In this document: in pieces, positions 1 to 64,000 of the stretch
Position numbering within the stretch: position 1 is the stretch's first letter
Layout of the letters: each line of letters opens with the position of its first letter
DNA from: Halarcobacter sp.
GTDB taxonomy: Bacteria; Campylobacterota; Campylobacteria; Campylobacterales; Arcobacteraceae
Direction of reading: 5' to 3'
Assembly: GCA_963676565.1 (NCBI GenBank)
Contig: OY781089.1
Location: forward strand, 960,001-1,024,000
DNA: 64,000 nucleotides
Made by a program: the position numbers and the translations under genes
The notes under the pieces: generated by a model
Databases searched by the model: none
The model's input: only the letters and a program-made list of their open reading frames with translations
What the model was told of the DNA's origin: nothing

Positions 1-861
1 AGCTTTTGCGATAGACCCAATTGCCTCTTTTAGTGTTTTAACTCTTCCATCATGTAAATAAGGAGCTGTTAATGCCACATTTCTAAGTGTTGGTACTTTA
101 AAGTAGTACTTATCAAAATCATTTTTTGTAACATTGTAAAGTCCAAAGTGTGGATTGTCATTTTCATAAACCTCTTTTTTATCAAGGTTTTTAATTATGC
201 TATTATCAATAAGTCCAAAACGTGCATATAGTCCTCCACCGATATTAATACCATTGTGGCAAGAAACACAACCTTTTTTTTGAAAAAGTTCATAACCTTT
301 TTTTTGATTTTGTGTTAATGCATTTTTATCTCCCCTTAGATATTCATCAAAAGCACTAGGGGTTACTAGGGTTTTTTGAAACTCTTCAAGGGCATCACCT
401 ATATTCTCTTTTGTAATACCATTTTTATAAATATCTCTAAAGGCTTTATTGTATCCCTTGTCATTTTCTAAGGCCTTGATAATATTATCGAAACTATTTC
501 CCATCTCTTTTGGGTTTGTTAAGGGAAATTGAATTTGGTGGGCTAAATCTTTTGCTCTTCCATCCCACATTTGTCTAAAGTTATAAATAGCATTTAAAAC
601 AGTTGGCGTGTTTATATCACCTTTTTGTCCCTCTACACCATAAGAAAATTGTAGGTTATCAACTCCACCTAATTCTAGATTGTGACAACTAGCACAAGAG
701 ACACTATTATCTTTTGATAAAATTGGATCAAAATAAAGTTTTTTACCTAAAAGTGCTTTTTGTTTATCGTATTTAATATTTTTTGGTATAGGTGTGATAT
801 TTTGAGAAGCATATAAACTCAATAAAAAAAGGTTAAGAAAAACTATTAATATTCTAAGCAT
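1..861 (-). CDS. Di-heme cytochrome c peroxidase (CcpA/MauG family), 3' end outside window
   Basis: Not in ORF track. Manual translation from ATG at 861: MLRILIVFLNLFLLSLYAS...LGKKLYFDPILS...SCASCH...TPTVLNA...WDGRAKDL, with a second GCVSCH heme motif. Confidence 0.9.
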   Translation of the reverse strand, partial: MLRILIVFLNLFLLSLYASQNITPIPKNIKYDKQKALLGKKLYFDPILSKDNSVSCASCHNLELGGVDNLQFSYGVEGQKGDINTPTVLNAIYNFRQMWDGRAKDLAHQIQFPLTNPKEMGNSFDNIIKALENDKGYNKAFRDIYKNGITKENIGDALEEFQKTLVTPSAFDEYLRGDKNALTQNQKKGYELFQKKGCVSCHNGINIGGGLYARFGLIDNSIIKNLDKKEVYENDNPHFGLYNVTKNDFDKYYFKVPTLRNVALTAPYLHDGRVKTLKEAIGSIAKA

Positions 862-864
862 ATT

Positions 865-1539
865 TTACCTTACCAAATTTATCTGGTAACCGATGCCAGA
901 AATATTTTTGATACTTTCTTTAGTTGTTTTCTTTCTAATCTCTCTAACAATAGAACGTAAAGCATCTTCACTCATATATCCATCCCACACATAATTGCTA
1001 AATTCATCATATTTCACTGCTCTATTAGAGTTTTTTATAAGAAGTTCTAGAAAAAGAAGTTCTTTTTTTGTTAATGGAATCTGCATATCTTTTTTAAAAA
1101 GTGTATGGTTTAAGATATCAAAAGAAAAACCTCCAAAGATATTAAAAATTGATTGTTCTTTTACTGCATCCTCTGTACATTTTTCTAAAACATGAAGCAA
1201 AGTATCTTCCATAATAGGTTTAACTAAATACTTAACTAAACCTAGTTCTATAGCATCCATTAAATAAGAGGTTTCTAAATGTGCAGTTGCAACTATGATT
1301 TTTGTAGTTTTATCCTTCTTTCTTATTTGTTTAATCATATCTAAGCCATTTAATTTTGGCATTTTTATATCTGTAATTATAATATCTGGTTTAAGTTCTT
1401 GATATTTTTCTAAACCATCTTCACCATTACAAGCTTCATAAACATTGTCACAATAAAAACGAAGATATTCGACAGCATCTTCTCTAATGAGAGGTTCATC
1501 ATCAATATATAATATTTTTAAATCTTTTAAAATTTCCAT
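865..1539 (-). CDS. OmpR-family response regulator
   Basis: Receiver domain (IDDE, TDIKMP, KP) plus winged helix ending in GIGYQ. Confidence 0.93.
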   Translation of the reverse strand: MEILKDLKILYIDDEPLIREDAVEYLRFYCDNVYEACNGEDGLEKYQELKPDIIITDIKMPKLNGLDMIKQIRKKDKTTKIIVATAHLETSYLMDAIELGLVKYLVKPIMEDTLLHVLEKCTEDAVKEQSIFNIFGGFSFDILNHTLFKKDMQIPLTKKELLFLELLIKNSNRAVKYDEFSNYVWDGYMSEDALRSIVREIRKKTTKESIKNISGIGYQINLVR

Positions 1540-1691
1540 AAATGTAACTTCTTAGTAATAAATTAATATATAAAACCAACTTATGATTGTGACATTTTAT
1601 TTATGAAGATACTCTTAGATGATAAAAATTATTAAATGATAAGGAATTTATTTTATAAAAAGAATAAACTCCTTATTTGTTAGAGCGGGTG

Positions 1692-2003
1692 TTAAGGGAT
1701 TTGTACATAGATTAGTTGATTTTCAATTTTTGTTTCATATGTTTTTGAACATTCATAATCTTCACCAATGGCTGAACCATTTTCTAAATTGATATCAGTA
1801 TTATGAAGTGGGCAAGTTACTACATGTTCATGAACTAAACCATCATTTAATTTACCTTGTTTATGTGGACAAATATTGTTTATAGCAAAAATCTCACCAT
1901 CTTTTGTTTTAAAAATAGCAAGTTCTAATTCCCCAAATTCTATTACTCTTGCACCCATTTCTGGGATATTTTCTACTTCTGTGATTTTATACCAATTACT
2001 CAT
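1692..2003 (-). CDS. nirD: Nitrite reductase small subunit (Rieske-like)
   Basis: CPH...CPLH Rieske motif; overlaps the nirB stop by 4 bp. Confidence 0.92.
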   Translation of the reverse strand: MSNWYKITEVENIPEMGARVIEFGELELAIFKTKDGEIFAINNICPHKQGKLNDGLVHEHVVTCPLHNTDINLENGSAIGEDYECSKTYETKIENQLIYVQIP

Positions 2004-4465
2004 GCTTCTACTCCTTTTGCTTCAAAACTATGTGAATCTTCTGGACTAATTACTATCTTGTCGAACTCTTTTGTAAAGCCATCTTCAATTGCTTTTTTCC
2101 ATGGGTCAACTTGTGCTGTTCTTTGTGATTCATCAAATCTATCTGCGTAATATTTTCTTTTTTCTTCATCTAAAATTACATCTTTTATATATTGTAAGCC
2201 AACCCTTTCACACCAGTGGGCTGTTCTTTCTAAATAGTATGCATCTTCTCTATAAAATTGCATAAAAGCTTTTGTGTATTCAAATACCTCTTCTTCAGTT
2301 TCAACTTTACAAAGTAAATCGGTTATTCTAACTTTAATACCACCATTTCCTGCAATATGTAATTCCCATCCCGAATCAACACCAATTACACCAAAGTCTT
2401 TGATTGTTGCTTCTGCACAGTTTCTTGGACATCCTGATACTGCAATTTTGTATTTGTGTGGAGTCCATGACCCCCAAGTTAATTTTTCTAACTTTACTCC
2501 CATGCCCATAGAATCTTGTGTTCCAAATCTACAATATGTGTTTCCTACGCATGTTTTTACTGTTCTTAAACCCTTTGCATATGCTTGTCCTGATACAAAA
2601 CCACAGTCATTTAAATCTTTCCACATAGGTGCTAATTGTTCCTTTGTAACACCAAACATATCAAGTCTTTGACCACCAGTGAATTTAATAGTTGGAACTT
2701 CATATTTAACAGCAATATCAGCAATATCTTTCAACTCTTTTGGAGTTGTTAATCCACCCCAAATTCTTGGAACAACAGAATATGTTCCATCTTTTTGTAT
2801 ATTTGCAAAGTTTCTATCATTTACTAAGGCACTTCTTTTGTCATTCATATATTTATCATCATTGTATTTAGCTAATAAATAGTAGTTAACTGCTGGTCTA
2901 CATTTTGCGCAACCATCTTGGGTTTTCCAATCAGCTTTTTTGAACACATCGTAAACAGTATCAAATTCACCTTCATCAATGATTTTTTTGATTTCACCAT
3001 GACCTTTATCTGTACAAGCACAAATTCCTTCAGGTGCACTATTGTATTCATCTCCTAAAGTATTTACTAAAATTTGCTCAACTAAACCAACACAAGACCC
3101 ACATGAGGCACCAGCTTTTGTACACCCTTTTACATCCCCAAGTGATTTTAAATCTTTGTCTTTAATAGCATTTACAATATCGCCTTTACAAACACCATTA
3201 CATCCACAAACCTCTTCATCATCACTCATTGAATTTACATCATCTCCACCATGTCCTGAATCACCAAGAGCTGATTTCCCAAATAAAATCTTTGTTCTTA
3301 GGTCACTTATATCTGTATGTTCTTTTAATAATTTTAAATACCATGAAGCATCGGCAGTATCACCATAAAGAACTATTCCTATGATTTTATTATCATAAAT
3401 CACAAGTTTTTTATAAACTCCAACTTTTTCATCAAGTAAGATTAACTCTTCAGTTGTTTCATCTCCTAAATAATCTCCTGCACTAAATAAATCAACCCCT
3501 GAGATTTTAAGTCTTGTTGATAGTGTAGAACCAGAATATCCATCTACTTCTACACCAGCTAGTTTTTTAGCTAAAACTTTTCCTTGTTCATAAAGTGGAG
3601 CAACTAAGCCATAAGTGTTTTTATTGTGCTCAACGCATTCCCCAACTGCATAGATAGAATCATCAGATGTTTTTAGAAAATCATCTACAACAATACCTTT
3701 GTTTGTTTCAAGATTTGCATCTATTGCTAAATCTTTGTTTGGAATAATTCCAGTTGCAAATACAACTAGATTTGAATCAACAATAACCCCATCACTAAAA
3801 GTTACTTTTTCTACTTTTTTAGTTCCTAGAATTTGTTCAACTGTAGTGTTTAGTTTAAACTCTATTCCATAACTTTCTAAGTTTTTTTGTAAAAGTCTAC
3901 CACCAGTTGAGTCTAATTGTTGAGATAAAATTGAACCAGACCTATGAACTAAAATAGTTTTAACGCCATGCATAGCTATACCATAAGCAGCTTCAAGCCC
4001 AAGTAGTCCACCACCAACAACTACAGCAGTTTTTTCTTTATCTATTGTTGACATAATAGTGTCAACATCAGCTTTGTTTCTAAAGGCGATTACATTTTCT
4101 AAATCACTTCCAGATGTAGTAGGGATAAAAGGTTTTGACCCAGTTGCTATTAGAAGTTTGTCATATGAAAGTTCTAATCCAGATTCAGATTTAACTTTTT
4201 TATTTTTTTTATCAATTGAAATTACTTTATCACCTTTGTGTAAAGCAATATGGTTTTCCTCATACCATGAACGATGGTTTATAATAGTATCTTCAAAGGT
4301 TTTTTCACCAGATAAGATATATGAAAGCATAATTCTATTGTAGTTTACATATGGTTCTTCACCAAATATTGTTATTTCATATTTATCTTTTGAATAGTCT
4401 AATAAGTCTTCAATTACACGAAGTCCACTCATCCCATTTCCAATAACTATTAGTTTTTCTTTCAT
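2000..4465 (-). CDS. nirB: NAD(P)H-dependent assimilatory nitrite reductase large subunit
   Basis: FAD (GNGMSG) and NAD (GGGLLGLE) motifs, BFD-like CGCNGV...CGSC, and siroheme/4Fe-4S motifs CVGNTYC...GCPRNC. Confidence 0.96.
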   Translation of the reverse strand: MKEKLIVIGNGMSGLRVIEDLLDYSKDKYEITIFGEEPYVNYNRIMLSYILSGEKTFEDTIINHRSWYEENHIALHKGDKVISIDKKNKKVKSESGLELSYDKLLIATGSKPFIPTTSGSDLENVIAFRNKADVDTIMSTIDKEKTAVVVGGGLLGLEAAYGIAMHGVKTILVHRSGSILSQQLDSTGGRLLQKNLESYGIEFKLNTTVEQILGTKKVEKVTFSDGVIVDSNLVVFATGIIPNKDLAIDANLETNKGIVVDDFLKTSDDSIYAVGECVEHNKNTYGLVAPLYEQGKVLAKKLAGVEVDGYSGSTLSTRLKISGVDLFSAGDYLGDETTEELILLDEKVGVYKKLVIYDNKIIGIVLYGDTADASWYLKLLKEHTDISDLRTKILFGKSALGDSGHGGDDVNSMSDDEEVCGCNGVCKGDIVNAIKDKDLKSLGDVKGCTKAGASCGSCVGLVEQILVNTLGDEYNSAPEGICACTDKGHGEIKKIIDEGEFDTVYDVFKKADWKTQDGCAKCRPAVNYYLLAKYNDDKYMNDKRSALVNDRNFANIQKDGTYSVVPRIWGGLTTPKELKDIADIAVKYEVPTIKFTGGQRLDMFGVTKEQLAPMWKDLNDCGFVSGQAYAKGLRTVKTCVGNTYCRFGTQDSMGMGVKLEKLTWGSWTPHKYKIAVSGCPRNCAEATIKDFGVIGVDSGWELHIAGNGGIKVRITDLLCKVETEEEVFEYTKAFMQFYREDAYYLERTAHWCERVGLQYIKDVILDEEKRKYYADRFDESQRTAQVDPWKKAIEDGFTKEFDKIVISPEDSHSFEAKGVEA

Positions 4466-4531
4466 GGTTTTTTTCCTTTATTTCTTATTATTTTATTATT
4501 ACAAATTATGGTGGTTTTAAATACAAATAAT

Positions 4532-4547
4532 TGTATATAAAACATAC
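4532..4547. promoter_or_regulatory. GTAT-N7-ATAC palindrome upstream of nirB
   Basis: TGTATATAAAACATAC; recurs at 7948, 7983 and 18342. Confidence 0.65.
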
Positions 4548-4635
4548 TATTAAACTTAAATATAAATTAAAATATTTAAATTTTGATTTTTAAAACCTTC
4601 TTTTAGGCTATTTGAAGCTTAAAAATACATTAAAA

Positions 4636-6360
4636 TTAACTAAGTAAAAGTATACAAACTAATATGAAAAGTATTAGTGTACTACTTTGCCAAAAAATTA
4701 ATGGATTTCTTTGTATTAAAGGTGGTTTTGTTTTTTTCAAAAAGTTTTGATTTGGATTAAATAAGTCATATATAAATTCAGATAGTTCAGAATATCTTTT
4801 TGAGGGCTCAATTTCACATGCTTTTTTAATAGCTTCATCTACCCAAATTGGAAGATTTTTTTTATCTTCATCATAAATAGAAATATATTTTAATTTTTTT
4901 TGTGCTGCTTTTGTAGTTGATTTTGATACATTAACTCCATAGGGAAAAGAGCCAGATAACATTTGGTAAGTTATAACTCCAAGGGCAAAAATATCTGACC
5001 TTGGAGTCCCTTCAAATCCTAAAAAATATTCAGGTGCTGAATACATAGCAGTCCCTTGAATATGAAACTGTTCAGTAAAAGTTGTGATATCATCAAGACC
5101 TGCAACCTTTGTAGAACCAAAATCAATAATTTTTACACAACCACTTTCATCTATCATGATATTTTCAGGACGAATATCTTGATGAATCATCTCTAATTTG
5201 TGAAATGCATACAAACCTTTTGCGATTTGTTCGATGATATCTCTTACTTTTTCTAGTTTTGGCTTTGGATTATCAATCATCCATTGAGTTAAAGTTTGTC
5301 CTTCAATAAACTCTGTTACATTGTATATATAGTTTTGTTTTCTTGTTTGAACAAAAGATTTTACAACATGGGGATTATTAATCTTTTTTGCAATCCAATC
5401 TTCAATTAAGAATTTTTCTAAGTGGGCTTTATCATCTTGTAGTTCTGTTGAAGGGATTTTTAAAACTAACTTTTCCCCACTTTTGATATCTTTTACCACA
5501 TATGTATGGCTTCTACTACTTGATGTTAGATTTCTAATCACTTCAAAACCATCAAATTCTTGCCTTGCTTCAAGTAAAGATGGAACTTTTTTTTCTTCTA
5601 ATTGTTCATTTATCTCTTTTATACTTTTATCTGGAAGATTTGTTATTTTAATAATTTGAAGAGTTAAATTATCATCACTTCCATTTTCCAAAGCTTTTTC
5701 AACTAAAACTCTAGCTGCTGTATCATAATAATCATCATAAATATTTAGTGTTTCATTTATAAATTTGAAATCTAAAAATTCGTAAACACCATCCGTTGCT
5801 AAAATAAATATATCATCTTTTTCAATTGCAATATGTTCGTAATCGATTGTTAACTGTGAGTCTAACCCCATAGCTCTACTTAAATACTCTTCTTGACTTG
5901 AAATTCTTATTCTATGGTCAGTTGTTAAAAGTTGCTCTTTTTTATCTCTTATTCTATAGATTCTTGAATCACCAATATGGAAAATATGTGCAGTATTTGA
6001 TTTCAAAATCATTGAACTTAGAGTGCAAACGTAGCCTTTATCTTTGTCATAAGAGTGAATACTTTTTTTTGATTGGGAAAAAAGCCATGAGTTAGTTGGG
6101 GTTAAAACTCTCATGGCTGATTTTTTTACAGACCAAGTCTGCGAGGTACAATAGTAATCTTCTAAAAAGGAGTTTACGGAAATTTGACTAGCAATATCAC
6201 TTACGTTACTTGAACTAATACCATCAGCAAGTGCAATTGCAATACCTTTGTATTTTAATTGGTGCTCATTTGGAATGCAAATACCATGGAAGTCTTGATT
6301 TACTTCTTTTACACCCTTTGATGAGTATTGTCCATAGCTAATCTGTAATATATTTTTCAT
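4636..6360 (-). CDS. Bifunctional PP2C phosphatase / Ser-Thr kinase with C-terminal TM helix
   Basis: PP2C motifs ADG, HIGDSR, TDGV, DDNLT; kinase motifs HQDIRPEN, DFGS, YSAPE. Confidence 0.92.
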   Translation of the reverse strand: MKNILQISYGQYSSKGVKEVNQDFHGICIPNEHQLKYKGIAIALADGISSSNVSDIASQISVNSFLEDYYCTSQTWSVKKSAMRVLTPTNSWLFSQSKKSIHSYDKDKGYVCTLSSMILKSNTAHIFHIGDSRIYRIRDKKEQLLTTDHRIRISSQEEYLSRAMGLDSQLTIDYEHIAIEKDDIFILATDGVYEFLDFKFINETLNIYDDYYDTAARVLVEKALENGSDDNLTLQIIKITNLPDKSIKEINEQLEEKKVPSLLEARQEFDGFEVIRNLTSSSRSHTYVVKDIKSGEKLVLKIPSTELQDDKAHLEKFLIEDWIAKKINNPHVVKSFVQTRKQNYIYNVTEFIEGQTLTQWMIDNPKPKLEKVRDIIEQIAKGLYAFHKLEMIHQDIRPENIMIDESGCVKIIDFGSTKVAGLDDITTFTEQFHIQGTAMYSAPEYFLGFEGTPRSDIFALGVITYQMLSGSFPYGVNVSKSTTKAAQKKLKYISIYDEDKKNLPIWVDEAIKKACEIEPSKRYSELSEFIYDLFNPNQNFLKKTKPPLIQRNPLIFWQSSTLILFILVCILLLS

Positions 6361-6376
6361 ACTATTAAACCTTAAG

Positions 6377-6397
6377 GAAGAACAAAAAATGTTCTTC
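6377..6397. terminator. Stem-loop between cynS and the kinase/phosphatase
   Basis: GAAGAACA-N5-TGTTCTTC. Confidence 0.45.
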
Positions 6398-6411
6398 GTT
6401 AAAGATTACTT

Positions 6412-6852
6412 CTACCAAGATTTGTATGGTAAAAATTTTCCATTCATAGTTATAACTACTCTATCACCAGCTTTGTTTTTTTCTTTATCAATATCCATTG
6501 AAAAGTCAATTGCACTCATAATACCATCACCAAATTTTTCACCAATTAGTTCTTTTATAGTATCTCCATAAACACCAATTACCTCATAAAATCTATAGAC
6601 AACTGGATCAGTAGGTATACTCTTCTCCCAAGTTTTATATGGGAACTCTTGTAAAGTTTTTTCAACTTCTTTTCCTAGTTTTAAAACTTTACAAAGTTTT
6701 TTTGCAGGTTCTTTTGTTAGACTGTTTTGTCCTAAACAAGCTGAAGTTAAAAATACAGCTCCTAATTCTACTTTCGAAGCTATCTCTTCCCAAGAAAGAC
6801 CTAAACTTTTTTTTGCAAATATAATCTCTTCTGTCATTTCAATTTTTGTCAT
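6412..6852 (-). CDS. cynS: Cyanate hydratase (cyanase)
   Basis: PTDPVVYRFYE, FGDGIMSAIDF, GKFLPY. Confidence 0.97.
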   Translation of the reverse strand: MTKIEMTEEIIFAKKSLGLSWEEIASKVELGAVFLTSACLGQNSLTKEPAKKLCKVLKLGKEVEKTLQEFPYKTWEKSIPTDPVVYRFYEVIGVYGDTIKELIGEKFGDGIMSAIDFSMDIDKEKNKAGDRVVITMNGKFLPYKSW

Positions 6853-7025
6853 ATTACACTCCTTTAAAAGTGTCCCACTTTATAAAGGGACCGTATTGTT
6901 ATTTAGTCTACTTTTTAGTAGGATTTGTAAAAAATCCTTAAAAGTAGAAAAACCTAAAGAGGCAAAGAATTGCCTTTTTTTAAAATCTAAAAGAGAGGTC
7001 TTAAGACCTCTACCTTTTTACGCTA

Positions 7026-7862
7026 TTAAGCAGCTTTTTTTGAAGTATGGATATTTAAATCTCTTTTAGGACTTTGTTTATGGTGTGTATAATAAATCAT
7101 TAATCCAACAAAGAATAGACCACCAACTAAATTACCTAATGCAACAGGAAGTTCATTCCATAATAAGTAATCAATAACAGTAAAGTCTCCACCCATAATT
7201 AAAGAGAATGGGAATAAAAACATATTAACAATTGAGTGCTCAAATCCCATAAAGAAGAAAAGCATTACTGGCATCCACATTGCTAACCATTTACCTGAAA
7301 CTGAAGTTGAAATCATAGCTCCAACAACACCCATAGATACCATCCAGTTACATAACATACCTCTAATAAATACAGTTAACCAACCGTCCATTCCATATGC
7401 CGAATAACCTAAAGTTCTAGCTTCACCAATTTTTGCAACTTTTGTAGCAATTGCTCCACCATCAGTATTGAAACCCATTGTAAAGATAAAAGCCATCATA
7501 CAAGCAACAGTAAAGGCTCCACCAAAGTTACCTAATGCAACTAATCCCCAGTTTCTTAACATCTGTCCAACTGTTACACCTGGTCTTTTGTCAATAAGTG
7601 CTAAAGGTACTAAAGTAAATACACCCGTTAAAAGGTCAAATTTCATGAAATATAACATGATGAAACCAACAGGGAATAAACAAGCTCCTAAGATTGGAGA
7701 ACCTGATTTCATTGCAACAGTAACCGCAAAAACTGCAGCTAAAGCTAAAATAGCACCAGCCATATAAGCTCTAATAAGAGTATCCTTAGTTGACATGAAG
7801 ACTTTTTCTTCACCAGCATCTACCATTTTGGTAGCAAACTCAGATGGGTTAATATACGACAT
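7026..7862 (-). CDS. Formate/nitrite transporter (FNT) family channel
   Basis: DLLTG, LGNFGG, CNWMV, FEHSIVNM, LGNLVGG motifs. Confidence 0.93.
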   Translation of the reverse strand: MSYINPSEFATKMVDAGEEKVFMSTKDTLIRAYMAGAILALAAVFAVTVAMKSGSPILGACLFPVGFIMLYFMKFDLLTGVFTLVPLALIDKRPGVTVGQMLRNWGLVALGNFGGAFTVACMMAFIFTMGFNTDGGAIATKVAKIGEARTLGYSAYGMDGWLTVFIRGMLCNWMVSMGVVGAMISTSVSGKWLAMWMPVMLFFFMGFEHSIVNMFLFPFSLIMGGDFTVIDYLLWNELPVALGNLVGGLFFVGLMIYYTHHKQSPKRDLNIHTSKKAA

Positions 7863-7947
7863 CCAAACTCCTTTTTTTATGTTTAATTTTAAGATGTGGT
7901 ATTAAATCAAAAGAAGTGAGGAAAAAAATAGGATTTTAAAATTTTTG

Positions 7948-7964
7948 TGTATAAATTATATACA
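7948..7964. promoter_or_regulatory. TGTAT-N7-ATACA palindrome in the FNT/kinase divergent promoter
   Basis: TGTATAAATTATATACA. Confidence 0.65.
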
Positions 7965-7979
7965 TATCTAGAAAAAATC

Positions 7980-8002
7980 AATTGTATAGAATAGATACAA
8001 TT
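7980..8002. promoter_or_regulatory. AATTGTAT-N7-ATACAATT palindrome directly before the kinase ATG
   Basis: Perfect 8-bp inverted repeat with a 7-bp spacer. Confidence 0.6.
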
Positions 8003-9565
8003 ATGAAAAACAAAGGAAGAAAAATAAGAAAGTCAATTGTATATTTGTTTGTATTTTTTATACTCTCTTTATTTTTATTAATTGGAAGTACAATAAAAGA
8101 TTCATATAAAGTTCAAGAAGATTTATTAGTAGAGAGTCTACGAAGTAAAGCAGAGGCTATATTTAATTTAATAGTTGATATGAGACATTGGAATGCTCAG
8201 TTTAATGGAGTATATGTAAAAACAGAAGAGCTAGAGCCAAATCCATATTTAAAACCAAACTTTATCAAATCAGAAAAAGGTGAAACCATGGTTTGGGTAA
8301 ATCCTGCTTTTATGACAAGAATGATTTCAGATATTGCAAGTACAAGGGAAGGTTTTACTCTTAAAATCACTAGTAATAAGCTTATAAATAAACATAATGC
8401 ACCAGATGAATATGAAAAATCTATATTAGATAAATTTGATGAAAATCCTGAAATACCATATTATTGGAATATAAAAGGTGATACTTTTAGATTTGTAGGT
8501 GCCTTAAAAACAGAACCAGACTGCTTAAACTGTCACTCTTTTCAAGGCTATAAAGTAGGAGATGTAAGGGGTGGTATTAGTGTTACCTTTGATGCAAAAA
8601 AAGAGTTTGCACAACTTGAAGAGATAAATGAAGATAAAGAACAAACAATAATGTTTCTTGTAATAGCCGCTATTGGTTCAATTATTACTTTAATACTATA
8701 TCAAACAATGCAAAGAAGAGATGAAAGAAAAATCTCAAATCTAAATGAATCACTAGAAATAAAAGTAAAAGAGTTAGATGAGTTTAATAAAACACTTCAT
8801 AATAAAGTAAAAGTTGAAGTTGATAAACAAAGGGAAAAAGAAAACTTACTAATCCAACAATCAAAAATGGCAGCAATGGGTGAAATGATTGGAAATATTG
8901 CCCACCAATGGAGACAACCAATTAGTGCTGTTAGTGCTATTATGATGAATATTAAATGGACTGCAATAGAGCAAGGAGCTGATAGAAATTTCCTTGATGA
9001 GAGAATGAAAGAGGCTAATGAACAACTTAAATATATGAGTCAGACAATAGATGATTTTAGGACATTTTTTAAACCAAATAGAGAAAAAGAGTGTTTTAAT
9101 TTAAAAGATGAGGTACAAAAAGCATACAAAATACTTCAAGCATCTTTAGAAAATCAGAATATAAATTTACAAATTTATTGTAAAAAGGTGATTACAGTTT
9201 ATGGATATTCAAATGAGTTTTCACAAGTTGTCTTAAATCTTATCTCTAACGCAAAAGATGTATTAATAGAAAGGGAAATAATAAATCCTAAAATTGAAAT
9301 ATATTTAGATGAAGATGAGGAAAATATCTATTGTGAAGTTAAAGATAATGGGGGAGGAATAGATCAAAAGATTATTGATAAAATTTTTGAACCATACTTT
9401 ACAACAAAAGAAGGACATGGAACGGGGATTGGTTTATACATCTCAAAAGAGATTATTCATAAACATATGAAAGGCTTACTAATCGCACAAAATATAGAAA
9501 ATGGCGCAAACTTTAAGATATCAGTTCCTAAAACAAAGGATATGTGTAATGCAAATATTGAGTAG
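8003..9565 (+). CDS. Sensor histidine kinase with periplasmic heme-c (DUF3365/Tll0287-like) domain
   Basis: TM - periplasmic domain with CLNCH and GDVRGGIS - TM - H-box AHQWRQP, plus N/G boxes (DNGGG, FEPYFTTK, GTGIGL). ATG 8003 chosen over TTG 7982. Confidence 0.9.
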   Translation: MKNKGRKIRKSIVYLFVFFILSLFLLIGSTIKDSYKVQEDLLVESLRSKAEAIFNLIVDMRHWNAQFNGVYVKTEELEPNPYLKPNFIKSEKGETMVWVNPAFMTRMISDIASTREGFTLKITSNKLINKHNAPDEYEKSILDKFDENPEIPYYWNIKGDTFRFVGALKTEPDCLNCHSFQGYKVGDVRGGISVTFDAKKEFAQLEEINEDKEQTIMFLVIAAIGSIITLILYQTMQRRDERKISNLNESLEIKVKELDEFNKTLHNKVKVEVDKQREKENLLIQQSKMAAMGEMIGNIAHQWRQPISAVSAIMMNIKWTAIEQGADRNFLDERMKEANEQLKYMSQTIDDFRTFFKPNREKECFNLKDEVQKAYKILQASLENQNINLQIYCKKVITVYGYSNEFSQVVLNLISNAKDVLIEREIINPKIEIYLDEDEENIYCEVKDNGGGIDQKIIDKIFEPYFTTKEGHGTGIGLYISKEIIHKHMKGLLIAQNIENGANFKISVPKTKDMCNANIE

Positions 9566-10229
9566 ATTAAAAGAGAAAACAATACTTTTGGTAGAAGATG
9601 AGGATGTTATTAGAAATAATATTGCATCGATGTTGAAGCATTTTTTTAAAGAAGTTTATACAGCAAGTGATGGTTATGAGGGTGTCGATAAATATGAAGA
9701 TTATCTTCCCAATATAGTTATGACTGATTTAAAAATGCCTATTATGGGTGGTTTTGAATTAATTGAAGAGTTAAAAAAACGTTCAAGTAAAGCCTATACA
9801 ATAATAGTATCAGCTCATACAGATACAGAACTTTTAATAGAAGCAATTAATAATGGAGTTGATAGATATATAATCAAACCTGTAACAGAAGATGAACTAT
9901 TTGAAGCTTTTGAAGCTTATTTTAAAAAGCTTGATGAAACAACACCTAAAGTAGTTGAGCTAAATGAAAGTACAAAAATAGACCTTGATAAACACCTAGC
10001 AATAGTTGATGGTGTTGAGGTAAAACTAAATAAAAAAGAAAATCAACTTCTAACACTTCTTTGTGTGGATATGAATAAAGCAGTTTCATATGAAGAGATA
10101 GAATATCAAATCTGGGGAAGTGATTCTATGAGTTTATCTGCTATTAGAAGTGTGGTTAGAGACTTACGAAAAAAAATAGGTAGTGAATTTGTTGTAAATG
10201 TTTCAGGGATTGGGTATAGGTTGAAATAA
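9549..10229 (+). CDS. OmpR-family response regulator, probably cognate to the upstream kinase
   Basis: VEDE, TDLKMP and winged helix GIGYRL; ATG 9549 follows AAGGA and overlaps the kinase 3' end. Confidence 0.92.
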   Translation: MQILSRLKEKTILLVEDEDVIRNNIASMLKHFFKEVYTASDGYEGVDKYEDYLPNIVMTDLKMPIMGGFELIEELKKRSSKAYTIIVSAHTDTELLIEAINNGVDRYIIKPVTEDELFEAFEAYFKKLDETTPKVVELNESTKIDLDKHLAIVDGVEVKLNKKENQLLTLLCVDMNKAVSYEEIEYQIWGSDSMSLSAIRSVVRDLRKKIGSEFVVNVSGIGYRLK

Positions 10230-10343
10230 TCAAACTAATTAAACGGACGTTTCCCCACATCAAATATTAACTATAAAACACCACCTTTTTTCTGTGCAAT
10301 ATCGGTAAAAATAAATGGGTTTTTGTAGTTATAGTATATCTAC

Positions 10344-10377
10344 TAGAACTTGGAATCTTGTAGAACTTGGAATCTTG
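10344..10377. repeat. Perfect 17-bp tandem duplication
   Basis: TAGAACTTGGAATCTTG twice (10344-10360, 10361-10377). Confidence 0.95.
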
Positions 10378-10396
10378 AAAGTTCCAAATATTACAG

Positions 10397-10440
10397 GTTG
10401 TTGAACACTCGTTATTTTCAACTTCCTATCACGTTATAGC
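10397..10440 (+). mobile_element. attI-like integron recombination site remnant
   Basis: GTTGTTGAACACTC-GTTATTT followed by a second GTTATAG core; pattern resemblance only, no intI in the window. Confidence 0.35.
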
Positions 10441-10612
10441 TCAACATTTGATATTTCTATGATCTTTTTATTACTATCTCTTATTATTATGATACACTGA
10501 ATGTAATCTCAAATACTCAATCTGTATTTGACTTCGTTTTTATAATCCGTTAAAAACTCTATAACTACATCTAAAGCTTAGATCTATAACCGATAAAGAG
10601 AGAACTGACGCA

Positions 10613-11467
10613 ATGAAAACAATTTTCAGTATACTTGAAAAACGTACTCCAAAAACCATTACAAAACTTTCATTTGTTTTGATATTGATTCTGGGTGTTA
10701 TGCAATTTTTATTTAGGGAAACCGTCACAATCGCACCGCTTTATATTTTTCCAATCCTTTTCAGTAGCTGGTACGGCTCCAAGATAACCGGTATATTATC
10801 GGCTTTTTTGTCCACACTGGTCTTCGTCGTTATTGAAACGACCTATAACCGTGTACTTCCTACTTTTAACGAGCTGCTGCTTTTAAGTGCTCCCTATCTC
10901 ACAGCCTACGTGCTGTTGGCCATTTTGATCATCAATTTCCGGGATGTGCACCGCATAGAAGTGTATGCAGCTGATACCGACAATTTAACAGGGCTTCACA
11001 GTGCTAGAAGTTTCTATGTGGAACTTGCCAATGAACTACTGCGTTCAAAACGTTACGATCACGTATTTTCATTAGCCTATCTAGATGTAGATAATTTTAA
11101 GAGCATCAATGATTCACTCGGTCATAGAGAAGGAGACAAACTTTTGAAAGAGGTGGCTAATTGTCTGGTCTCATCGCTTAGGGGTACTGATGTCATTGCG
11201 AGACTCGACGGTGACGAATATGCTTGTCTGTTACCAGAAACAAATCAGGAAAAGGCGAAATTGGCGTTTTTAAAAACCGTCGATCTGCTGAATAAGAGAA
11301 TGGCAAAAAACAGATGGGATGTAAGCTTCAGCATCGGCGTCATGGCATTTGAAAATATTCCGGAAGATATTAAAGAAGCGATCGATCTTGCCGATAAATT
11401 GATGTATTCGGTAAAGAACGACAATAAAGACAATATTGCCTATCAGGTATATCAAGTAAAAGGCTGA
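10613..11467 (+). CDS. Membrane GGDEF-domain protein with degenerate active site (DGDEY)
   Basis: About 4 TMs, then DNLTGL, DVDNFKSIND, RGTD I-site and ARLDGDEY; visibly higher GC than flanks. Confidence 0.85.
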   Translation: MKTIFSILEKRTPKTITKLSFVLILILGVMQFLFRETVTIAPLYIFPILFSSWYGSKITGILSAFLSTLVFVVIETTYNRVLPTFNELLLLSAPYLTAYVLLAILIINFRDVHRIEVYAADTDNLTGLHSARSFYVELANELLRSKRYDHVFSLAYLDVDNFKSINDSLGHREGDKLLKEVANCLVSSLRGTDVIARLDGDEYACLLPETNQEKAKLAFLKTVDLLNKRMAKNRWDVSFSIGVMAFENIPEDIKEAIDLADKLMYSVKNDNKDNIAYQVYQVKG

Positions 11468-11495
11468 AAAACAGCCAAAAAGACAAGGAGTCTTT

Positions 11496-11951
11496 ATGAT
11501 TAACTCAAAACATATCAGTGAAACAATAAGCGGGATTGTATATGGTCTTATTAGTCTATCGCTCGGACTTATCAGCCTCACGATGATAGGCACTGCCCTT
11601 TATGAAATATGGACTTCACTACACGAGAAGATACTGCTGGCTAAAGCCCTGCTAGACGCCGTTGGATTTATTGTGATCGGAGCGGCTGTATTTGACGTCT
11701 CGAAGTTTCTGCTAGAAGAGGAAGTACTTAAAATCCATGGTGAGGAAACAAATTTGAAACAGAGAACCACGTTAATCAAATTTCTCATCATAATTACCAT
11801 TGCCGTTTCACTGGAAGCTTTGGTATTCGTTTTTACCGCAGCAAAACAAGATATTAGTCTGTTGGTCTACCCAACCTTTTTACTTCTAACCGCTGTTATG
11901 CTGGTAATCGGCTTGGGGGGCTACCAGAAAATGACCCGCGAGGAAAAGTGA
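11496..11951 (+). CDS. Four-TM membrane protein (PsiE-like?)
   Basis: Four hydrophobic segments, AGGAG RBS, higher GC. Confidence 0.65.
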   Translation: MINSKHISETISGIVYGLISLSLGLISLTMIGTALYEIWTSLHEKILLAKALLDAVGFIVIGAAVFDVSKFLLEEEVLKIHGEETNLKQRTTLIKFLIIITIAVSLEALVFVFTAAKQDISLLVYPTFLLLTAVMLVIGLGGYQKMTREEK

Positions 11952-12043
11952 GTATAACCATTAAACCATTATTGTTACCAAGGATTCTATTAAAACTTTA
12001 AAGTATAAGAATCATTCAGATAAAAAAAGACAGTACCCTTGTT

Positions 12044-12085
12044 ACATAACAAATCAAAGGAGATCAATCATTTTAAACGTTATAC
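12044..12085 (+). mobile_element. Truncated attC-like site
   Basis: ACATAAC-AAATCAAAGGAGATCAATCATTTTAAAC-GTTATAC: AAC...GTT cores with imperfect inner arms, and shorter than typical attC sites. Confidence 0.45.
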
Positions 12086-12353
12086 GCACACCTGTATCTC
12101 TATCCAATAACCTCTTACTTTTTGAGAAGTTCTGAAAACAATAAGCTTTTCCCAAATAGACTTGAAATTTGGAACATGCTCCAAAAAGAACAGAGACTGT
12201 GAAAGAAGTAACTCCATATTTACTAAAAAGACCCGAGTTTAAAAATAAAATATTTCTAATTTATATACACTAGCTTAGTACAAAGATTTTAATAAATCTG
12301 TTATATCTTATAGTTTAGTTTGAATATATTGATTAAAACAGATATACTTTAAT

Positions 12354-13235
12354 ATGAAACATAAAATTGAAGACAAATTATTTTCTGTTATTAATGCTAT
12401 TCCAAATCCAGTAATTGTCATAAGCTGTGATAAATTACAGAGTGTAAATAGTTCTTTTTTAGAATTTTTTGGAGTTAAGTCCATAAAAGAATTTAATAAA
12501 ACTCATGACTGTATATCTAAACTTTTTGTACAAAATAATAGTTTTTTCACACTTACTGATGAAATAGAGGAACAATACTGGACTGATTACCTATTTATGC
12601 ATCCAGAAGTCAAACGAATTGTATCTATTCTGAATTTAGATAATCAAATGATTGATTTTGAACTAACCATTAAAAAAATAGAAAATAAGTCAGAATATAT
12701 TATTGTATTTAATGATATTACTTTATTTATTGCCCAAAAAAATGAGTATAAATATTTTGCATATCATGACCATCTCACAAAGATATATAATAGACAAATA
12801 TTTGATGAGCTATTTTTAAAAGAGATTGAGAATAAAAAAAGATACAAAGATCATTTGTCTATTCTTTTATTAGATATAGATCACTTTAAAAAAGTCAATG
12901 ATAATTATGGACATCATATTGGAGATTTAACACTGATTGCATTAACTAAGCTTATTAGTAAATATCTTCGTATTAATGACATTTTTGCTAGATGGGGTGG
13001 AGAAGAATTTATCATACTATTACCTAGAACACGAATTGATGCTGCATATACTAAAGCTCAGGAAATACGTGAATTAATTGAATCCCATGTTGATAAAGAA
13101 CTCCCTCAAGTTACAATGAGTATTGGTGTAACTGAAGTTAATGAATCTGATACTACAAAGACATGTTTACAACGTGTAGATAAAGCTTTATATCTTGCAA
13201 AAGAAAAACGTAATGATGTTGTAAAGGTAATTTAG
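12354..13235 (+). CDS. PAS-like/GGDEF diguanylate cyclase
   Basis: DHLTKIYNR, DIDHFKKVND, RWGGEEF. Confidence 0.9.
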   Translation: MKHKIEDKLFSVINAIPNPVIVISCDKLQSVNSSFLEFFGVKSIKEFNKTHDCISKLFVQNNSFFTLTDEIEEQYWTDYLFMHPEVKRIVSILNLDNQMIDFELTIKKIENKSEYIIVFNDITLFIAQKNEYKYFAYHDHLTKIYNRQIFDELFLKEIENKKRYKDHLSILLLDIDHFKKVNDNYGHHIGDLTLIALTKLISKYLRINDIFARWGGEEFIILLPRTRIDAAYTKAQEIRELIESHVDKELPQVTMSIGVTEVNESDTTKTCLQRVDKALYLAKEKRNDVVKVI

Positions 13236-13388
13236 TTTTCTATAAAGATGAAAATATATAGACACTCTTTATGATTTATCGATTTAAAAAAGAGACTTTA
13301 AAAGAGAAAGGGCTTAAAAATATATTGATTGAGAAGCAATTTACTAGTAATGTTTTTTTTTGAGTTAGTTCAAGAAAGGTTATAAATT

Positions 13389-14714
13389 ATGCAATCAAAT
13401 CACTCTACATTTAATAGAAAACGTATGTTTATTACACTAAGAAAATTTATTAGTGCTAAATCATTTGGTGGGATGATACTTTTTTTATCTGCAATTATCG
13501 CAATGGTACTGGCAAATAGTACTTATTCTGAATTTTATTTTGATATTTTAAATGCTCCATTTGTTACTGGGGTTTCGTTTTTTCTCCTTAATATGGATTT
13601 GAAAACTTGGGTAAATGATGGACTTATGACAATCTTTTTCTTATTGGCTGGTCTTGAGATAAAACGTGAAGTTTTAATAGGTGAGCTTTCATCCTTTAGA
13701 CTTGCAGCCTTTCCTATAATTGGAGCAATAGGTGGAATAATTGTGCCTGCTTTGATATATATAGTATTTAATTTAAATGAAAATATGCAAGGTTTTGGAA
13801 TTCCTATGGCTACAGATATTGCCTTTACATTAGCTATATTGATGTTATTTGGAAATAGAATACCAATAGCTTTAAAACTATTCTTAATCACTTTAGCTGT
13901 AACTGATGATATTGGTGCAGTACTTGTTATAGCTCTTTTTTATACACAATCAATAAATATCTTAGGTCTTATATTGGCTATTTTTACAATTTTAGTACTG
14001 ATCTTGTTAAATAAAAAAGATGTGAAATCCCTTTTGCCATATTTGCTTTTAGGTTTTATACTTTGGATTTTTTTCCATTTATCAGGGATACATACTTCAA
14101 TTTCAGGAATTATATTGGCTTTTACAATTCCTATTACAGCATCAATAAGGACAAAAGACTTTGTGAGAAGAATGAAGTTTAGATTAAATTATTTTGAGAA
14201 ACTTGAAGAGTCTAAGCATGAAAAAATATTATCACATAAACAAATAGGGGTCTTAGATGTGATAGGGAATACTTATGATTCAGTGCAATCTCCCCTGATT
14301 CGATTAGAACATAATATAATACCTATTAGTACATTCATTATTATGCCTATTTTTGCTTTTTTTAATGCTGGTGTTAGCTTATCTAGTATATCAATTTCAC
14401 TTTTTCATCCAATAAGTTTAGGGATTGTTTTAGGTTTAGTAGTTGGTAAACCTTTGGGGATCTTTTTGGCTGTTTATATGGCTGATTATTTTAAAATAGC
14501 TAAGAAACCAGATATTTTACGTTGGGTAGATATTTTTGGTGTTAGTCTACTAGGGGGTGTTGGTTTTACAATGTCAATATTTATAAGTGGTGTGGCATTT
14601 GAAAATCAAGAGTTTGTTGATCTTGCTAAACTATCTGTAATAATTGGTTCAATTTTAAGCGCATTATTTGCAGTTTTCTGGTTATTTTTTTATAGAAATA
14701 AAAATCTAATTTGA
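13389..14714 (+). CDS. nhaA: Na+/H+ antiporter NhaA
   Basis: WVNDGLM, GLEIKRE, PMATDIAF, LAVTDD, GKPLG, GFTMSIFI. Confidence 0.95.
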   Translation: MQSNHSTFNRKRMFITLRKFISAKSFGGMILFLSAIIAMVLANSTYSEFYFDILNAPFVTGVSFFLLNMDLKTWVNDGLMTIFFLLAGLEIKREVLIGELSSFRLAAFPIIGAIGGIIVPALIYIVFNLNENMQGFGIPMATDIAFTLAILMLFGNRIPIALKLFLITLAVTDDIGAVLVIALFYTQSINILGLILAIFTILVLILLNKKDVKSLLPYLLLGFILWIFFHLSGIHTSISGIILAFTIPITASIRTKDFVRRMKFRLNYFEKLEESKHEKILSHKQIGVLDVIGNTYDSVQSPLIRLEHNIIPISTFIIMPIFAFFNAGVSLSSISISLFHPISLGIVLGLVVGKPLGIFLAVYMADYFKIAKKPDILRWVDIFGVSLLGGVGFTMSIFISGVAFENQEFVDLAKLSVIIGSILSALFAVFWLFFYRNKNLI

Positions 14715-15174
14715 GTGATTTGTATAAAGAATCTATTTTTTAATAGAATACTCTTTAGATACATTAAGTAAAAATACAATTTATATGATATAGTTATAAA
14801 GTCCTATTTAAAGCGACTTATAGTTACTAGCAGGCTTCACATTAAAAAGAGATAGCATATCACCCGATCATTTAAAATAAAACTTCTAACGCTTCCTCAC
14901 AAATTACGAATACTTTTATAATTCATTTTAAACATGCACAACCTCTTATATTTGGAGCACAAAATATTAAAATTAATTTTCCGTGTTCCACAAAGTGTTC
15001 AAAAAATGAAAAATACAAATTCTCACATATCTTTAAAAGATTTGGAGCATAGAATGTAGACCTTTATTGTAATATTTTAGACTAAAACACACAAGAAGAA
15101 ATAAAAGCACTAAATATCAAAGAAGAGCAAGAGTATTCATTGGAAAGATTTATTAGTGAGGTAAAAGTTATAAA

Positions 15175-15417
15175 CTAACAAGAAGTTTGTGGCTTTTTAC
15201 CATTTACTTTTATAATTTTATCAAGTCTTATTTCTATTCCATTATCAAGTATCATAAACTCTTCTTTATTTAAAGTTCTAAAATCAACTATAAAATCTTC
15301 AAGTTCATTTTGAGTATGTCCATTTTGATATAAAATCTTTGTTTTTACTTTTTTTACTGCTAAGGCTTCCAATTCATCATAAAAATAGCAACTTATAGGT
15401 TTATATTTTTCATCCAT
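15175..15417 (-). CDS. Rho-binding antiterminator Rof/YaeO-like protein
   Basis: YKPISCYFYDELE and IRLDKI resemble E. coli Rof (YQPINCDDYDNLE, LRLDKI). Confidence 0.75.
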   Translation of the reverse strand: MDEKYKPISCYFYDELEALAVKKVKTKILYQNGHTQNELEDFIVDFRTLNKEEFMILDNGIEIRLDKIIKVNGKKPQTSC

Positions 15418-15568
15418 ATTTTAATCCTTTAAAAAGAAGATTATACCACGTATAATCATTTAATAGGTTACAAAAAATAATCATTACTAAAAGATTGAAA
15501 CTAACTAACTTTTTGAAGAGAATTACTACAAAAATTATGTTATTTTAAAAGAAAACAAAGGATAAATT

Positions 15569-16249
15569 ATGGCATGGGTTATTGGTGATGTTCATGGTTG
15601 CATCAAGACTTTAAAAGCCTTATTAAATAAAATACCAAAAGATGAAAAAATCATATTTGCAGGTGACTTGATGGACAGAGGTCCAAACTCAAGGGAAGTT
15701 ATCCAATTAATAAAAGAAAACAATTACGATTGTGTAAGAGGAAACCATGAAGTAGCTATGTGTGATGTTATTTTAGATTTACTTGCGGATAACTCCTTAG
15801 TGAAAACTTCATATTGGGTGAACACTTGGGGAGGATTAGAAACACTTAAAAGTTATAATAATGCAAGAAAAGAAGAAGTGATATCAGATGTAGAGTGGCT
15901 TGAAAGCTTACCTTACTATATAGAGTATAAAGATATCAAAAATGAAGACGGAAGATATTTGGTAGTTAGTCATTCAAGTATAGGTGATGTTTGGGAGATG
16001 AGAAATTTAGATAAAGATAGTTTTGAGTATCAAGATTTTATTGCTCAAGTTACAAATAATAGAATCAATCACCCAAAAGATATAAAAGAGATTTATAATA
16101 TCCATGGGCATACACCACATAAAGAGGCATTGATAACAGATTATTATGCTGATGCAGATACAGGAGCTTGTTATGAAAAGTTGGGTGTCTTAACTGCTAT
16201 TGAGTTTCCAAGTTTAAAAACAATTAGCCAAGAAAATATTGATAACTAA
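15569..16249 (+). CDS. PPP-family metallophosphoesterase (PrpA-like)
   Basis: GDVHG, GDLMDRG, RGNHE, HGHTP, DTG. Confidence 0.88.
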   Translation: MAWVIGDVHGCIKTLKALLNKIPKDEKIIFAGDLMDRGPNSREVIQLIKENNYDCVRGNHEVAMCDVILDLLADNSLVKTSYWVNTWGGLETLKSYNNARKEEVISDVEWLESLPYYIEYKDIKNEDGRYLVVSHSSIGDVWEMRNLDKDSFEYQDFIAQVTNNRINHPKDIKEIYNIHGHTPHKEALITDYYADADTGACYEKLGVLTAIEFPSLKTISQENIDN

Positions 16250-16267
16250 AAATGTGAAAGTAGAAAA

Positions 16268-18256
16268 TTAAATTTTTTCTACTTTTACTGCGCTATGGTT
16301 ATAATCAGGTTCAAATGATTCTTTATCATAAAGATCAATTGTTAGATAATTTACATCTCTGTTGCTTACTGGAATAAAGATACATTTTTCTCTAATATCT
16401 TTTGTAATCAATGCTTTTGAAACAATTTCACCTCTTGAGGAACTAATTTTAATCTCTTCCCCATCAACTATTCCTAATTCCATTGCATCAACTGGATTAA
16501 TTTCACAAAAATTTAACTCTTTATATCTTAACAAAGTTTTTGGAAGATTGGTTTTTGTACCGCTGTGCCATTGGTCTCTTGTTCGACCTGTTAAAAGTGT
16601 AAATGGATACTTTAATGATGTTTTTTCACTAAGAAGTTTATTTTCCACGAAAAATAGATTTGCTTTTTTATCAGGTGTTAAAAACTCTTTTTTTGAAATT
16701 ATATCTTCTCCCCAAATGAATGGTTTGGCATTTATTTCATCATAATTTGCTTCATGAATATTCATATGGTCACTTAATTTTGTCATCTCTTGATACTCCT
16801 CAAAAATCTCTTTAGGAGTGGTATAATTAAATGTATGCCCAAACCCTAAACCTTGTGCAATCAATTGGAAAATTTCCCAATCAGCTTTGCAATCTATTGA
16901 AGTTCTAGTTAGTTTTTCTTGCTTTGTGATTGTTCTATCTAAGTTTGTTTGAGTTCCCTCTTTTTCTCCCCATGGAGCAGCAGGAAGTCTTATATGGGCA
17001 AATTTTGCAGTCTCTGAATTTTCATAGGCGTTTATTTCAACTACCATGGGAATTTTTTTAATTAACTCTTCCATTTTATTTCTATTTGGAAGATGATATA
17101 TTGGGTCAGTGTGGCAAATTATCAAAATATCTAGATTCGCTTCAAGCATTTGAGTTGCTGTTAGTCCGGGTTTATTATCTATAGTTTTAGTTCCCCAAAA
17201 CTTTGAAACCTTTTCAATGGAATCTTTATCAAAACCAAAATGCACTGCAAGCATAGTTGATAATCCACCAACTTCTCTTCCTCCCATTGCATTTGGTTGA
17301 CCTGTTAGAGAAAAAGGGCCATTCCCCTCTTTAAATATTTTCCCCGTTAAAAGATGGGTATTTATTAGTGCTAGATTTTTATCAACACCTTGAACCGATT
17401 GATTTAATCCCATTGTCCAAGCAGTAATAATATTTTCACTATTTTTATAAATCTCCCAGAACTCATCAAATTCATCTTGTGTTAAGCCCGTTCTTTTTAA
17501 CATCTTAGTAACAGGGACTCTTTTAAATTTATTTTTCAATAGCTCAAAATTGTTTACATATTTTTCAATGAACTCTTCATTTGCAAAACCTTCATCAATA
17601 ATTCTTTTTGACAATAAATTAAAAAAATCAATATCACTTCCAGGTTTTATTGCTAGGTGTAAGTCAGCTAATTTAGCAGTATCAGTTTCCCTTGGATCAA
17701 TAACAACTATTTGAAGACCTTTTTTCTTAGCTTTTTTTATTCTATTGTGAAATACAACATGGGCTTCTGCTGTGTTTGCACCTGCTAATATTAAAAGATT
17801 TGCTTTTTCAACATCTTCCATTCTCACTGGTACAAAGTCTGCTCCAAAGGCTTTTTTATGTGCAACAACAGCACTTGCCATACATGTTCTACTATTTGTA
17901 TCAATATTATTTGTTCCTAAAAAACCTTTAACAAGTTTATTAGCAATATAATAATCCTCTGTTAAAAGTTGCCCTGATAAATAAAACCCTATTTTATTTT
18001 TTGGAGTCTGTTTCATCTTATTAACAATTGATTCAATTGCTTTTTCCCAGTTGGTTATTTTATATTCATTATTTATATCATTTCTTATGTGTGGTCTTAG
18101 AAGTCTTGTTGGTGTTTCTATACTTATTAATTCACTAACACCCTTTGAACAAAGTTTCCCTTCGTTTATAGGATAAGTAACATCTCCAACAAGGTTATTT
18201 GTATCAAACTCTATTCCACACCCAACACCACAGTATCCACAAACTGATTTAATCAT
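16268..18256 (-). CDS. Assimilatory nitrate reductase catalytic subunit (NasA/NarB-like molybdoenzyme)
   Basis: CGYCGVGC...LC 4Fe-4S motif, SRTCMAS Mo ligand, GQPNAMGGRE, TGRTRDQWH; ATG 18256 follows an AAGGTG RBS. Confidence 0.9.
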   Translation of the reverse strand: MIKSVCGYCGVGCGIEFDTNNLVGDVTYPINEGKLCSKGVSELISIETPTRLLRPHIRNDINNEYKITNWEKAIESIVNKMKQTPKNKIGFYLSGQLLTEDYYIANKLVKGFLGTNNIDTNSRTCMASAVVAHKKAFGADFVPVRMEDVEKANLLILAGANTAEAHVVFHNRIKKAKKKGLQIVVIDPRETDTAKLADLHLAIKPGSDIDFFNLLSKRIIDEGFANEEFIEKYVNNFELLKNKFKRVPVTKMLKRTGLTQDEFDEFWEIYKNSENIITAWTMGLNQSVQGVDKNLALINTHLLTGKIFKEGNGPFSLTGQPNAMGGREVGGLSTMLAVHFGFDKDSIEKVSKFWGTKTIDNKPGLTATQMLEANLDILIICHTDPIYHLPNRNKMEELIKKIPMVVEINAYENSETAKFAHIRLPAAPWGEKEGTQTNLDRTITKQEKLTRTSIDCKADWEIFQLIAQGLGFGHTFNYTTPKEIFEEYQEMTKLSDHMNIHEANYDEINAKPFIWGEDIISKKEFLTPDKKANLFFVENKLLSEKTSLKYPFTLLTGRTRDQWHSGTKTNLPKTLLRYKELNFCEINPVDAMELGIVDGEEIKISSSRGEIVSKALITKDIREKCIFIPVSNRDVNYLTIDLYDKESFEPDYNHSAVKVEKI

Positions 18257-18341
18257 TATATACACCTTATAAATATATTATACATTCATTTTTCTATAGA
18301 GATTATTATAGGATTAATTTTATGAAAAATTAAGAATTAAA

Positions 18342-18357
18342 TGTATATAAAATATAC
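18342..18357. promoter_or_regulatory. GTAT-N7-ATAC palindrome in the nitrate reductase/nrtA divergent promoter
   Basis: TGTATATAAAATATAC, 15/16 identical to the copy upstream of nirB. Confidence 0.65.
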
Positions 18358-18437
18358 TTTTTAATGGTAAAATAATGTTTGTTTTGTGTTAGAATCTTCA
18401 TATTAAAACCAAATAAAGGTAAATTTAAGGAGAGTTC

Positions 18438-19820
18438 ATGTTAAAACAGGTATTAAAAATTGGTTTAGGTGTTTCTGTTGTAGCTTCTACATTGTTAGCA
18501 GCTCCAGAGAAAACAAAATTAAAAATTGGTTTTATTGCACTTACTGACTGTGCACCATTAGTTATTGCAAAAGAAAAAGGTTTTTTCAAAGCTGAAGGAC
18601 TTGATGTTCACGTTGCAAAAGAGGGTGGTGGATGGCCAGGTATCCAGCAAAAGGTTATCAATGGAGAGTATGACTTTTCACATGCTTTAGCTGGTATGCC
18701 AATTGCTGCAACACTTGGAATTAACGGAAATGCTAACTTACAAGCACTTTTATCACTTGATTTTAATGGTAATGCAATTACTTATGGTAATGACATTATT
18801 GATAAAATGAAAGAGTATGGACTTGAAGAGACAAAAAGACCTGTTTCAGCTGAATCTCTAAAAAAATATATTGATGCAAAAAGAGCAAAAGAGGGGGATA
18901 ATTATCAACCACTTAACTTTGGTATGGTTCACCCAGTTTCAACACACAATTATGAATTAAGATATTGGATGGCTGGTTCTGGAATCAAACCAGACCAAGA
19001 TTGTACAATTAAACCTTTCCCTCCACCAACAATGCCTTCAAACTTAATTGCTGGAAACATTGAAGGATATTGTGTAGGAGAGCCATGGAACTCAAGAATT
19101 GTACTTAAAGGTAAAGGTTCAGCACTTGTAACTAACTACGATATTTGGAACAATAATCCAGAAAAAGTTTTACAAGCAAGAGCAGACTTTGTTGAAAAAT
19201 ATCCAGAAACTACAAAAGCAGTTATGAGAGCAGTTATTAAAGCTCAAATGTGGTTAGATAAGTCTTGGGAAAATAGAGAAGAAGCTATTGGTTATTTAGC
19301 TCAAAAGAATTATGTAAAAGCTCCAAAAAATGTACTTAGAAAATCTATGTCTGGAACTTTCCTTTATAATAAAGGTGTAGATTCTGCAAACCCAATGTTT
19401 AATGTATTTGCTAACTATTATGCATCTTATCCATTCTATTCTCATGGTATGTGGTTTATTACTCAAATGTATAGATGGGGACAACTTGATAAGCCAGTTG
19501 ATATGAAAGCAACTATTGAAAAAGTCTATAGACCAGACCTTTTTGAAGAAGTTGCAAAAGAGGTAGGATATACATTACCACCAAGTGCTTGGAAAAAAGA
19601 TGGTGTTGATGAATATAATAAATTTATTGATGGAAAAGTTTGGGATCCAAACAAAGCTGTAGATTATATTTATGACTTTGATGTTCAAAACTCTTTAGTA
19701 TCAAAAGAAGATTTAGCAAAAGCAAATAAATGGACAGTTGAAACTAAACAACCTGCATATGTTTGTCCTTATGGGCCAGCTGGATGTGCTGATGAAAAAT
19801 ATGTAATAAAAGGTAAATAA
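18438..19820 (+). CDS. nrtA: Nitrate ABC transporter substrate-binding protein (NrtA/CmpA family)
   Basis: Signal peptide, [19 protein letters not shown]. Confidence 0.9.
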
Positions 19821-19845
19821 TAAAGAACAATTTCTTGTTCTTTAT
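19820..19845 (+). terminator. Intra-operon hairpin after nrtA
   Basis: ATAAAGAACAA-TTTC-TTGTTCTTTAT. Confidence 0.55.
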
Positions 19846-19882
19846 CCTAATAGGACAAGAGTTTAATTAAGAAGGTAAATTT

Positions 19883-20692
19883 ATGAATAAAGAACTGTAC
19901 AAGAAGATATTTCTTCCATTTATTGTTTTAGCAATTATAATCCAAATTTGGTCAACACTTGCAAATGTAGTGGAGGATTTTCCAACACCAAGTGATACGT
20001 ATGTTTATGCTTTTGGTGGTGTAACATCAGATGGAGAAGAACATGACGGTGTATTTTCAGATCCATTTTATATAGAAAATCAAGATGACAAAGGTATTTT
20101 TTGGCAAATCTTAGCATCTTTAGAAAGGGTATTTAGTGGATTTATTTTAGCTATTATAGTTGGTGTTCCAGTTGGACTTGCTGTAGGGATGAGCAAATCA
20201 TTTCAATATGCACTTGATCCATTTATTCAAATTTTTAAGCCAGTTTCGCCATTGGCTTGGCTTCCGTTATTACTTTTTGTATTTCAAGATATTGATACAA
20301 CGGCAATTTCAACTATATTTGTTACATCAATTTGGCCTATTATTATAAATACAGCACTTGGTGTAAAAAATGTAAATCAAGACTATTTAAATGTAGCGAA
20401 AGTATTACAGTTCACACCATTAGAAAAGATTACTAAAATCATTTTGCCTGTCGCAGTTCCATATATCTTTACAGGGATGAGATTATCTCTTGGAATTGCT
20501 TGGTTAGTTATTGTTGCTGCTGAGATGTTAACAGGTGGTATTGGTATTGGTTTTTGGATTTGGGATGAATACAATAACTTGGCATATCATAATATTATTA
20601 TTGGGATTATTACAGTTGGTGTAATTGGATTTATCCTTGATATTATTATGGGGTTTATCGCAGATTTCTTTGATTATAGAAAAAAGATGTAA
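19883..20692 (+). CDS. nrtB: Nitrate ABC transporter permease
   Basis: PVSPLAWLP, AWLVIVAAEM, GIGFWIWDEYN. Confidence 0.92.
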   Translation: MNKELYKKIFLPFIVLAIIIQIWSTLANVVEDFPTPSDTYVYAFGGVTSDGEEHDGVFSDPFYIENQDDKGIFWQILASLERVFSGFILAIIVGVPVGLAVGMSKSFQYALDPFIQIFKPVSPLAWLPLLLFVFQDIDTTAISTIFVTSIWPIIINTALGVKNVNQDYLNVAKVLQFTPLEKITKIILPVAVPYIFTGMRLSLGIAWLVIVAAEMLTGGIGIGFWIWDEYNNLAYHNIIIGIITVGVIGFILDIIMGFIADFFDYRKKM

Positions 20693-20706
20693 GGTAAAAA
20701 AATATT

Positions 20707-21504
20707 ATGAGTAAAAACAATTTTTTAGAATTAGAAAAAATAAGAAAAGCATTCCCCCTACCAGGAGGAAAAGAGTATGTTGCAGTTGTTGATGTAGACT
20801 TAAATATTAAGAAAAATGAAATAATTTCAATTATTGGTCATAGTGGTTGTGGTAAATCAACACTTCTTAATATGATTGCAGGTTTAGATATGCAAACAGA
20901 TGGTAATATTATTTTAAATAATAAAGAGATTAAAGGACCAGGACCAGAAAGAGCAGTTGTTTTTCAAAACCATTCTTTACTTCCTTGGTTAACTGTTTAT
21001 CAAAATATTGAAATGGCAGTAAAAAAAGTGATGCCTAATTTAAGTAAATCAGAGTTAAGGCAAAGAGTTGAAAAATTTGTTTCTATGGTGAACCTTGATC
21101 ATGCAAAAGATAAGTATCCTGGAGAGATTTCTGGGGGTATGAAACAAAGGGTTGGTATTGCTAGAGCTTTATCAATTAAACCTGAGGTCTTATTAATGGA
21201 TGAACCATTTGGTGCACTTGATTCTTTAACAAGGGCAAATCTACAAGAACACTTAATGAGGATTCAACAAAAGGTACAAAATACTGTAATTATTATTACC
21301 CATGATATTGATGAAGCAGTATTATTAAGTGACAGAGTTATTATGATGACAAATGGTCCTGAAGCAACTATTGGTGAGGTTTTAAATGTAAACTTAGAAA
21401 GACCAAGGGATAGAGTAGCTTTACAATCTGATCCTGAATATATTAGATGTAGAGAAGCAATATTAGATTTTTTATACAAAAAATTTGCAAAAGATGATGA
21501 ATAA
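20707..21504 (+). CDS. nrtD: Nitrate ABC transporter ATP-binding protein
   Basis: GHSGCGKS, ISGGMKQR, MDEPFGALD. Confidence 0.9.
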   Translation: MSKNNFLELEKIRKAFPLPGGKEYVAVVDVDLNIKKNEIISIIGHSGCGKSTLLNMIAGLDMQTDGNIILNNKEIKGPGPERAVVFQNHSLLPWLTVYQNIEMAVKKVMPNLSKSELRQRVEKFVSMVNLDHAKDKYPGEISGGMKQRVGIARALSIKPEVLLMDEPFGALDSLTRANLQEHLMRIQQKVQNTVIIITHDIDEAVLLSDRVIMMTNGPEATIGEVLNVNLERPRDRVALQSDPEYIRCREAILDFLYKKFAKDDE

Positions 21505-21521
21505 ACTGTTATAATCTTTTG

Positions 21522-22745
21522 ATGAATTTACCATATATAACAGACTATAATTTAATCCAAAAAATATTGAGCAACAAGGCTGTAGAAATCCATCTACAAC
21601 CTATTGTTTCAATTAGAACAAAATCGATTTTTGCCTATGAAAGTTTAACTAGATGTAAATTTGATGGCAAAATTATCCCTCCTCAAATTCTTTTTGAATT
21701 AGCAGACAAGGGGCACTTAAGTAGTCAACTAGATGAAATGACAAGACAATTATCAATTGAAAAGTTTTATCATTATTACAAAAACAATAACAAAGAACTT
21801 CTTTTTTTAAATGTTGAAGCAAATACAATAAATAACTTTGAGAAAGAAGAACTTGGTTTTATAAATTTAATAAAAAAATTAGACATCCCTTTTAAAAACT
21901 TTATTTTAGAGATAAAAGAGGATGAAATAGAAAATATAGAAGCTTTAGAAAAGTTTTGTAAATATTTTAAAGGTTTAGGTTTTGGAATTGCCCTAGATGA
22001 TTTTGGTACAGGTAACTCTAATTTTTACAGACTAAATGTAATCAGTCCAGATATTATAAAGATTGATAAATCTTTATTTACAGCATCATCAAAAAGAATT
22101 ATTAATAAAGAGATAGTTAAATCAATATCAAAAATGAGTCAAACTTTAGGAATAAAAGTATTAGCAGAGGGTGTTGAAGATTTTAATTCAATTTCTATGG
22201 CAATGAAAGCTGGAATAAACTTATTTCAAGGCTACTTCTTTAGCAAACCTAAAATCTCTTTTAACCATGAAGAGTTCTTAGAAATAATTGATTTGATTAA
22301 TAAAACAGGTAATGAATTTAAAGCTAAATCATTAAAAAATATTAAAAAGAAAAGAGAAACTGTATGGAAATTTGATCAACTTGCAATGGCTATGATAAGG
22401 GGAAACAAAACTATAGAAAATATATACATGTATCTAAATAGAAATTTTAAAAACTACGATGAAATTGAAGCAATATATATCATTGATGCATTAAGTTCAA
22501 AACAAGTTAATGACACAATTATTGATGAATCTATTAGTGGAATGTATAATATAACTAACGATGGTGATGAACATTATTTAAAAGAGTATTTTTATATAAC
22601 AATGGAATCTAAAAAAGGGATTTATTTAAGTAATAGATATGTTTCTTTTGCAACTGGAAATGTATGTAAAACCTTTGCAAAGAAGTTTGATTTAAATGGT
22701 GTAAGTTATATTTTGTGTTTGGATATTATTATAGAAAAAAACTAG
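21522..22745 (+). CDS. EAL-domain c-di-GMP phosphodiesterase with C-terminal (YkuI_C-like) domain
   Basis: QPIV, ESL, DDFGTG, IKIDK, AEGVE, QGYFF. Confidence 0.88.
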   Translation: MNLPYITDYNLIQKILSNKAVEIHLQPIVSIRTKSIFAYESLTRCKFDGKIIPPQILFELADKGHLSSQLDEMTRQLSIEKFYHYYKNNNKELLFLNVEANTINNFEKEELGFINLIKKLDIPFKNFILEIKEDEIENIEALEKFCKYFKGLGFGIALDDFGTGNSNFYRLNVISPDIIKIDKSLFTASSKRIINKEIVKSISKMSQTLGIKVLAEGVEDFNSISMAMKAGINLFQGYFFSKPKISFNHEEFLEIIDLINKTGNEFKAKSLKNIKKKRETVWKFDQLAMAMIRGNKTIENIYMYLNRNFKNYDEIEAIYIIDALSSKQVNDTIIDESISGMYNITNDGDEHYLKEYFYITMESKKGIYLSNRYVSFATGNVCKTFAKKFDLNGVSYILCLDIIIEKN

Positions 22746-22777
22746 ATATTTAAACCCTATAAAAAAGGTTTAAATAT
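22746..22777. terminator. Bidirectional terminator hairpin
   Basis: ATATTTAAACC-N10-GGTTTAAATAT between convergent genes. Confidence 0.7.
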
Positions 22778-22790
22778 TTTTGTTGATGTT

Positions 22791-23762
22791 TTATTTTAAG
22801 ATGATATACTCATCATCATAATAGATTGTGTCACCTAAAGCGATAACTTTTCTTTCATTATCAAATCCAAAATCATAAATTGTATCAGATTTAAAATCAT
22901 CAGAGATATTAATTAAATATCCTTGAGATTCTAAAGCATAAAGTGAAGTTCCATATGCAAGCGCATAAATTTTTGCATATTTATATTTTTTTCTTTGAAT
23001 GATATTTAGTGAAATATCGGTTTTAATAATTTGTCCATCAATAGTAGCTATGTATATGTAGTCATCATGGGTAATAATATCTCTAACATTGTAATTTTTT
23101 AAGTTTAAAACTCCATCACCAACAGAGATAACTTTATTTGCTGTTGCTGCAACTAAAGTATCATTGATTACATCTAAAAATGTAATATTGTTAAATTGTC
23201 CATCAGGATCAACAACAATATTTTTTACAATCTTATTTGTAGAAGATACAACAATAATTCTACCATCTAAAGTCGGGAATAAAACAATATTACTCATAAA
23301 ATATGGATTTGCAATTCTTGTATCATTTACAAAAGAGTGGTTAAAATACTCTTTTAATAAAGTTTTATCTTCAGCTAAGTCTCTTAATTCAATTGAATTA
23401 TCAGAATATAATAAAGCTAATTTATTATCTTTTAATGATGCTGCAACAACAACTCCACTTACTTCAATCTCTTGTTTATCAACTAAAACTTTATCTTTGT
23501 AATTTGAAGAGATAACTTTATCATCACTAATATTTAAAAAATTATAACCTTCAGGAATTTTAAATTTTGATAAACCTCTTTTTGTAATTATTTCACCATT
23601 ATCTAAAGTTGCACCATCTTTGTTCATTGATGTAATTTCAGCACTTAGATTTGCTTTTGTATTATCATAACTACCAATAGTATCTTCTGGTTCAAAATGC
23701 TCTTTTGTTGCACAACCAGCTAGGATAAATACTAAACTTACAAATAGTAATAGGTTTTTCAT
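22791..23762 (-). CDS. Lipoprotein with beta-propeller-like repeats
   Basis: Lipobox LAG/C; blade-like repeats such as IYIATIDGQI and VLFPTLDGRI. Confidence 0.7.
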   Translation of the reverse strand: MKNLLLFVSLVFILAGCATKEHFEPEDTIGSYDNTKANLSAEITSMNKDGATLDNGEIITKRGLSKFKIPEGYNFLNISDDKVISSNYKDKVLVDKQEIEVSGVVVAASLKDNKLALLYSDNSIELRDLAEDKTLLKEYFNHSFVNDTRIANPYFMSNIVLFPTLDGRIIVVSSTNKIVKNIVVDPDGQFNNITFLDVINDTLVAATANKVISVGDGVLNLKNYNVRDIITHDDYIYIATIDGQIIKTDISLNIIQRKKYKYAKIYALAYGTSLYALESQGYLINISDDFKSDTIYDFGFDNERKVIALGDTIYYDDEYIILK

Positions 23763-23771
23763 CTTTTTTCC

Positions 23772-24353
23772 TTATTTTGTTACTAAATAATGTTTTAAAA
23801 CATTAACTAAATCATTAACTTTTGAATCTGCAGGAATCAATTGTAATGTTGCCTTTGCATCTTCATATTTCCCTTCGTTTGTTTGAATTAGTGCTTTATT
23901 AAAAATTGCAAACTCTTTTAAAAGGAAGTCATTGTTCATTGAAAGTTTGTTTAATTCTTCAATATTTTTATCACTTAATGCTTTTTGATAAGTTGTTAGT
24001 TCTTTTAAAAATTTAACTTGAATATCTGCAGTCGTCCCATCTTTTGAAGCTTGTATGAATTTTGCAACTTGAAAAAGTTGTTCATTTTTCTCTTTTAATA
24101 AATCAAGTGCTACTTTATCATTAGGGTTTTCTAAGACCTTATTGAAGGCAATATTTGCTTCAAGTTTAGTTTGTTGTTGAAAATAATTAGATACATAATA
24201 CCCAATAGTCCCACCTACTATAACTACAACCGCAGCAATAATAATAAGTTTATATTTTTTGTAAAATCTTTCTAGTTTTACAAAACCTTCTAAAAATTTT
24301 TCTTCACTATTTAACTCTTCTTTAACGAAATCAACATTGTCTTTTATGCTCAT
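23772..24353 (-). CDS. YfgM-like single-TM TPR protein
   Basis: Acidic N-terminus, one TM helix, helical TPR-like C-terminus (GKYEDAKATL). Confidence 0.7.
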   Translation of the reverse strand: MSIKDNVDFVKEELNSEEKFLEGFVKLERFYKKYKLIIIAAVVVIVGGTIGYYVSNYFQQQTKLEANIAFNKVLENPNDKVALDLLKEKNEQLFQVAKFIQASKDGTTADIQVKFLKELTTYQKALSDKNIEELNKLSMNNDFLLKEFAIFNKALIQTNEGKYEDAKATLQLIPADSKVNDLVNVLKHYLVTK

Positions 24354-24469
24354 TTAAAACCTCTTCTAAAAATTAAGTGTAAATAATACAAAAAAATTTA
24401 TAAAACCTTACTTTTATGTATTTTTGATATAATACAAACTCTTATAAATAACACATATAAAGGTGAATA

Positions 24470-25774
24470 ATGAAAAAGTTTTTTTTAGTATCTTCATTTT
24501 TACTAATCATCTCACAATCAATAATCGCAAAAGAACAAGTACAAGAGGAAGAATCGGGTCAAACAAGATTTGAATCACTTTCGAAATTAACTCAAGTTAT
24601 AGGAACTGTTGAAAAATATTATGTAGATGACATAAAGCTTGAAGAGATAGTAAATAAAGCACTAAAAGGTTTAATGCAAGAGCTTGATGCCCATTCAACT
24701 TATCTTGATAGAAAATCTTCAAAAGAGATGAGTATTCAAACACAAGGTGAATTTGGTGGTTTAGGAATTACTGTTGGTATGAGGGATGCTGCATTAACTG
24801 TTATCTCTCCAATTGATGATACTCCAGCGTATGAAGCAGGTGTTAAGGCAGGGGATATTATTTTAAAAATTGATGATAAATCAACTTTAAATATGACTTT
24901 AGATGAAGCGGTTTCTTTAATGAGAGGAAAACCAAAAACTCCTATTGTTTTGACAGTTGTTAGAAAAGGTGAAAATAAACCAATTAAAATCGATATCATC
25001 AGAGATATTATCAAAATACAATCAGTTTTTGCTAAAACAATTGAAAATGAAGATTTATTATATTTAAGGGTTTCAAGTTTTGATAGAAAAGTAACTGACA
25101 GTTTGAAAAAAGAGATTAAAAATAGACCAAACGCAAAGGGTATTATCTTAGACCTAAGAAATAATCCAGGTGGACTTTTAACTCAAGCAATTGGCGTAAC
25201 TGATCTTTTTGTTGATAATGGAGTTATTGTTTCACAAAAAGGTAGAGACATTGGTGATGAGGAAAAATTTACTGCAAAACCTATAAATACTGTTACTAAT
25301 ATTCCATTAGTTGTATTGGTTAATGGTGGTTCAGCATCAGCTTCAGAGATTGTTAGTGGTGCTTTACAAGATCATAAAAGAGCAATTATTATTGGTGAAA
25401 AAACTTTTGGTAAAGGTTCTGTTCAAGCAATTTTACCAATTACACAAGATAGAAAAGAGAATATTAAATTAACTATTGCAAAATATTACTTACCAAGTGG
25501 AAGAACTATTCAAGCAACAGGGATTACTCCAGATGTAATTTCATATGCAGGTGAAGCGGTAAAAGAGAGTGATAGTGAATTTAAAATTAAAGAAGCTGAC
25601 CTTAAAAAACACCTTGAAGAAGAGCTTGAAAAAGACAATGGTGGGAAAAAAGTAAAAAAAGAGAAAGAAAAAGTTTCTAGTAAAAAAGTTATATCTGCAG
25701 AAGATGTACTTAAAGATAATCAATTAAATACTGCAATAGGTATTTTAAAATCATTAATTATTGTTAATAAATAA
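24470..25774 (+). CDS. ctpA: C-terminal processing protease (S41)
   Basis: PDZ GGLGI, DLRNNPGG, SASASEI, FGKGSVQ. Confidence 0.95.
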   Translation: MKKFFLVSSFLLIISQSIIAKEQVQEEESGQTRFESLSKLTQVIGTVEKYYVDDIKLEEIVNKALKGLMQELDAHSTYLDRKSSKEMSIQTQGEFGGLGITVGMRDAALTVISPIDDTPAYEAGVKAGDIILKIDDKSTLNMTLDEAVSLMRGKPKTPIVLTVVRKGENKPIKIDIIRDIIKIQSVFAKTIENEDLLYLRVSSFDRKVTDSLKKEIKNRPNAKGIILDLRNNPGGLLTQAIGVTDLFVDNGVIVSQKGRDIGDEEKFTAKPINTVTNIPLVVLVNGGSASASEIVSGALQDHKRAIIIGEKTFGKGSVQAILPITQDRKENIKLTIAKYYLPSGRTIQATGITPDVISYAGEAVKESDSEFKIKEADLKKHLEEELEKDNGGKKVKKEKEKVSSKKVISAEDVLKDNQLNTAIGILKSLIIVNK

Positions 25775-25788
25775 AATCAGGAGAATAA

Positions 25789-26742
25789 ATGAACATTAGT
25801 GATATTGTTGCACTTGGACTTTGGCCAGAGTCAAAGAAAACTACGACGCAAAAAGGTATAAATGAACTTGAAGAATTAGGTTACAACCTATTTTATATTG
25901 GTAAAAATGCAGACCTATATACTTGTCCAGGTGATGAAGCAAAGGTATTATTAGTTAGAAGTGACAGATGTTCTGTTTTCGATATCCCTTTAAATCTTGA
26001 GATTGAGGGGAAAGGTGTTTCTCAAACAGCTATTTCAAACAATGGTGCAGCATTTGCTAAAGAAGCAGGAATAAGAACAGCAATTTTAGATGAAAAAGTT
26101 GACCAATCTTTAGAAGTTGCACCAAGATGTCAATTTATGGAATTATGTAAACCATTAGAAGCTGAAATTGATGGGGATGTGGTTCAATTCGAATTTATTT
26201 TTAGAAACTACTTAACAGGATCACTTTTTGATGCTTGTCAAAATGGTATTGATCCATATGGTTTAGAATTATCATCTGATTTAGAACAATGGCATAAATT
26301 TGAAACTCCAATTTTTACTCCAACAACAAAAGGTATTAAAGATGTACCTTTAAATTCTCAAGTTGTAAGGGAAAAATTTCCAGAGATTATTTCAAGTATG
26401 GAAAATCTATTTAAAAGTTTTACACAATTTGCCCTTGACAATGGAATTGTAATTGTTGACACAAAATTTGAAATTTTCATAAATTCAAAAGGGGAATGGG
26501 TTTTAGGTGATGAAGTATTAACACCTGAAAGTTCTAGATTTATTTCAAAAGAGGATTTTGATGCAGGTAATTATATCTCTATGGATAAACAAATCTTAAG
26601 GGATTTTGGAAAAGCACAAAACTGGAAAGAACAAGCTAAAAGTTTAAAAGCTGGAGAAAAATTAGAGGTTAATGTACCACAAGAGATTAAAGATAAAATC
26701 TTGAGTGGATATACAACTATTTTAAATAGATTAAGCAAATAA
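25789..26742 (+). CDS. purC: SAICAR synthetase, long type
   Basis: SDRCSVFD, FTPTTK, DTKFE, DEVLTPESSRF; lies upstream of purS/purQ. Confidence 0.9.
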   Translation: MNISDIVALGLWPESKKTTTQKGINELEELGYNLFYIGKNADLYTCPGDEAKVLLVRSDRCSVFDIPLNLEIEGKGVSQTAISNNGAAFAKEAGIRTAILDEKVDQSLEVAPRCQFMELCKPLEAEIDGDVVQFEFIFRNYLTGSLFDACQNGIDPYGLELSSDLEQWHKFETPIFTPTTKGIKDVPLNSQVVREKFPEIISSMENLFKSFTQFALDNGIVIVDTKFEIFINSKGEWVLGDEVLTPESSRFISKEDFDAGNYISMDKQILRDFGKAQNWKEQAKSLKAGEKLEVNVPQEIKDKILSGYTTILNRLSK

Positions 26743-26809
26743 ATTGGCAAATAAAACTACTAAGGCAGTTTTAGATATAATCCCAAAAAAATTAAATTGA
26801 AGGTAATAA

Positions 26810-27055
26810 ATGAAAGCAATTGTAAATGTAGCACTTAAGCAGGGAGTTTTAGACGACCAAGGTAAAGCAACTCATCATGCTTTAGATACTTTAGGATTTA
26901 AAGAAGTTGTAAAAGACGTAAGAATTGGTAAACAAATCATTATGGAACTTAACTCTTCAAATGAAGAAGATGCTAGAGCAGAAGTTGTAAAAATGTGCGA
27001 AAAACTTTTGGCAAATACTGTTATTGAAGATTATGATATCGAAATTGTAGGTTAA
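26810..27055 (+). CDS. purS: FGAM synthase subunit PurS
   Basis: VLDDQG, VRIGK, LLANTVIEDY. Confidence 0.96.
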   Translation: MKAIVNVALKQGVLDDQGKATHHALDTLGFKEVVKDVRIGKQIIMELNSSNEEDARAEVVKMCEKLLANTVIEDYDIEIVG

Positions 27056-27059
27056 TATT

Positions 27060-27731
27060 ATGAATGTTACTGTACTACAATTTCCAGGTACTAACTGTGA
27101 GTATGATACGAAATATGCTTTTGAAAAACTTGGATGTGAAGTAAAAATTTTATGGCATAAAGAAACAAAACTTCCTGAAGATACAGAGTTACTAGTTATC
27201 CCTGGTGGATTTTCTTATGGAGATTATTTAAGATCAGGGGCAATTGCTAGATTTGCAAATATAATGGATTCAGTTCAAGAATATGCTGCAAAAGGTGGGA
27301 AAGTATTAGGTATTTGTAATGGTTTTCAAATTCTTCTAGAAGCTGGATTATTACCTGGTGCTATGAAAAGAAATGATTCTTTACATTTTATCTCTAAATT
27401 TAATCATCTAAAAGTTATTAATAATGATAATATCTTTTTATCAAGATTAAAACTTGATGAAGTTGTTAATATCCCAGTTGCACACCATGATGGTAACTAT
27501 TTTATTGATGATAAGGGTTTAAAAGAACTTGAAGAAAATGGTCAAATTTTATTAAAATATTGTGATGAAAATGGTGAGGTTAAAAACCTAAATGGTTCAG
27601 TTTCTCAAATTGCAGGTATTTGTAATAAAGAGAAAAATGTATTTGGATTAATGCCACATCCAGAAAGAGCGATTGAAGACCTACTTGGTTGTGATGATGG
27701 TGTTATTATGTTAAAAGGGTTTTTGAAATAG
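27060..27731 (+). CDS. purQ: FGAM synthase glutaminase subunit
   Basis: PGGFSYGDYLR, GICNGFQ, MPHPER. Confidence 0.97.
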   Translation: MNVTVLQFPGTNCEYDTKYAFEKLGCEVKILWHKETKLPEDTELLVIPGGFSYGDYLRSGAIARFANIMDSVQEYAAKGGKVLGICNGFQILLEAGLLPGAMKRNDSLHFISKFNHLKVINNDNIFLSRLKLDEVVNIPVAHHDGNYFIDDKGLKELEENGQILLKYCDENGEVKNLNGSVSQIAGICNKEKNVFGLMPHPERAIEDLLGCDDGVIMLKGFLK

Positions 27732-28879
27732 TGAAAAGGCTAATTGCACTATTTTTAATATTTTTATCTATATTTGCCTTTGCAAATGAACTTACAAATG
27801 AAGAGGCTTCAGCTTTTGGTGATCAAACTCAACCAAAAGCTCAAAGCTATTCAGGCACAACTTTTACAAAAAATTTATATTTATCATATTTAACTTACCC
27901 AAATCATGTTTTTAGAAATCAAAGATTTGCAGTTGAAATAAAAGCATTAATTACAAGAAAAAATTTCACTTCGATACAAACAGTTTTTTTAAATGAAAAT
28001 GGCATTACTCCTTCTAACCCAAAAGAGACTTGGAAAAAAGTAGAGGCAGAAGATAATACATATACGAATAAATTCTATTTTAAGGCAAAAAATTCAAATT
28101 TTATAATGCCGACAATAGAAGTTAGACTATACAATGGTAATAGTTTAGTAGAGTCTAGACAAATTACAGGAAAAGAAGTAGGTTTTTCTGATATTGCAAA
28201 AAGTGATGAACGATTTACAAATGTAATCGCCTCACAATTAACATTAATTGGTACAAAAACAAAACAATATAATAATAAACAAGCTTTAACAATCATTGAT
28301 ATAAATGCAAAAAATTCAAATTTGGAAGATTTTAGTCTTAAGGGATTTGAAGAACAAGGGATTACAGTTTTTGAAGAAAACTTGCCCGAGCAACATATTA
28401 TATATAATGTAACTATTCCTATCCATAAAAAAAACATCATCTTTAACTATTACAACACAACAAAAAATCAATTTGAAAAAGTTGTAGTCCCAATTACATT
28501 TGATGAAGAGTTAGTTAGTACTCAAACAGATTTAAATCCTAATAATTCAAGTTTTGAATTTTATAAAAAAATTGCAATGGGTGTTTTATCCCTTGTATTA
28601 TTAATACTATTTATTTGGAAAAGAAAATATTATATCTTAATACCTTTTTTAATTTCACTTGCAATTTTTATTTTATTTGCAATGCCAAATAAAACAATTA
28701 CATTAAAAGAAAATACTGTTATTTATATTCTTCCTACTAAAAACTCTACAATATTTCAAAAAGTAGAAAAAGAGTCTATAGTTGAAGAGATGAAAAGAAA
28801 GAATGGTTTTATTAAAATTATGTTTGGTAGTGGAAATTATATTGGATGGGTAAAAGAAGAAGATGTTAGCACAAATTAG
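27731..28879 (+). CDS. Conserved exported/membrane protein with C-terminal SH3-like domain
   Basis: Signal peptide, 2 TMs near the C-terminus, YIGWV ending; sits between purQ and plsC as in Campylobacter. Confidence 0.7.
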   Translation: MKRLIALFLIFLSIFAFANELTNEEASAFGDQTQPKAQSYSGTTFTKNLYLSYLTYPNHVFRNQRFAVEIKALITRKNFTSIQTVFLNENGITPSNPKETWKKVEAEDNTYTNKFYFKAKNSNFIMPTIEVRLYNGNSLVESRQITGKEVGFSDIAKSDERFTNVIASQLTLIGTKTKQYNNKQALTIIDINAKNSNLEDFSLKGFEEQGITVFEENLPEQHIIYNVTIPIHKKNIIFNYYNTTKNQFEKVVVPITFDEELVSTQTDLNPNNSSFEFYKKIAMGVLSLVLLILFIWKRKYYILIPFLISLAIFILFAMPNKTITLKENTVIYILPTKNSTIFQKVEKESIVEEMKRKNGFIKIMFGSGNYIGWVKEEDVSTN

Positions 28880-29543
28880 GGGTTTATTTGTATTAGTTCA
28901 GTTTTCTATAACTGTTGCAATTGTAATTGCTGCAATGTACACATTTAGAAATCATGTTCATAAAATCATCAAAATCTGGATGAAAGTCCAAATCTATTTA
29001 TTAGGAATAAAACTAGAACAGGTTGGGAAACTAGATGAATCATGTGATCTAGTTTTGATGAATCACCAAAGTTTACTTGATATTATTATAATGGAACACA
29101 TTCATCCAAAACATTTAGCTTGGGTTGCAAAAAAAGAGATCACTGATTTACCATTTTTTGGGCATATTATAAAAGGGCCTAAAATGATCTCAATTAATAG
29201 AGAAGACAAAGCTGGTATTATTCATCTAATTAAAGAGGTAAAAGATAGACTTGGACGAGGAAGACCTATTGCTATGTTTCCTGAAGGAACAAGATCAACT
29301 GGTAAAAAAATGTTTGATTTTAAACCAGGTGCAAAGATGATAGGAAATAAATTTAATCTAAAAATTCAGCCAGCAATAATTATAAATACAAGGGCAATTT
29401 TAGATTCTAAAAAACTGACACAAACTCCAGGTGTTGTAAAGGTGATTTATCTAGATCCAATTCAAGCAGATAGAAAAACTGATTGGTTTGAGCAAACAGA
29501 AAAGAATATGAAAGCTGTATTTGAAAAAGAGATGAATAAATAA
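28863..29543 (+). CDS. plsC: 1-acyl-sn-glycerol-3-phosphate acyltransferase
   Basis: NHQSLLD, FPEGTRS. Confidence 0.93.
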   Translation: MLAQIRGLFVLVQFSITVAIVIAAMYTFRNHVHKIIKIWMKVQIYLLGIKLEQVGKLDESCDLVLMNHQSLLDIIIMEHIHPKHLAWVAKKEITDLPFFGHIIKGPKMISINREDKAGIIHLIKEVKDRLGRGRPIAMFPEGTRSTGKKMFDFKPGAKMIGNKFNLKIQPAIIINTRAILDSKKLTQTPGVVKVIYLDPIQADRKTDWFEQTEKNMKAVFEKEMNK

Positions 29544-29929
29544 TGACTCTTTCTTGGCAAACTATATTAGCAATTGGTTTAGGTGGATTCTTAGGTGCAA
29601 TTGCTAGGGCTTATTCAGTACATATAACAAACAAATATGTAGGTTTAGAGTTTCCTCTTGGAGTACTAATTGTAAATATTTTAGGTAGTTTTATTATTGG
29701 TATTTTATTTGCTGTGTTTGCCCATTATACAATAAGTGATTCATTTAAAGCCTTTTTAACAACAGGTTTTTTAGGGGCCTTAACTACTTATTCAACTTTT
29801 GCAATTGAGAGTTTCTTTTTATTACAAACTTCTATATTCCTTGGATTAACAAATATGTTCTTAAATCTATTTGGAACAGTACTTGCCGCTGCGAGTGGAT
29901 ATAAGTTACTTCATTTTTTTCTGAAATAG
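29543..29929 (+). CDS. crcB: Fluoride channel Fluc
   Basis: GGFLGAIAR, TGFLGALTTYSTF. Confidence 0.95.
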   Translation: MTLSWQTILAIGLGGFLGAIARAYSVHITNKYVGLEFPLGVLIVNILGSFIIGILFAVFAHYTISDSFKAFLTTGFLGALTTYSTFAIESFFLLQTSIFLGLTNMFLNLFGTVLAAASGYKLLHFFLK

Positions 29930-30024
29930 TATTCACTTTAACTTAAAAAATTGATTTATATCATTTCATTTAAGCTTCAAAAAGATATAATAATCACTAA
30001 AAATTAGACAAGAAGGATTTAGAA

Positions 30025-30252
30025 ATGGGTATGCCTGGTGGTATGGAGTGGATATTAATCGCTCTAGTTGTATTACTATTATTTGGTGGAAAGAAAATTC
30101 CAGAATTAGCAAAAGGTTTAGGAAGTGGTATTAAAAACTTCAAAAAAGCTGTAAAAGATGATGAAGAAGTAGCTTCAACTGAAAAATCAGAAGAGATTGA
30201 GAAAAAAACTGAGGCTAAAAAAGAAGAGCCTGCTGAAAATAAAACTGTATAA
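30025..30252 (+). CDS. tatA: Twin-arginine translocase TatA
   Basis: [16 protein letters not shown]. Confidence 0.96.
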
Positions 30253-30266
30253 TTTAAGAGACTAGA

Positions 30267-31856
30267 TTGCAAAAATTAGTAAAAGATTATATTGAAGATA
30301 TTTTAGAAAAAGAGGTAGTTCTAGAGAAGCCTAAAGATATTACTTTAGGACATTTTGCAACTCCTGTAGCTTTTTCTTTGGCAAAAGAGTTGAGAAAATC
30401 ACCAATGATTATTGCTGAAGAATTAGCTTCGAAGTTTGAAGAATCGATTATTTTTGAAAAAGTTGAAGCAGTAAAAGGTTTTATTAACTTTAAACTTTCA
30501 AATGGCTTTTTAGAAAAACTTTCAAAAGATGCATTACAACTTGGAAGCAATTTTGCTAAATGTGAAAAAAGAAATCAATCAATACTTTTAGAATATGTAA
30601 GTGCAAACCCAACTGGTCCTTTACACATAGGTCATGCAAGGGGTGCAATTCTTGGTGATTCTATTGCAAGAGTTGGTAGACACTTAGGTTTTGATATCAC
30701 AACTGAGTATTATGTAAATGACGCAGGTGCTCAAATGGATATGTTAGGTCTTTCTATTTCTTTAGCAGGTCGTGATTTTATTTTAAAAGAAGTTGTAGAA
30801 TATCCTGAAACATATTATAGAGGTGAATATCTAGTTGATATTGCCCAACAAATTTTTGACAAACATGGAGCAGAAATTTTCCATGATGAATCAAGATTTA
30901 GGGAAATGGCTGACTTTGGAAAAAATATTGTAATGGATATTATTACAAGTGATTTAAAAGATGTAGGGATAGAATTTGATAATTTTGTTTCAGAAGCATC
31001 TTTGTATGAAGCATGGCTTGATACAAAAAAAGTTTTACTTGATAATGGTTCACTTTATGAAAAAGATGAAAAAATATTTTTGAAATCAACTTTACATGGC
31101 GATGATAATGATAGGGTTGTAGTAAGAGAAAATGGGATACCAACATATCTTGCTGGAGACATAATTTATCATAAAAATAAATTTGATAGAGGATTTGATC
31201 ATTATATAAATATTTGGGGTGCAGATCACCACGGATATATAAAAAGAGTACATGCAGCAATTGAGTTTTTAGGAAACGATTCTTCTAAACTTGAAATTTT
31301 ACTTTCTCAGATGGTTCAGCTACTTAAAGGTGGAGAACCTTATAAGATGAGTAAAAGAGCTGGTAATGTAATTTTGATGAGTGATATAGCTGAAGAGATT
31401 GGTTCAGATACACTAAGATTTGTTTTTTTAACTAAAAAAAGTGATACTCACCTTGAGTTTGATTTGGATATGTTAAAAAATCAAGATAGTTCGAACCCAA
31501 TCTTTTATATTAATTATGCATATGCTAGAATTAATCAAGTATTCAAAAAAAGTGAAAAAAGTTTTGAATCAGTATTAGATGAAAACTATGAAGATCTTAA
31601 TCAAGATGCTTTAAATTTAGTATATGAATCTTTATTAATGCCTTCAATTTTAGAAGAGGCATTTACAAAAAGAGACATGCAAAAGATTACTGATTATCTT
31701 TATTCTCTTGCATCATCAATACACAGATTTTATAATGAACATAAAATTGTTGGAAGTGATGATGAAAATAAATACTTAAAGGTATTAAGTCTTTGTGCTT
31801 TATCTATAAAAGTAACATTAGATTTATTGGGAATAAAAGCTAAAGAGGTGATGTAA
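30267..31856 (+). CDS. argS: Arginyl-tRNA synthetase
   Basis: SANPTGPLHIGH, KMSKRAG. Confidence 0.97.
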   Translation: MQKLVKDYIEDILEKEVVLEKPKDITLGHFATPVAFSLAKELRKSPMIIAEELASKFEESIIFEKVEAVKGFINFKLSNGFLEKLSKDALQLGSNFAKCEKRNQSILLEYVSANPTGPLHIGHARGAILGDSIARVGRHLGFDITTEYYVNDAGAQMDMLGLSISLAGRDFILKEVVEYPETYYRGEYLVDIAQQIFDKHGAEIFHDESRFREMADFGKNIVMDIITSDLKDVGIEFDNFVSEASLYEAWLDTKKVLLDNGSLYEKDEKIFLKSTLHGDDNDRVVVRENGIPTYLAGDIIYHKNKFDRGFDHYINIWGADHHGYIKRVHAAIEFLGNDSSKLEILLSQMVQLLKGGEPYKMSKRAGNVILMSDIAEEIGSDTLRFVFLTKKSDTHLEFDLDMLKNQDSSNPIFYINYAYARINQVFKKSEKSFESVLDENYEDLNQDALNLVYESLLMPSILEEAFTKRDMQKITDYLYSLASSIHRFYNEHKIVGSDDENKYLKVLSLCALSIKVTLDLLGIKAKEVM

Positions 31857-31984
31857 TGAAATGGTTTATAATTATACTTGTAATTGTAATTGGAATTGCA
31901 ATTTCTACAGGGTATATGGGTGGAGCTAAAGATGCTGCATCAAACTATAATAAGTTATTAACAGGAAAACCTGCAGCTAAGTAA
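31856..31984 (+). CDS. 42-aa small membrane protein
   Basis: ATG overlaps the argS stop (TAATG); MKWFIIILVIVIGIAISTGYMGGAKDAASNYNKLLTGKPAAK; ends just before a terminator. Confidence 0.7.
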   Translation: MKWFIIILVIVIGIAISTGYMGGAKDAASNYNKLLTGKPAAK

Positions 31985-32008
31985 TAAAAGGGGTTAACCC
32001 CTTTTATT
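31983..32008. terminator. Bidirectional intrinsic terminator
   Basis: Perfect palindrome AATAAAAGGGGTTAACCCCTTTTATT. Confidence 0.85.
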
Positions 32009-32016
32009 TATTGTCT

Positions 32017-32340
32017 TTAGGCTTTAGCCTCAAGCTCACTTAAGAACTCTTCAATAGTATATTTTTCTCTATATTGTTCACTCATTAGGTGAATAAAAAT
32101 ATCTCCCATATCAATGATTGTCCAGTTTTCGTCATCATCAACTCTTAAGAACTCTTCACCTAAAGGTTTTAAATCATTTTTTAAATAATTTAATAGTGCA
32201 AATCCATGTTTTGGGTTTAATGTAGTTGCAATAACTACATAATCAACAATATATTCTTTGTCTGTTAAGTCAATAACTTCAATATTCTCAGCTTTTTTAT
32301 CATCTAAAATAGCTTTGATTGTCTCTAATCTTTTGTTCAA
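32017..32340 (-). CDS. rsfS: Ribosome silencing factor
   Basis: DDKKAENI, WTIIDMGDIFIHL; coupled to nadD. Confidence 0.93.
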   Translation of the reverse strand: MNKRLETIKAILDDKKAENIEVIDLTDKEYIVDYVVIATTLNPKHGFALLNYLKNDLKPLGEEFLRVDDDENWTIIDMGDIFIHLMSEQYREKYTIEEFLSELEAKA

Positions 32341-32888
32341 ATTTTACCTTTTTCTTTCCAGATGTTTTTTACATCTTTTCTTATTTTTTTTGGAATATAA
32401 TCTAAACTAAAAGTATTTCTTAGTTCAGTAGAACTAATTTTAATGTCAACTTTTAGTCTTTTAACCTTTCCTTTTTTATTGTATTTTATACCATCCCTAG
32501 TAACAACAACAAGAGTAACTAGTTTCTCAATCTCTTCAAAACTGTCCCATAAATGAAAAGACTTATAATTGTCTGCACCTATAATTAAGTACAATTTTTC
32601 TGGTTTATACTTTTTTAAAACAAATTTAATTGTTTCAATAGAATAAACTGGTCTTTTCATATCAATTTCAAAGGAAGAAACTTTTACAGCTTCTTTTTTT
32701 GAAAAGAGTTTTTTTAGTAATTTAAATCTTGTTTGTGCATCCAAAAAAGATTTAACTTTAAGGGGATTTAAATATGCAGGAACAACAAGCAACAAATCTA
32801 TGTCTAACTTTTTTAAAGCTTTTTTTACAATGGTTTGGTGACCAATATGTGGAGGGTCAAAACTTCCACCAAAAATTGCCATATGCAC
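32337..32888 (-). CDS. nadD: Nicotinate-nucleotide adenylyltransferase
   Basis: GGSFDPPHIGH, IIGADN, ISSTELR. Confidence 0.95.
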   Translation of the reverse strand: MHMAIFGGSFDPPHIGHQTIVKKALKKLDIDLLLVVPAYLNPLKVKSFLDAQTRFKLLKKLFSKKEAVKVSSFEIDMKRPVYSIETIKFVLKKYKPEKLYLIIGADNYKSFHLWDSFEEIEKLVTLVVVTRDGIKYNKKGKVKRLKVDIKISSTELRNTFSLDYIPKKIRKDVKNIWKEKGKI

Positions 32889-33059
32889 CTATATATTACC
32901 TTTATACAATGATTAAATAATATTATAGCAATTTTTGGATAAAATATCCACGATTTTGTTAATTAAGTGGGGATTTGACTATAAATTTATAGTTATTACT
33001 TTACTAGGTGTGTGAACAATTTTTGACACAAATTTAATACAGTTTAAAATGAGGGGAAA

Positions 33060-34256
33060 ATGAAATTACAAGAGATTAAAAACATTGATATTGATGGGAA
33101 AAAAGTATTTATAAGATGTGACTTTAATGTACCTATGGATGAATATAATAATATTTCAGATGATAGAAGAATAAAAAGTGCGTTAAATACAATTAGATAC
33201 TGTATTGATAGAGATTGTTCAATTATTTTGGCATCACACTTTGGTAGACCATCTGAACCAGGAGAGGAGAAATATTCTCTAAAACCAGTTGCAAAAAGAT
33301 TACATACTCTTTTAAAACAAGAGATAAAAATGGCTAAAAATGTAATTGGTGATGATACACTTGAAACTGCACAAAATCTTGAAGCAGGTGAGATTTTATT
33401 ACTTGAAAACCTAAGATATGAGCAAGGTGAGAAGAAAAATGATGAAGAGTTTGCTTCAAAACTTGCATCTATGGCTGATATTTATATTAATGATGCCTTT
33501 GGTGTATCTCATAGAGCTCATGCTTCTGTTGAAGCAATTACAAAGTTTTTTGATATAAATTCAAAAGCTGCAGGGTTTCTACTTGCAAAAGAGATTAAAT
33601 TTTTCTATAAAATTATTGAAGAACCAAAGAGACCATTTGTTTCAATTATTGGTGGTTCAAAAGTTTCTGGAAAGCTTGAAGTTTTACATAATCTAATCAC
33701 AAAAGTTGATAAAATATTGATTGGTGGAGGAATGGCCTTTACATTCTTAAAAGCTCAAGGTTATGAAGTAGGAAAATCATTAGTTGAAGATGATTTAATA
33801 CCTGATGCAAAAGAGATTATGCAAAAAGCACAAGAGTTAGGGGTTAAACTTTATCTACCTGTAGATGTTGTTGCCGCTGAAGCTTTTGATGCAGATGCAA
33901 TTGCTAAACATGTTACTGCTCAAGAAATTCCAGCTGAGTGGATGGGACTTGATATAGGACCTGCAACTGCTCAATTATTTAGATTTGCACTTTCAGATGC
34001 AAATACTATTTTATGGAATGGACCAATGGGTGTTTATGAAATGGAAAAATTTGCTAAAGGAAGTACTAGAATCTCTAATACTGTTGCACAATCTTTTGCA
34101 ACAACAGTTGTTGGTGGTGGAGATACAGCAGATTTAGTTAGAGTAACTGGCGATGAAGAGGATATGACATTTATCTCAACTGGTGGTGGAGCATCATTAG
34201 AATTAATTGAAGGGAAAGTTTTACCTGGTGTTAAAGCTTTAGTTTTAGAGGACTAA
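33060..34256 (+). CDS. pgk: Phosphoglycerate kinase
   Basis: [29 protein letters not shown]. Confidence 0.98.
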
Positions 34257-34260
34257 TTTA

Positions 34261-35877
<1,617 letters not shown>

Positions 35878-35956
35878 TACTGATAAATAATCAAAAGTTT
35901 TTATTTAAAATTTATTGGAATTTTGAATTAAAATTTTAAATTGTTATAGGAAAAAA

Positions 35957-37165
35957 ATGAGTATTAATTTTAAAGAATTAGCAGAAAAATATCAAACACC
36001 ATATTATGTATATGATTTTGATTATATTACAAGTCAATATGAAGAGTTAAAAACTGCGTTTAAAGCAAGAAAATCTTTAATCGCATATGCTGTAAAAGCA
36101 AACTCAAATTTATCAGTTATTAAACACTTAGCATCTCTAGGTGCAGGGGCTGATTGTGTTTCTATTGGTGAAGTAAAAAGAGCATTAAAAGTTGGAATTG
36201 CTCCATATAAAATTATCTTTTCAGGTGTTGGTAAAATTGATTCTGAGATAAAAGAAGCATTAGAACTTGGTATTTTAATGATAAATGTTGAATCAGATGC
36301 AGAGTTACAAAGAGTAGAAACTATTGCAAAAGAGCTTGATGTTGTTGCAAGAATCTCTATTAGAGTAAATCCAAATATTGATCCAAAAACACATCCATAT
36401 ATTTCAACAGGATTACATGAAAATAAATTTGGTGTGGATATTGACACAGCAAAAAGAATGTATATTCAATGTAAAAATTCGGATAATTTAGAACCAACTG
36501 GTATTCATTGTCATATTGGGTCTCAATTAACAGAGCTTCAACCAATTAAAGAATCTGTTCAAATAATTGCTGATTTAGTGAGAAATCTTGCTGCTCTTAA
36601 AATTGAGCTTTCTTTTATAGATGTTGGTGGGGGACTTGGAATTATTTATGATGATGAAAAGTTAATTGATACAAATGAATATGCACAAGCAATTTTAGAA
36701 ACAATGTTTGGTCTTGATATTACAATTGTATGTGAACCAGGAAGATTTCTAGTAGGGAATAGTGGTACTTTTGTAACTAAAGTTTTATATGAAAAAATAA
36801 ATGGTGAAAAAAGATTTGTGATTGTTGATGGGGCTATGAATGATTTAATTAGACCAGCTTTATACAATGCTTACCATAAAATTGAAGTTTTAAATGATAA
36901 TAAAGAGTTTAGCGATTGTAATTTAGTTGGTCCTGTTTGTGAAAGTGGAGATTTCTTTGCTAAAAATATTGAATTACCACAAACACAACATAATGATTTG
37001 GTTGCTATATATTCTGCAGGAGCTTATTGTTTTACAATGGCAAGTAACTATAATACTAGGGGAAAAGTTGCTGAAATTGCATATGAAAATGGACAAGATA
37101 GATTAATCAGAAAAAGAGAAACTTTTGAAGATATAATTGCTTTAGAAGAAGAGTTTATAAAATAA
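35957..37165 (+). CDS. lysA: Diaminopimelate decarboxylase
   Basis: YAVKAN, HIGSQ, EPGR, GPVCESGD. Confidence 0.97.
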   Translation: MSINFKELAEKYQTPYYVYDFDYITSQYEELKTAFKARKSLIAYAVKANSNLSVIKHLASLGAGADCVSIGEVKRALKVGIAPYKIIFSGVGKIDSEIKEALELGILMINVESDAELQRVETIAKELDVVARISIRVNPNIDPKTHPYISTGLHENKFGVDIDTAKRMYIQCKNSDNLEPTGIHCHIGSQLTELQPIKESVQIIADLVRNLAALKIELSFIDVGGGLGIIYDDEKLIDTNEYAQAILETMFGLDITIVCEPGRFLVGNSGTFVTKVLYEKINGEKRFVIVDGAMNDLIRPALYNAYHKIEVLNDNKEFSDCNLVGPVCESGDFFAKNIELPQTQHNDLVAIYSAGAYCFTMASNYNTRGKVAEIAYENGQDRLIRKRETFEDIIALEEEFIK

Positions 37166-37190
37166 TAAAAGCAATAAAAAAGGTTAGGTT

Positions 37191-38258
37191 ATGAGTGAGA
37201 TTGGACTACAAGAATTAAGAGATAAGTTAGATTCAATTGATAATGAATTATTAAAACTTATAAATAAAAGAATGGAAGTTGTTCATCAAGTTGGAGCGTT
37301 AAAAGCACAAAGTGGAGGAGCAATATATAGACCTGAAAGGGAAAAAGCTATTATTGATAGACTTGAGTCATTAAATGATGGTAAACTAAATAGAAATGCA
37401 ATTGAAGCACTTTTTTTAGAGATTTTTGCTATTTCTAGAAATTTAGAACTTCCAGAAAACATTGCTTATTTAGGTCCTGAAGGAAGTTTTACTCATCAAG
37501 CAGCAGAGGGTAGATTTGGTGCTATGAGCTCATATTTACCAATTGGTTCTATTAAAGGGGTATTTAGAGAAGTTAGTTCAAAAAAGGCAAAATTTGGAGT
37601 TATTCCTATTGAAAATTCTTCAAATGGAATTGTAAGTGATACTATTAGTTGTCTTTCAAATTATGATCTTAAAATTATTGCTGAAGTGGTTTTAAATATT
37701 CACCATACTTTAGCAACAACATGTGATAAGGTTTCAGATATAAAAAGAATTTATTCTAAAGATATTGCCTTTGATCAATGTAGTAGATTTTTAGAGAATG
37801 TTGGACTTGATGAAGTTGAACATATACCTGTTGAGTCAACAACCAAAGCTGCAAAATTGGCTTTAAATGAAAAAGGAAGTGCTGCAATTTGTTCTCATGT
37901 TGGAGCAAAGATTTATAATCTTCCAATTTTATTTGAAAACATTGAAGATAAAGATAACAATAAAACAAGATTTTTTATTGTAAGTGATTTTGAAAATGGT
38001 AAGAGTGACCATGATAAAACATCAATATTGGTTAAATTACCAAATACTCCTGGTGCCTTGGTTGAATTTTTAACAGATTTTGATAGAGCAGGGATAAACC
38101 TGACAAAAATCAAATCACATATTGTAGAGGGTGTTTCTATTTTCTTTATTGATTTCAATGGACATAAAGATGATGATAATGTAAAAACAATTTTTGATAA
38201 ACATGGTGAATCTATAAAATTCTTAGGTTCATATGTTAAAGAAGTAGAGGATATTTAA
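37191..38258 (+). CDS. pheA: Chorismate mutase/prephenate dehydratase
   Basis: N-terminal CM domain, LGPEGSFT, PIENS, TRF, ACT domain. Confidence 0.95.
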   Translation: MSEIGLQELRDKLDSIDNELLKLINKRMEVVHQVGALKAQSGGAIYRPEREKAIIDRLESLNDGKLNRNAIEALFLEIFAISRNLELPENIAYLGPEGSFTHQAAEGRFGAMSSYLPIGSIKGVFREVSSKKAKFGVIPIENSSNGIVSDTISCLSNYDLKIIAEVVLNIHHTLATTCDKVSDIKRIYSKDIAFDQCSRFLENVGLDEVEHIPVESTTKAAKLALNEKGSAAICSHVGAKIYNLPILFENIEDKDNNKTRFFIVSDFENGKSDHDKTSILVKLPNTPGALVEFLTDFDRAGINLTKIKSHIVEGVSIFFIDFNGHKDDDNVKTIFDKHGESIKFLGSYVKEVEDI

Positions 38259-38260
38259 AA

Positions 38261-39370
38261 ATGAAATTTAATAAAGTTCTGGATGATTGTAAAATTTATG
38301 AAGCAGGTAAGCCTATTGAGCTTGTAGTTAGAGAATATGGAGTTGATACAAAAGATATTGTAAAGCTTGCTTCAAATGAGAATCCATATGGAACCTCACC
38401 AAAAGTAACTAAAAAAATTCAAGATATTTCAAAAAATATGTTTATGTATCCTGATGATTCAATGTATGAATTAAAAGAGGCCCTTGCTAATAAATTTAAA
38501 GTTACTAGTGAAAATATAGTAATTGGTGCAGGAAGTGATCAAGTAATTGATTTTTTAGTAAAAGCAAAATGTGATGAAAATTCTAAAATTTTAATGAGTA
38601 AAACTACTTTTGCTATGTATGAAATTTATGGAAGACAAGCAGGTGCTGAAATTTTAAGGACACCTGATGATCAACATAATTTAGAGCAATTTGAAGCTAT
38701 GTATAAAGAACATGGTGCAGATATGATTTTCTTATGTTTACCAAATAATCCACTTGGGGAATGCTTGGATACAAAAGATGTTTATGACTTTTTAGAAAAA
38801 ATTGATAGTGAAACTTTAGTTGTAGTTGATGGTGCTTATCAAGAGTATGCGGCATTTAAAGATTCAAAAAAGAGAATTGATCCAGCTGATTTAATAAATA
38901 AATTCCCAAATACAGTTTATTTAGGAACTTTTTCAAAAGCTTATGCTTTAGGTGGAATGAGAACTGGATATGGGATTGGTCAAGTTGATATTATAAAAAC
39001 TATGTATAAATTAAGACCTCCTTTTAATATTTCTACACTATCATTAGCTGCTGCCATTGAATCACTAAAAGATGAAGAGTTTGTAAATGAGTGTATTAAA
39101 TTAAACTTTCAGCAGATGAAAAGATATGAAGAGTATGCTTTAAATAAAGGTTTTTCATATATTGATAGTTACACAAATTTTATTACACTTAAATTTGAAG
39201 ATAAGTATAGCTCTAAAGAAGTTGCACAAAGGTTACTTGAAAAAGGTATCATTATTAGAGATTTAACTTCTTATGGAGTTAATGCAATAAGAATTACAAT
39301 TGGATCAGAAGAACAAAACACAAAAGTATTTAAAATATTAGATAAAGTATTGGACGAACTAAAAAAATAA
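38261..39370 (+). CDS. hisC: Histidinol-phosphate aminotransferase
   Basis: KLASNENP, PNNP, TFSKAYALGGMRTG. Confidence 0.95.
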   Translation: MKFNKVLDDCKIYEAGKPIELVVREYGVDTKDIVKLASNENPYGTSPKVTKKIQDISKNMFMYPDDSMYELKEALANKFKVTSENIVIGAGSDQVIDFLVKAKCDENSKILMSKTTFAMYEIYGRQAGAEILRTPDDQHNLEQFEAMYKEHGADMIFLCLPNNPLGECLDTKDVYDFLEKIDSETLVVVDGAYQEYAAFKDSKKRIDPADLINKFPNTVYLGTFSKAYALGGMRTGYGIGQVDIIKTMYKLRPPFNISTLSLAAAIESLKDEEFVNECIKLNFQQMKRYEEYALNKGFSYIDSYTNFITLKFEDKYSSKEVAQRLLEKGIIIRDLTSYGVNAIRITIGSEEQNTKVFKILDKVLDELKK

Positions 39371-39383
39371 AGAGTTTAGAATT

Positions 39384-41186
39384 ATGGAAATAAAAGAAAA
39401 GAGCCTTGATGAGTTAGAAGTAGTTTGTCAAGATATCAGAGATAGGATTATAGATGTTGTATCAAGAAAAGGTGGACACTTTTCTTCTACACTTGGTGCA
39501 GTTGAGTTAACTGTCGCAATGCATAAAGTTTTTAATGTAAAAAAAGATCCTTTTATCTATGATGTATCTCACCAATGCTATCCTCATAAATTAATTAATG
39601 ATAGATGGAATGAATTTGAAACAATCAGACAATTTGATGGTTTAAGTGGTTTTACTAAGCCAAAAGAATCAGATGCAGACTATTTTGTAGCTGGACATAG
39701 TTCAACTTCTATTTCCTTAGCAGTTGGAGCTGCTAAAGCAATAAAACTAAAGAATGAAGATAGAATCCCTGTTGTTATGATAGGTGATGGTTCTATGACA
39801 GCAGGGATGGTTTATGAGGCTCTAAATGAGCTTGGTGACAAGAAATATCCTACTGTAATTATTTTAAATGATAATGAAATGTCAATAGCAAAACCAATTG
39901 GTGCTATTTCTAAATATTTATCAAAAATATTAGCAGGTAAATATTATCAAAGTTTTAAGGATAGAGTAGACAGATTTATTAAAAATAATATGCCCGAAGG
40001 GACTACTTATATAGCCAAAAGAATGGAAGAGGCTATGAAGCTTATTACTCCTGGGATACTCTTTGAAGAGATGGGAGTTGATTATATTGGTCCAATTGAT
40101 GGGCATAATCTTGAAGAGATTATTGAAACACTTGAAATCGCCAGAGATATGAAAAAGCCTGTTATTGTTCATGCAAGAACAGTTAAGGGGAAAGGTTATG
40201 CTCCTGCTGAGGGTCAACATGAATGTTGGCATGGGGTAGGTCCTTTTAATATTGATGATGGAAAGTTTGTTAAAAAAAATGCAGGGAAATCTGCAACGGC
40301 AGTTTTTGCTGATGCACTTTTAGACTTAGCAAAAAAACATGAAAATGTAGTTGGTGTAACGGCAGCAATGCCTAGTGGAACTGGAATTGACAAGTTAATG
40401 AAAGAGTTTCCAACTAGATTTTGGGATGTTGCAATTGCAGAACAACATGCAGTTACTTCTATGGCTGCTATGGCAAAAGAGGGATTTAAACCATTTATTA
40501 CAATCTATTCTACATTCTTACAAAGAGGATTTGATCAAATTATTCATGATGTATGCTTAATGAATCTCCCTGTTGTATTTGCCATTGATAGAGCAGGGAT
40601 TGTAGGAAATGATGGGGAAACTCACCAAGGAGCTTTTGATATATCTTATTTAAGGTTTATTCCTAATATGATTCTTTGTGCTCCTAGAGATAATGAAACA
40701 TTAATATACGCATTAGATTTTGCATATAATGCTTCAAGTCCATGTGCTATTAGATACCCTAGAGGTGCCTTTGGTGAACTTGAATTTAAATCAACACCCT
40801 TTGAACTTGGAAAGGCAGAACTTTTAAAAGAAGGAAGTTCTGATAAACTTTTTATTGCATATGGTGCTGGTGTTAGTAGAGCCTGTGAAACTGAAAAACT
40901 TCATGAAGAAGATATAGCAATTTTAGATTTAAGGTTTGTTAAACCTTTAGATGAAGAAACTTTAAGAGAATTGACAAAAAAATATTCAAAGTGGTATGTA
41001 TTTAGTGATTCACAAAAACAAGGTGGAGTTGCAAGTGCTATTTTAGAATTTTTAAATAAAGAAGAACTTTTTATTAGTGTTACATCATTTGAATATGAAG
41101 ATGATTTTATTCCCCATGGAGATACAAAGAAAGTTGAAGAGAGCTTATTTTTACACCCTGCTCAATTAGTAGAAAAAATTAACTAG
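39384..41186 (+). CDS. dxs: 1-deoxy-D-xylulose-5-phosphate synthase
   Basis: GDGSMTAG, NDNEMSI, TVKGKG, IAEQHA, DGETHQG. Confidence 0.97.
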   Translation: MEIKEKSLDELEVVCQDIRDRIIDVVSRKGGHFSSTLGAVELTVAMHKVFNVKKDPFIYDVSHQCYPHKLINDRWNEFETIRQFDGLSGFTKPKESDADYFVAGHSSTSISLAVGAAKAIKLKNEDRIPVVMIGDGSMTAGMVYEALNELGDKKYPTVIILNDNEMSIAKPIGAISKYLSKILAGKYYQSFKDRVDRFIKNNMPEGTTYIAKRMEEAMKLITPGILFEEMGVDYIGPIDGHNLEEIIETLEIARDMKKPVIVHARTVKGKGYAPAEGQHECWHGVGPFNIDDGKFVKKNAGKSATAVFADALLDLAKKHENVVGVTAAMPSGTGIDKLMKEFPTRFWDVAIAEQHAVTSMAAMAKEGFKPFITIYSTFLQRGFDQIIHDVCLMNLPVVFAIDRAGIVGNDGETHQGAFDISYLRFIPNMILCAPRDNETLIYALDFAYNASSPCAIRYPRGAFGELEFKSTPFELGKAELLKEGSSDKLFIAYGAGVSRACETEKLHEEDIAILDLRFVKPLDEETLRELTKKYSKWYVFSDSQKQGGVASAILEFLNKEELFISVTSFEYEDDFIPHGDTKKVEESLFLHPAQLVEKIN

Positions 41187-41206
41187 TATTTATTACTAGT
41201 TAATTT
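41176..41206. terminator. 13-bp perfect inverted repeat spanning the dxs and secretin stop codons
   Basis: AAATTAACTAGTA-N5-TACTAGTTAATTT. Confidence 0.6.
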
Positions 41207-42642
41207 CCATAAAGTATTTTATTTACCCTTTGCTGATGTTTTTCCTCATCTGTTAATTCAACTTTTTCTTTTTTATTTTCTATTTTTTTAGTTGTTTCTG
41301 CAATCTCTTTCTCGTTTTCCATTTCTTCTTGATCTTTCATTTTGTAAAGATTATTCTTTTGTTTACTATAATCTCTATCTTTGATAATGTTCATTTTTTT
41401 CTTTAAGATTTTTTTCTCATCATGGTTCATTGGATCAACTATTTCAGGGGTCATGAAAAATACTAAATCATAGTTCTCATCATTTGTTGATCTACTTGAA
41501 AATAATTGTCCTAATAAAGGTATATCGCCTAAGCCTGGGATTTTTTCTTTATCTTGACTATAATCAGCTTTTAAAAGACCAGCTAAAACAATTGTAGAAC
41601 CATCTTCTATTAATACATTAGTTGTAACTTCATTACCTACTAAACCAGGGATGTCATCAACGGTATTAATATAATCAACATCATCAATTTTTGCCATTGC
41701 CTCAAAATCAATATATTGATTTTCAATAATCTTTTTTGCCTTCATTGAGATATTTAGACCATATTCAATCTCTTTTAATTCAGTTGATGGTACTCCCTCA
41801 GCTGTTGTAGTTGAAGATTTGATGAAAAACTTACCACCTGTATTAAATTTAGCTTCCTGATTCTCTTTCATAATCAAGGTACTTTCATTTACTATTCTAG
41901 CCGCATTGTTTTTTCTTAGGTAATTTAGTGTAAGACCTAAGTTAAAATCAGAACCTAATGTTTGCGCAGCAAGTGTTATTCCACCTGTTAAACTTGTAAT
42001 ATTAGCATTAAAATTACCAGTTAATGTATCATTTGTAGATTTATTACTAAATGTCCAATCATTGATAAGTTGTTCATTGTTATTATTATCTATTTGAACC
42101 ACATAAACTTTCACTCTAACCATTTTAGTTGAGTAATTGTCTTTAATTAAGTCAATTAATTGAGCTTCTGTGTCAATTCCATATTTTTTAAATATTTCAA
42201 TAAGTTTAGATTTTTGTGTTTGATTTTTTACATGTCCTTGTAGTATAACTGTATCATTGATTTGAGAGACTTGAACATTAGGGTAAAGATGATTAATTAG
42301 TTGAATTATATCATTCATATTTTTAACGATATTAAATTTAACTGTAACAACTGAATCATCTTGAAAAGTTACAATTGCACTTTGTTTACCAATTTTTTTC
42401 CCTTTTACTTTTAAGGTTGCTAGGGGGATATCGCTATCTTTTAAAAAATCAGCTTCAATATAATCACTTGAATCAAAATTAATTTTTTTAATTGTTTTAG
42501 TGAATTTAAGAATTTTATAGCCATTTAAATCTACAGTGACAATTTTATTTTCAAAATCTACTTGTTTTACAGCTTTAGTTTCTGATGCATTTAAAGAAAT
42601 GCAAAATAGTAGTAGTAATATAATAAAATTAATTTTTTTCAT
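41200..42642 (-). CDS. Tad secretin (RcpA/CpaC-like)
   Basis: Signal peptide from ATG 42642, BON-like region, secretin motifs DGSTIVLAGL, KIPGLGDIPLLGQLFSS, LVFFMTPEIV. Confidence 0.88.
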   Translation of the reverse strand: MKKINFIILLLLFCISLNASETKAVKQVDFENKIVTVDLNGYKILKFTKTIKKINFDSSDYIEADFLKDSDIPLATLKVKGKKIGKQSAIVTFQDDSVVTVKFNIVKNMNDIIQLINHLYPNVQVSQINDTVILQGHVKNQTQKSKLIEIFKKYGIDTEAQLIDLIKDNYSTKMVRVKVYVVQIDNNNNEQLINDWTFSNKSTNDTLTGNFNANITSLTGGITLAAQTLGSDFNLGLTLNYLRKNNAARIVNESTLIMKENQEAKFNTGGKFFIKSSTTTAEGVPSTELKEIEYGLNISMKAKKIIENQYIDFEAMAKIDDVDYINTVDDIPGLVGNEVTTNVLIEDGSTIVLAGLLKADYSQDKEKIPGLGDIPLLGQLFSSRSTNDENYDLVFFMTPEIVDPMNHDEKKILKKKMNIIKDRDYSKQKNNLYKMKDQEEMENEKEIAETTKKIENKKEKVELTDEEKHQQRVNKILYGN

Positions 42643-42650
42643 CTTCTCTC

Positions 42651-43094
42651 CTAATTTGATAAAGTGATATTTAATGTACATGTTATTGTATTTGAATTAT
42701 TTTCATTAAATACTACTCTTTTACTTACAAGATTATTACCAAAAAACTTATAAGAGTTATTTGTTGTTTGGGTAATAAAAATAACTTGATAGGCTCCATT
42801 TGCATTAAAACCACATATTGTATTTGTATCTGCTGAGACATTGTTTATAGCAGCTACTTTCATTGCATTAATGTTTGCCGTTAAATCAGCACCTATACCA
42901 TTAATTGCTACATTTCTTGAACCATAATCAGATATTGCATCCATATTATCTTTTACTCTAACAATTGTTGCGTAATCTACAACAAAAAAGAATAGGGTAA
43001 CAAAGCCTATAAACATTACCATCCATAAAAGAATGTTTTCTATATATGCTTTTTTAAAGCTTTGTTCTTTTTTTCTGATAGTTTTTTTACACAT
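42651..43094 (-). CDS. TadE/F-like minor pilin (non-canonical)
   Basis: Basic leader KKA, then YIENILLWMVMF hydrophobic helix; Cys pair; lies inside the Tad locus. Confidence 0.6.
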   Translation of the reverse strand: MCKKTIRKKEQSFKKAYIENILLWMVMFIGFVTLFFFVVDYATIVRVKDNMDAISDYGSRNVAINGIGADLTANINAMKVAAINNVSADTNTICGFNANGAYQVIFITQTTNNSYKFFGNNLVSKRVVFNENNSNTITCTLNITLSN

Positions 43095-43096
43095 CC

Positions 43097-44257
43097 TTAT
43101 TTTCTTAACCCTTTATACTCTTTAAATGATATCTCTTTTACATCTTTTTTCTGAATATAAGTTCCATCACAAATAACAAACCAACCTGGATTTATTTTAG
43201 ATAAACCAGTGTGTGCCAATACATAGTTTTTATATATTTTATTATCTATTTTGGCTCTAATAGATGGTAATTTTCTTAGGTATGCTTTATTTGATATTAC
43301 AATTAATAAATTGTCATTTTTTGAACACTCTTTTGTTAAATCATTTTGTAAATTAACAGTTTTTGATTTTTTCAAAGAGGGTTTGTCTGCATATTCAATT
43401 ATTGCAGTTTTTTGTTCAGTATTAATTTTTGGATAATATCTTTTTATTGGATAAGATTTTTTTACATATGTTGGTTTTTTTAGACTTTTTGGTACTTCTT
43501 TTTTAACAATTTTCTTTATCTCTTCTTTTTCATCTTTTTCATCTTTTTTATCTTTTTCAGGTTCTAGTCTTGATTTTATCATCCAAAGCTGACTACCTTT
43601 ATTCCAATCTTCTATTAAAGCTAACATATCTTTTTCTTTAATATCTAAAATTAACTCAGAGGCTCTTACATTTACAATCTCTTCAATTGTTTGTTTTTTT
43701 ACAACTTTTTTTATCTTTTTCTTAAAAATTGCTTTTTCAGAGGGTAAACCATCAGCAAGAAAACCTAATACTCTTATATTTTTAATAACATATTGTACTG
43801 ATACACCTTTTTCATTTGTAACAGATACAATTTTAATTAAATCATTTGGCTCTAATGTAAAATTGGGGTTTCTAAACATTTTGTATTGCATATTGTAACT
43901 ATTGTATTTGAAGTCAATTTTCTCTTGTTTCTTTTCTTCAATTTTTGTTGTTAACTTTTGTTTTAAAAATGCTTCATTTAAGTAAATAGTTTCTTTTGCA
44001 TATTTGTTAACTATTTCTTTTTGAAGTAGTGGTTTAGTTAATACAAATTGTCTTGCAATTGTAGTACTTTTAATATCTTTTTCAGTAATTAATGTACCCT
44101 TTTTAATATCTTTATTTGCAACAAAAATTCTAACTAATCTATTTTGTTCCTCAACCACTTTTTTATTTTCTTGATAAAAATATACTGATACTGCAATTGC
44201 AGACAGTAACATTGAAAGTAGAATTAATATTATTGCTACTTGTTTATTGAATTTCAT
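43097..44257 (-). CDS. CpaB/RcpC-like SAF-domain protein with C-terminal SH3-like domain
   Basis: N-terminal TM, VANKDIKKGTLITEKDI (SAF), IKNIRVL, C-terminal YLRKLPS...GWF. Confidence 0.78.
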   Translation of the reverse strand: MKFNKQVAIILILLSMLLSAIAVSVYFYQENKKVVEEQNRLVRIFVANKDIKKGTLITEKDIKSTTIARQFVLTKPLLQKEIVNKYAKETIYLNEAFLKQKLTTKIEEKKQEKIDFKYNSYNMQYKMFRNPNFTLEPNDLIKIVSVTNEKGVSVQYVIKNIRVLGFLADGLPSEKAIFKKKIKKVVKKQTIEEIVNVRASELILDIKEKDMLALIEDWNKGSQLWMIKSRLEPEKDKKDEKDEKEEIKKIVKKEVPKSLKKPTYVKKSYPIKRYYPKINTEQKTAIIEYADKPSLKKSKTVNLQNDLTKECSKNDNLLIVISNKAYLRKLPSIRAKIDNKIYKNYVLAHTGLSKINPGWFVICDGTYIQKKDVKEISFKEYKGLRK

Positions 44258-44271
44258 ATTTCCCCTTCATT

Positions 44272-45117
44272 TTACATTCCAAATTCTAATTTCCCAGCCA
44301 TTAAAGGAAAGATTATAAAAGCCCCTAGTGATGGAAGTACAAATATAAAAATAACTAACATTAAGTACATATTTAATGTATTTACTTTACCTTTAATTTT
44401 ATAAAACTTTTCTTGTCTCATTTCATCTGACTGTGTAGAAAATATATTTTTTACACCAATTCCAGCTTCTTCACTTAAAATTAAGAAATCAACTATTTTA
44501 CCTACGTCATCGGAATCAACTCTTTTTTTTAGATTTTCATAAGCTTTTTTAGTAGAATAGTTTGTCATTTCATATTCAAGAATTGCTACTTCTTTTAACA
44601 ATTCTTCATCTAATATTCCATGCGCTCTTGTTGAAACTGTAAAAAAAGCATTTTTTAATCCCCCTCCAGCTTCTAATATTACATTGATTAAATCTAAAAA
44701 AACACCTAAATCATTATTTATCTTTTCAACTCTTTCAGATTTTGATATGCTTATATATAGAGGACCTCCAAATAGTAAAAGAACTATTCCAACTGCAATT
44801 CCAATTATTCCTACAAGACTAAGACCAAATAGTATAGGCAAAGCTATTGATACAATTATGCCTATTAGTGCAAATACTAGTTTACCTTCATTGTATTCTT
44901 TTTTTGTAAGTCCAGCTTGAACTAGTTTAAAGTATAGATCTTTAGAGTGGTTTTCTTCTGTACCTTTATTCAACTCTTTTTGTTGATCAACAATACCAAC
45001 TGCATCAAGTTTTGATAATAATACTATTTGCTTTTTTTGACCCTTTGAATCAAATAAATACCAAACTAGTATTCCTAAAATTACTAAAATAATCGGTGAA
45101 AAATAAATTAAATCCAT
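44272..45117 (-). CDS. tadC: TadC-like inner membrane platform protein
   Basis: T2SSF-type FLDLINVILEAGGG...EMRQEK; follows tadB. Confidence 0.8.
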   Translation of the reverse strand: MDLIYFSPIILVILGILVWYLFDSKGQKKQIVLLSKLDAVGIVDQQKELNKGTEENHSKDLYFKLVQAGLTKKEYNEGKLVFALIGIIVSIALPILFGLSLVGIIGIAVGIVLLLFGGPLYISISKSERVEKINNDLGVFLDLINVILEAGGGLKNAFFTVSTRAHGILDEELLKEVAILEYEMTNYSTKKAYENLKKRVDSDDVGKIVDFLILSEEAGIGVKNIFSTQSDEMRQEKFYKIKGKVNTLNMYLMLVIFIFVLPSLGAFIIFPLMAGKLEFGM

Positions 45118-45118
45118 T

Positions 45119-46051
45119 TTATCCCTTAACTTTTGTTAATAAGTTATTTACAAAAATACCAAAAGCTACCCATACAGCAATAAAGAACATTTGTACTTGC
45201 CCCTCACTAGTACCAAAGAAATGTTCATCTAGAACACCATCAAGTGAACTATCCATCATTTTATAAATAAAAATCACTAAAGCAATAATCATATAACTTC
45301 CCACTTTTATTTCTCTAGTTGAAGCTGTGATTTCTTGTTTTATTTCACCTTGGTCATGTAAAGTTTTTCTTAGTTTTTCTAAAGTATTTGAGAACTTACC
45401 ACCTGATTGTCTACCAATTGAGATTGTTAAGTAAAAGATTCTTAATTCTTTAGATTCTACAAGAGTAAACATTTTTTGGAAAGCTTTATCTTCTCCTACA
45501 ATATCTTTTTCAACAAGATATAAAGTAAACACTTCTTTTGCAAATTTAGATCTTGATGTGGCAACAGATTTTTTTAAAGCTTGCTCAAATCCAACACCAC
45601 TTTTCATCATACTAGTTACTTTATCTATTATTCCTTTTAATGCAAAGTTAAATTCTTCTAATCTGTTGTCAATCAATTTTTTTAAAACCAATAAGGGGAA
45701 AAAAGAAAATATTATAGCACTAATAGCAAATACTACAGGGTTTGTAATTACAAAGTTTATAAATATTGCTGATAAGAAACCAAAGGCTACAGAAATTATT
45801 ATAAACACAGTTTCAGAATAAGGGGATGAATAACCTGCATAAGTTAATCTTTTCCCTAACCAATTTCTTTCTTTTTTATTTAATCTTGATCTTTTTTTAC
45901 TACCTTCTAATATTTCATTATTATCTTTTGATAATTTACTAATAATTCTATTTTTTTTATTATATTCTAAAGAAAAGTTATAAATTAAAATACCTATAAG
46001 TACTAATAAAATAGGTATAATAATAATTAAAACTATTGTTAAAATATTCAC
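45119..46051 (-). CDS. tadB: TadB-like inner membrane platform protein
   Basis: MKSGVGFEQAL, IGRQSGGKFSNTL; GTG 46051 chosen because the track start overlaps tadA. Confidence 0.82.
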   Translation of the reverse strand: MNILTIVLIIIIPILLVLIGILIYNFSLEYNKKNRIISKLSKDNNEILEGSKKRSRLNKKERNWLGKRLTYAGYSSPYSETVFIIISVAFGFLSAIFINFVITNPVVFAISAIIFSFFPLLVLKKLIDNRLEEFNFALKGIIDKVTSMMKSGVGFEQALKKSVATSRSKFAKEVFTLYLVEKDIVGEDKAFQKMFTLVESKELRIFYLTISIGRQSGGKFSNTLEKLRKTLHDQGEIKQEITASTREIKVGSYMIIALVIFIYKMMDSSLDGVLDEHFFGTSEGQVQMFFIAVWVAFGIFVNNLLTKVKG

Positions 46052-46055
46052 GTTA

Positions 46056-47660
46056 TTAGTCTCTTTGTATTTTTTGGAAATGTGGCCATTTATGGAAAAT
46101 TTGTGGATCTTGATGTAAAAAAATATCAACAAATTCATCTTTCCATCCACACATTTTATCTGGTAAATCTTTTTCCAATTCATCAATCAACATAGATTTT
46201 GGCATCTCAAACTCTTTATTAAAAATAGATATATCTATATCCACACCAAACATATTCATTTGATTGACTGTTCTTGAAGGTGTCGAGACAACTTCAAATT
46301 TACCTTTTGTTTTGGACATATCACTAGTATCTCTTTTAAATTCAAAAATATTGTTCAATGAGATTACTGAATTGTCTTCAATCCTTCTTTCAACTTCAGA
46401 GATTGTAATTACTTTTCTTGTTCCATCAGGGAACCTTACAAGTTGTAAAATCAAATCAACTGCTGAAACAATTTGAGCTCTAATAAAGTTAATATTTGCA
46501 CTAGGTCTTGCTTCCAAATACATATTTTCAATTCTTACTAATGCTTCTTTTGTATTATCGGCGTGAACTGTTGTCATAGATCCAGGGTGTCCTGTATTCA
46601 TGGCATTTAACATTACAACAATCTCGGCCCCTCTACACTCCCCAACAATAATTCTTCTAGGAGATGATCTAAGAGCTGAACGAAGTAAAAACTCTAATGG
46701 AATTGCACCTTTCCCTTCTTCATTTGCCATTCTTGCTTCATATTGTCTAATTGAGTGACATGGCATTTGAGGTTTCATCTCTTTTGTATCTTCAATTACC
46801 ATTAATTGTTCATTCTCATCAATAAATCTAGTCATAGCATTAAGAAAAGTTGTTTTACCACTTGAAGTACCACCTGAAACAATGATATTACATTTGCCCT
46901 TAGCTACTTTAAGTAAAAAGTATGCCATTTTATAATCCATTTGTCCTGAATCAATCAAAAATTCTAAAAGTAGTGGAAGGTCATTAAACTTTCTTATTGT
47001 TACGCAACTTCCGTCATTTGCTGCGATTGGAGGGATTTGTACTTCAACCCTAGAACCATCTTTTAATTTACTTGACATAATAGGATGTGCTTCATCAATT
47101 TTTCTATTATTTTCAGCAAGCATTTTATCAATTACTTTTCGTAGTTCCTCTTCGCTTCTAAAGGTAAATGGTGTTTGGACAGTTTTACCTTTGTAAATAA
47201 TATCAATATAATCTTTTGTATTTATAATTACATCATTTAAACCATCTTTTGCAATATTGAAAAGTGCAGTTATAGGGCCATATCCAATAACATTGTTTAT
47301 AATAAACTCTTTGATATCTTCTAGAATATTTTTTGGAAGTTTAGATGCTTGTTTAAAAGATAGTATAAATTCTGGTAAAACATCTTCTAGTGAATCACGT
47401 GTGATTTTCTTATCAGACTTTAGATTTATCATAAAGTTATCATTTATTTCATAAGCTAATTCTAAAAGTTTAGCATCTAAATAAATTTTTGGAAAAACAA
47501 GTTCATTATGTTTATTTCTTTTTTTTACTTGCTCAATTTTTTCTTTTGCAATGGAATTTGTACTTGGTTCTTCTACAATAGATTCTTCAGTAGAAAAAGA
47601 TTGTTTCTTTATCTCTTTTTTTTGTTCTTCATCTGCAATTAAGAGTCTTAAGTTTTTCAA
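46056..47660 (-). CDS. tadA: Tad pilus assembly ATPase (TadA/CpaF)
   Basis: GYGPI, GGTSSGKTT, IEDTKE, RIIVGECRG, MNTGHPGSMTTVHA. Confidence 0.95.
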   Translation of the reverse strand: MKNLRLLIADEEQKKEIKKQSFSTEESIVEEPSTNSIAKEKIEQVKKRNKHNELVFPKIYLDAKLLELAYEINDNFMINLKSDKKITRDSLEDVLPEFILSFKQASKLPKNILEDIKEFIINNVIGYGPITALFNIAKDGLNDVIINTKDYIDIIYKGKTVQTPFTFRSEEELRKVIDKMLAENNRKIDEAHPIMSSKLKDGSRVEVQIPPIAANDGSCVTIRKFNDLPLLLEFLIDSGQMDYKMAYFLLKVAKGKCNIIVSGGTSSGKTTFLNAMTRFIDENEQLMVIEDTKEMKPQMPCHSIRQYEARMANEEGKGAIPLEFLLRSALRSSPRRIIVGECRGAEIVVMLNAMNTGHPGSMTTVHADNTKEALVRIENMYLEARPSANINFIRAQIVSAVDLILQLVRFPDGTRKVITISEVERRIEDNSVISLNNIFEFKRDTSDMSKTKGKFEVVSTPSRTVNQMNMFGVDIDISIFNKEFEMPKSMLIDELEKDLPDKMCGWKDEFVDIFLHQDPQIFHKWPHFQKIQRD

Positions 47661-49249
47661 TTTTTATCCTTATTTAAAAAACCAAATAGACTTTTTTGTT
47701 TTTTTATCTTTTGAACTGTATCCCCTATATATTCCTTATCTCTTAAGATACTTTCTAGGTTTGTTACAAAAATAGAATCTGATGAGATACTAGAAGCAAG
47801 TTCACAGTAGTTCCAACATTTACCTAGAGTTTGATAATCATTTGGAATTTTAAGATAATTTATTTTATCTTCTTTCGAACTTGTATTCATAATTGAATCA
47901 AAATCTGAAGAAGAGATTTCATTTAATGAATTAACTCTATTAACTATAAAAGTAACTTTTTCTTTTAATCCAGCTCTTTTCATAAGTGAATAAAATGTTT
48001 TTAGTTTACTAACATGTGGTAGTGTCATTTCTGTTAATACCCAAATCTCATTTACTAAATCATATACTGTACTTTTAAGTGAAGAAGCATCAGCTTCTCC
48101 AGTATCTATGATTATGTAATTAAATTTTTCACTAGCTTTTAGTAAATAATCTAACATTTTTTCTATAAAATTATCTTTTTCAATTAAATCTTTATCAATA
48201 TGCTTTTGAATACCATTAATTGAATAAAAGTTTTCTCGTACCTTTACTAATCCTAGTTCAAGATTTTTCTTAAGATTAAAATCTCCAAAATTAACTAAAT
48301 CGATGATTGTTTCACTAGGGATTGGATTTTGAGATAAAAAAAGATTGCTTATAGCTTTAGTTGTAGATAAATCAACATATAAAACATTTTTGTTTGGATT
48401 GTTTTTTGCAATTAAATCTGCAGCATTCATTGAAACAGTAGTTGATCCAATACCTCCTGATACTCCACTAATAGCAATGATTTTATTATCGTTTTTATTT
48501 TTATTAATAAGTTTATATTTTGTATCTAAGATTATATTTTTGATTTTTTCAGGGGAAAATTCATCAATAGAGATATAGTTTTCAATATTTAGTTTTCCAC
48601 AGGTAAGTGAGAGGTGGTGATCATTTGGGCCAACCACTATTACAAATTCATTAAAAGTTCTTAAAATATGCTCATCATCATTTATAAGTTCATTATTTTG
48701 CACTGTATAAATTATAATGTTTTTAGAATTTTTTAAATTTAGTTTATCTGAAACTTTTGCTATATCATGAATTACACTAATATCAGCGTTTAGTAAAATA
48801 TCTAAATTTGTTTCTAACTTATTAGCAAATTTAACTGTATTCTTATCTGTAACTATGAAAATATTTAATGGTGTATTTTGAGATAAAAGATCTTTTTCTA
48901 TTTCAAATATCTTTCTTAAAGCGATTTTTGATTTTTTTAGAAGCTCTCTTAAAACAGACCTATACCAAATTCTTTTGTTAAAAGTAATTTTTCCAAAAAT
49001 TACATCACCATCTTTTAGGATAATAGAATATTTATTATTTATAAAATTGATATCATCATCGATTATGTCATATCCATCAATAGTAAAACCATATACAAAA
49101 TTATTGTATTTAAAATCATATTTCATAAATGTTAGTTTTTGAATATTTGAGATTAGTACAAAAAGTTGTAGTATTTCTATTACATTTTCTCTTCTAATCT
49201 CAAGAGCACCTTGTATATTTGAATATTCTTGATACTGTTTATAATCCAT
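47657..49249 (-). CDS. TadZ/CpaE-like MinD/ParA-type protein with long N-terminal extension
   Basis: Deviant Walker A SGVSGGIGSTT, YVDL, YIIIDTG, IVNR; lies upstream of tadA. Confidence 0.78.
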   Translation of the reverse strand: MDYKQYQEYSNIQGALEIRRENVIEILQLFVLISNIQKLTFMKYDFKYNNFVYGFTIDGYDIIDDDINFINNKYSIILKDGDVIFGKITFNKRIWYRSVLRELLKKSKIALRKIFEIEKDLLSQNTPLNIFIVTDKNTVKFANKLETNLDILLNADISVIHDIAKVSDKLNLKNSKNIIIYTVQNNELINDDEHILRTFNEFVIVVGPNDHHLSLTCGKLNIENYISIDEFSPEKIKNIILDTKYKLINKNKNDNKIIAISGVSGGIGSTTVSMNAADLIAKNNPNKNVLYVDLSTTKAISNLFLSQNPIPSETIIDLVNFGDFNLKKNLELGLVKVRENFYSINGIQKHIDKDLIEKDNFIEKMLDYLLKASEKFNYIIIDTGEADASSLKSTVYDLVNEIWVLTEMTLPHVSKLKTFYSLMKRAGLKEKVTFIVNRVNSLNEISSSDFDSIMNTSSKEDKINYLKIPNDYQTLGKCWNYCELASSISSDSIFVTNLESILRDKEYIGDTVQKIKKQKSLFGFLNKDKN

Positions 49250-49265
49250 TAATTTAAATCCTTTA

Positions 49266-51659
49266 CTATTGTTTAACTATATTAATTTCATCTATTGCAA
49301 CCCATTCATCATTCCAACTTGTATTAGGTCTAAAAGTGATTTTTAAGTTACCACTACTATCTGTAGTTCCAGAAAAATTTTTAGGAGTCCAATATCCATT
49401 TGTTTCATAGAATCCATAAGAGTAAGTATTATTCAAATAAACTTCTAATTTTTCATTACTTTCCCAACTAGTTGGTGTTGCATAGTTTAAAGATATTGAA
49501 ACATCAACATTTTTACATCCATTTCCAAAGTTATATGTTTTATAACCATAGTCATCTCTTTCGATTACATAATAGGAATTATATCTATATCCCCCTGACC
49601 AGTATTCTGAGTTAGAAGAGAAATCATCAGTTTCATTTATTGTACATTCAACATTTGCAATTATGTTTAATATAAATGAGGTATTAGTAGAATCTGTACC
49701 ATCTGTTGCTATTATATTTACTATAACTGGTGAATAGTGTTGAGTATTATCAGGAATAGTTGTACTTAATACAGCATTTGTTGTAGTATTATAGCCTAAT
49801 GAAGCAGCTGTAACAGTATAAGTAACATCATCTCCATCAGAATCAGTGCAATAAGTATCTAAATTTAAACTAAAGTTTTCAGTTTCAGTTGCCGTTTGTG
49901 TTGGAATTGTTTGACATTGAGGCGCGTTATTATTTATATTTTCTGTAACATTTATTGAAAATGATGGCAATGAAACTGAAGTAAAACCATCTGATACAGA
50001 GATTACTATACTTGTATAATTTCCAACTTGAGAATTATTTGGGGCACCTGATAATTGTCCTGTATTTGTATCAAAATTTGCCCATAAAGGTTTGTTTGAA
50101 ATTGAAAATGTTAAATTATCTCCATCTGGGTCAGAAGCAACAGGTACAAAAGAATAAATACTTCCAGCTTGTATTGTTCTCATTGGATTTCCACTAATTA
50201 CTGGTGCTTGATTAATGTTATTAACTGTAATTGTACATGTTTGAATATTGCTTGAACCTTCATTATCTCTAGCAATTATAGTAATAATATCATCACCATA
50301 AAAATCTGTATTTGGTGTATATGTAATTGAATCAGTACCAACTAAAACTGAACCATTAATTGCAGAACCTGTAATATCAGATATCCACTTATCATCAGAT
50401 GAAGTAAATGAAAAAGTTGATGTTGTATTTTCATCAATTGGAGCAGGGCAACTTAAAACTAAAGTTGGTTGAGCATTACCATTACAAGTTAAATTTATAG
50501 ACCCATCACTTAAAACACTATAAGTGTTTAATTGGTTTGGAATTACAACTCTAGTAGTGTTTAAAAAGATGTCATTAAAGTCTTCATCTCCACCACCATT
50601 TAAATCTTCCATTGCATATCTATACTCATCATTTATATCATGAATACAATCATTAACACCCTCTTTATAACTTGTTGCAGGATCATTTGTAATATCAGGA
50701 ATATTATTGAATTGATTATTATCATAATTAACTACATTACAGTGATCTATAAAATCATCATAAGTCTGTGTTCCTTGACCTGCAAAAGCACCATATCCTC
50801 CAACAAATTCATTATATGTAGTCCAAACACTTTCAGGGATAATTTGTATATGAGGATAACCATCTCCATTTAATTCATTATGCTCAAAATAAACATTGGC
50901 ATTTTCTCTTTTTACACCATTAATATTAACAGTTGGATTTCCAGATACATTATCAAAACAATATGTTCCATTACCATTTTCTCCAAATGTCATAGTATCA
51001 CCAACATTGGGTCTTGCATATCCATTTTTAAAAATATTATAACCATCTGAGATTAAAAAAACGTGAGTTGGTGGACTAGTTATTGCTGTTCCATTATTTA
51101 GAAGCGTTCCAACAAGATTATGATCATCTGAGTTTGCTAAAATTATTCTTGTGTTTGTAACACAGTTGTTTCTATCTAAATCATAAAGTCCCACCATATT
51201 TGTAAATCCAGCACTTTCTCCACCATAAGTTATTGTAACACTTCTTGGGGTATTAACTGCTTCTGTCCAAGAAAAAGGACCTACTGTAAAATCATTTTTA
51301 TCAAAAAATCTATACCAAAAGGTATCATAGGGATGTTGTGCAATAGATGCGGTAACTTGATCAGGCTCACCATCTCCATCACTATCCCACCATCTGTAAG
51401 ATACCAGTTGGTTTGATAAGGTTTCATTTCCTAATTTTTGTTGATTTAAAATTGAAGTAGTTATATTTTGTGCAGTACACATATCAATATTTGATTCATA
51501 ATATCTTGCCATAGCATTTGCAGAGCTTTTTACTAGAGCTTTCAAATCATAAATATAATTTCTTGTTGAGGTTTCATCATTTACTGTTGCAACAAAGGTT
51601 ACTATTCCCATAAGAAGTAGGAAGCCTAAAAAAAGTTGGTCTAATACTGCTTTTTTCAA
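49266..51659 (-). CDS. Large pilin-like adhesin (TadG-like N-terminus, DUF4114-like domain, Ig/cadherin-like repeats)
   Basis: KKA + hydrophobic helix; ESAGFTNMVGLY and EDLNGGGDEDFND; YTPNTDFYGDD; NQAPVISG...DPDGDNLTF...TGQLSGAP. Confidence 0.75.
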   Translation of the reverse strand: MKKAVLDQLFLGFLLLMGIVTFVATVNDETSTRNYIYDLKALVKSSANAMARYYESNIDMCTAQNITTSILNQQKLGNETLSNQLVSYRWWDSDGDGEPDQVTASIAQHPYDTFWYRFFDKNDFTVGPFSWTEAVNTPRSVTITYGGESAGFTNMVGLYDLDRNNCVTNTRIILANSDDHNLVGTLLNNGTAITSPPTHVFLISDGYNIFKNGYARPNVGDTMTFGENGNGTYCFDNVSGNPTVNINGVKRENANVYFEHNELNGDGYPHIQIIPESVWTTYNEFVGGYGAFAGQGTQTYDDFIDHCNVVNYDNNQFNNIPDITNDPATSYKEGVNDCIHDINDEYRYAMEDLNGGGDEDFNDIFLNTTRVVIPNQLNTYSVLSDGSINLTCNGNAQPTLVLSCPAPIDENTTSTFSFTSSDDKWISDITGSAINGSVLVGTDSITYTPNTDFYGDDIITIIARDNEGSSNIQTCTITVNNINQAPVISGNPMRTIQAGSIYSFVPVASDPDGDNLTFSISNKPLWANFDTNTGQLSGAPNNSQVGNYTSIVISVSDGFTSVSLPSFSINVTENINNNAPQCQTIPTQTATETENFSLNLDTYCTDSDGDDVTYTVTAASLGYNTTTNAVLSTTIPDNTQHYSPVIVNIIATDGTDSTNTSFILNIIANVECTINETDDFSSNSEYWSGGYRYNSYYVIERDDYGYKTYNFGNGCKNVDVSISLNYATPTSWESNEKLEVYLNNTYSYGFYETNGYWTPKNFSGTTDSSGNLKITFRPNTSWNDEWVAIDEINIVKQ

Positions 51660-51672
51660 AAAATCCCCTTTT

Positions 51673-52107
51673 TTAAATTTGATAAATTCCTATTTTATAG
51701 AATATTTCTGTTAAACAAACAGCTAAAAAAATAGCTGGAGCCATAGGCGCAACCTTGCGTCTTTTATATTTTTGAATAAAAATTAAAAATAGTGCTTGAC
51801 AAAGACCTGTTAAAATTAAAAATAATGGAAATAATAAAGGTTCTAAATATATAGCCACAACCATAATATATTTGATATCCCCACCACCTAAAATTTGTTT
51901 AGGCATTATTAATAATATTATAACAAAAAATATTAAAATTACAAGTGAAATAATGAATGATATGTAGTTTAGTTTATCTTCAAGCAAGCCAAAGATTAGT
52001 AGAAATAAAAATAAGGTAGCAAGTGTGATATTTGGTATTTTAAATTTAGTACAATCAGTATATGAAAGTAGTAATGAAAATATGTAAAATGATAATGTAA
52101 AAATCAT
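51673..52107 (-). CDS. Prepilin peptidase A24 (TadV/CpaA-like)
   Basis: YTD...IPN and LGGGDIK aspartates, P-M-AP; no methyltransferase domain. Confidence 0.88.
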   Translation of the reverse strand: MIFTLSFYIFSLLLSYTDCTKFKIPNITLATLFLFLLIFGLLEDKLNYISFIISLVILIFFVIILLIMPKQILGGGDIKYIMVVAIYLEPLLFPLFLILTGLCQALFLIFIQKYKRRKVAPMAPAIFLAVCLTEIFYKIGIYQI

Positions 52108-52111
52108 TTAA

Positions 52112-52297
52112 TTAGGTGTTAGTAATTGAAATTATTCTTGTATTAGATTCATTTTTTAAAGTTTCTTTATGCTGTGAAAACCAAGATTCTATGGCAATTA
52201 ATCCTACAATGCCAGCTATTACAAGAAGTAAAGTAACTAGGATTTTATCCATTGCACCTTTTTCTGATTTTAATCTTCTTTTTAAAAATTCTAACAT
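52112..52297 (-). CDS. Flp-like major pilin (non-canonical motif)
   Basis: 61 aa; leader ...LKSEKG, then a ~20-aa hydrophobic helix; first gene of the Tad run; GGAG RBS. Confidence 0.78.
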   Translation of the reverse strand: MLEFLKRRLKSEKGAMDKILVTLLLVIAGIVGLIAIESWFSQHKETLKNESNTRIISITNT

Positions 52298-52325
52298 TTA
52301 AATACTCCAACAGTGAATTTAAAAA

Positions 52326-52334
52326 ATTATAGCA
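52326..52334 (-). promoter_or_regulatory. Extended -10 sigma70 promoter upstream of the pilin
   Basis: TGCTATAAT on the minus strand, about 30 bp upstream of the ATG. Confidence 0.6.
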
Positions 52335-52342
52335 CAAAAAAG

Positions 52343-53824
52343 CTAAAGTTTTCTAAATATAAGCTTAGAGTTCATTATTTTATAAAATTTATACCCTGAA
52401 TCTCTAATTGATTTATCAGAAAATTTTAAGTTTGATGTCTTATTAGTATCGATTATAAAGTAATCTGGAGAATTTTTCTTTAAAAAACTATTAAAATCTT
52501 CTATAGTTATTTTTTCATTATTACTTAATAAATCAAAATAAATCTTTTTATCTTTTTGATTGTAAGTTACCCAACCTAAAGAACAACTTGGAATATAACT
52601 TCCTGTTGGATTTAAATAAGTTGACATATAACCATATGTACCAATAGAAGAGAAAAGTATCCTTTTCCCTTTATATTCATTTTCTTTTATAAATTGCATA
52701 TCTAAAAAAGTTTTTTCAAGTAAATTTGTCTCTTTTTTATAATCATCAAATGTTTTTATAAAAAATAATATTGTAATTATAATAGTTATAAAAAAATAGA
52801 ATTTTTTTGGAAAATCTAAAAAAAATGTTTTTTCTTTGAGATAGTTTTTAATTCTATCAATATAATTATTAAAGCCATTTTTTTCTATGAATTTAAAAGA
52901 AGAATAAAATAAATGAATTAAAAAGATATAAAATAGAGGTTCTAACAAATTTAAGAATCTTTGCTGAATAATAAATAATGGTATAAATAAAATTACATAT
53001 TTTAGTAAAATTTCTTTAGGTTTTAATACATAATAAATTGTTAAAGAAAAAAATACTAATAATAGCAGTAAATTTGTAGATCCAAGACTATTCTTTAACT
53101 CTAAAGGGATAATAAAAGGTTTACTTTCTCCAACACTATATGATTGTGTTAAAAAGTCATTATTTAATACAAATTGAATAATTCTTAAATAACCATCCAA
53201 ATCAAAATAAGAATAAAAAAGAAATCCAAATAATAAAGAAACTACAATTAAAATAGTTTTGTAGTAATCTTTTAATATTATAGTTACATAAGCAATAAAA
53301 CCAAAGTAAAACCAAAAAACATAATAAAATGGTGCGTAAAGTAAAGGGATTATAAATAAAATTTTTTTATTTCTTAATGTGAGAAAATATAATATAAAAA
53401 GACCACTTAATAAATCAGGTCTTAAGAAAAAATACCTAAAACTAAGTAAAGGAAGACCAATTGAAAAAATTATTGTATAAATTGTAGAAACTTCAGTAAA
53501 TCTCTTGAATGCTAAATAGTACCAAAAAGATAAAAGAGTATATACTATTGAGTTAACAAAAATTGGTACAGTAGATTTGTCCATAAAGTTTAATAAAAAT
53601 GATAAAAGATAATGCCAGGAAAACCAAGGATCAAAATCATTATATAATGAAAAAGGGTACAGTCTCTCCCATGAAACTATTTTATCTGGATAAAATGCCA
53701 TAGCTAAATGTCTCCATCCGTCATCTGGCATGGTTAATCCAAGGTTTTTAATAATCAATATTGAGCAAATTAAAAAAAGAAAAAATACTACAAAATTAAA
53801 TTTTAGTGCTTTTGGTTGATTCAT
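52343..53824 (-). CDS. Polytopic membrane protein, GT-C-like glycosyltransferase
   Basis: PDD motif after TM1 (PDDGWRH), about 11 TMs, soluble C-terminal domain. Confidence 0.6.
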
Positions 53825-55223
53825 GATATTCTTTTTCTGTGTTTATATTCCATAAGGTATCTTTGTTTTTATTTTTGATTAAACAATCTACTGCTTCAAA
53901 ACTTGTCATCATAGAATGATCCATATTATTATATCTATGTTGACCATTTCTTCCAATACAAAATAAATTATCAAAGTTATTGAGATAGTTCTTTATTTCA
54001 TCAAATCTGTTATATGAACCAAAATAAGAAGGGTAGGCTTTTTTAACTTTTAATTGAACACTATCTAGCACCTCCTCTTTATTGATTAATTCAAGCTTTT
54101 CTAATTCATTAATTGCAAAGTTTTTAAAATCTTCTTCAGTCATTTCCCAAAGTTCATCATTTTCATTACAAAAATATTCTAATCCTATCCATGTTGTATT
54201 CTTATCTTTAACTAAAAAAGGTGACCAATTATTGAAAATTTGTAGTCTTCCTATTTTTACATCTGGCTCTTGAATATAAATCCAGTTATCTTTTAACTTA
54301 TTTAATTTACTTTTATTTAGTAGTATTCCAACTGTTATAAAATCTCTATACTCTAAGTTATCTGCAAGTTCTTTAATCTCATAAGATACATTATATAAAG
54401 TATTAATTAAATCTTTTATTGGCATTGAAGAAAAAATATAATCAAATTCATATGTGTTTTTTTTGGTTTTTAATTTAGTGATTTTAGAATTATCTGTTTC
54501 TAAAGCAATTACTTTTTCATTAAATATTATATTTCCACCATTGGATTTAATTTTATCTGCTACAGACTCCCAAAGTTGGCCTGGTCCATATTTTGGATAC
54601 TTGAATTGTTCAATTAAAGAAGTTTCAATATTTTTTGAATTAAGATTCCCAAAACTTTTCTTAAATATGTGAATTAAAACAGATCTAATTGATAATCCTT
54701 TAACTCTTTGATAGCCAAATAATGCAGCTATTTTATTGCAAGGAACGCCCCATACTTTTTCTGTATAGTCTCTAAAAAAAGTAGCATATAATTGAAATCC
54801 AAACCTATTTATAAAAAAATCTTCTAAAGTTTTTTCTTCCCTTTTAAGAATTATTGCTTTTAGATATGAAAGACCAATTTTGATAAATCTAGTAAAGCCT
54901 ATATTTTTTATTGTATTTTTGTTTAATGTAACGGGATAATCGTAAAATTTTCTTTCATATAAAATTCTTGATTTTCTATCTCGTATTAAAAACTCTTCAT
55001 CTAAAACTTCATTCCACCATTTATTAACTTTTTTTATTTTACTAAAAAATCTATGACCTCCAATATCAATTCTATTACCATTATGATAATAAGTCTTAGA
55101 TATACCACCAATAAACTCTGATTCTTCTAAAATTGTAACATTATATTTATTCATTTTTAGTAGTTCATAAGCAGCAGTTAAACCAGCAGGTCCAGCACCT
55201 ATAATTATAATTTTTTCTTTCAT
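53796..55223 (-). CDS. FAD-dependent oxidoreductase, UDP-galactopyranose-mutase-like
   Basis: [46 protein letters not shown]. Confidence 0.75.
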
Positions 55224-55329
55224 AAAGACCTTATAGTTTTATTTTCTTTTAGATAAAATAAGTGATTATACTTAAGGAATTATTATAGAATTATTTAATC
55301 GTACAGAAATAAAAAAGATAACTAATATA

Positions 55330-56586
55330 TTGTTCTTTTTTCTTATTATCACAATTTTTTTATTTCATCCTGTACCAACTATTTTAGACTATAAAATAAC
55401 AAGTTTTAAATTTGTCCCTTATAGTGAGATTATTTTTATATTGATAATAATATTAAGTTTTTTTTCTTTAGAAAAAAAAATATTTTTTGTAAATATTTTA
55501 AGGGATAAGATTTCAAGAGTTTTTATGTTGATGTTTTTAATATTTCTCTTTGGAATAACATGGTCAACAGATAAAACAAATAGTATAATAATTTTTAAAT
55601 CAGTTAGTTATTTACTAATAGTTCCAATTTTAATAGTAACTTTGAAGAAATCAACAGCCAAATATTTACTTTTCTTTTTATTATTAATGACTATTGTTTC
55701 AGCAAGTATGACAAACATTTTGTATTTTTCTAATTTGAGTTTAGATTTGGAAATAAAATTAACGAATGTTTCCCCTTTTATAAATAATATGTATTATGGA
55801 ACAATTTTATCTCTCTCTTTTATTTATTTTTTTATCAATTTTAATTTTAAAGATAAACTATTTATTATTTTAATCAATCTATTTTCAATGTTTGCTATTT
55901 TTACTTCAATGTCAATTATTTGTAATAGAAGTAGTTTAATAGGAATGTTAGTTGCCATTTCTATTTATTTATGGTTTAGAAATAATACTTATTTTTTATT
56001 AAAAAGGTTAGGGGTTATTTTAGTTACTGTTTTATCATTATTAATCTATAGCAATTTAATAAATCCTGGCTGTGGATTAAAGTTTTTCAATATGGAGAAA
56101 TCACTTTCTAAAGAGATAAGTGGGAAAAGAACAGGTACAAGTTTAGGTTGCAGATTAAATTATATAGAAAATTCAATAGAATTGATTAAAGAGAATCCTA
56201 TTATAGGGGTAGGAACTGGGGATAGCTTATATTCCATGAAAAATCATTTTGGAGAAGATGTCTATTTGGATATTGTTACTAAACCTTGTTATTTAGGGCC
56301 ACATAATCAAATCTTTTATTTTGATAATCATAATATGTACTTAACAATGTTAATGCTTTTTGGTCCTTTAGGATTAATTGTTTTTATTTATTTTTTCTAT
56401 GAGATTTTTAGAGTAGGTGTGATATTAAATTCATGGGAATTAAAGTCAATTATTATAATTGTTTCATTAGCCTCAATTCCTATAACACTATTTTATACAA
56501 GTAGTAATTTTGTATTATTTTTTTCTTTTTATGTAAGTCTTTTATATATTGTAAAAAAAGATTCATTTACCAATGAGAATTCTTAA
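55330..56586 (+). CDS. O-antigen ligase / O-oligosaccharyltransferase family (Wzy_C)
   Basis: About 12 TMs; periplasmic loop with R...NPIIGVGTG...HNMYL. The true start may lie upstream. Confidence 0.82.
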   Translation: MFFFLIITIFLFHPVPTILDYKITSFKFVPYSEIIFILIIILSFFSLEKKIFFVNILRDKISRVFMLMFLIFLFGITWSTDKTNSIIIFKSVSYLLIVPILIVTLKKSTAKYLLFFLLLMTIVSASMTNILYFSNLSLDLEIKLTNVSPFINNMYYGTILSLSFIYFFINFNFKDKLFIILINLFSMFAIFTSMSIICNRSSLIGMLVAISIYLWFRNNTYFLLKRLGVILVTVLSLLIYSNLINPGCGLKFFNMEKSLSKEISGKRTGTSLGCRLNYIENSIELIKENPIIGVGTGDSLYSMKNHFGEDVYLDIVTKPCYLGPHNQIFYFDNHNMYLTMLMLFGPLGLIVFIYFFYEIFRVGVILNSWELKSIIIIVSLASIPITLFYTSSNFVLFFSFYVSLLYIVKKDSFTNENS

Positions 56587-56944
56587 ATACTTTTTTGTTG
56601 GTGGAACTGCCGCAATAGTTGATGTAGGTTTATTTTTAATCTTTACTAAACTCTTTGATTACAATTATTTAGCTGTAGGTTTTTTTTCATTTATCCTTGC
56701 AACTTTTGTTAATTATTATTTGAGTATCAGATTTGTTTTTGAAAGTGGTAAAAGATTTAAAAAATCTCATGAAATTATTTTAATTTATATAGTGAGTGGA
56801 ACAAGCCTAGTTTTAAATCTAGTATTATTATATTTAATCCATGAAAAGCTGAATATAGAAGTAGGGATATCTAAAATTATAGTAACAGGTATTTTATTTT
56901 TTTATAATTATTTAATAAGAAGATTTTTTGTTTTTCATAAATGA
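56573..56944 (+). CDS. GtrA-family flippase
   Basis: KYFFVGGTAAIVD, NYYLSIRFVF, YNYLIRRFFVF. Confidence 0.9.
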   Translation: MRILKYFFVGGTAAIVDVGLFLIFTKLFDYNYLAVGFFSFILATFVNYYLSIRFVFESGKRFKKSHEIILIYIVSGTSLVLNLVLLYLIHEKLNIEVGISKIIVTGILFFYNYLIRRFFVFHK

Positions 56945-57480
56945 TTTTTCAATTTCTCAACACAAAGTCCCATAGCAGTACTTTCATACCCCGTAACACT
57001 TTTAATATATGGTTTACAAAAGCCTTCCACCATAATAGCTCCTGCTTTTCCAAAGCATTCACCAGATTTGATATATTCCACCATATGGTTTTTATCAAAT
57101 TTTTCAAATTCATAAGTTGTAATAGATATATCAATAACTTCTTTTTTTTGTGACTTAAAAATCATACAAGTTATAACAGAGGTTTCACTTCCACTTTGAA
57201 GTTCAAGCATTCTTCTTGCATCATCTTCATCTTTTGCTTTTCTTAAAAGTTCACCTTGTGAAGTTACAACAGAATCAGCAACTAACAATGGCATATCATC
57301 GCAACCATATTTTTTATATAGTTCATTATATTTTCCTAAAGTTGCTTGATAAACAAAAGATTTAGGATTGTTTGTTGTAATTGAATCTTCATCAAAATCT
57401 CCACCATTTTGTATAAAATCAATATTGTGAGTTCTTAAAATAAGTGCTCTAGTAGAAGAGTTTGAACCAAGTCTAATCAA
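56935..57480 (-). CDS. maf: Maf nucleotide pyrophosphatase
   Basis: LGSNSSTR, VADSVV, GKAGA, AMGL. Confidence 0.92.
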   Translation of the reverse strand: MIRLGSNSSTRALILRTHNIDFIQNGGDFDEDSITTNNPKSFVYQATLGKYNELYKKYGCDDMPLLVADSVVTSQGELLRKAKDEDDARRMLELQSGSETSVITCMIFKSQKKEVIDISITTYEFEKFDKNHMVEYIKSGECFGKAGAIMVEGFCKPYIKSVTGYESTAMGLCVEKLKNHL

Positions 57481-57570
57481 ATTATAACTACCTTTTTTTA
57501 TTTGAAGTATACTAAAAAGTTATAAAATATTAACTTTCATATTTTCATAGAAGATAGGATATAATTTCCG

Positions 57571-58854
57571 ATGAAAAAAATTAACACCATATCAGGCTTT
57601 TTAATATTCTTATCTTTTTTAGTAACTGTTTTTAGCTATTTTTTTTATTCTCAATTATTTATTTTATCTGGGATTTTAGCTTGGATATCTTTATTTTTAT
57701 TGTTTAACAAAACTTCAAATAAAAAGTTACTAATCTCCCTTTTAGTTTTATCTATGATTAGTTTTATGTTTAGCTTTTTAAAAGGCTTTGATATTGATTT
57801 TCAAAGGGCTATTTTGGTTAATCAATACTTATTAGTACTTTTAATAGGAGTTGGTTTTTTAAGGCTTATTGCAAGCCCAAAGGAAACAAAAATAAAAGAT
57901 TTACCAAGGGGCAGAAATTCATTTCTAAAAACATATTTTGGGGTACATCTTTTTGGTTCAGTAATAAACTTATCCTCTTTTATTTTAGTTGCTGATAAAC
58001 TTTATAAAAAAGCATCATTAACAAAACTTCAAGTTTTAGTTCTTAGTCGTGCTTTTTCTTCCGATGCCTTTTGGTCACCTTTTTTTGTTGCCTTTGCTGC
58101 TGCATTAACCTATGCACCAAATTTAAAAGCTTCTACAATACTTCCTTTGGGGATTGTTTTGGCAATTATTGCCTTTGTAATAACATATTTAGAGGTTTTA
58201 TTAAAATATGATTTTAAAGATTTTCAAGGATATCCTATAAATTTTGAATCTTTGTATATCCCTTTTTTATTAGCTTTATTTGTTTTAATAACAAATCATT
58301 ATTTCCCAAATACAAAAGTAATATTACTTATTGCACTATTTTCTTTGATTCTAACAATATTGATTTTACCACTAAAAGAGGGATTTAAAAACTCATTTAA
58401 AATGTTAGATACTCACATTAAAACAGAACTTCCTAATATGAAAAATGAACTTTCACTTTTTTTAGTAGCTGGTTTATTTGGAGTTAGTATTAGTTCGATT
58501 ATAGTTGGTTTAAATATTGCTTTCCCCTTAGAAAGTTTTGACGGAATAGGGGCATCAATATTACTTTTGGTATTTATTCTTTTATCTTTTATAGGAATTC
58601 ATCCAATTATTACAATTGCAATTATAGGTAATTGGATTAATGAATTAAACCATACGTTACTTGCAGTAACATTTCTTATGTCTTGGTCTATTGCAGTATC
58701 AACATCCCCATTTAGCGGCCTTAATTTGACTATCCAGTCAAGATATAAATTAATTGCCTGGGATATTTTTAAAATTAACCTTCCATATACCATTAAAATG
58801 TACTTTGTGTGTGTTATAATCTTGAATATACTAGCTAAATATTTAGGAATTTAA
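57571..58854 (+). CDS. Polytopic membrane protein, putative transporter
   Basis: At least 12 TMs; HLFGSVIN, FWSPFF, GIHPII; coupled to the downstream AEC gene. Confidence 0.6.
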   Translation: MKKINTISGFLIFLSFLVTVFSYFFYSQLFILSGILAWISLFLLFNKTSNKKLLISLLVLSMISFMFSFLKGFDIDFQRAILVNQYLLVLLIGVGFLRLIASPKETKIKDLPRGRNSFLKTYFGVHLFGSVINLSSFILVADKLYKKASLTKLQVLVLSRAFSSDAFWSPFFVAFAAALTYAPNLKASTILPLGIVLAIIAFVITYLEVLLKYDFKDFQGYPINFESLYIPFLLALFVLITNHYFPNTKVILLIALFSLILTILILPLKEGFKNSFKMLDTHIKTELPNMKNELSLFLVAGLFGVSISSIIVGLNIAFPLESFDGIGASILLLVFILLSFIGIHPIITIAIIGNWINELNHTLLAVTFLMSWSIAVSTSPFSGLNLTIQSRYKLIAWDIFKINLPYTIKMYFVCVIILNILAKYLGI

Positions 58855-59780
58855 TGAACATACTTTTTATAATACTAGGGAAAATATTTCCTTTGTATCT
58901 AACAATTGCTGCAGGTTATATTCTAACAAGGTATTTTAAAATTAAAAGGGAACAAATAGCTTTTTTACTTGTTTATATATTAGGTCCTGTAGTTATCTTT
59001 TTTGCAGTTTTATCTATTGAGATTAATATTCAATTGGTTTTCTTACCAGTTTTTATTTTTCTTTTTGGAAGTTCAATAGCTTTTTTTATTCTACATAAAT
59101 ATAAACATACATGGAAAGATCCTAGTGTAAATACCCTGGCTTTTACTTGTGGTACTGGAAACACAGGATATTTTGGTATTCCACTTGCAATGATTTTACT
59201 TGAACCAAGCGCTGCAAATATATTTATTTTTGGAACTTTAGCTTCCCTTTTATATGAAAATACAACAGGTTTTTATGTTACTGCAAAAGGCAGTTTCACA
59301 GGTAAGCAATCTATACTTAAGATTCTTAAATTGCCACTTTTATACGCTTTTATTGCTGGACTTTCTTTTAACCTTGTTGGTTTTAGAACTCCTGAATTTA
59401 TAATCCCATATTTTGAAAATCTAAAATGGGCATATGGACTTTTAGGTATGATGATGCTTGGAATGGGGATGAAAGGTTTTAATCTTCATGAGGATTTTGA
59501 TAAGAAGTATATAAAAATTGCCTATTTTTATAAGTTTATTTTTTGGCCAGTAGTTGTATTGGCAATAATTTTTATTGATAAGAGTTTTATTCATTTTCTA
59601 AATGAAGAGATTTATCAAGTTATGTTTTTATTTTCAATTGTACCACTTGCAGGAAATACTGTAACTTTAGCAGTATTATTAAAAGCAAAACCAGAAAAAG
59701 CTTCTTTTACAGTACTTTTATCAACTTTGATTTCTGTTGTGTATATTCCAGTAGTATTGGCTTTATATGGAGGGTTTTAG
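58854..59780 (+). CDS. AEC-family transporter
   Basis: GNTGYFGIP, LPLLYA, two 5-TM halves. Confidence 0.88.
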   Translation: MNILFIILGKIFPLYLTIAAGYILTRYFKIKREQIAFLLVYILGPVVIFFAVLSIEINIQLVFLPVFIFLFGSSIAFFILHKYKHTWKDPSVNTLAFTCGTGNTGYFGIPLAMILLEPSAANIFIFGTLASLLYENTTGFYVTAKGSFTGKQSILKILKLPLLYAFIAGLSFNLVGFRTPEFIIPYFENLKWAYGLLGMMMLGMGMKGFNLHEDFDKKYIKIAYFYKFIFWPVVVLAIIFIDKSFIHFLNEEIYQVMFLFSIVPLAGNTVTLAVLLKAKPEKASFTVLLSTLISVVYIPVVLALYGGF

Positions 59781-60307
59781 TAAATAACTCTTTGTATTTT
59801 CCAAAATTTATCTTGATAATATCCATTATCCATATGAGATATAGTTACTCCATGTTTAGTTGATGCATGTAAAAACTTGCCAGATTCCAAATATATTCCC
59901 ACATGTCTAGTATTAAAACCTGTTTTAAAAAATATTAAATCCCCAAGTTCAAGTTCCTCCATTGATATATTTTTACCAAATGAGGATTGATATTTTGTGG
60001 TTCTAGGGATTTTGATATGTAATTTATCTCTAAAAGTTCTTTGCACAAAGGCAGAGCAATCTATACCATTTTTGCTATTTCCTCCATACTTATATTTTAC
60101 ACCTTTCCATTCATTATATTGATTGTACAAAGCATCATATAGCTTACTATAGCTTAAGTTTTCAGTGATTTTATAATCGTAATTTGATTTAAGGGGGAAA
60201 GATTTGTTGTAGTTAAAACTTTCACTTCTGTAATGATTTTTTGTACTACAAGCTTGAAAAGTTAAAAGAATAAAAAATAGAGTAAAAAAAGTTTTTTTTA
60301 AAGCCAT
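59777..60307 (-). CDS. NlpC/P60 lipoprotein endopeptidase (MepS/Spr-like)
   Basis: Lipobox FQA/C, YKYGG, GIDCSAF, HVGIY, FLHAS. Confidence 0.92.
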   Translation of the reverse strand: MALKKTFFTLFFILLTFQACSTKNHYRSESFNYNKSFPLKSNYDYKITENLSYSKLYDALYNQYNEWKGVKYKYGGNSKNGIDCSAFVQRTFRDKLHIKIPRTTKYQSSFGKNISMEELELGDLIFFKTGFNTRHVGIYLESGKFLHASTKHGVTISHMDNGYYQDKFWKIQRVIY

Positions 60308-60401
60308 ATTGATACCTAGGTTTTTTCTTTATTTTAATTGAATCTCACTTAAATTTTTAATATATTTGTTATAATCCAATAGATAACTAAAAAGGATATA
60401 T

Positions 60402-61115
60402 ATGCAAAACAGTATAAAACCAATGTTAATATTAGGTATAGCAATATTTTTAGGACTTTTTTCCTTAGGTTATTTTATCTTTACAAGTGTTATTAATTAT
60501 AAGCAATATGACAGAACCGTTACAGTAAAAGGTTTATCGCAAAAGCAATACAATGCTGATGTTGTTTTATGGCCAATTAAATTTGAAACACCTGATACAA
60601 ATCTTTCAAATTTAAATGAAAGAATAGAAAACTATACATCTATAATTTTAAAGTTTTTAAAAGAGAATAATATTTCAGATAAAGAGATAACTATAAAGCC
60701 GCCATCAATTACAGATAAATCAGCAAACGATTATGGAAACAAAAACTATCAATATAGATATTTAGGAACAAGAACCATAAATATTTATTCAAAAGATGTA
60801 GCTAAGATTCGAGAGACTATCTCTAAGTTAACAAAACTAAATAAAAAAGGGATTGTTTTTAAAATAAATGATTATGATACTAGAATTGAGTATATTTTTA
60901 CTAGATTAAATGAAGTAAAACCTTTAATGATTGAAGAGTCAACAAAAAAAGCTAGAGAGGTTGCTTTGAAATTTGCTAAGGATTCTAATAGTAAATTAGG
61001 AAAAATTAGGAAAGCTAGACAAGGTCAATTTTCAATTTTTGATAGGGATAAAAACACCCCTTATATAAAAACAGTTAGAGTTGTTTCTACGGTTGAGTAT
61101 TATTTGAGTGACTAA
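60402..61115 (+). CDS. SIMPL (DUF541) domain protein
   Basis: VTVKGLS, LGKIRKARQGQF, VRVVSTVEY. Confidence 0.88.
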   Translation: MQNSIKPMLILGIAIFLGLFSLGYFIFTSVINYKQYDRTVTVKGLSQKQYNADVVLWPIKFETPDTNLSNLNERIENYTSIILKFLKENNISDKEITIKPPSITDKSANDYGNKNYQYRYLGTRTINIYSKDVAKIRETISKLTKLNKKGIVFKINDYDTRIEYIFTRLNEVKPLMIEESTKKAREVALKFAKDSNSKLGKIRKARQGQFSIFDRDKNTPYIKTVRVVSTVEYYLSD

Positions 61116-61120
61116 GAGGA

Positions 61121-61600
61121 TTAAAATCCTCTTAGTGTAACTCCTAGAAAAATAGCTATAAGACCTAAAACTATATTTATAGGGATTAGATAATTTGCTA
61201 TTGGAAGTAATTTTTCTTTTGCAATTGGTAATGCACCTTCATCAAAAGCTTTTTGTGCTTGTTTTCTTTTTATAAAAATTACAATAAATATAATTGTCAT
61301 AACTGTCCAAATTACCTCTTTTGCAATAACAAAATTATATAAAGGTGTTCCTTTAAATCCTAAGGCAATTATCATAATTATTGCAGTTGCAAGCAAAATT
61401 ATAATTGAAGGAATAACCATATTAAAAAATCTTCTTAAAGATTCTAATGTTCTTCCTAGTTTTATTTTTGGGTCATCTATTTCTTGCATTGAGTAGTGAA
61501 CAGCAAGTCTAATTGCTATCATCCCTCCTACCCAAATCACTGCAGAAATTACATGTAAAAATACGATTACTGCAGAAAAATTTGCAAATAATGATTCCAT
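61121..61600 (-). CDS. CopD/DUF4149-like membrane protein
   Basis: LHVISAVIWVGG, 4 TMs; directly downstream of alaS. Confidence 0.65.
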   Translation of the reverse strand: MESLFANFSAVIVFLHVISAVIWVGGMIAIRLAVHYSMQEIDDPKIKLGRTLESLRRFFNMVIPSIIILLATAIIMIIALGFKGTPLYNFVIAKEVIWTVMTIIFIVIFIKRKQAQKAFDEGALPIAKEKLLPIANYLIPINIVLGLIAIFLGVTLRGF

Positions 61601-61601
61601 C

Positions 61602-64000
61602 TTATAAGTTATCCATCACAAATTTTTTAGCAGCTTCTTTTGCTTCTTCTATTTTTGAAACATCTTTACCACCAGCTTGTGCGAAGTCAGGTCTTCCACC
61701 TCCACCTCCACCAACAACTGGAGCAACCGCTTTAATCCAATCACCAGCTTTTACAGCTGTATTTTTAGAACCAGCTACAAGCATAACTTTTTCACCTTTT
61801 GCTTGGATTAGTAAGATTGCAACTTTTTCATTTCCATTTTTGTAATCATCAACTATTTTTTTAATATCGCCATTTTTAACAATATCAACAACAACTTTTG
61901 TATCCCCTACCATCTCTTCATTAATAGGTGTTGCACTTTGACTTTGAGCCTCTTCAAGTTCTTTTTTAAGTTCTTTAATCTGATCTTTTAGTTTTTTAAT
62001 TCCTAAAACAGCATCTTTATTTTTAACTTCGCTAATAACTTCATTTAAAGTTGAAAGAGCATCTTTTGTGTATTTTGTTGCTGCAAGTCCACATACTGCT
62101 TCTATTCTTCTTACTCCAGCACTTACACCTGATTCTTTTGTAATATAAAAGCTTCCAATATCATGGGCATTTTTAACATGTGTTCCACCACAAAATTCTA
62201 CTGATACATCTCCAAAGCTAACTACTCTTACCATATCACTATATTTTTCACCAAACATAGCAATAGCACCTTTTTGTTTAGCTTCATCTATTGGTAGTTC
62301 TTCTACATCACCACTTAAGCCTCTTGCAATCATAGAATTTACTAAATCTTCAACCTCTTCAATTTGGTTCTCTGTCATAGCCTTAGGATATGTGAAGTCA
62401 AATCTTAATCTTGAAGCATCATTAAGTGAACCTGCTTGAGAAACAGTATCTCCTAACACCATTTTTAAAGCACTTTGTAAAAGGTGAGTTGCAGAGTGAT
62501 GTTTTGCTATTTCGTATCTATTTACAACAACAGCATCAACATTTTCATCAACATTTAAATCTGAACTTTCTACTTTTACTTTTGAAAGGTTTATACCATG
62601 AAATTTTTGTGTATCTTCAACAATAGCAATATGTCTATTATCTTCTAATGCTCCAATATCTCCACTTTGTCCACCACTTGTTGCATAAAATGGAGTTTTG
62701 TCAAGCATTACCCAACCAGTTTGTCCCTTTGTTAGTTTTGAAACTTCATTAAAGCTTTCATCTAATAGTGCAACTATTTTACTTTTGTATGAGACATTAT
62801 CATATCCAACAAATTCATTTACACCATATTTCTCAAGTAATGTTTTAAAATCACCTTCTAATGCAGCATCTCCACTACCTTTCCATGCAGCTTTAGCTTT
62901 TTTCTTTTGCTCTGCCATAAGTGCATCAAATTTTTCAACATCAACTTCAATGTTTTTATCCCTTAACATATCTTGTGTTAAGTCTAAAGGGAAACCTTTT
63001 TCGTCATATAATTTAAATGCAATTTCACCTGAAAATAAATCTTTTGTATTTGTTAATTCTTCATTAAATAGTGTCATACCTGAGTCAATTGTTTTAAAGA
63101 ATCTTTCTTCTTCTAAAGTCATTTGCTCTTTTACATACTCTTTTTGTTCAACTAATTCACTATAGTGATGACCCATAATATCACATAAACTATCATAAAG
63201 TTCAGCCATAAATGGTTTTCTAAATCCTAAAAGATATCCATGTCTAACGGCTCTTCTCATAATTCTTCTATTTACGTAAGGTCTTCCTTCGTTTCCAAAT
63301 AAAATTCCTTGAGAAAGCATAAATGCATTTGCTCTTAGGTGATCAGCAATTACTCTATATGAACCTATATTTTCTTTAGTAGCAGCTTTTCCAGCTAAGC
63401 TTTCAAGTTTTTTAATAATTGGCTGAAAATTTGAAGAATCAAAGTTGTTTAAAACTCCTTCTTTAATTGCCATAACTCTTTCAAGTCCCATTCCTGTATC
63501 AATTGAAGGTTTTGGAAGAGGAGTTCTTGTTCCATCACTGCTTTGTTCATACTGCATAAATACCAAGTTCCAAATTTCTAGGAATCTGTCACCATCTCCA
63601 CCCATTTTATCTTCTGGACCATTGAAATTTTCTTCACCTTGGTCATAGAAAATTTCAGAACAAGGACCACATGGACCTGTATCTCCCATAGACCAAAAGT
63701 TGTCTTTATCTCCAAATCTTAAGATTCTACTAGAATCAATATGTTTAGTCCAAATATCAAAGGCTTCATCATCACTGTCATGAACAGTTACCCAAAGCTT
63801 CTCAATAGGTAACTCTAGATTTACTGTAATAAACTCCCATGCATATGCAATTGCATCCTCTTTAAAATAATCACCAAAAGAAAAATTCCCTAACATCTCA
63901 AATAATGTATGGTGACGTGCTGTATAACCAACATTCTCCAAGTCATTATGTTTACCACCAGCTCTTACACATAGCTGACAAGATGTTGCAGTTGGATTTT
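61602..64000 (-). CDS. alaS: Alanyl-tRNA synthetase, 5' end outside window
   Basis: The frame stays open to the window edge ([15 protein letters not shown]); [36 protein letters not shown]. Confidence 0.98.

Follow-up and report, generated by a model that had tools for sequence, protein, structure and literature searches.

A variant Tad-type pilus locus with a linked candidate glycosylation cassette in Halarcobacter

Positions 41200-56944 of the window (the whole 64,000-nt stretch of Halarcobacter sp. DNA that was analysed) hold 14 genes that are best read as encoding a functional Tad/type IVc pilus, belonging to a distinct lineage of Campylobacterales, together with a linked cassette that would glycosylate it. 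We put the probability of this reading, taken whole, at roughly 0.7; it draws on gene content, homology, predicted folds, conservation and linkage, and its functional steps are taken from homology.

Gene order and the assembly machine

Inspection of the open reading frames (ORFs) found all 14 genes intact at the positions given below and, as the original prediction had it, the block lies between dxs (39384-41186, + strand) and maf (56935-57480, - strand). Twelve of the genes are co-oriented and tightly packed. Ten of these run in the order pilin-peptidase-TadG-TadZ-A-B-C-CpaB-TadE-secretin, which is identical in all 17 loci compared, from nine genera, and is therefore not a chance arrangement. 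This order differs from the canonical flp-tadV-rcpCAB-tadZABCDEFG, which two other Campylobacterota families carry together with a canonical G/VTAIEY Flp; the departure had been predicted. The ORF list for the locus contained no TadD, RcpB or TadF and, since no gap between genes exceeds ∼110 nt, the three are absent from the locus, in keeping with the earlier claim that TadD and RcpB are missing.

The assembly ATPase, TadA (46056..47660, - strand; 534 aa), was identified by a T2SSE match of 149 bits. Against the PDB it scored 232.8 bits with CpaF, compared with 116 for the archaeal GspE2, 112.6 for FlaI and 91.8 for VirB11, a result that upholds the prediction of a Tad-type locus. By the same comparison a conjugative VirB11/TrbB identity was ruled out. 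The best NCBIfam model is also that of the TadA family (TIGR03819), at 222 bits, which does not reach the cut-off of 373. TadA is single copy in the genome, and its orthologues are 70-92% identical across 13 genera. The inner-membrane platform is split between the adjacent TadB (45119..46051, - strand; 310 aa) and TadC (44272..45117, - strand; 55-78% identical across 17 loci), each of which contains a single T2SSF domain (PF00482, 34.7 and 30.1 bits, respectively). Paired single-T2SSF platform proteins are named a hallmark of Tad and Epd systems, and the split platform and TadZ-like ATPase are given as common to both (10.1101/576694). TadB most likely starts at a GTG (46051) that follows the stop codon of TadA by 4 nt; this replaces a start at 46186, and the homologues are 308-313 aa long. 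In the proposed mechanism the CpaF-type ATPase would drive the TadB/TadC platform, leading to polymerization of a 47-aa helical pilin.

The machine may be positioned by the 530-aa TadZ-like member of the ParA/MinD family (47657..49249, - strand), which matches AAA_31 at 30.5 bits (cut-off 27). Its Walker A motif is atypical, GVSGGIGSTT, in which both lysines are missing, and an N-terminal extension of ∼170 aa precedes the part shared with homologues from a second family, whose alignments begin at residue 173. Matches to ParA, MinD and FleN in the PDB are weak (E 0.016-0.059), and the position of the gene before tadA fits TadZ. A CpaB/RcpC-like periplasmic protein (43097..44257, - strand; 386 aa) would bridge the platform and the secretin. 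It matches SAF at 23.3 bits and TIGR03177 at 27.9 bits, below the cut-off of 71, and had no sequence match in the PDB. The protein has a linker rich in K and E as well as an additional domain at the C-terminus, and conservation in the family extends along its entire sequence. Scores are weak for the TadZ, CpaB and TadE assignments. The secretin (41200..42681, - strand; Pfam Secretin, 120 bits) is the outer-membrane channel through which the fibre would exit. The true start of the protein is probably the second Met, at 42642, judging from its sequence; it has a signal peptide and a K/E-rich C-terminal tail, scores higher against PilQ (75.8 bits) than against RcpA (58.1 bits) in the PDB, and received no domain assignment in its N-terminal part. 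Its gene comes last in the operon in every one of the 17 loci whose sequence extends to this point.

Set beside the Tad/type IVc systems of Caulobacter (Cpa), Aggregatibacter (tad) and Pseudomonas (Rcp/Tad), the locus shares an ATPase whose best PDB match is CpaF, a split TadB/TadC platform, a TadZ-like ParA protein, a putative CpaB/RcpC-like SAF protein, a secretin, a short A24 peptidase lacking a methyltransferase domain, a mature pilin of ∼47 aa and putative TadE/G-like pseudopilins. It differs, beyond gene order and the lack of TadD, RcpB and TadF, in the extra domains of TadZ and CpaB and in a pilin without Glu5 and Tyr6 of the Flp motif. That the locus encodes a Tad-type pilus machine is, on this evidence, highly probable.

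A short pilin and two putative pseudopilins

The pilin (52112..52297, - strand) has a class III leader ending in KG. The 61-aa precursor would insert in the inner membrane and be cleaved after Gly14 to yield a 47-aa mature pilin starting A-M-D-K-I-L. Leader and length are Flp-like, and the mature protein contains Asp3 in place of Glu5/Tyr6. None of 18 homologous pilins matched Flp_Fap (PF04964) at E values up to 10, and none of 109 relatives, drawn from 1.84 billion sequence representatives, carries the G-xxxx-EY motif; G14, A15 and D17 are invariant among 18 pilin sequences. A second family combines this gene order with a related pilin (G/MSGVL...). By these sequence comparisons the protein is not a canonical Flp. 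Glu5 and Tyr6 are described as conserved in bacterial type IV pilins and all tad pilins (PMC10710030). Two features make the locus unusual: a tiny pilin that lacks a motif thought universal in such proteins, and genes for putative sugar-adding enzymes beside that of the pilin. In archaeal Epd-like and adhesion pili the pilins are likewise short, have a class III leader that is cut at [KR]-G and do not require Glu5. The ATPase of the present locus is clearly nearer bacterial CpaF, and the locus also encodes a secretin and a CpaB-like protein. The profile of the pilin matched an archaeal adhesion filament core at E 0.031 and Iho670 at E 0.53, neither of which is significant.

Upstream of the pilin gene, the intergenic stretch at 52298..52342 (- strand) contains an extended -10-like TG-n-TATAAT, and GGAG precedes the pilin start; the element is promoter-like only, and such sites are no more frequent in the region than expected (107 found against 119.8 from shuffling). 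The gene adjacent to the pilin encodes a minimal A24 aspartyl peptidase of 144 aa (51673..52107, - strand; PF01478, 40.9 bits), which is TadV/CpaA-like and would perform the cleavage after Gly14. It contains no methyltransferase domain. In 16 homologues the called ORF is long enough to include the first Asp motif, and all of them conserve it; the second, GGGDIKY, does not vary among the 18 sequences.

Two candidate TadE/F/G-type pseudopilin genes, not three, are present, and their products would prime the fibre. The TadE-like pseudopilin (42651..43094, - strand; 147 aa) scores 16.8 bits against PF13400, below the cut-off; among 13 homologues PF13400 was matched weakly, again below the cut-off, by five and PF07811 by two. 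A conserved N-terminal motif, KKA-x-[IV]-[DE]-[QN]-I-L-L-W, characterizes the family. The second is a giant TadG-like pseudopilin/adhesin of 797 aa (49266..51659, - strand; Big_9, He_PIG and Cadherin_4) that begins with a pseudopilin helix, followed by a middle region without a domain assignment, three repeats of Ig/cadherin type and, at the C-terminus, a β-sandwich. Alignment of its N-terminal 118 aa with the TadE-like family (hhalign probability 96.9%, E 1.8e-10) identifies this part, at the level of sequence profiles, as a paralogue of the TadE-like protein. Neither this N-terminus nor the lack of the Flp motif in the pilin figured in the original prediction. The AlphaFold2 (AF2) model (pLDDT 76) displays a helix of 56 residues (2-57) and β domains at 400-797, and Foldseek matched the model to cadherin/Ig arrays. 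The C-terminal part varies, giving proteins of ∼800 or ∼350 aa in different loci; some loci lack the gene.

The 797-aa protein is probably located at the tip or base of the fibre, where it would present the cadherin/Ig stalk and terminal β-sandwich for adhesion, and we consider it likely that the pilus has an adhesive role. A filament that serves mainly in DNA uptake, secretion or retraction is improbable: the genome has just one further T2SSE-type match, a weak one, which would favour such a function, but the locus holds no ComEA/ComEC-like or secreted-substrate genes and, in this genus, the 797-aa protein with its cadherin/Ig-like repeats and pseudopilin N-terminus fits adhesion.

The cassette beside the pilin gene

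Upstream of the pilin lies a gene for a 493-aa membrane protein (52343..53824, - strand) that had no Pfam, NCBIfam or PDB sequence match and was assigned through its AF2 model (pLDDT 86.6, pTM 0.86). Foldseek ranked STT3, PglB or AglB structures in all of places 1-19. The top 50 VIA entries, with Z values from 14.6 down to 7.3, were either enzymes of the GT-C type or GT-C-like subunits, and the leading ones, STT3 (14.6), PglB (13.7), ArnT (12.2) and AftA (11.9), single out no GT-C subclass because the top rows are tied within ∼2 Z. The model thus gives the protein a GT-C fold, and a DD pair at residues 34-35 (D34, D35) is nearly invariant in 24 sequences, marking it as a putative glycosyltransferase. 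Overlapping this gene by 29 nt is that for a 475-aa flavoprotein (53796..55223, - strand) resembling UDP-galactopyranose mutase (UGM). The best model, NF005546 (701 bits), describes an unnamed family; the protein aligns full-length to long-form UGM (E 4.9e-25) and scores 32.8 bits against the bacterial UGM equivalog TIGR00031, for which the cut-off is 303.75.

Two divergent genes complete the cassette. The first encodes a 418-aa polytopic membrane protein (55330..56586, + strand) of the Wzy_C family (PF04932, 52.4 bits; cut-off 31.7), which comprises O-antigen ligases and PglL-TfpO O-oligosaccharyltransferases. The genome has two further Wzy_C genes. Among 24 other genomes from the genus no orthologue was found, and four of them yielded only paralogues of 25-28% identity, indicating from sequence comparison that the protein is specific to this species. 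The second encodes a small membrane protein of the GtrA family (56573..56944, + strand; 123 aa; PF04138, 73.4 bits), and in related loci a GtrA gene also adjoins the GT-C gene. Together the flavoprotein, GT-C, GtrA and Wzy_C proteins would most likely make a lipid-linked sugar, perhaps a furanose, and attach it to the pilin or the giant pseudopilin on the periplasmic side, by analogy with TfpW and TfpO of Pseudomonas.

Gtr three-component O-antigen glucosylation modules (GtrA, GtrB and GtrC) occur in Shigella and Salmonella phages. They resemble the cassette in combining a GtrA-family protein with a GT-C-type transferase, and differ in that the present locus is a pilus locus rather than a prophage and contains a UGM-like flavoprotein instead of a GtrB-type GT2. 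No GtrB-type GT2 was found in the locus by Pfam, nor one that could load the lipid carrier in the genome when the GT2 of a sister locus was used as query (E ≤ 1e-10). Another parallel is offered by Pseudomonas aeruginosa tfpW (GT-C) and tfpO (Wzy_C). TfpW is described as a GT-C enzyme with a DDX motif that is encoded beside pilA and needs a GtrA-like protein (10.1101/2020.04.19.049825). Both systems place a GT-C DD(x) or Wzy_C enzyme next to the major pilin gene, have a GtrA-like partner, imply a furanose pathway and vary between strains or species. TfpW, however, is a 646-aa protein with a periplasmic TPR and acts in a type IVa system, whereas the 493-aa protein contains no TPR detectable by Pfam and belongs to a Tad locus; the Pseudomonas pathway uses DprE1/DprE2, while the putative sugar-pathway enzyme here is UGM-like.

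Linkage of the cassette to Tad genes was assessed across the family. A GT-C homologue occurs in 28 genomes, 27 of which also have a TadA orthologue; across all family genomes the figure for TadA is 60 of 184. The GT-C gene and TadA are separated by no more than 6 kb in 20 of these 28 genomes, with GT-C invariably on the side of the pilin, as expected of the linked glycosylation module that had been proposed, and the association is retained with three different outer flanks (maf, htpG and malic enzyme). Of 39 loci from named records whose sequence continues for 1.3 kb or more beyond the pilin on its upstream side, 15 have a GT-C module, two have a Wzy_C gene immediately upstream and 22 have no such cassette beside the pilin; this count is not independent of the 28-genome count, as loci and genomes overlap. 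GT-C, Wzy_C and sulfatase-family proteins, unrelated to each other and periplasm-acting, all gather at this pilin-proximal position.

Whether the pilus proteins are the acceptor of the cassette sugar is evenly poised. An alternative, which we hold to be a substantial though lesser possibility, is that the pilus is real and the cassette modifies LPS/LOS, capsule or another envelope glycan, in the manner of Gtr-type serotype conversion, and stands beside the pilin for no other reason than that variable surface genes of both kinds share one recombination-prone spot. Consistent with this, the flavoprotein-GtrA-GT-C trio stands among unrelated metabolic genes in a genome that has no TadA orthologue (G011) and is unlinked to Tad in another (G032), while sister loci hold the classic set of GtrA, GT2 (of GtrB size, ∼310 aa) and GT-C. 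The lower G+C content of the cassette (0.22-0.26, against 0.25-0.30 in the tad core) is typical of swapped surface-glycan genes. Nor do pilin tails have a raised Ser/Thr content in loci with a cassette: it is 0.22 in those with GT-C, compared with 0.24 in those next to maf and 0.29 in others. Published work on the Caulobacter Tad pilus reports no glycan density (PMC10710030). Against modification of an envelope glycan are the near-complete co-occurrence of GT-C with Tad and its fixed place at the pilin end, the persistence of this linkage across different flanks, the convergence of three kinds of enzyme on one position and the lack of other LPS genes nearby.

Distribution and history of the locus

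TadA orthologues are found in 60 of 184 family genomes, about a third of the Arcobacteraceae, and the searched literature contained no description of this variant Tad locus. The original prediction, which knew of no characterized counterpart in Campylobacterota and viewed the locus as an acquired accessory block, is thus sound as to novelty and accessory status, while a simpler reading than acquisition is available. Loci from three named genera share the dxs-maf position; this site is empty in two genomes (G089 and G091), and a third genome (G085) retains a pilin and peptidase remnant, a single deletion scar. The empty sites and the remnant point to loss.

Such repeated loss could be taken to mean that the locus is itself in decay and has ceased to produce pili. 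One relative (L028), moreover, carries transposase genes next to the pilin gene and also between tadB and tadC. Each of three RNA runs yielded 2-3 partial reads. One metatranscriptome gave short contig pieces only, at 92-99% identity, which are unable to show transcription. The intactness and tight packing of all 12 co-oriented genes, the strong conservation of TadA across genera and the invariant catalytic motifs of the peptidase nevertheless make decay very unlikely, and favour a working pilus. The TadA tree splits the genus, which suggests, from sequence, some transfer of the locus within the family.

A Tad-type pilus locus between dxs and maf

The window (G000:C1:960001-1024000) comes from a 3.34 Mb genome assembled as a single contig. 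Between dxs (39384-41186, plus strand) and maf (56935-57480, minus strand) lie fourteen genes: twelve closely spaced ones on the minus strand (41200-55223) and a divergent pair on the plus strand (55330-56944). In order of transcription the minus-strand genes encode a UDP-galactopyranose mutase (UGM)-like flavoprotein, a 493-residue polytopic protein, a 61-residue pilin, a 144-residue A24 peptidase, a 797-residue Ig/cadherin protein, a TadZ-like protein, TadA, TadB, TadC, a CpaB-like protein, a 147-residue TadE-like protein and a secretin, while the plus-strand pair encodes a Wzy_C protein and GtrA. ORFs and domain matches showed that every element listed in the original prediction is present, and the reported lack of TadD and RcpB also held, as the locus has no spare ORF for TadD, RcpB or TadF. 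TadB most likely starts at a GTG at 46051, four bases past the TadA stop, giving 310 residues as in its homologues; the secretin, judged from its translation, probably starts at the second Met (42642).

TadA scored 232.8 bits against Caulobacter CpaF structures, compared with 116 bits for archaeal GspE2, 112.6 for FlaI and 91.8 for VirB11. As CpaF outscores these other ATPases, the view that TadA is a conjugative ATPase of the VirB11/TrbB type was rejected, and the proposed Tad-type identity stands. TadB and TadC each contain a single T2SSF domain; according to Denise et al. (10.1101/576694), such a split platform is a hallmark shared by Tad and Epd systems. The TadZ-like protein is built on a ParA/MinD core (AAA_31, 30.5 bits), and its Walker A sequence, GVSGGIGSTT, is missing both lysines. 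The A24 peptidase is minimal; its first catalytic Asp motif is kept in every homologue whose called ORF covers it, and the second, GGGDIKY, is present in 18/18. The CpaB-like and TadE-like assignments have weak scores and conserved gene positions. In addition, the CpaB-like protein (43097-44257, minus strand) has a linker rich in K and E, and its C terminus carries a further conserved domain of ∼110 residues.

The locus is genuine and intact, and it represents a variant of the Tad pilus at the level of the family. Its distinguishing features are a short non-Flp pilin, genes in a rearranged order, a giant TadG-like protein as candidate adhesin and, linked to the pilin gene, a variable cassette of modification genes; the functions given to these parts are predicted ones. 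In line with the original prediction that no such system had been characterized in Campylobacterota, no description of the locus was found in the literature searched on pili of Arcobacter, Halarcobacter, Arcobacteraceae and Epsilonproteobacteria, although supplementary tables may contain such systems. The nearest mention, in a passage of PMC10470745, is of a TAD pilus in a Sulfurospirillum epibiont genome.

Neither promoter-like sites (107 versus 119.8 expected) nor terminator-like sites (2 versus 2.9 expected) exceeded shuffled expectation, and a TG-n-TATAAT sequence 5' of the pilin gene gives no more than a lead to a candidate promoter. Three oligo-dT RNA runs contained two or three partly fitting reads each, and one metatranscriptome yielded short contig pieces with 92-99% identity to the locus; neither source speaks for or against its transcription. 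For several runs labelled with one coded species name (organism B), 79-85% of the words sampled from the locus were present, and a near-identical bacterium may therefore occur in samples labelled as another organism. Adjoining maf is a 427-residue ORF (57571-58854, plus strand), which had no Pfam or NCBIfam match and is found beside maf, at 58-69% identity, in several genera.

A pilin without Glu5 and Tyr6 and a predicted giant pseudopilin

Tad pili are major organelles of adhesion and colonization, and their pilins are assumed to have the Flp motif. The pilin precursor of this locus consists of a basic leader with a K-G end, the invariant residues G14, A15 and D17, and then a hydrophobic helix. 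Cleavage is predicted after Gly14 and would release a 47-residue mature pilin with the N-terminus A-M-D-K-I-L, in which Glu5 and Tyr6 would consequently be missing. None of 18 pilins (0/18) matched Pfam Flp_Fap at E values up to 10. Among 1.84 billion representative proteins a pilin profile retrieved 109 relatives (E ≤ 0.001), and the G-xxxx-EY motif is missing from all of them (0/109); those that could be classed by motif either have an acidic residue at +3 or are of a G/MSGVL type without an N-terminal acidic residue. Scanning species-representative genomes with the pilin pattern revealed 47 loci, 46 of them in Campylobacterota records titled Halarcobacter, Aliarcobacter, Poseidonibacter or Arcobacter, or in several MAGs, and the lone match elsewhere is a weak one of 17 residues in a Chloroflexia MAG. 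Against the PDB the profile gave insignificant matches only, the best (E 0.00079) to a designed protein. Judged from its sequence, the protein is not a canonical Flp.

According to Wang et al. (PMC10710030), bacterial type IV pilins invariably have Glu5, and all tad pilins have a conserved Tyr6. A family of conserved pilins that has neither residue, found in two Campylobacterales families, would be a natural exception to this structural rule, and its pairing with a recognizable Tad machine makes the rule directly testable by filament structure. The phylum itself offers an internal control, as two other Campylobacterota families (TadA ∼41% identical) have Tad loci in the canonical order, with pilins of the form G/VTAIEYALIAVAIS. 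A third family, whose TadA is 53-59% identical, has the rearranged order in common with the window locus; its pilin is of the G/MSGVL type and is encoded after the secretin. In this third family the gene after the secretin is the sole pilin-like ORF that passes the small-ORF filter, and the TadZ-like homologues are missing the ∼170-residue N-terminal extension of the window protein (47657-49249, minus strand). Pilin-like genes after the secretin occur in the related loci L080 (8001-8153), L057 (502-684) and L058 (17347-17535); in one Poseidonibacter-titled record the gene in this position is an extra copy adjoining dxs. Several Arcobacteraceae loci (L023, L032, L036, L066 and L097) contain two tandem pilin genes.

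The 797-residue protein, originally described as an adhesin, is a predicted giant pseudopilin. Its residues 1-118 match a TadE-like family (probability 96.9%, E 1.8e-10), with which it has the motif KKA-x-[IV]-[DE]-Q-[IL]-L in common. In the AlphaFold model (pLDDT 76) a 56-residue N-terminal helix is followed by a small β domain, a middle stretch where the prediction is poor, Ig/cadherin-like domains at ∼400-670 and a confident C-terminal β-sandwich; Foldseek matched the model to cadherin and Ig arrays. Homologues are ∼800 residues long in the closest relatives and ∼350 elsewhere. As the N-terminal module is conserved in the family while the rest varies, the protein fits a TadG-like priming or tip subunit with an exchangeable binding part. 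A TadG-like gene is absent from one related locus (L031), and no homologue was found in four others (L082, L085, L087 and L088).

Distribution and history within the Arcobacteraceae

Members of the Arcobacteraceae are often found on surfaces and associated with animals, and a patchy distribution of the locus could be one reason why species differ in attachment. TadA orthologues (best E ≤ 1e-124) were identified in 60/184 family genomes, representing 13/22 genera and including 18/24 other genomes of the window's genus; nine further family genomes contain distant ATPases only. The order pilin-peptidase-(TadG)-TadZ-A-B-C-CpaB-TadE-secretin was found in all loci compared (17/17, from 9 genera). 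Loci titled Halarcobacter, Aliarcobacter and Poseidonibacter again have dxs, maf or both as flanks, and other loci adjoin DAHP synthase, htpG, nosZ or a GGDEF-EAL gene. Two genomes of the same genus (G089 and G091) have empty sites, with dxs directly adjoining maf. In a further genome (G085; locus L050, G085:C1:359195-369000) only the A24 peptidase and pilin genes are left between dxs and maf, at ∼1798-2418 of the locus, a remnant that is a deletion scar of a tad locus.

In a TadA tree built without reference CpaF, TadA, Epd, FlaI or VirB11 sequences, the genus is divided into two clades (support 99/99 and 99/98), one of which groups with three other genera. This split points to transfer within the family, or to old paralogy with differential loss. 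The G+C content of the tad core (0.25-0.30) is near that of its surroundings, and that of the cassette is lower (0.22-0.26). The window yielded no tRNA and no Rfam family, the 20 window genes that were scanned (37191-59780) matched no transposase or other mobile-element family, and a plasmid check with dxs gave no match. The original view of an acquired accessory block is borne out by the counts with regard to its accessory nature, but a single recent acquisition fits worse with the empty sites, the deletion scar and the repeated flanks; a locus that is old in the family, with repeated loss and some exchange, fits better. In one related locus (L028, G005:C1:1144458-1162041) DDE transposase genes adjoin the pilin gene and separate tadB from tadC (5761-7053 and 13216-14598), and this locus is therefore probably disrupted.

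The pilin-linked cassette and its possible acceptor

The 493-residue protein, whose 28 homologues are all unnamed, gave no match in Pfam, NCBIfam or PDB sequence searches, and an Atlas search returned unnamed clusters only, with PMT_2/STT3 as a distant lead. In a Foldseek search with its structure model (pLDDT 86.6, pTM 0.86), ranks 1-19 (E ≤ 0.001) were all STT3, PglB or AglB, followed by DPY19, ALG9, AftA and ArnT, and VIA-align Z scores were 14.6 for STT3, 13.7 for PglB, 13.5 for ALG12, 12.2 for ArnT and 11.9 for AftA. These matches identify the modelled fold as that of a GT-C enzyme, with no subclass singled out. The nearly invariant D34 and D35 resemble the DDX motif that, according to a passage in 10.1101/2020.04.19.049825, is required in Pseudomonas TfpW. 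The flavoprotein aligns over its full length to long-form UGM (E 4.9e-25), its best family model being unnamed. The genome has three Wzy_C genes, and the one at this locus has no orthologue in the 24 other genomes of the genus.

Homologues of the GT-C protein were found in 28 genomes, 27 of which also have a TadA orthologue. The two genes lie <6 kb apart on the same contig in 20/28 genomes and on separate contigs of fragmented assemblies in 6/28; GT-C is truly unlinked to Tad in one (G032), and one (G011) has no Tad. In both of these genomes GT-C is still neighboured by the flavoprotein and GtrA, among unrelated genes. The region upstream of the pilin was surveyed in those 39 named-record loci whose sequence extends ≥1.3 kb in that direction, a set that overlaps with the 28 genomes. 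It contained a GT-C module with GT2 and GtrA in 10/39 loci, a GT-C module with flavoprotein and GtrA in 5/39, a Wzy_C gene directly upstream in 2/39, maf in 9/39 and other core genes in 13/39; a sulfatase-family membrane enzyme is also present in four of the surveyed GT-C modules.

The location of these swap-in periplasmic modification cassettes at the pilin gene suggests that Tad pili can be modified post-translationally, as type IVa pili are. We give a probability of roughly one in three to the reading that this is a Campylobacterales-specific Tad lineage with a pilin devoid of the Flp motif, whose fibre or tip pseudopilin is decorated via interchangeable pilin-adjacent cassettes (GT-C with UGM and GtrA, GT-C with GT2 and GtrA, Wzy_C, or sulfatase-family enzymes). 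That the pilus proteins accept the sugar of the cassette, the glycosylation originally proposed, has about even odds. Against it, the trio of flavoprotein, GtrA and GT-C occurs without Tad, the Ser/Thr content of the pilin tail was no different where a cassette is linked, a search of the window's genome yielded no GtrB-type GT2, and the Caulobacter Tad filament displays no glycan density (PMC10710030). If the fibre or tip is indeed decorated, the pilus would be the first glycosylated one of Tad type known to us and would correspond, among type IVc systems, to the Pseudomonas tfpO/tfpW pilin islands, perhaps under phage or grazer pressure. Glycosylation of type IVa pilins guards against pilus-specific phages, as reported in 10.1101/150227.

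Several related loci differ in the composition of the cassette. A PF00884 membrane protein of ∼585 residues accompanies the GT-C/GtrA module in L022 (15089-16840), L024 (14758-16515), L095, L096 and L107. The sulfatase family includes phosphoethanolamine and other phosphoform transferases that act on Neisseria pilins, and phosphoform modification of the pilus by the PF00884 proteins is a lead. In L034 (5125-6828) and L103 (6057-7757) a 567-residue ORF without any Pfam match lies between the GT-C and pilin genes, co-oriented with the latter. In L108 (5576-6974) the match to the flavoprotein homologue is split into two pieces that overlap, suggesting a frameshift or a MAG assembly error.

Follow-up and report, generated by a model that had tools for sequence, protein, structure and literature searches.

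Tad/Flp systems (type IVc), known from the Flp1-TadV-RcpCAB-TadZABCDEFG locus of A. actinomycetemcomitans and the PilA-CpaA-F locus of C. crescentus, are built around a short helix-only major pilin of the Flp family, which has 40-60 residues and is encoded first in the tad operon. The machine comprises a short A24 peptidase without methyltransferase domain, a CpaF/TadA ATPase, the split platform proteins TadB and TadC, TadZ, CpaB/RcpC, a secretin and pilin-like accessory proteins. The pilin is defined by the motif G↓xxxxEY with G7, as given in excerpts of PMC10710030 and PMC12075869 (here and below the arrow marks the cut). Glu5 is called absolutely conserved in bacterial type IV pilins in an excerpt of PMC10710030, and almost invariable in class III signal peptides in one of PMC4471445. 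[quoted passage not shown]

Within the Campylobacterota canonical Tad loci are found in 8 of 401 sampled genomes, in families f2 and f3, with the order flp-tadV-cpaB-secretin-tadZABCD-EFG and a Flp pilin that reads G↓VTAIEYAL. All four of these control loci that were examined carry G↓VTAIEY in Flp, G/A↓xAxIE in TadE and A/G↓SxxxE in TadF. No canonical Tad locus was found in the genome studied here, in 23 sampled genomes of its family or in 34 of family f7.

The window, a stretch of 64,000 nucleotides from this Halarcobacter genome (contig OY781089.1), carries a complete operon for a Tad-type pilus on its minus strand (41200-52297), as judged from its open reading frames (ORFs) and their Pfam/NCBIfam matches. 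Its features, in the order of transcription, are as follows.

52326..52355, minus strand: promoter-like site upstream of flp (TAGAAA, 18 nt, TATAAT, TG before the -10), from a promoter scan
52112..52297, minus strand: Flp-like major prepilin, 61 aa, ORF and first gene of the operon, no Pfam/NCBIfam Flp match
51673..52107, minus strand: short TadV/CpaA-type A24 aspartyl prepilin peptidase, 144 aa (PF01478, 40.9 bits, cut-off 26.5)
49266..51659, minus strand: large pilin-like protein, putative tip adhesin, 797 aa, TTG start (Big_9, He_PIG and Cadherin_4 matches)
47657..49249, minus strand: TadZ/CpaE-like ParA/MinD-type ATPase, 530 aa (AAA_31 and BcsQ/MinD-type matches; operon position conserved)
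46056..47660, minus strand: TadA/CpaF-type assembly ATPase, 534 aa (T2SSE, 1.5e-43)
45119..46186, minus strand: TadB-type platform protein (T2SSF, 2e-8; relatives about 308-316 aa)
44272..45117, minus strand: TadC-type platform protein, 281 aa (T2SSF, 5.3e-7)
43097..44257, minus strand: CpaB/RcpC-like protein, 386 aa, with N-terminal anchor and SAF domain (SAF, 9.5e-5; TIGR03177 pilus_cpaB, 1.3e-6, below cut-off)
42651..43094, minus strand: TadE-like minor pilin, 147 aa (sub-threshold PF13400)
41200..42681, minus strand: RcpA/CpaC-type secretin, 493 aa (Secretin, 9.8e-35)

These are the same kinds of parts as in the described Tad/Flp systems and the canonical Campylobacterota loci, but the gene order is another one, and TadD, RcpB and TadF are not recognised in the operon. 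TadB and TadC are two adjoining ORFs with one T2SSF domain each; the longest TadB ORF overlaps tadA by 131 bases, hence the true start of TadB probably lies further downstream. The best solved relative of the operon TadA is CpaF with 233 bits (403 bits for a canonical Campylobacterota TadA); its scores to the archaeal ATPases GspE2 and FlaI are 116 and 113. The site upstream of flp is at most compatible with a promoter, since promoter-like sites are no commoner across the region than in shuffled sequence (69 against a shuffle mean of 80). In one metatranscriptome (X20) short contigs from relatives cover portions of the locus, the flp leader among them, at a depth of at most 7 and with DNA carry-over possible; three raw oligo-dT runs have no read on the locus. 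These data speak neither for nor against expression.

The distinctive property of the operon lies in the N-termini of its three pilin-like proteins. The Flp-like protein reads MLEFLKRRLKSEKG↓AMDKILVTLLLV..., where MLEFLKRRLKSEKG is a basic leader of 14 aa and the predicted mature pilin has 47 aa with the N-terminus A-M-D-K. The large protein begins MKKA↓VLDQLFLGFLLL..., that is MKKA↓VLDQ, and the TadE-like protein reads ...QSFKKA↓YIENILLWMVMF..., that is ...FKKA↓YIEN.... All three share K-[G/A]-x-x-[D/E] ahead of a hydrophobic helix, and the layout of a class III signal peptide, with a hydrophilic leader ending in G/A and about 20 hydrophobic residues, is present in them and in their homologues. 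We take the cut after G/A as the predicted site in each. With this cut each protein has D/E at +3 and lacks both E at +5 and Y/F at +6, as the initial annotation had proposed and as the ORFs bear out. The acid is two positions nearer to the predicted cut than is known from any described bacterial pilin. The initial annotation had also proposed that the shift is coordinated. This likewise stands: the four same-phylum control loci carry E at +5 in Flp, TadE and TadF, which makes the +3 position found throughout this operon a coordinated and lineage-specific change.

The motif is beyond chance. The expression [KR][GA]xx[DE]x[ILVMF]{2}, followed by at least 12 hydrophobic residues near the N-terminus, was searched in all six-frame ORFs of at least 40 aa of the 3.34-Mb genome and matches only 6 of 9738, half of them within one 9.6-kb operon. 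This half are the three pilin-like genes; the other three matches sit within larger membrane proteins.

In comparison with the Flp motif G↓xTAIEYGLI, the window pilin has G↓AMDKILV, with the acid at +3, K for Y and no G7. In a profile-profile alignment D17 stands opposite the canonical E5 with a two-residue gap right after the glycine (hhalign probability 9.9%, E 0.0032; a weak match). The family gives the impression of having lost the first two residues behind the cleavage glycine and of having DK in place of EY.

The register is kept in relatives. Among the matches listed, the Flp-like homologues have G-A-M-D in 120 of 120. Database homologues of the TadE-like protein have [A/G]-x-x-E in 36 of 37 and those of the large protein A-x-x-[D/E] in 18 of 19, the sole exception being in the first case an N-terminally truncated gene call and in the second a truncated call. 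We also surveyed 50 genomic loci. Those of the D-type, a system patchily spread in the Arcobacteraceae and found in some other Campylobacterales, combine G at -1 with D at +3 in 61/61 leader-bearing Flp-like ORFs, and the full order flp(1-2)-peptidase-large protein-tadZ-A-B-C-cpaB-tadE-like-secretin occurs in 29 of 49 D-type loci. Most of the remaining 20 are cut by contig ends. The +3 acid is present in all 35 TadE-like locus copies (19 D, 16 E) and in 38 of 44 copies of the large protein, the others having N (4), Q (1) or G (1). At -1 only small residues occur: G in 64/64 leader-bearing Flp-like ORFs, A (33) or G (2) in the 35 TadE-like proteins, and A (41), G (2) or S (1) in the 44 large ones. 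This restriction agrees with the rule, given in an excerpt of PMC4471445, that the residue before the cut is critical and Glu5 dispensable for processing.

The common pilin models do not see these proteins. Flp_Fap, TadE and all NCBIfam models give no match at E<=1 for the three of them. Flp_Fap (PF04964) matches none of 66 family members and, at E<=10, nothing in the six-frame translated genome; PF07811 TadE matches neither the TadE-like protein nor anything in a six-frame genome scan. Weak matches to PF16982 Flp1_like appear in 2 of 66 Flp-like members. The TadE-like protein approaches PF13400 (TadE/G-like) with E 0.0088 and 16.8 bits against a cut-off of 22.3; sub-threshold matches to this model occur in 29 of 38 TadE-like members (best E 0.0039), and 4 of the 38 match the TadF model. 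The large protein and 10 relatives have no match to the Tad-family Pfam models (TadG/Tad). The initial annotation was right both in expecting standard profiles to miss the pilins and in seeing a distinct, conserved pilin subclass, here within a Tad-type machine. The +3 acid motif is a real, conserved and so far unannotated variant of the known Tad machine.

As to present names, NCBI lists the members as 'hypothetical protein', and some JGI annotations already call family members 'Flp' or 'TadG'. A literature search covering main texts found no paper linking a Flp pilin with Arcobacter. Searches on PF16982 and on Flp, pilin and Tad in Epsilonproteobacteria returned nothing relevant, and 'tight adherence' with Arcobacter returned only an Osedax epibiont study, in which pilins are not described.

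The operon has its own processing enzyme. The short peptidase is without methyltransferase or N-terminal domain, the genome's other A24 enzyme carrying A24_N_bact; its catalytic D18 and D77 are shared by all 9 short peptidases aligned, and it has no match among PDB sequences at E<=10. It follows flp in 46 of the 49 D-type loci. Elsewhere the genome encodes a second, PilD-like peptidase as well as three canonical G/A↓FSLxE pilins. Co-adaptation of the short peptidase to the +3 register is plausible, given how regularly it accompanies flp and that the PilD-like enzyme is there besides it. The dedicated peptidase, the PilD-like enzyme and the canonical G↓FSLxE pilins are as such no more than compatible with co-adaptation.

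We suggest that the locus is probably a complete, strongly diverged Tad (type IVc) pilus system, which would work as follows. The three pilin-like proteins would enter the inner membrane via the hydrophobic helix, with the short basic leader staying in the cytoplasm. The operon A24 peptidase would cut, by means of D18 and D77, after G14 (Flp-like protein), A4 (large protein) and A16 (TadE-like protein). The mature N-termini would then be A-M-D-K..., V-L-D-Q... and Y-I-E-N..., with the sole charge of the N-terminal segment at +3 and not at +5. The CpaF-like ATPase, the TadB/TadC platform and TadZ would polymerise the 47-residue pilin, and the fibre would cross the outer membrane via CpaB and the secretin. 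The TadE-like protein and the large protein with its Ig/cadherin domains may prime fibre assembly and, as an adhesin, occupy the tip. We propose, as we do for this tip location, that the +3 acid stands in for Glu5, either in charge neutralisation or in the registration of the N-terminus during assembly.

The acid may instead have no Glu5-like function, if these are archaeal-style pili whose core packing needs no acid and D/E is a lineage-specific trait serving, for example, topology or peptidase recognition; we consider this possible but rather unlikely. It draws on the sister lineage f7 of the same taxonomic order, in which the core genes likewise run tadZ-A-B-C-cpaB-tadE-like-secretin, a dedicated short peptidase is encoded close by, and TadA scores 231 bits to CpaF (233 for the window TadA). 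The f7 system differs in having flp at the opposite end of the operon, G↓xxQIMA in the TadE-like protein and no large adhesin of the window type. Its Flp reads KG↓MSGVLV in 5/5 genomes, with no acid, and in 3/3 of its TadE-like proteins the aligned residue is Q. The acid may therefore be dispensable in the wider clade; moreover, among 112 representative clusters 14 leader-bearing ones are acid-less.

The likeness to archaea bears on the same reading. Archaeal type IV pilins that bear a class III signal peptide (Iho670, Epd-type) resemble the Flp-like family in several ways: the leader ends in K/R-G, a brief stretch precedes a hydrophobic helix rich in T-L-L-L, a W follows about 20 residues further on, and Glu5 is not required. 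Among solved structures the Flp-like profile matches the archaeal Iho670 filament core best (E 0.005, weak), and the weakest database matches of the family are archaeal-type KG↓ISPIL proteins, named 'flagellin-like' by JGI (two at 1e-4 and 7.6e-4), which have P and no acid at +3. Against this reading, D-type loci strictly keep the charge while the residue varies from D in all leader-bearing Flp-like ORFs to a mixture of D and E in the TadE-like proteins, which argues for selection on the acid itself. The machine of the operon differs from archaeal pili in being bacterial, with a secretin, CpaB and an ATPase nearer to CpaF than to archaeal ATPases. A 'missing link' to archaea via the ATPase was considered and rejected: the window TadA, with 116 bits to 2oap against 145 for the canonical TadA, is no nearer to archaeal ATPases, hence the ATPase lends no support to such a link. 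In the Protein Atlas an archaeal-type feature neighbour lies at 0.86; all neighbours there lie below 0.9 and serve as leads only.

A wider proposal, which we regard as unlikely, groups the Arcobacteraceae system with its acid-less sister in an unnamed type IVc branch of their own, with an archaeal-style pilin N-terminus (short pre-helix segment, T-L-L-L...W core), in which the position or presence of the 'universal' acid moves jointly in major and minor pilins. In such a branch the dedicated peptidase may read the shifted register, and leaderless M-D/E-K paralogues may enter the fibre without any peptidase.

It is also quite doubtful that processing is confined to the Flp-like pilin, with the TadE-like and the large protein keeping their N-termini as signal anchors and the motif reflecting common descent. 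The leaders of these two proteins have just 4 residues in most relatives, and the large protein is without a recognised Tad domain. However, -1 is A/G/S in every copy of either protein (35/35 TadE-like, 44/44 large), and the spacing to the acid equals that of the major pilin. TadE and TadF of A. actinomycetemcomitans are reportedly pseudopilins and TadV substrates, going by the title of Tomich 2006. The large protein consists of a conserved N-terminal module followed by Ig-like and cadherin-like domains, and over its N-terminal ~56 residues it can be aligned with the TadE-like family without a shift in register (hhalign probability 33%, E 4.5e-4). The AF2 model of the TadE-like protein (pLDDT 77.3) shows a single long helix at the N-terminus (residues 12-65) together with a small beta head; Foldseek finds no match to it in the PDB at E<=0.001, and a wide VIA-align search reaches a best Z of 4.8 with matches that are all long helices and no solved pilin fold, which speaks neither for nor against a pilin fold.

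Finally, it is very improbable that the true cut lies two residues further towards the N-terminus (E↓KGAMD, K↓KAVLD, K↓KAYIE), leaving the acid at the ordinary +5 without any shift: a weak alignment of the TadE-like with the canonical TadE/TadF profile (probability 2.9%) does put A on +2 and E on E5, but the residue before such a cut would be E/Q/T/N/D/S in the Flp-like proteins and K/R/V in the minor pilins, the many TadE-like and large proteins beginning M-K-K-A would have a two-residue 'leader', the proposed -1 position has an invariant G or an almost invariant A, and the described prepilin peptidases need G before the cut, according to an excerpt of PMC4471445, or A as in TadE/TadF of the control loci.

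The reading of the locus as a diverged Tad system bears on how such pili are counted. These pili are invisible to the Pfam/NCBIfam pilin models, thus too few Tad pili are counted in genomes of the Arcobacter group, to which host-associated and food-borne species belong. If the D-type system and its acid-less sister were indeed a separate branch, they would be a natural experiment on the purpose of Glu5, and comparison of the +3-acid family with the acid-less sister could help to show what role the acid plays in assembly.

Ten co-directional genes occupy positions 41200-52297 of the minus strand, in a complete genome of 3.34 Mb. Judged by the names of its homologues, the genome belongs to the Arcobacter, Halarcobacter and Aliarcobacter group. 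Their identities come from Pfam, NCBIfam and PDB comparisons, and from the Flp-like gene onwards they read:

52112-52297, minus strand: Flp-like prepilin, 61 aa
51673-52107, minus strand: A24 peptidase, 144 aa (PF01478, 40.9 bits against a cut-off of 26.5)
49266-51659, minus strand: large pilin-like protein, 797 aa, with Big_9, He_PIG and cadherin-like domains
within 41200-52297, minus strand: TadZ/MinD-type ATPase
within 41200-52297, minus strand: TadA ATPase (T2SSE 1.5e-43; best solved relative CpaF, 233 bits)
within 41200-52297, minus strand: TadB and TadC, with one T2SSF domain in each
within 41200-52297, minus strand: CpaB-like protein with a SAF domain
42651-43094, minus strand: TadE-like protein, 147 aa, with a sub-threshold TadE/G-like match
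within 41200-52297, minus strand: secretin

By its parts, this is identified as a Tad system. Of 49 D-type loci, meaning operons whose Flp-like pilin has D at +3, 29 show the full order flp(1-2)-peptidase-large protein-tadZ-A-B-C-cpaB-tadE-like-secretin; contig ends interrupt most of the others, and flp is followed by the peptidase in 46/49. The longest TadB frame (TTG at 46186) shares 131 bases with the end of tadA (46056-46186); TadB of relatives has about 308-316 aa, and the true start is probably further downstream.

The pilins themselves fail the Flp and TadE family tests. As the initial annotation expected of standard profiles, the Pfam Flp model has no match anywhere in this genome, and TadE/G-like similarity is sub-threshold only (29 of 38 TadE-like members). 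The ATPase is a distant CpaF relative, with 233 bits versus 403 for a canonical TadA of the phylum. The hydrophobic core of the Flp-like pilin resembles that of archaeal pilins (best PDB match Iho670, E 0.005). The ATPase lends no support to an archaeal affinity: TadA (116 bits to GspE2, 113 bits to FlaI) is no nearer to archaeal ATPases than a canonical TadA is.

With a slash marking the proposed cleavage site, the three N-termini are ...KSEKG/AMDKILVTLLLV (Flp-like), MKKA/VLDQLFLGFLLL (large protein) and ...SFKKA/YIENILLWMVMF (TadE-like), identical in the ORF translations to those first reported. E stands at +5 in none of the three, and a genome-wide search with the N-terminal pattern matches 6 of 9738 ORFs, three of them these operon genes. 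Among the database homologues listed, the Flp-like protein has G-A-M-D in 120/120; [A/G]-x-x-E occurs in 36/37 TadE-like and A-x-x-[D/E] in 18/19 large proteins, the lone miss in each case being a truncated gene call. We also compared 47 named loci (one-genome-per-species contigs), four further loci and the window, after removal of L025 and L026 as duplicates that share their contigs with L053 and L067. Here -1 is G and +3 is D in all 61 leader-bearing Flp-like ORFs of D-type loci. TadE-like proteins carry D or E at +3 in 35/35 (19 D, 16 E; -1 is A in 33, G in 2), and large proteins in 38/44 (exceptions N 4, Q 1, G 1; -1 is A in 41, G in 2, S in 1). The proposed +3 acid is conserved in homologues, and we regard the observation as real. 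Since the charge is retained while D and E swap, the pattern argues for selection on the acid itself within D-type loci.

Canonical Tad loci provide the control. Among 401 genomes sampled from the phylum, the Pfam Flp model detects clear Flp genes in 8; these 8 belong to two other families, and none is among the sampled genomes of the window's family or of f7, another family of the same order. The four canonical loci that we read have the classical gene order, with Flp G/VTAIEY, TadE [GA]/xAxIE, TadF [AG]/SxxxE and TadG without the acid. Because the acid lies at +5 in all processed canonical classes and at +3 in each of the three classes of this operon, the initial proposal that the three proteins depart together from E+5 holds, and we read the +3 register as a coordinated, lineage-specific shift. 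Profile-profile alignment with canonical Flp places G on G and, after a two-residue gap, D17 on E5; it is weak (probability 9.9%, E 0.0032) and plays a supporting role only, as does the likewise weak alignment (probability 33%, E 4.5e-4) giving the large protein and the TadE-like family the same register over the first ~56 residues.

The shift depends on where the leader is cut. Were the cut two residues earlier, -1 would be E, Q, T, N, D, S, K, R or V, and the many proteins starting M-K-K-A would have leaders of two residues. With the proposed cut, -1 is G, A or (once) S and nothing else, so we infer cleavage after G/A. According to excerpts of reviews, the last leader residue is critical and Glu5 is dispensable for processing (PMC4471445). 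The genome encodes two A24 enzymes, the short operon enzyme and a PilD-like one, and three canonical pilins of the [GA]/FSLxE type:

G000:C1 (this genome) ~331.7-332.5 kb (L098:5722-6483): PilD-like peptidase, 253 aa, A24_N_bact and Peptidase_A24
G000:C1:1821643-1822074: canonical short-leader pilin, MKK[AG]/FSL[FL]E
G000:C1:1631898-1632290: the same type
G000:C1:1408265-1408612: the same type

Thus two pilin registers exist side by side in one genome. Short peptidases of D-type and acid-less loci have in common GGGD[IL][KR][YF] and a motif I-P-N/D that follows the first Asp, versus G[AG][AG]DVKL in the phylum's canonical Tad peptidases. The window's enzyme is 43-47% identical to those of its own family, 27% to f7 and 21-26% to canonical enzymes. 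This comparison is silent on specificity and is compatible with a short peptidase dedicated to these substrates.

Acid-less relatives weaken the reading of the +3 acid as functional. A Flp-like profile search of 1.8 billion representatives gives 112 clusters: 62 with G-x-x-[D/E], 14 that lack the acid and read G-[MILV]-[SN]-G, 25 starting at M-[D/E] (gene starts as annotated) and three at M-S-G or M-N-K, the remainder being odd sequences, including two archaeal-type KG/ISPIL proteins annotated 'flagellin-like' by JGI. The type without the acid is that of f7, with KG/MSGVLV in 5/5 strongly matching genomes. Three f7 loci keep the D-type core gene order, with TadE-like N-termini G/MGQIMA, G/FAQIMA and G/LPQIMA; a short peptidase lies nearby and TadA scores 231 bits to CpaF. 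An excerpt on the solved Caulobacter Tad pilus describes Glu5 as outward-facing, with no salt bridge (PMC10710030), which weakens the functional reading further. In the acid-less f7 loci, a 91-aa pilin-like ORF (L097:6662-6937, MRNGS-AAIVPLLLAIMLL...) and next a 590-aa secreted protein (L097:6950-8722) come after the short peptidase, both without a Pfam family.

The 14-residue Flp-like leader MLEFLKRRLKSEKG (52258-52297) hardly varies between genera: among 33 diverse sequences, F4, L5, K6, R7, R8, L9, E12 and K13 each reach a conservation of 90% or more. Pilin leaders are usually far less conserved, and this suggests that the leader may be recognised by something beyond charge. Leaderless Flp-like paralogues also occur:

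G000:C1:3142362-3142523, minus strand: copy in this genome, outside the window
L044:10207-10377, L063:10210-10377, L047:4356-4493, L065:10266-10412: copies in relatives' loci

They start directly at M-D/E/N-K/R-[IV]-L-V, M being the +2 residue of the main pilin, and a stop codon few codons upstream makes a leader impossible. The copy in this genome is preceded by TTGACA, 17 nt, TATAAT and a AAGGGAGAG ribosome site. A peptidase-independent type IV pilin would be unusual.

The large protein has two sizes, as compared between 49266-51659 and L024, L026, L030-L043 and others: most genera have ~315-470 aa, and the longer size, ~790-860 aa, is that of the window and of some loci of Halarcobacter/Arcobacter (L036, L044, L045, L062-L065). 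The long form carries extra Ig-like and cadherin-like domains and looks like an adhesin module added onto a conserved pilin-like base. Three genes lie upstream of flp:

52343-53824, minus strand: directly upstream, 493-aa polytopic membrane protein without a Pfam family
53796-55223, minus strand: flavin amine-oxidoreductase-like gene
55330-56586, plus strand: Wzy_C (O-antigen-ligase-type) gene

Given these neighbours and the abundance of S, T and N at the C-terminal ends of Flp-like pilins, the pilins may be glycosylated.

Apart from this genome, 23 genomes of the window's own family were sampled, and 3 of them give strong Flp-like matches; of 34 sampled f7 genomes, 5 do. The system is patchy among sampled genomes of the phylum, which fits a mobile or often-lost island. 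Members are hypothetical proteins at NCBI, a few already bear the JGI labels 'Flp' or 'TadG', and our search of the article texts available found no description of this +3 variant. The position of the cut, a function for the acid and a co-adapted peptidase stand as proposals. The distinct pilin subclass first proposed is, as judged from sequence, a distinct, unannotated Tad pilus variant with a coordinated +3 register.
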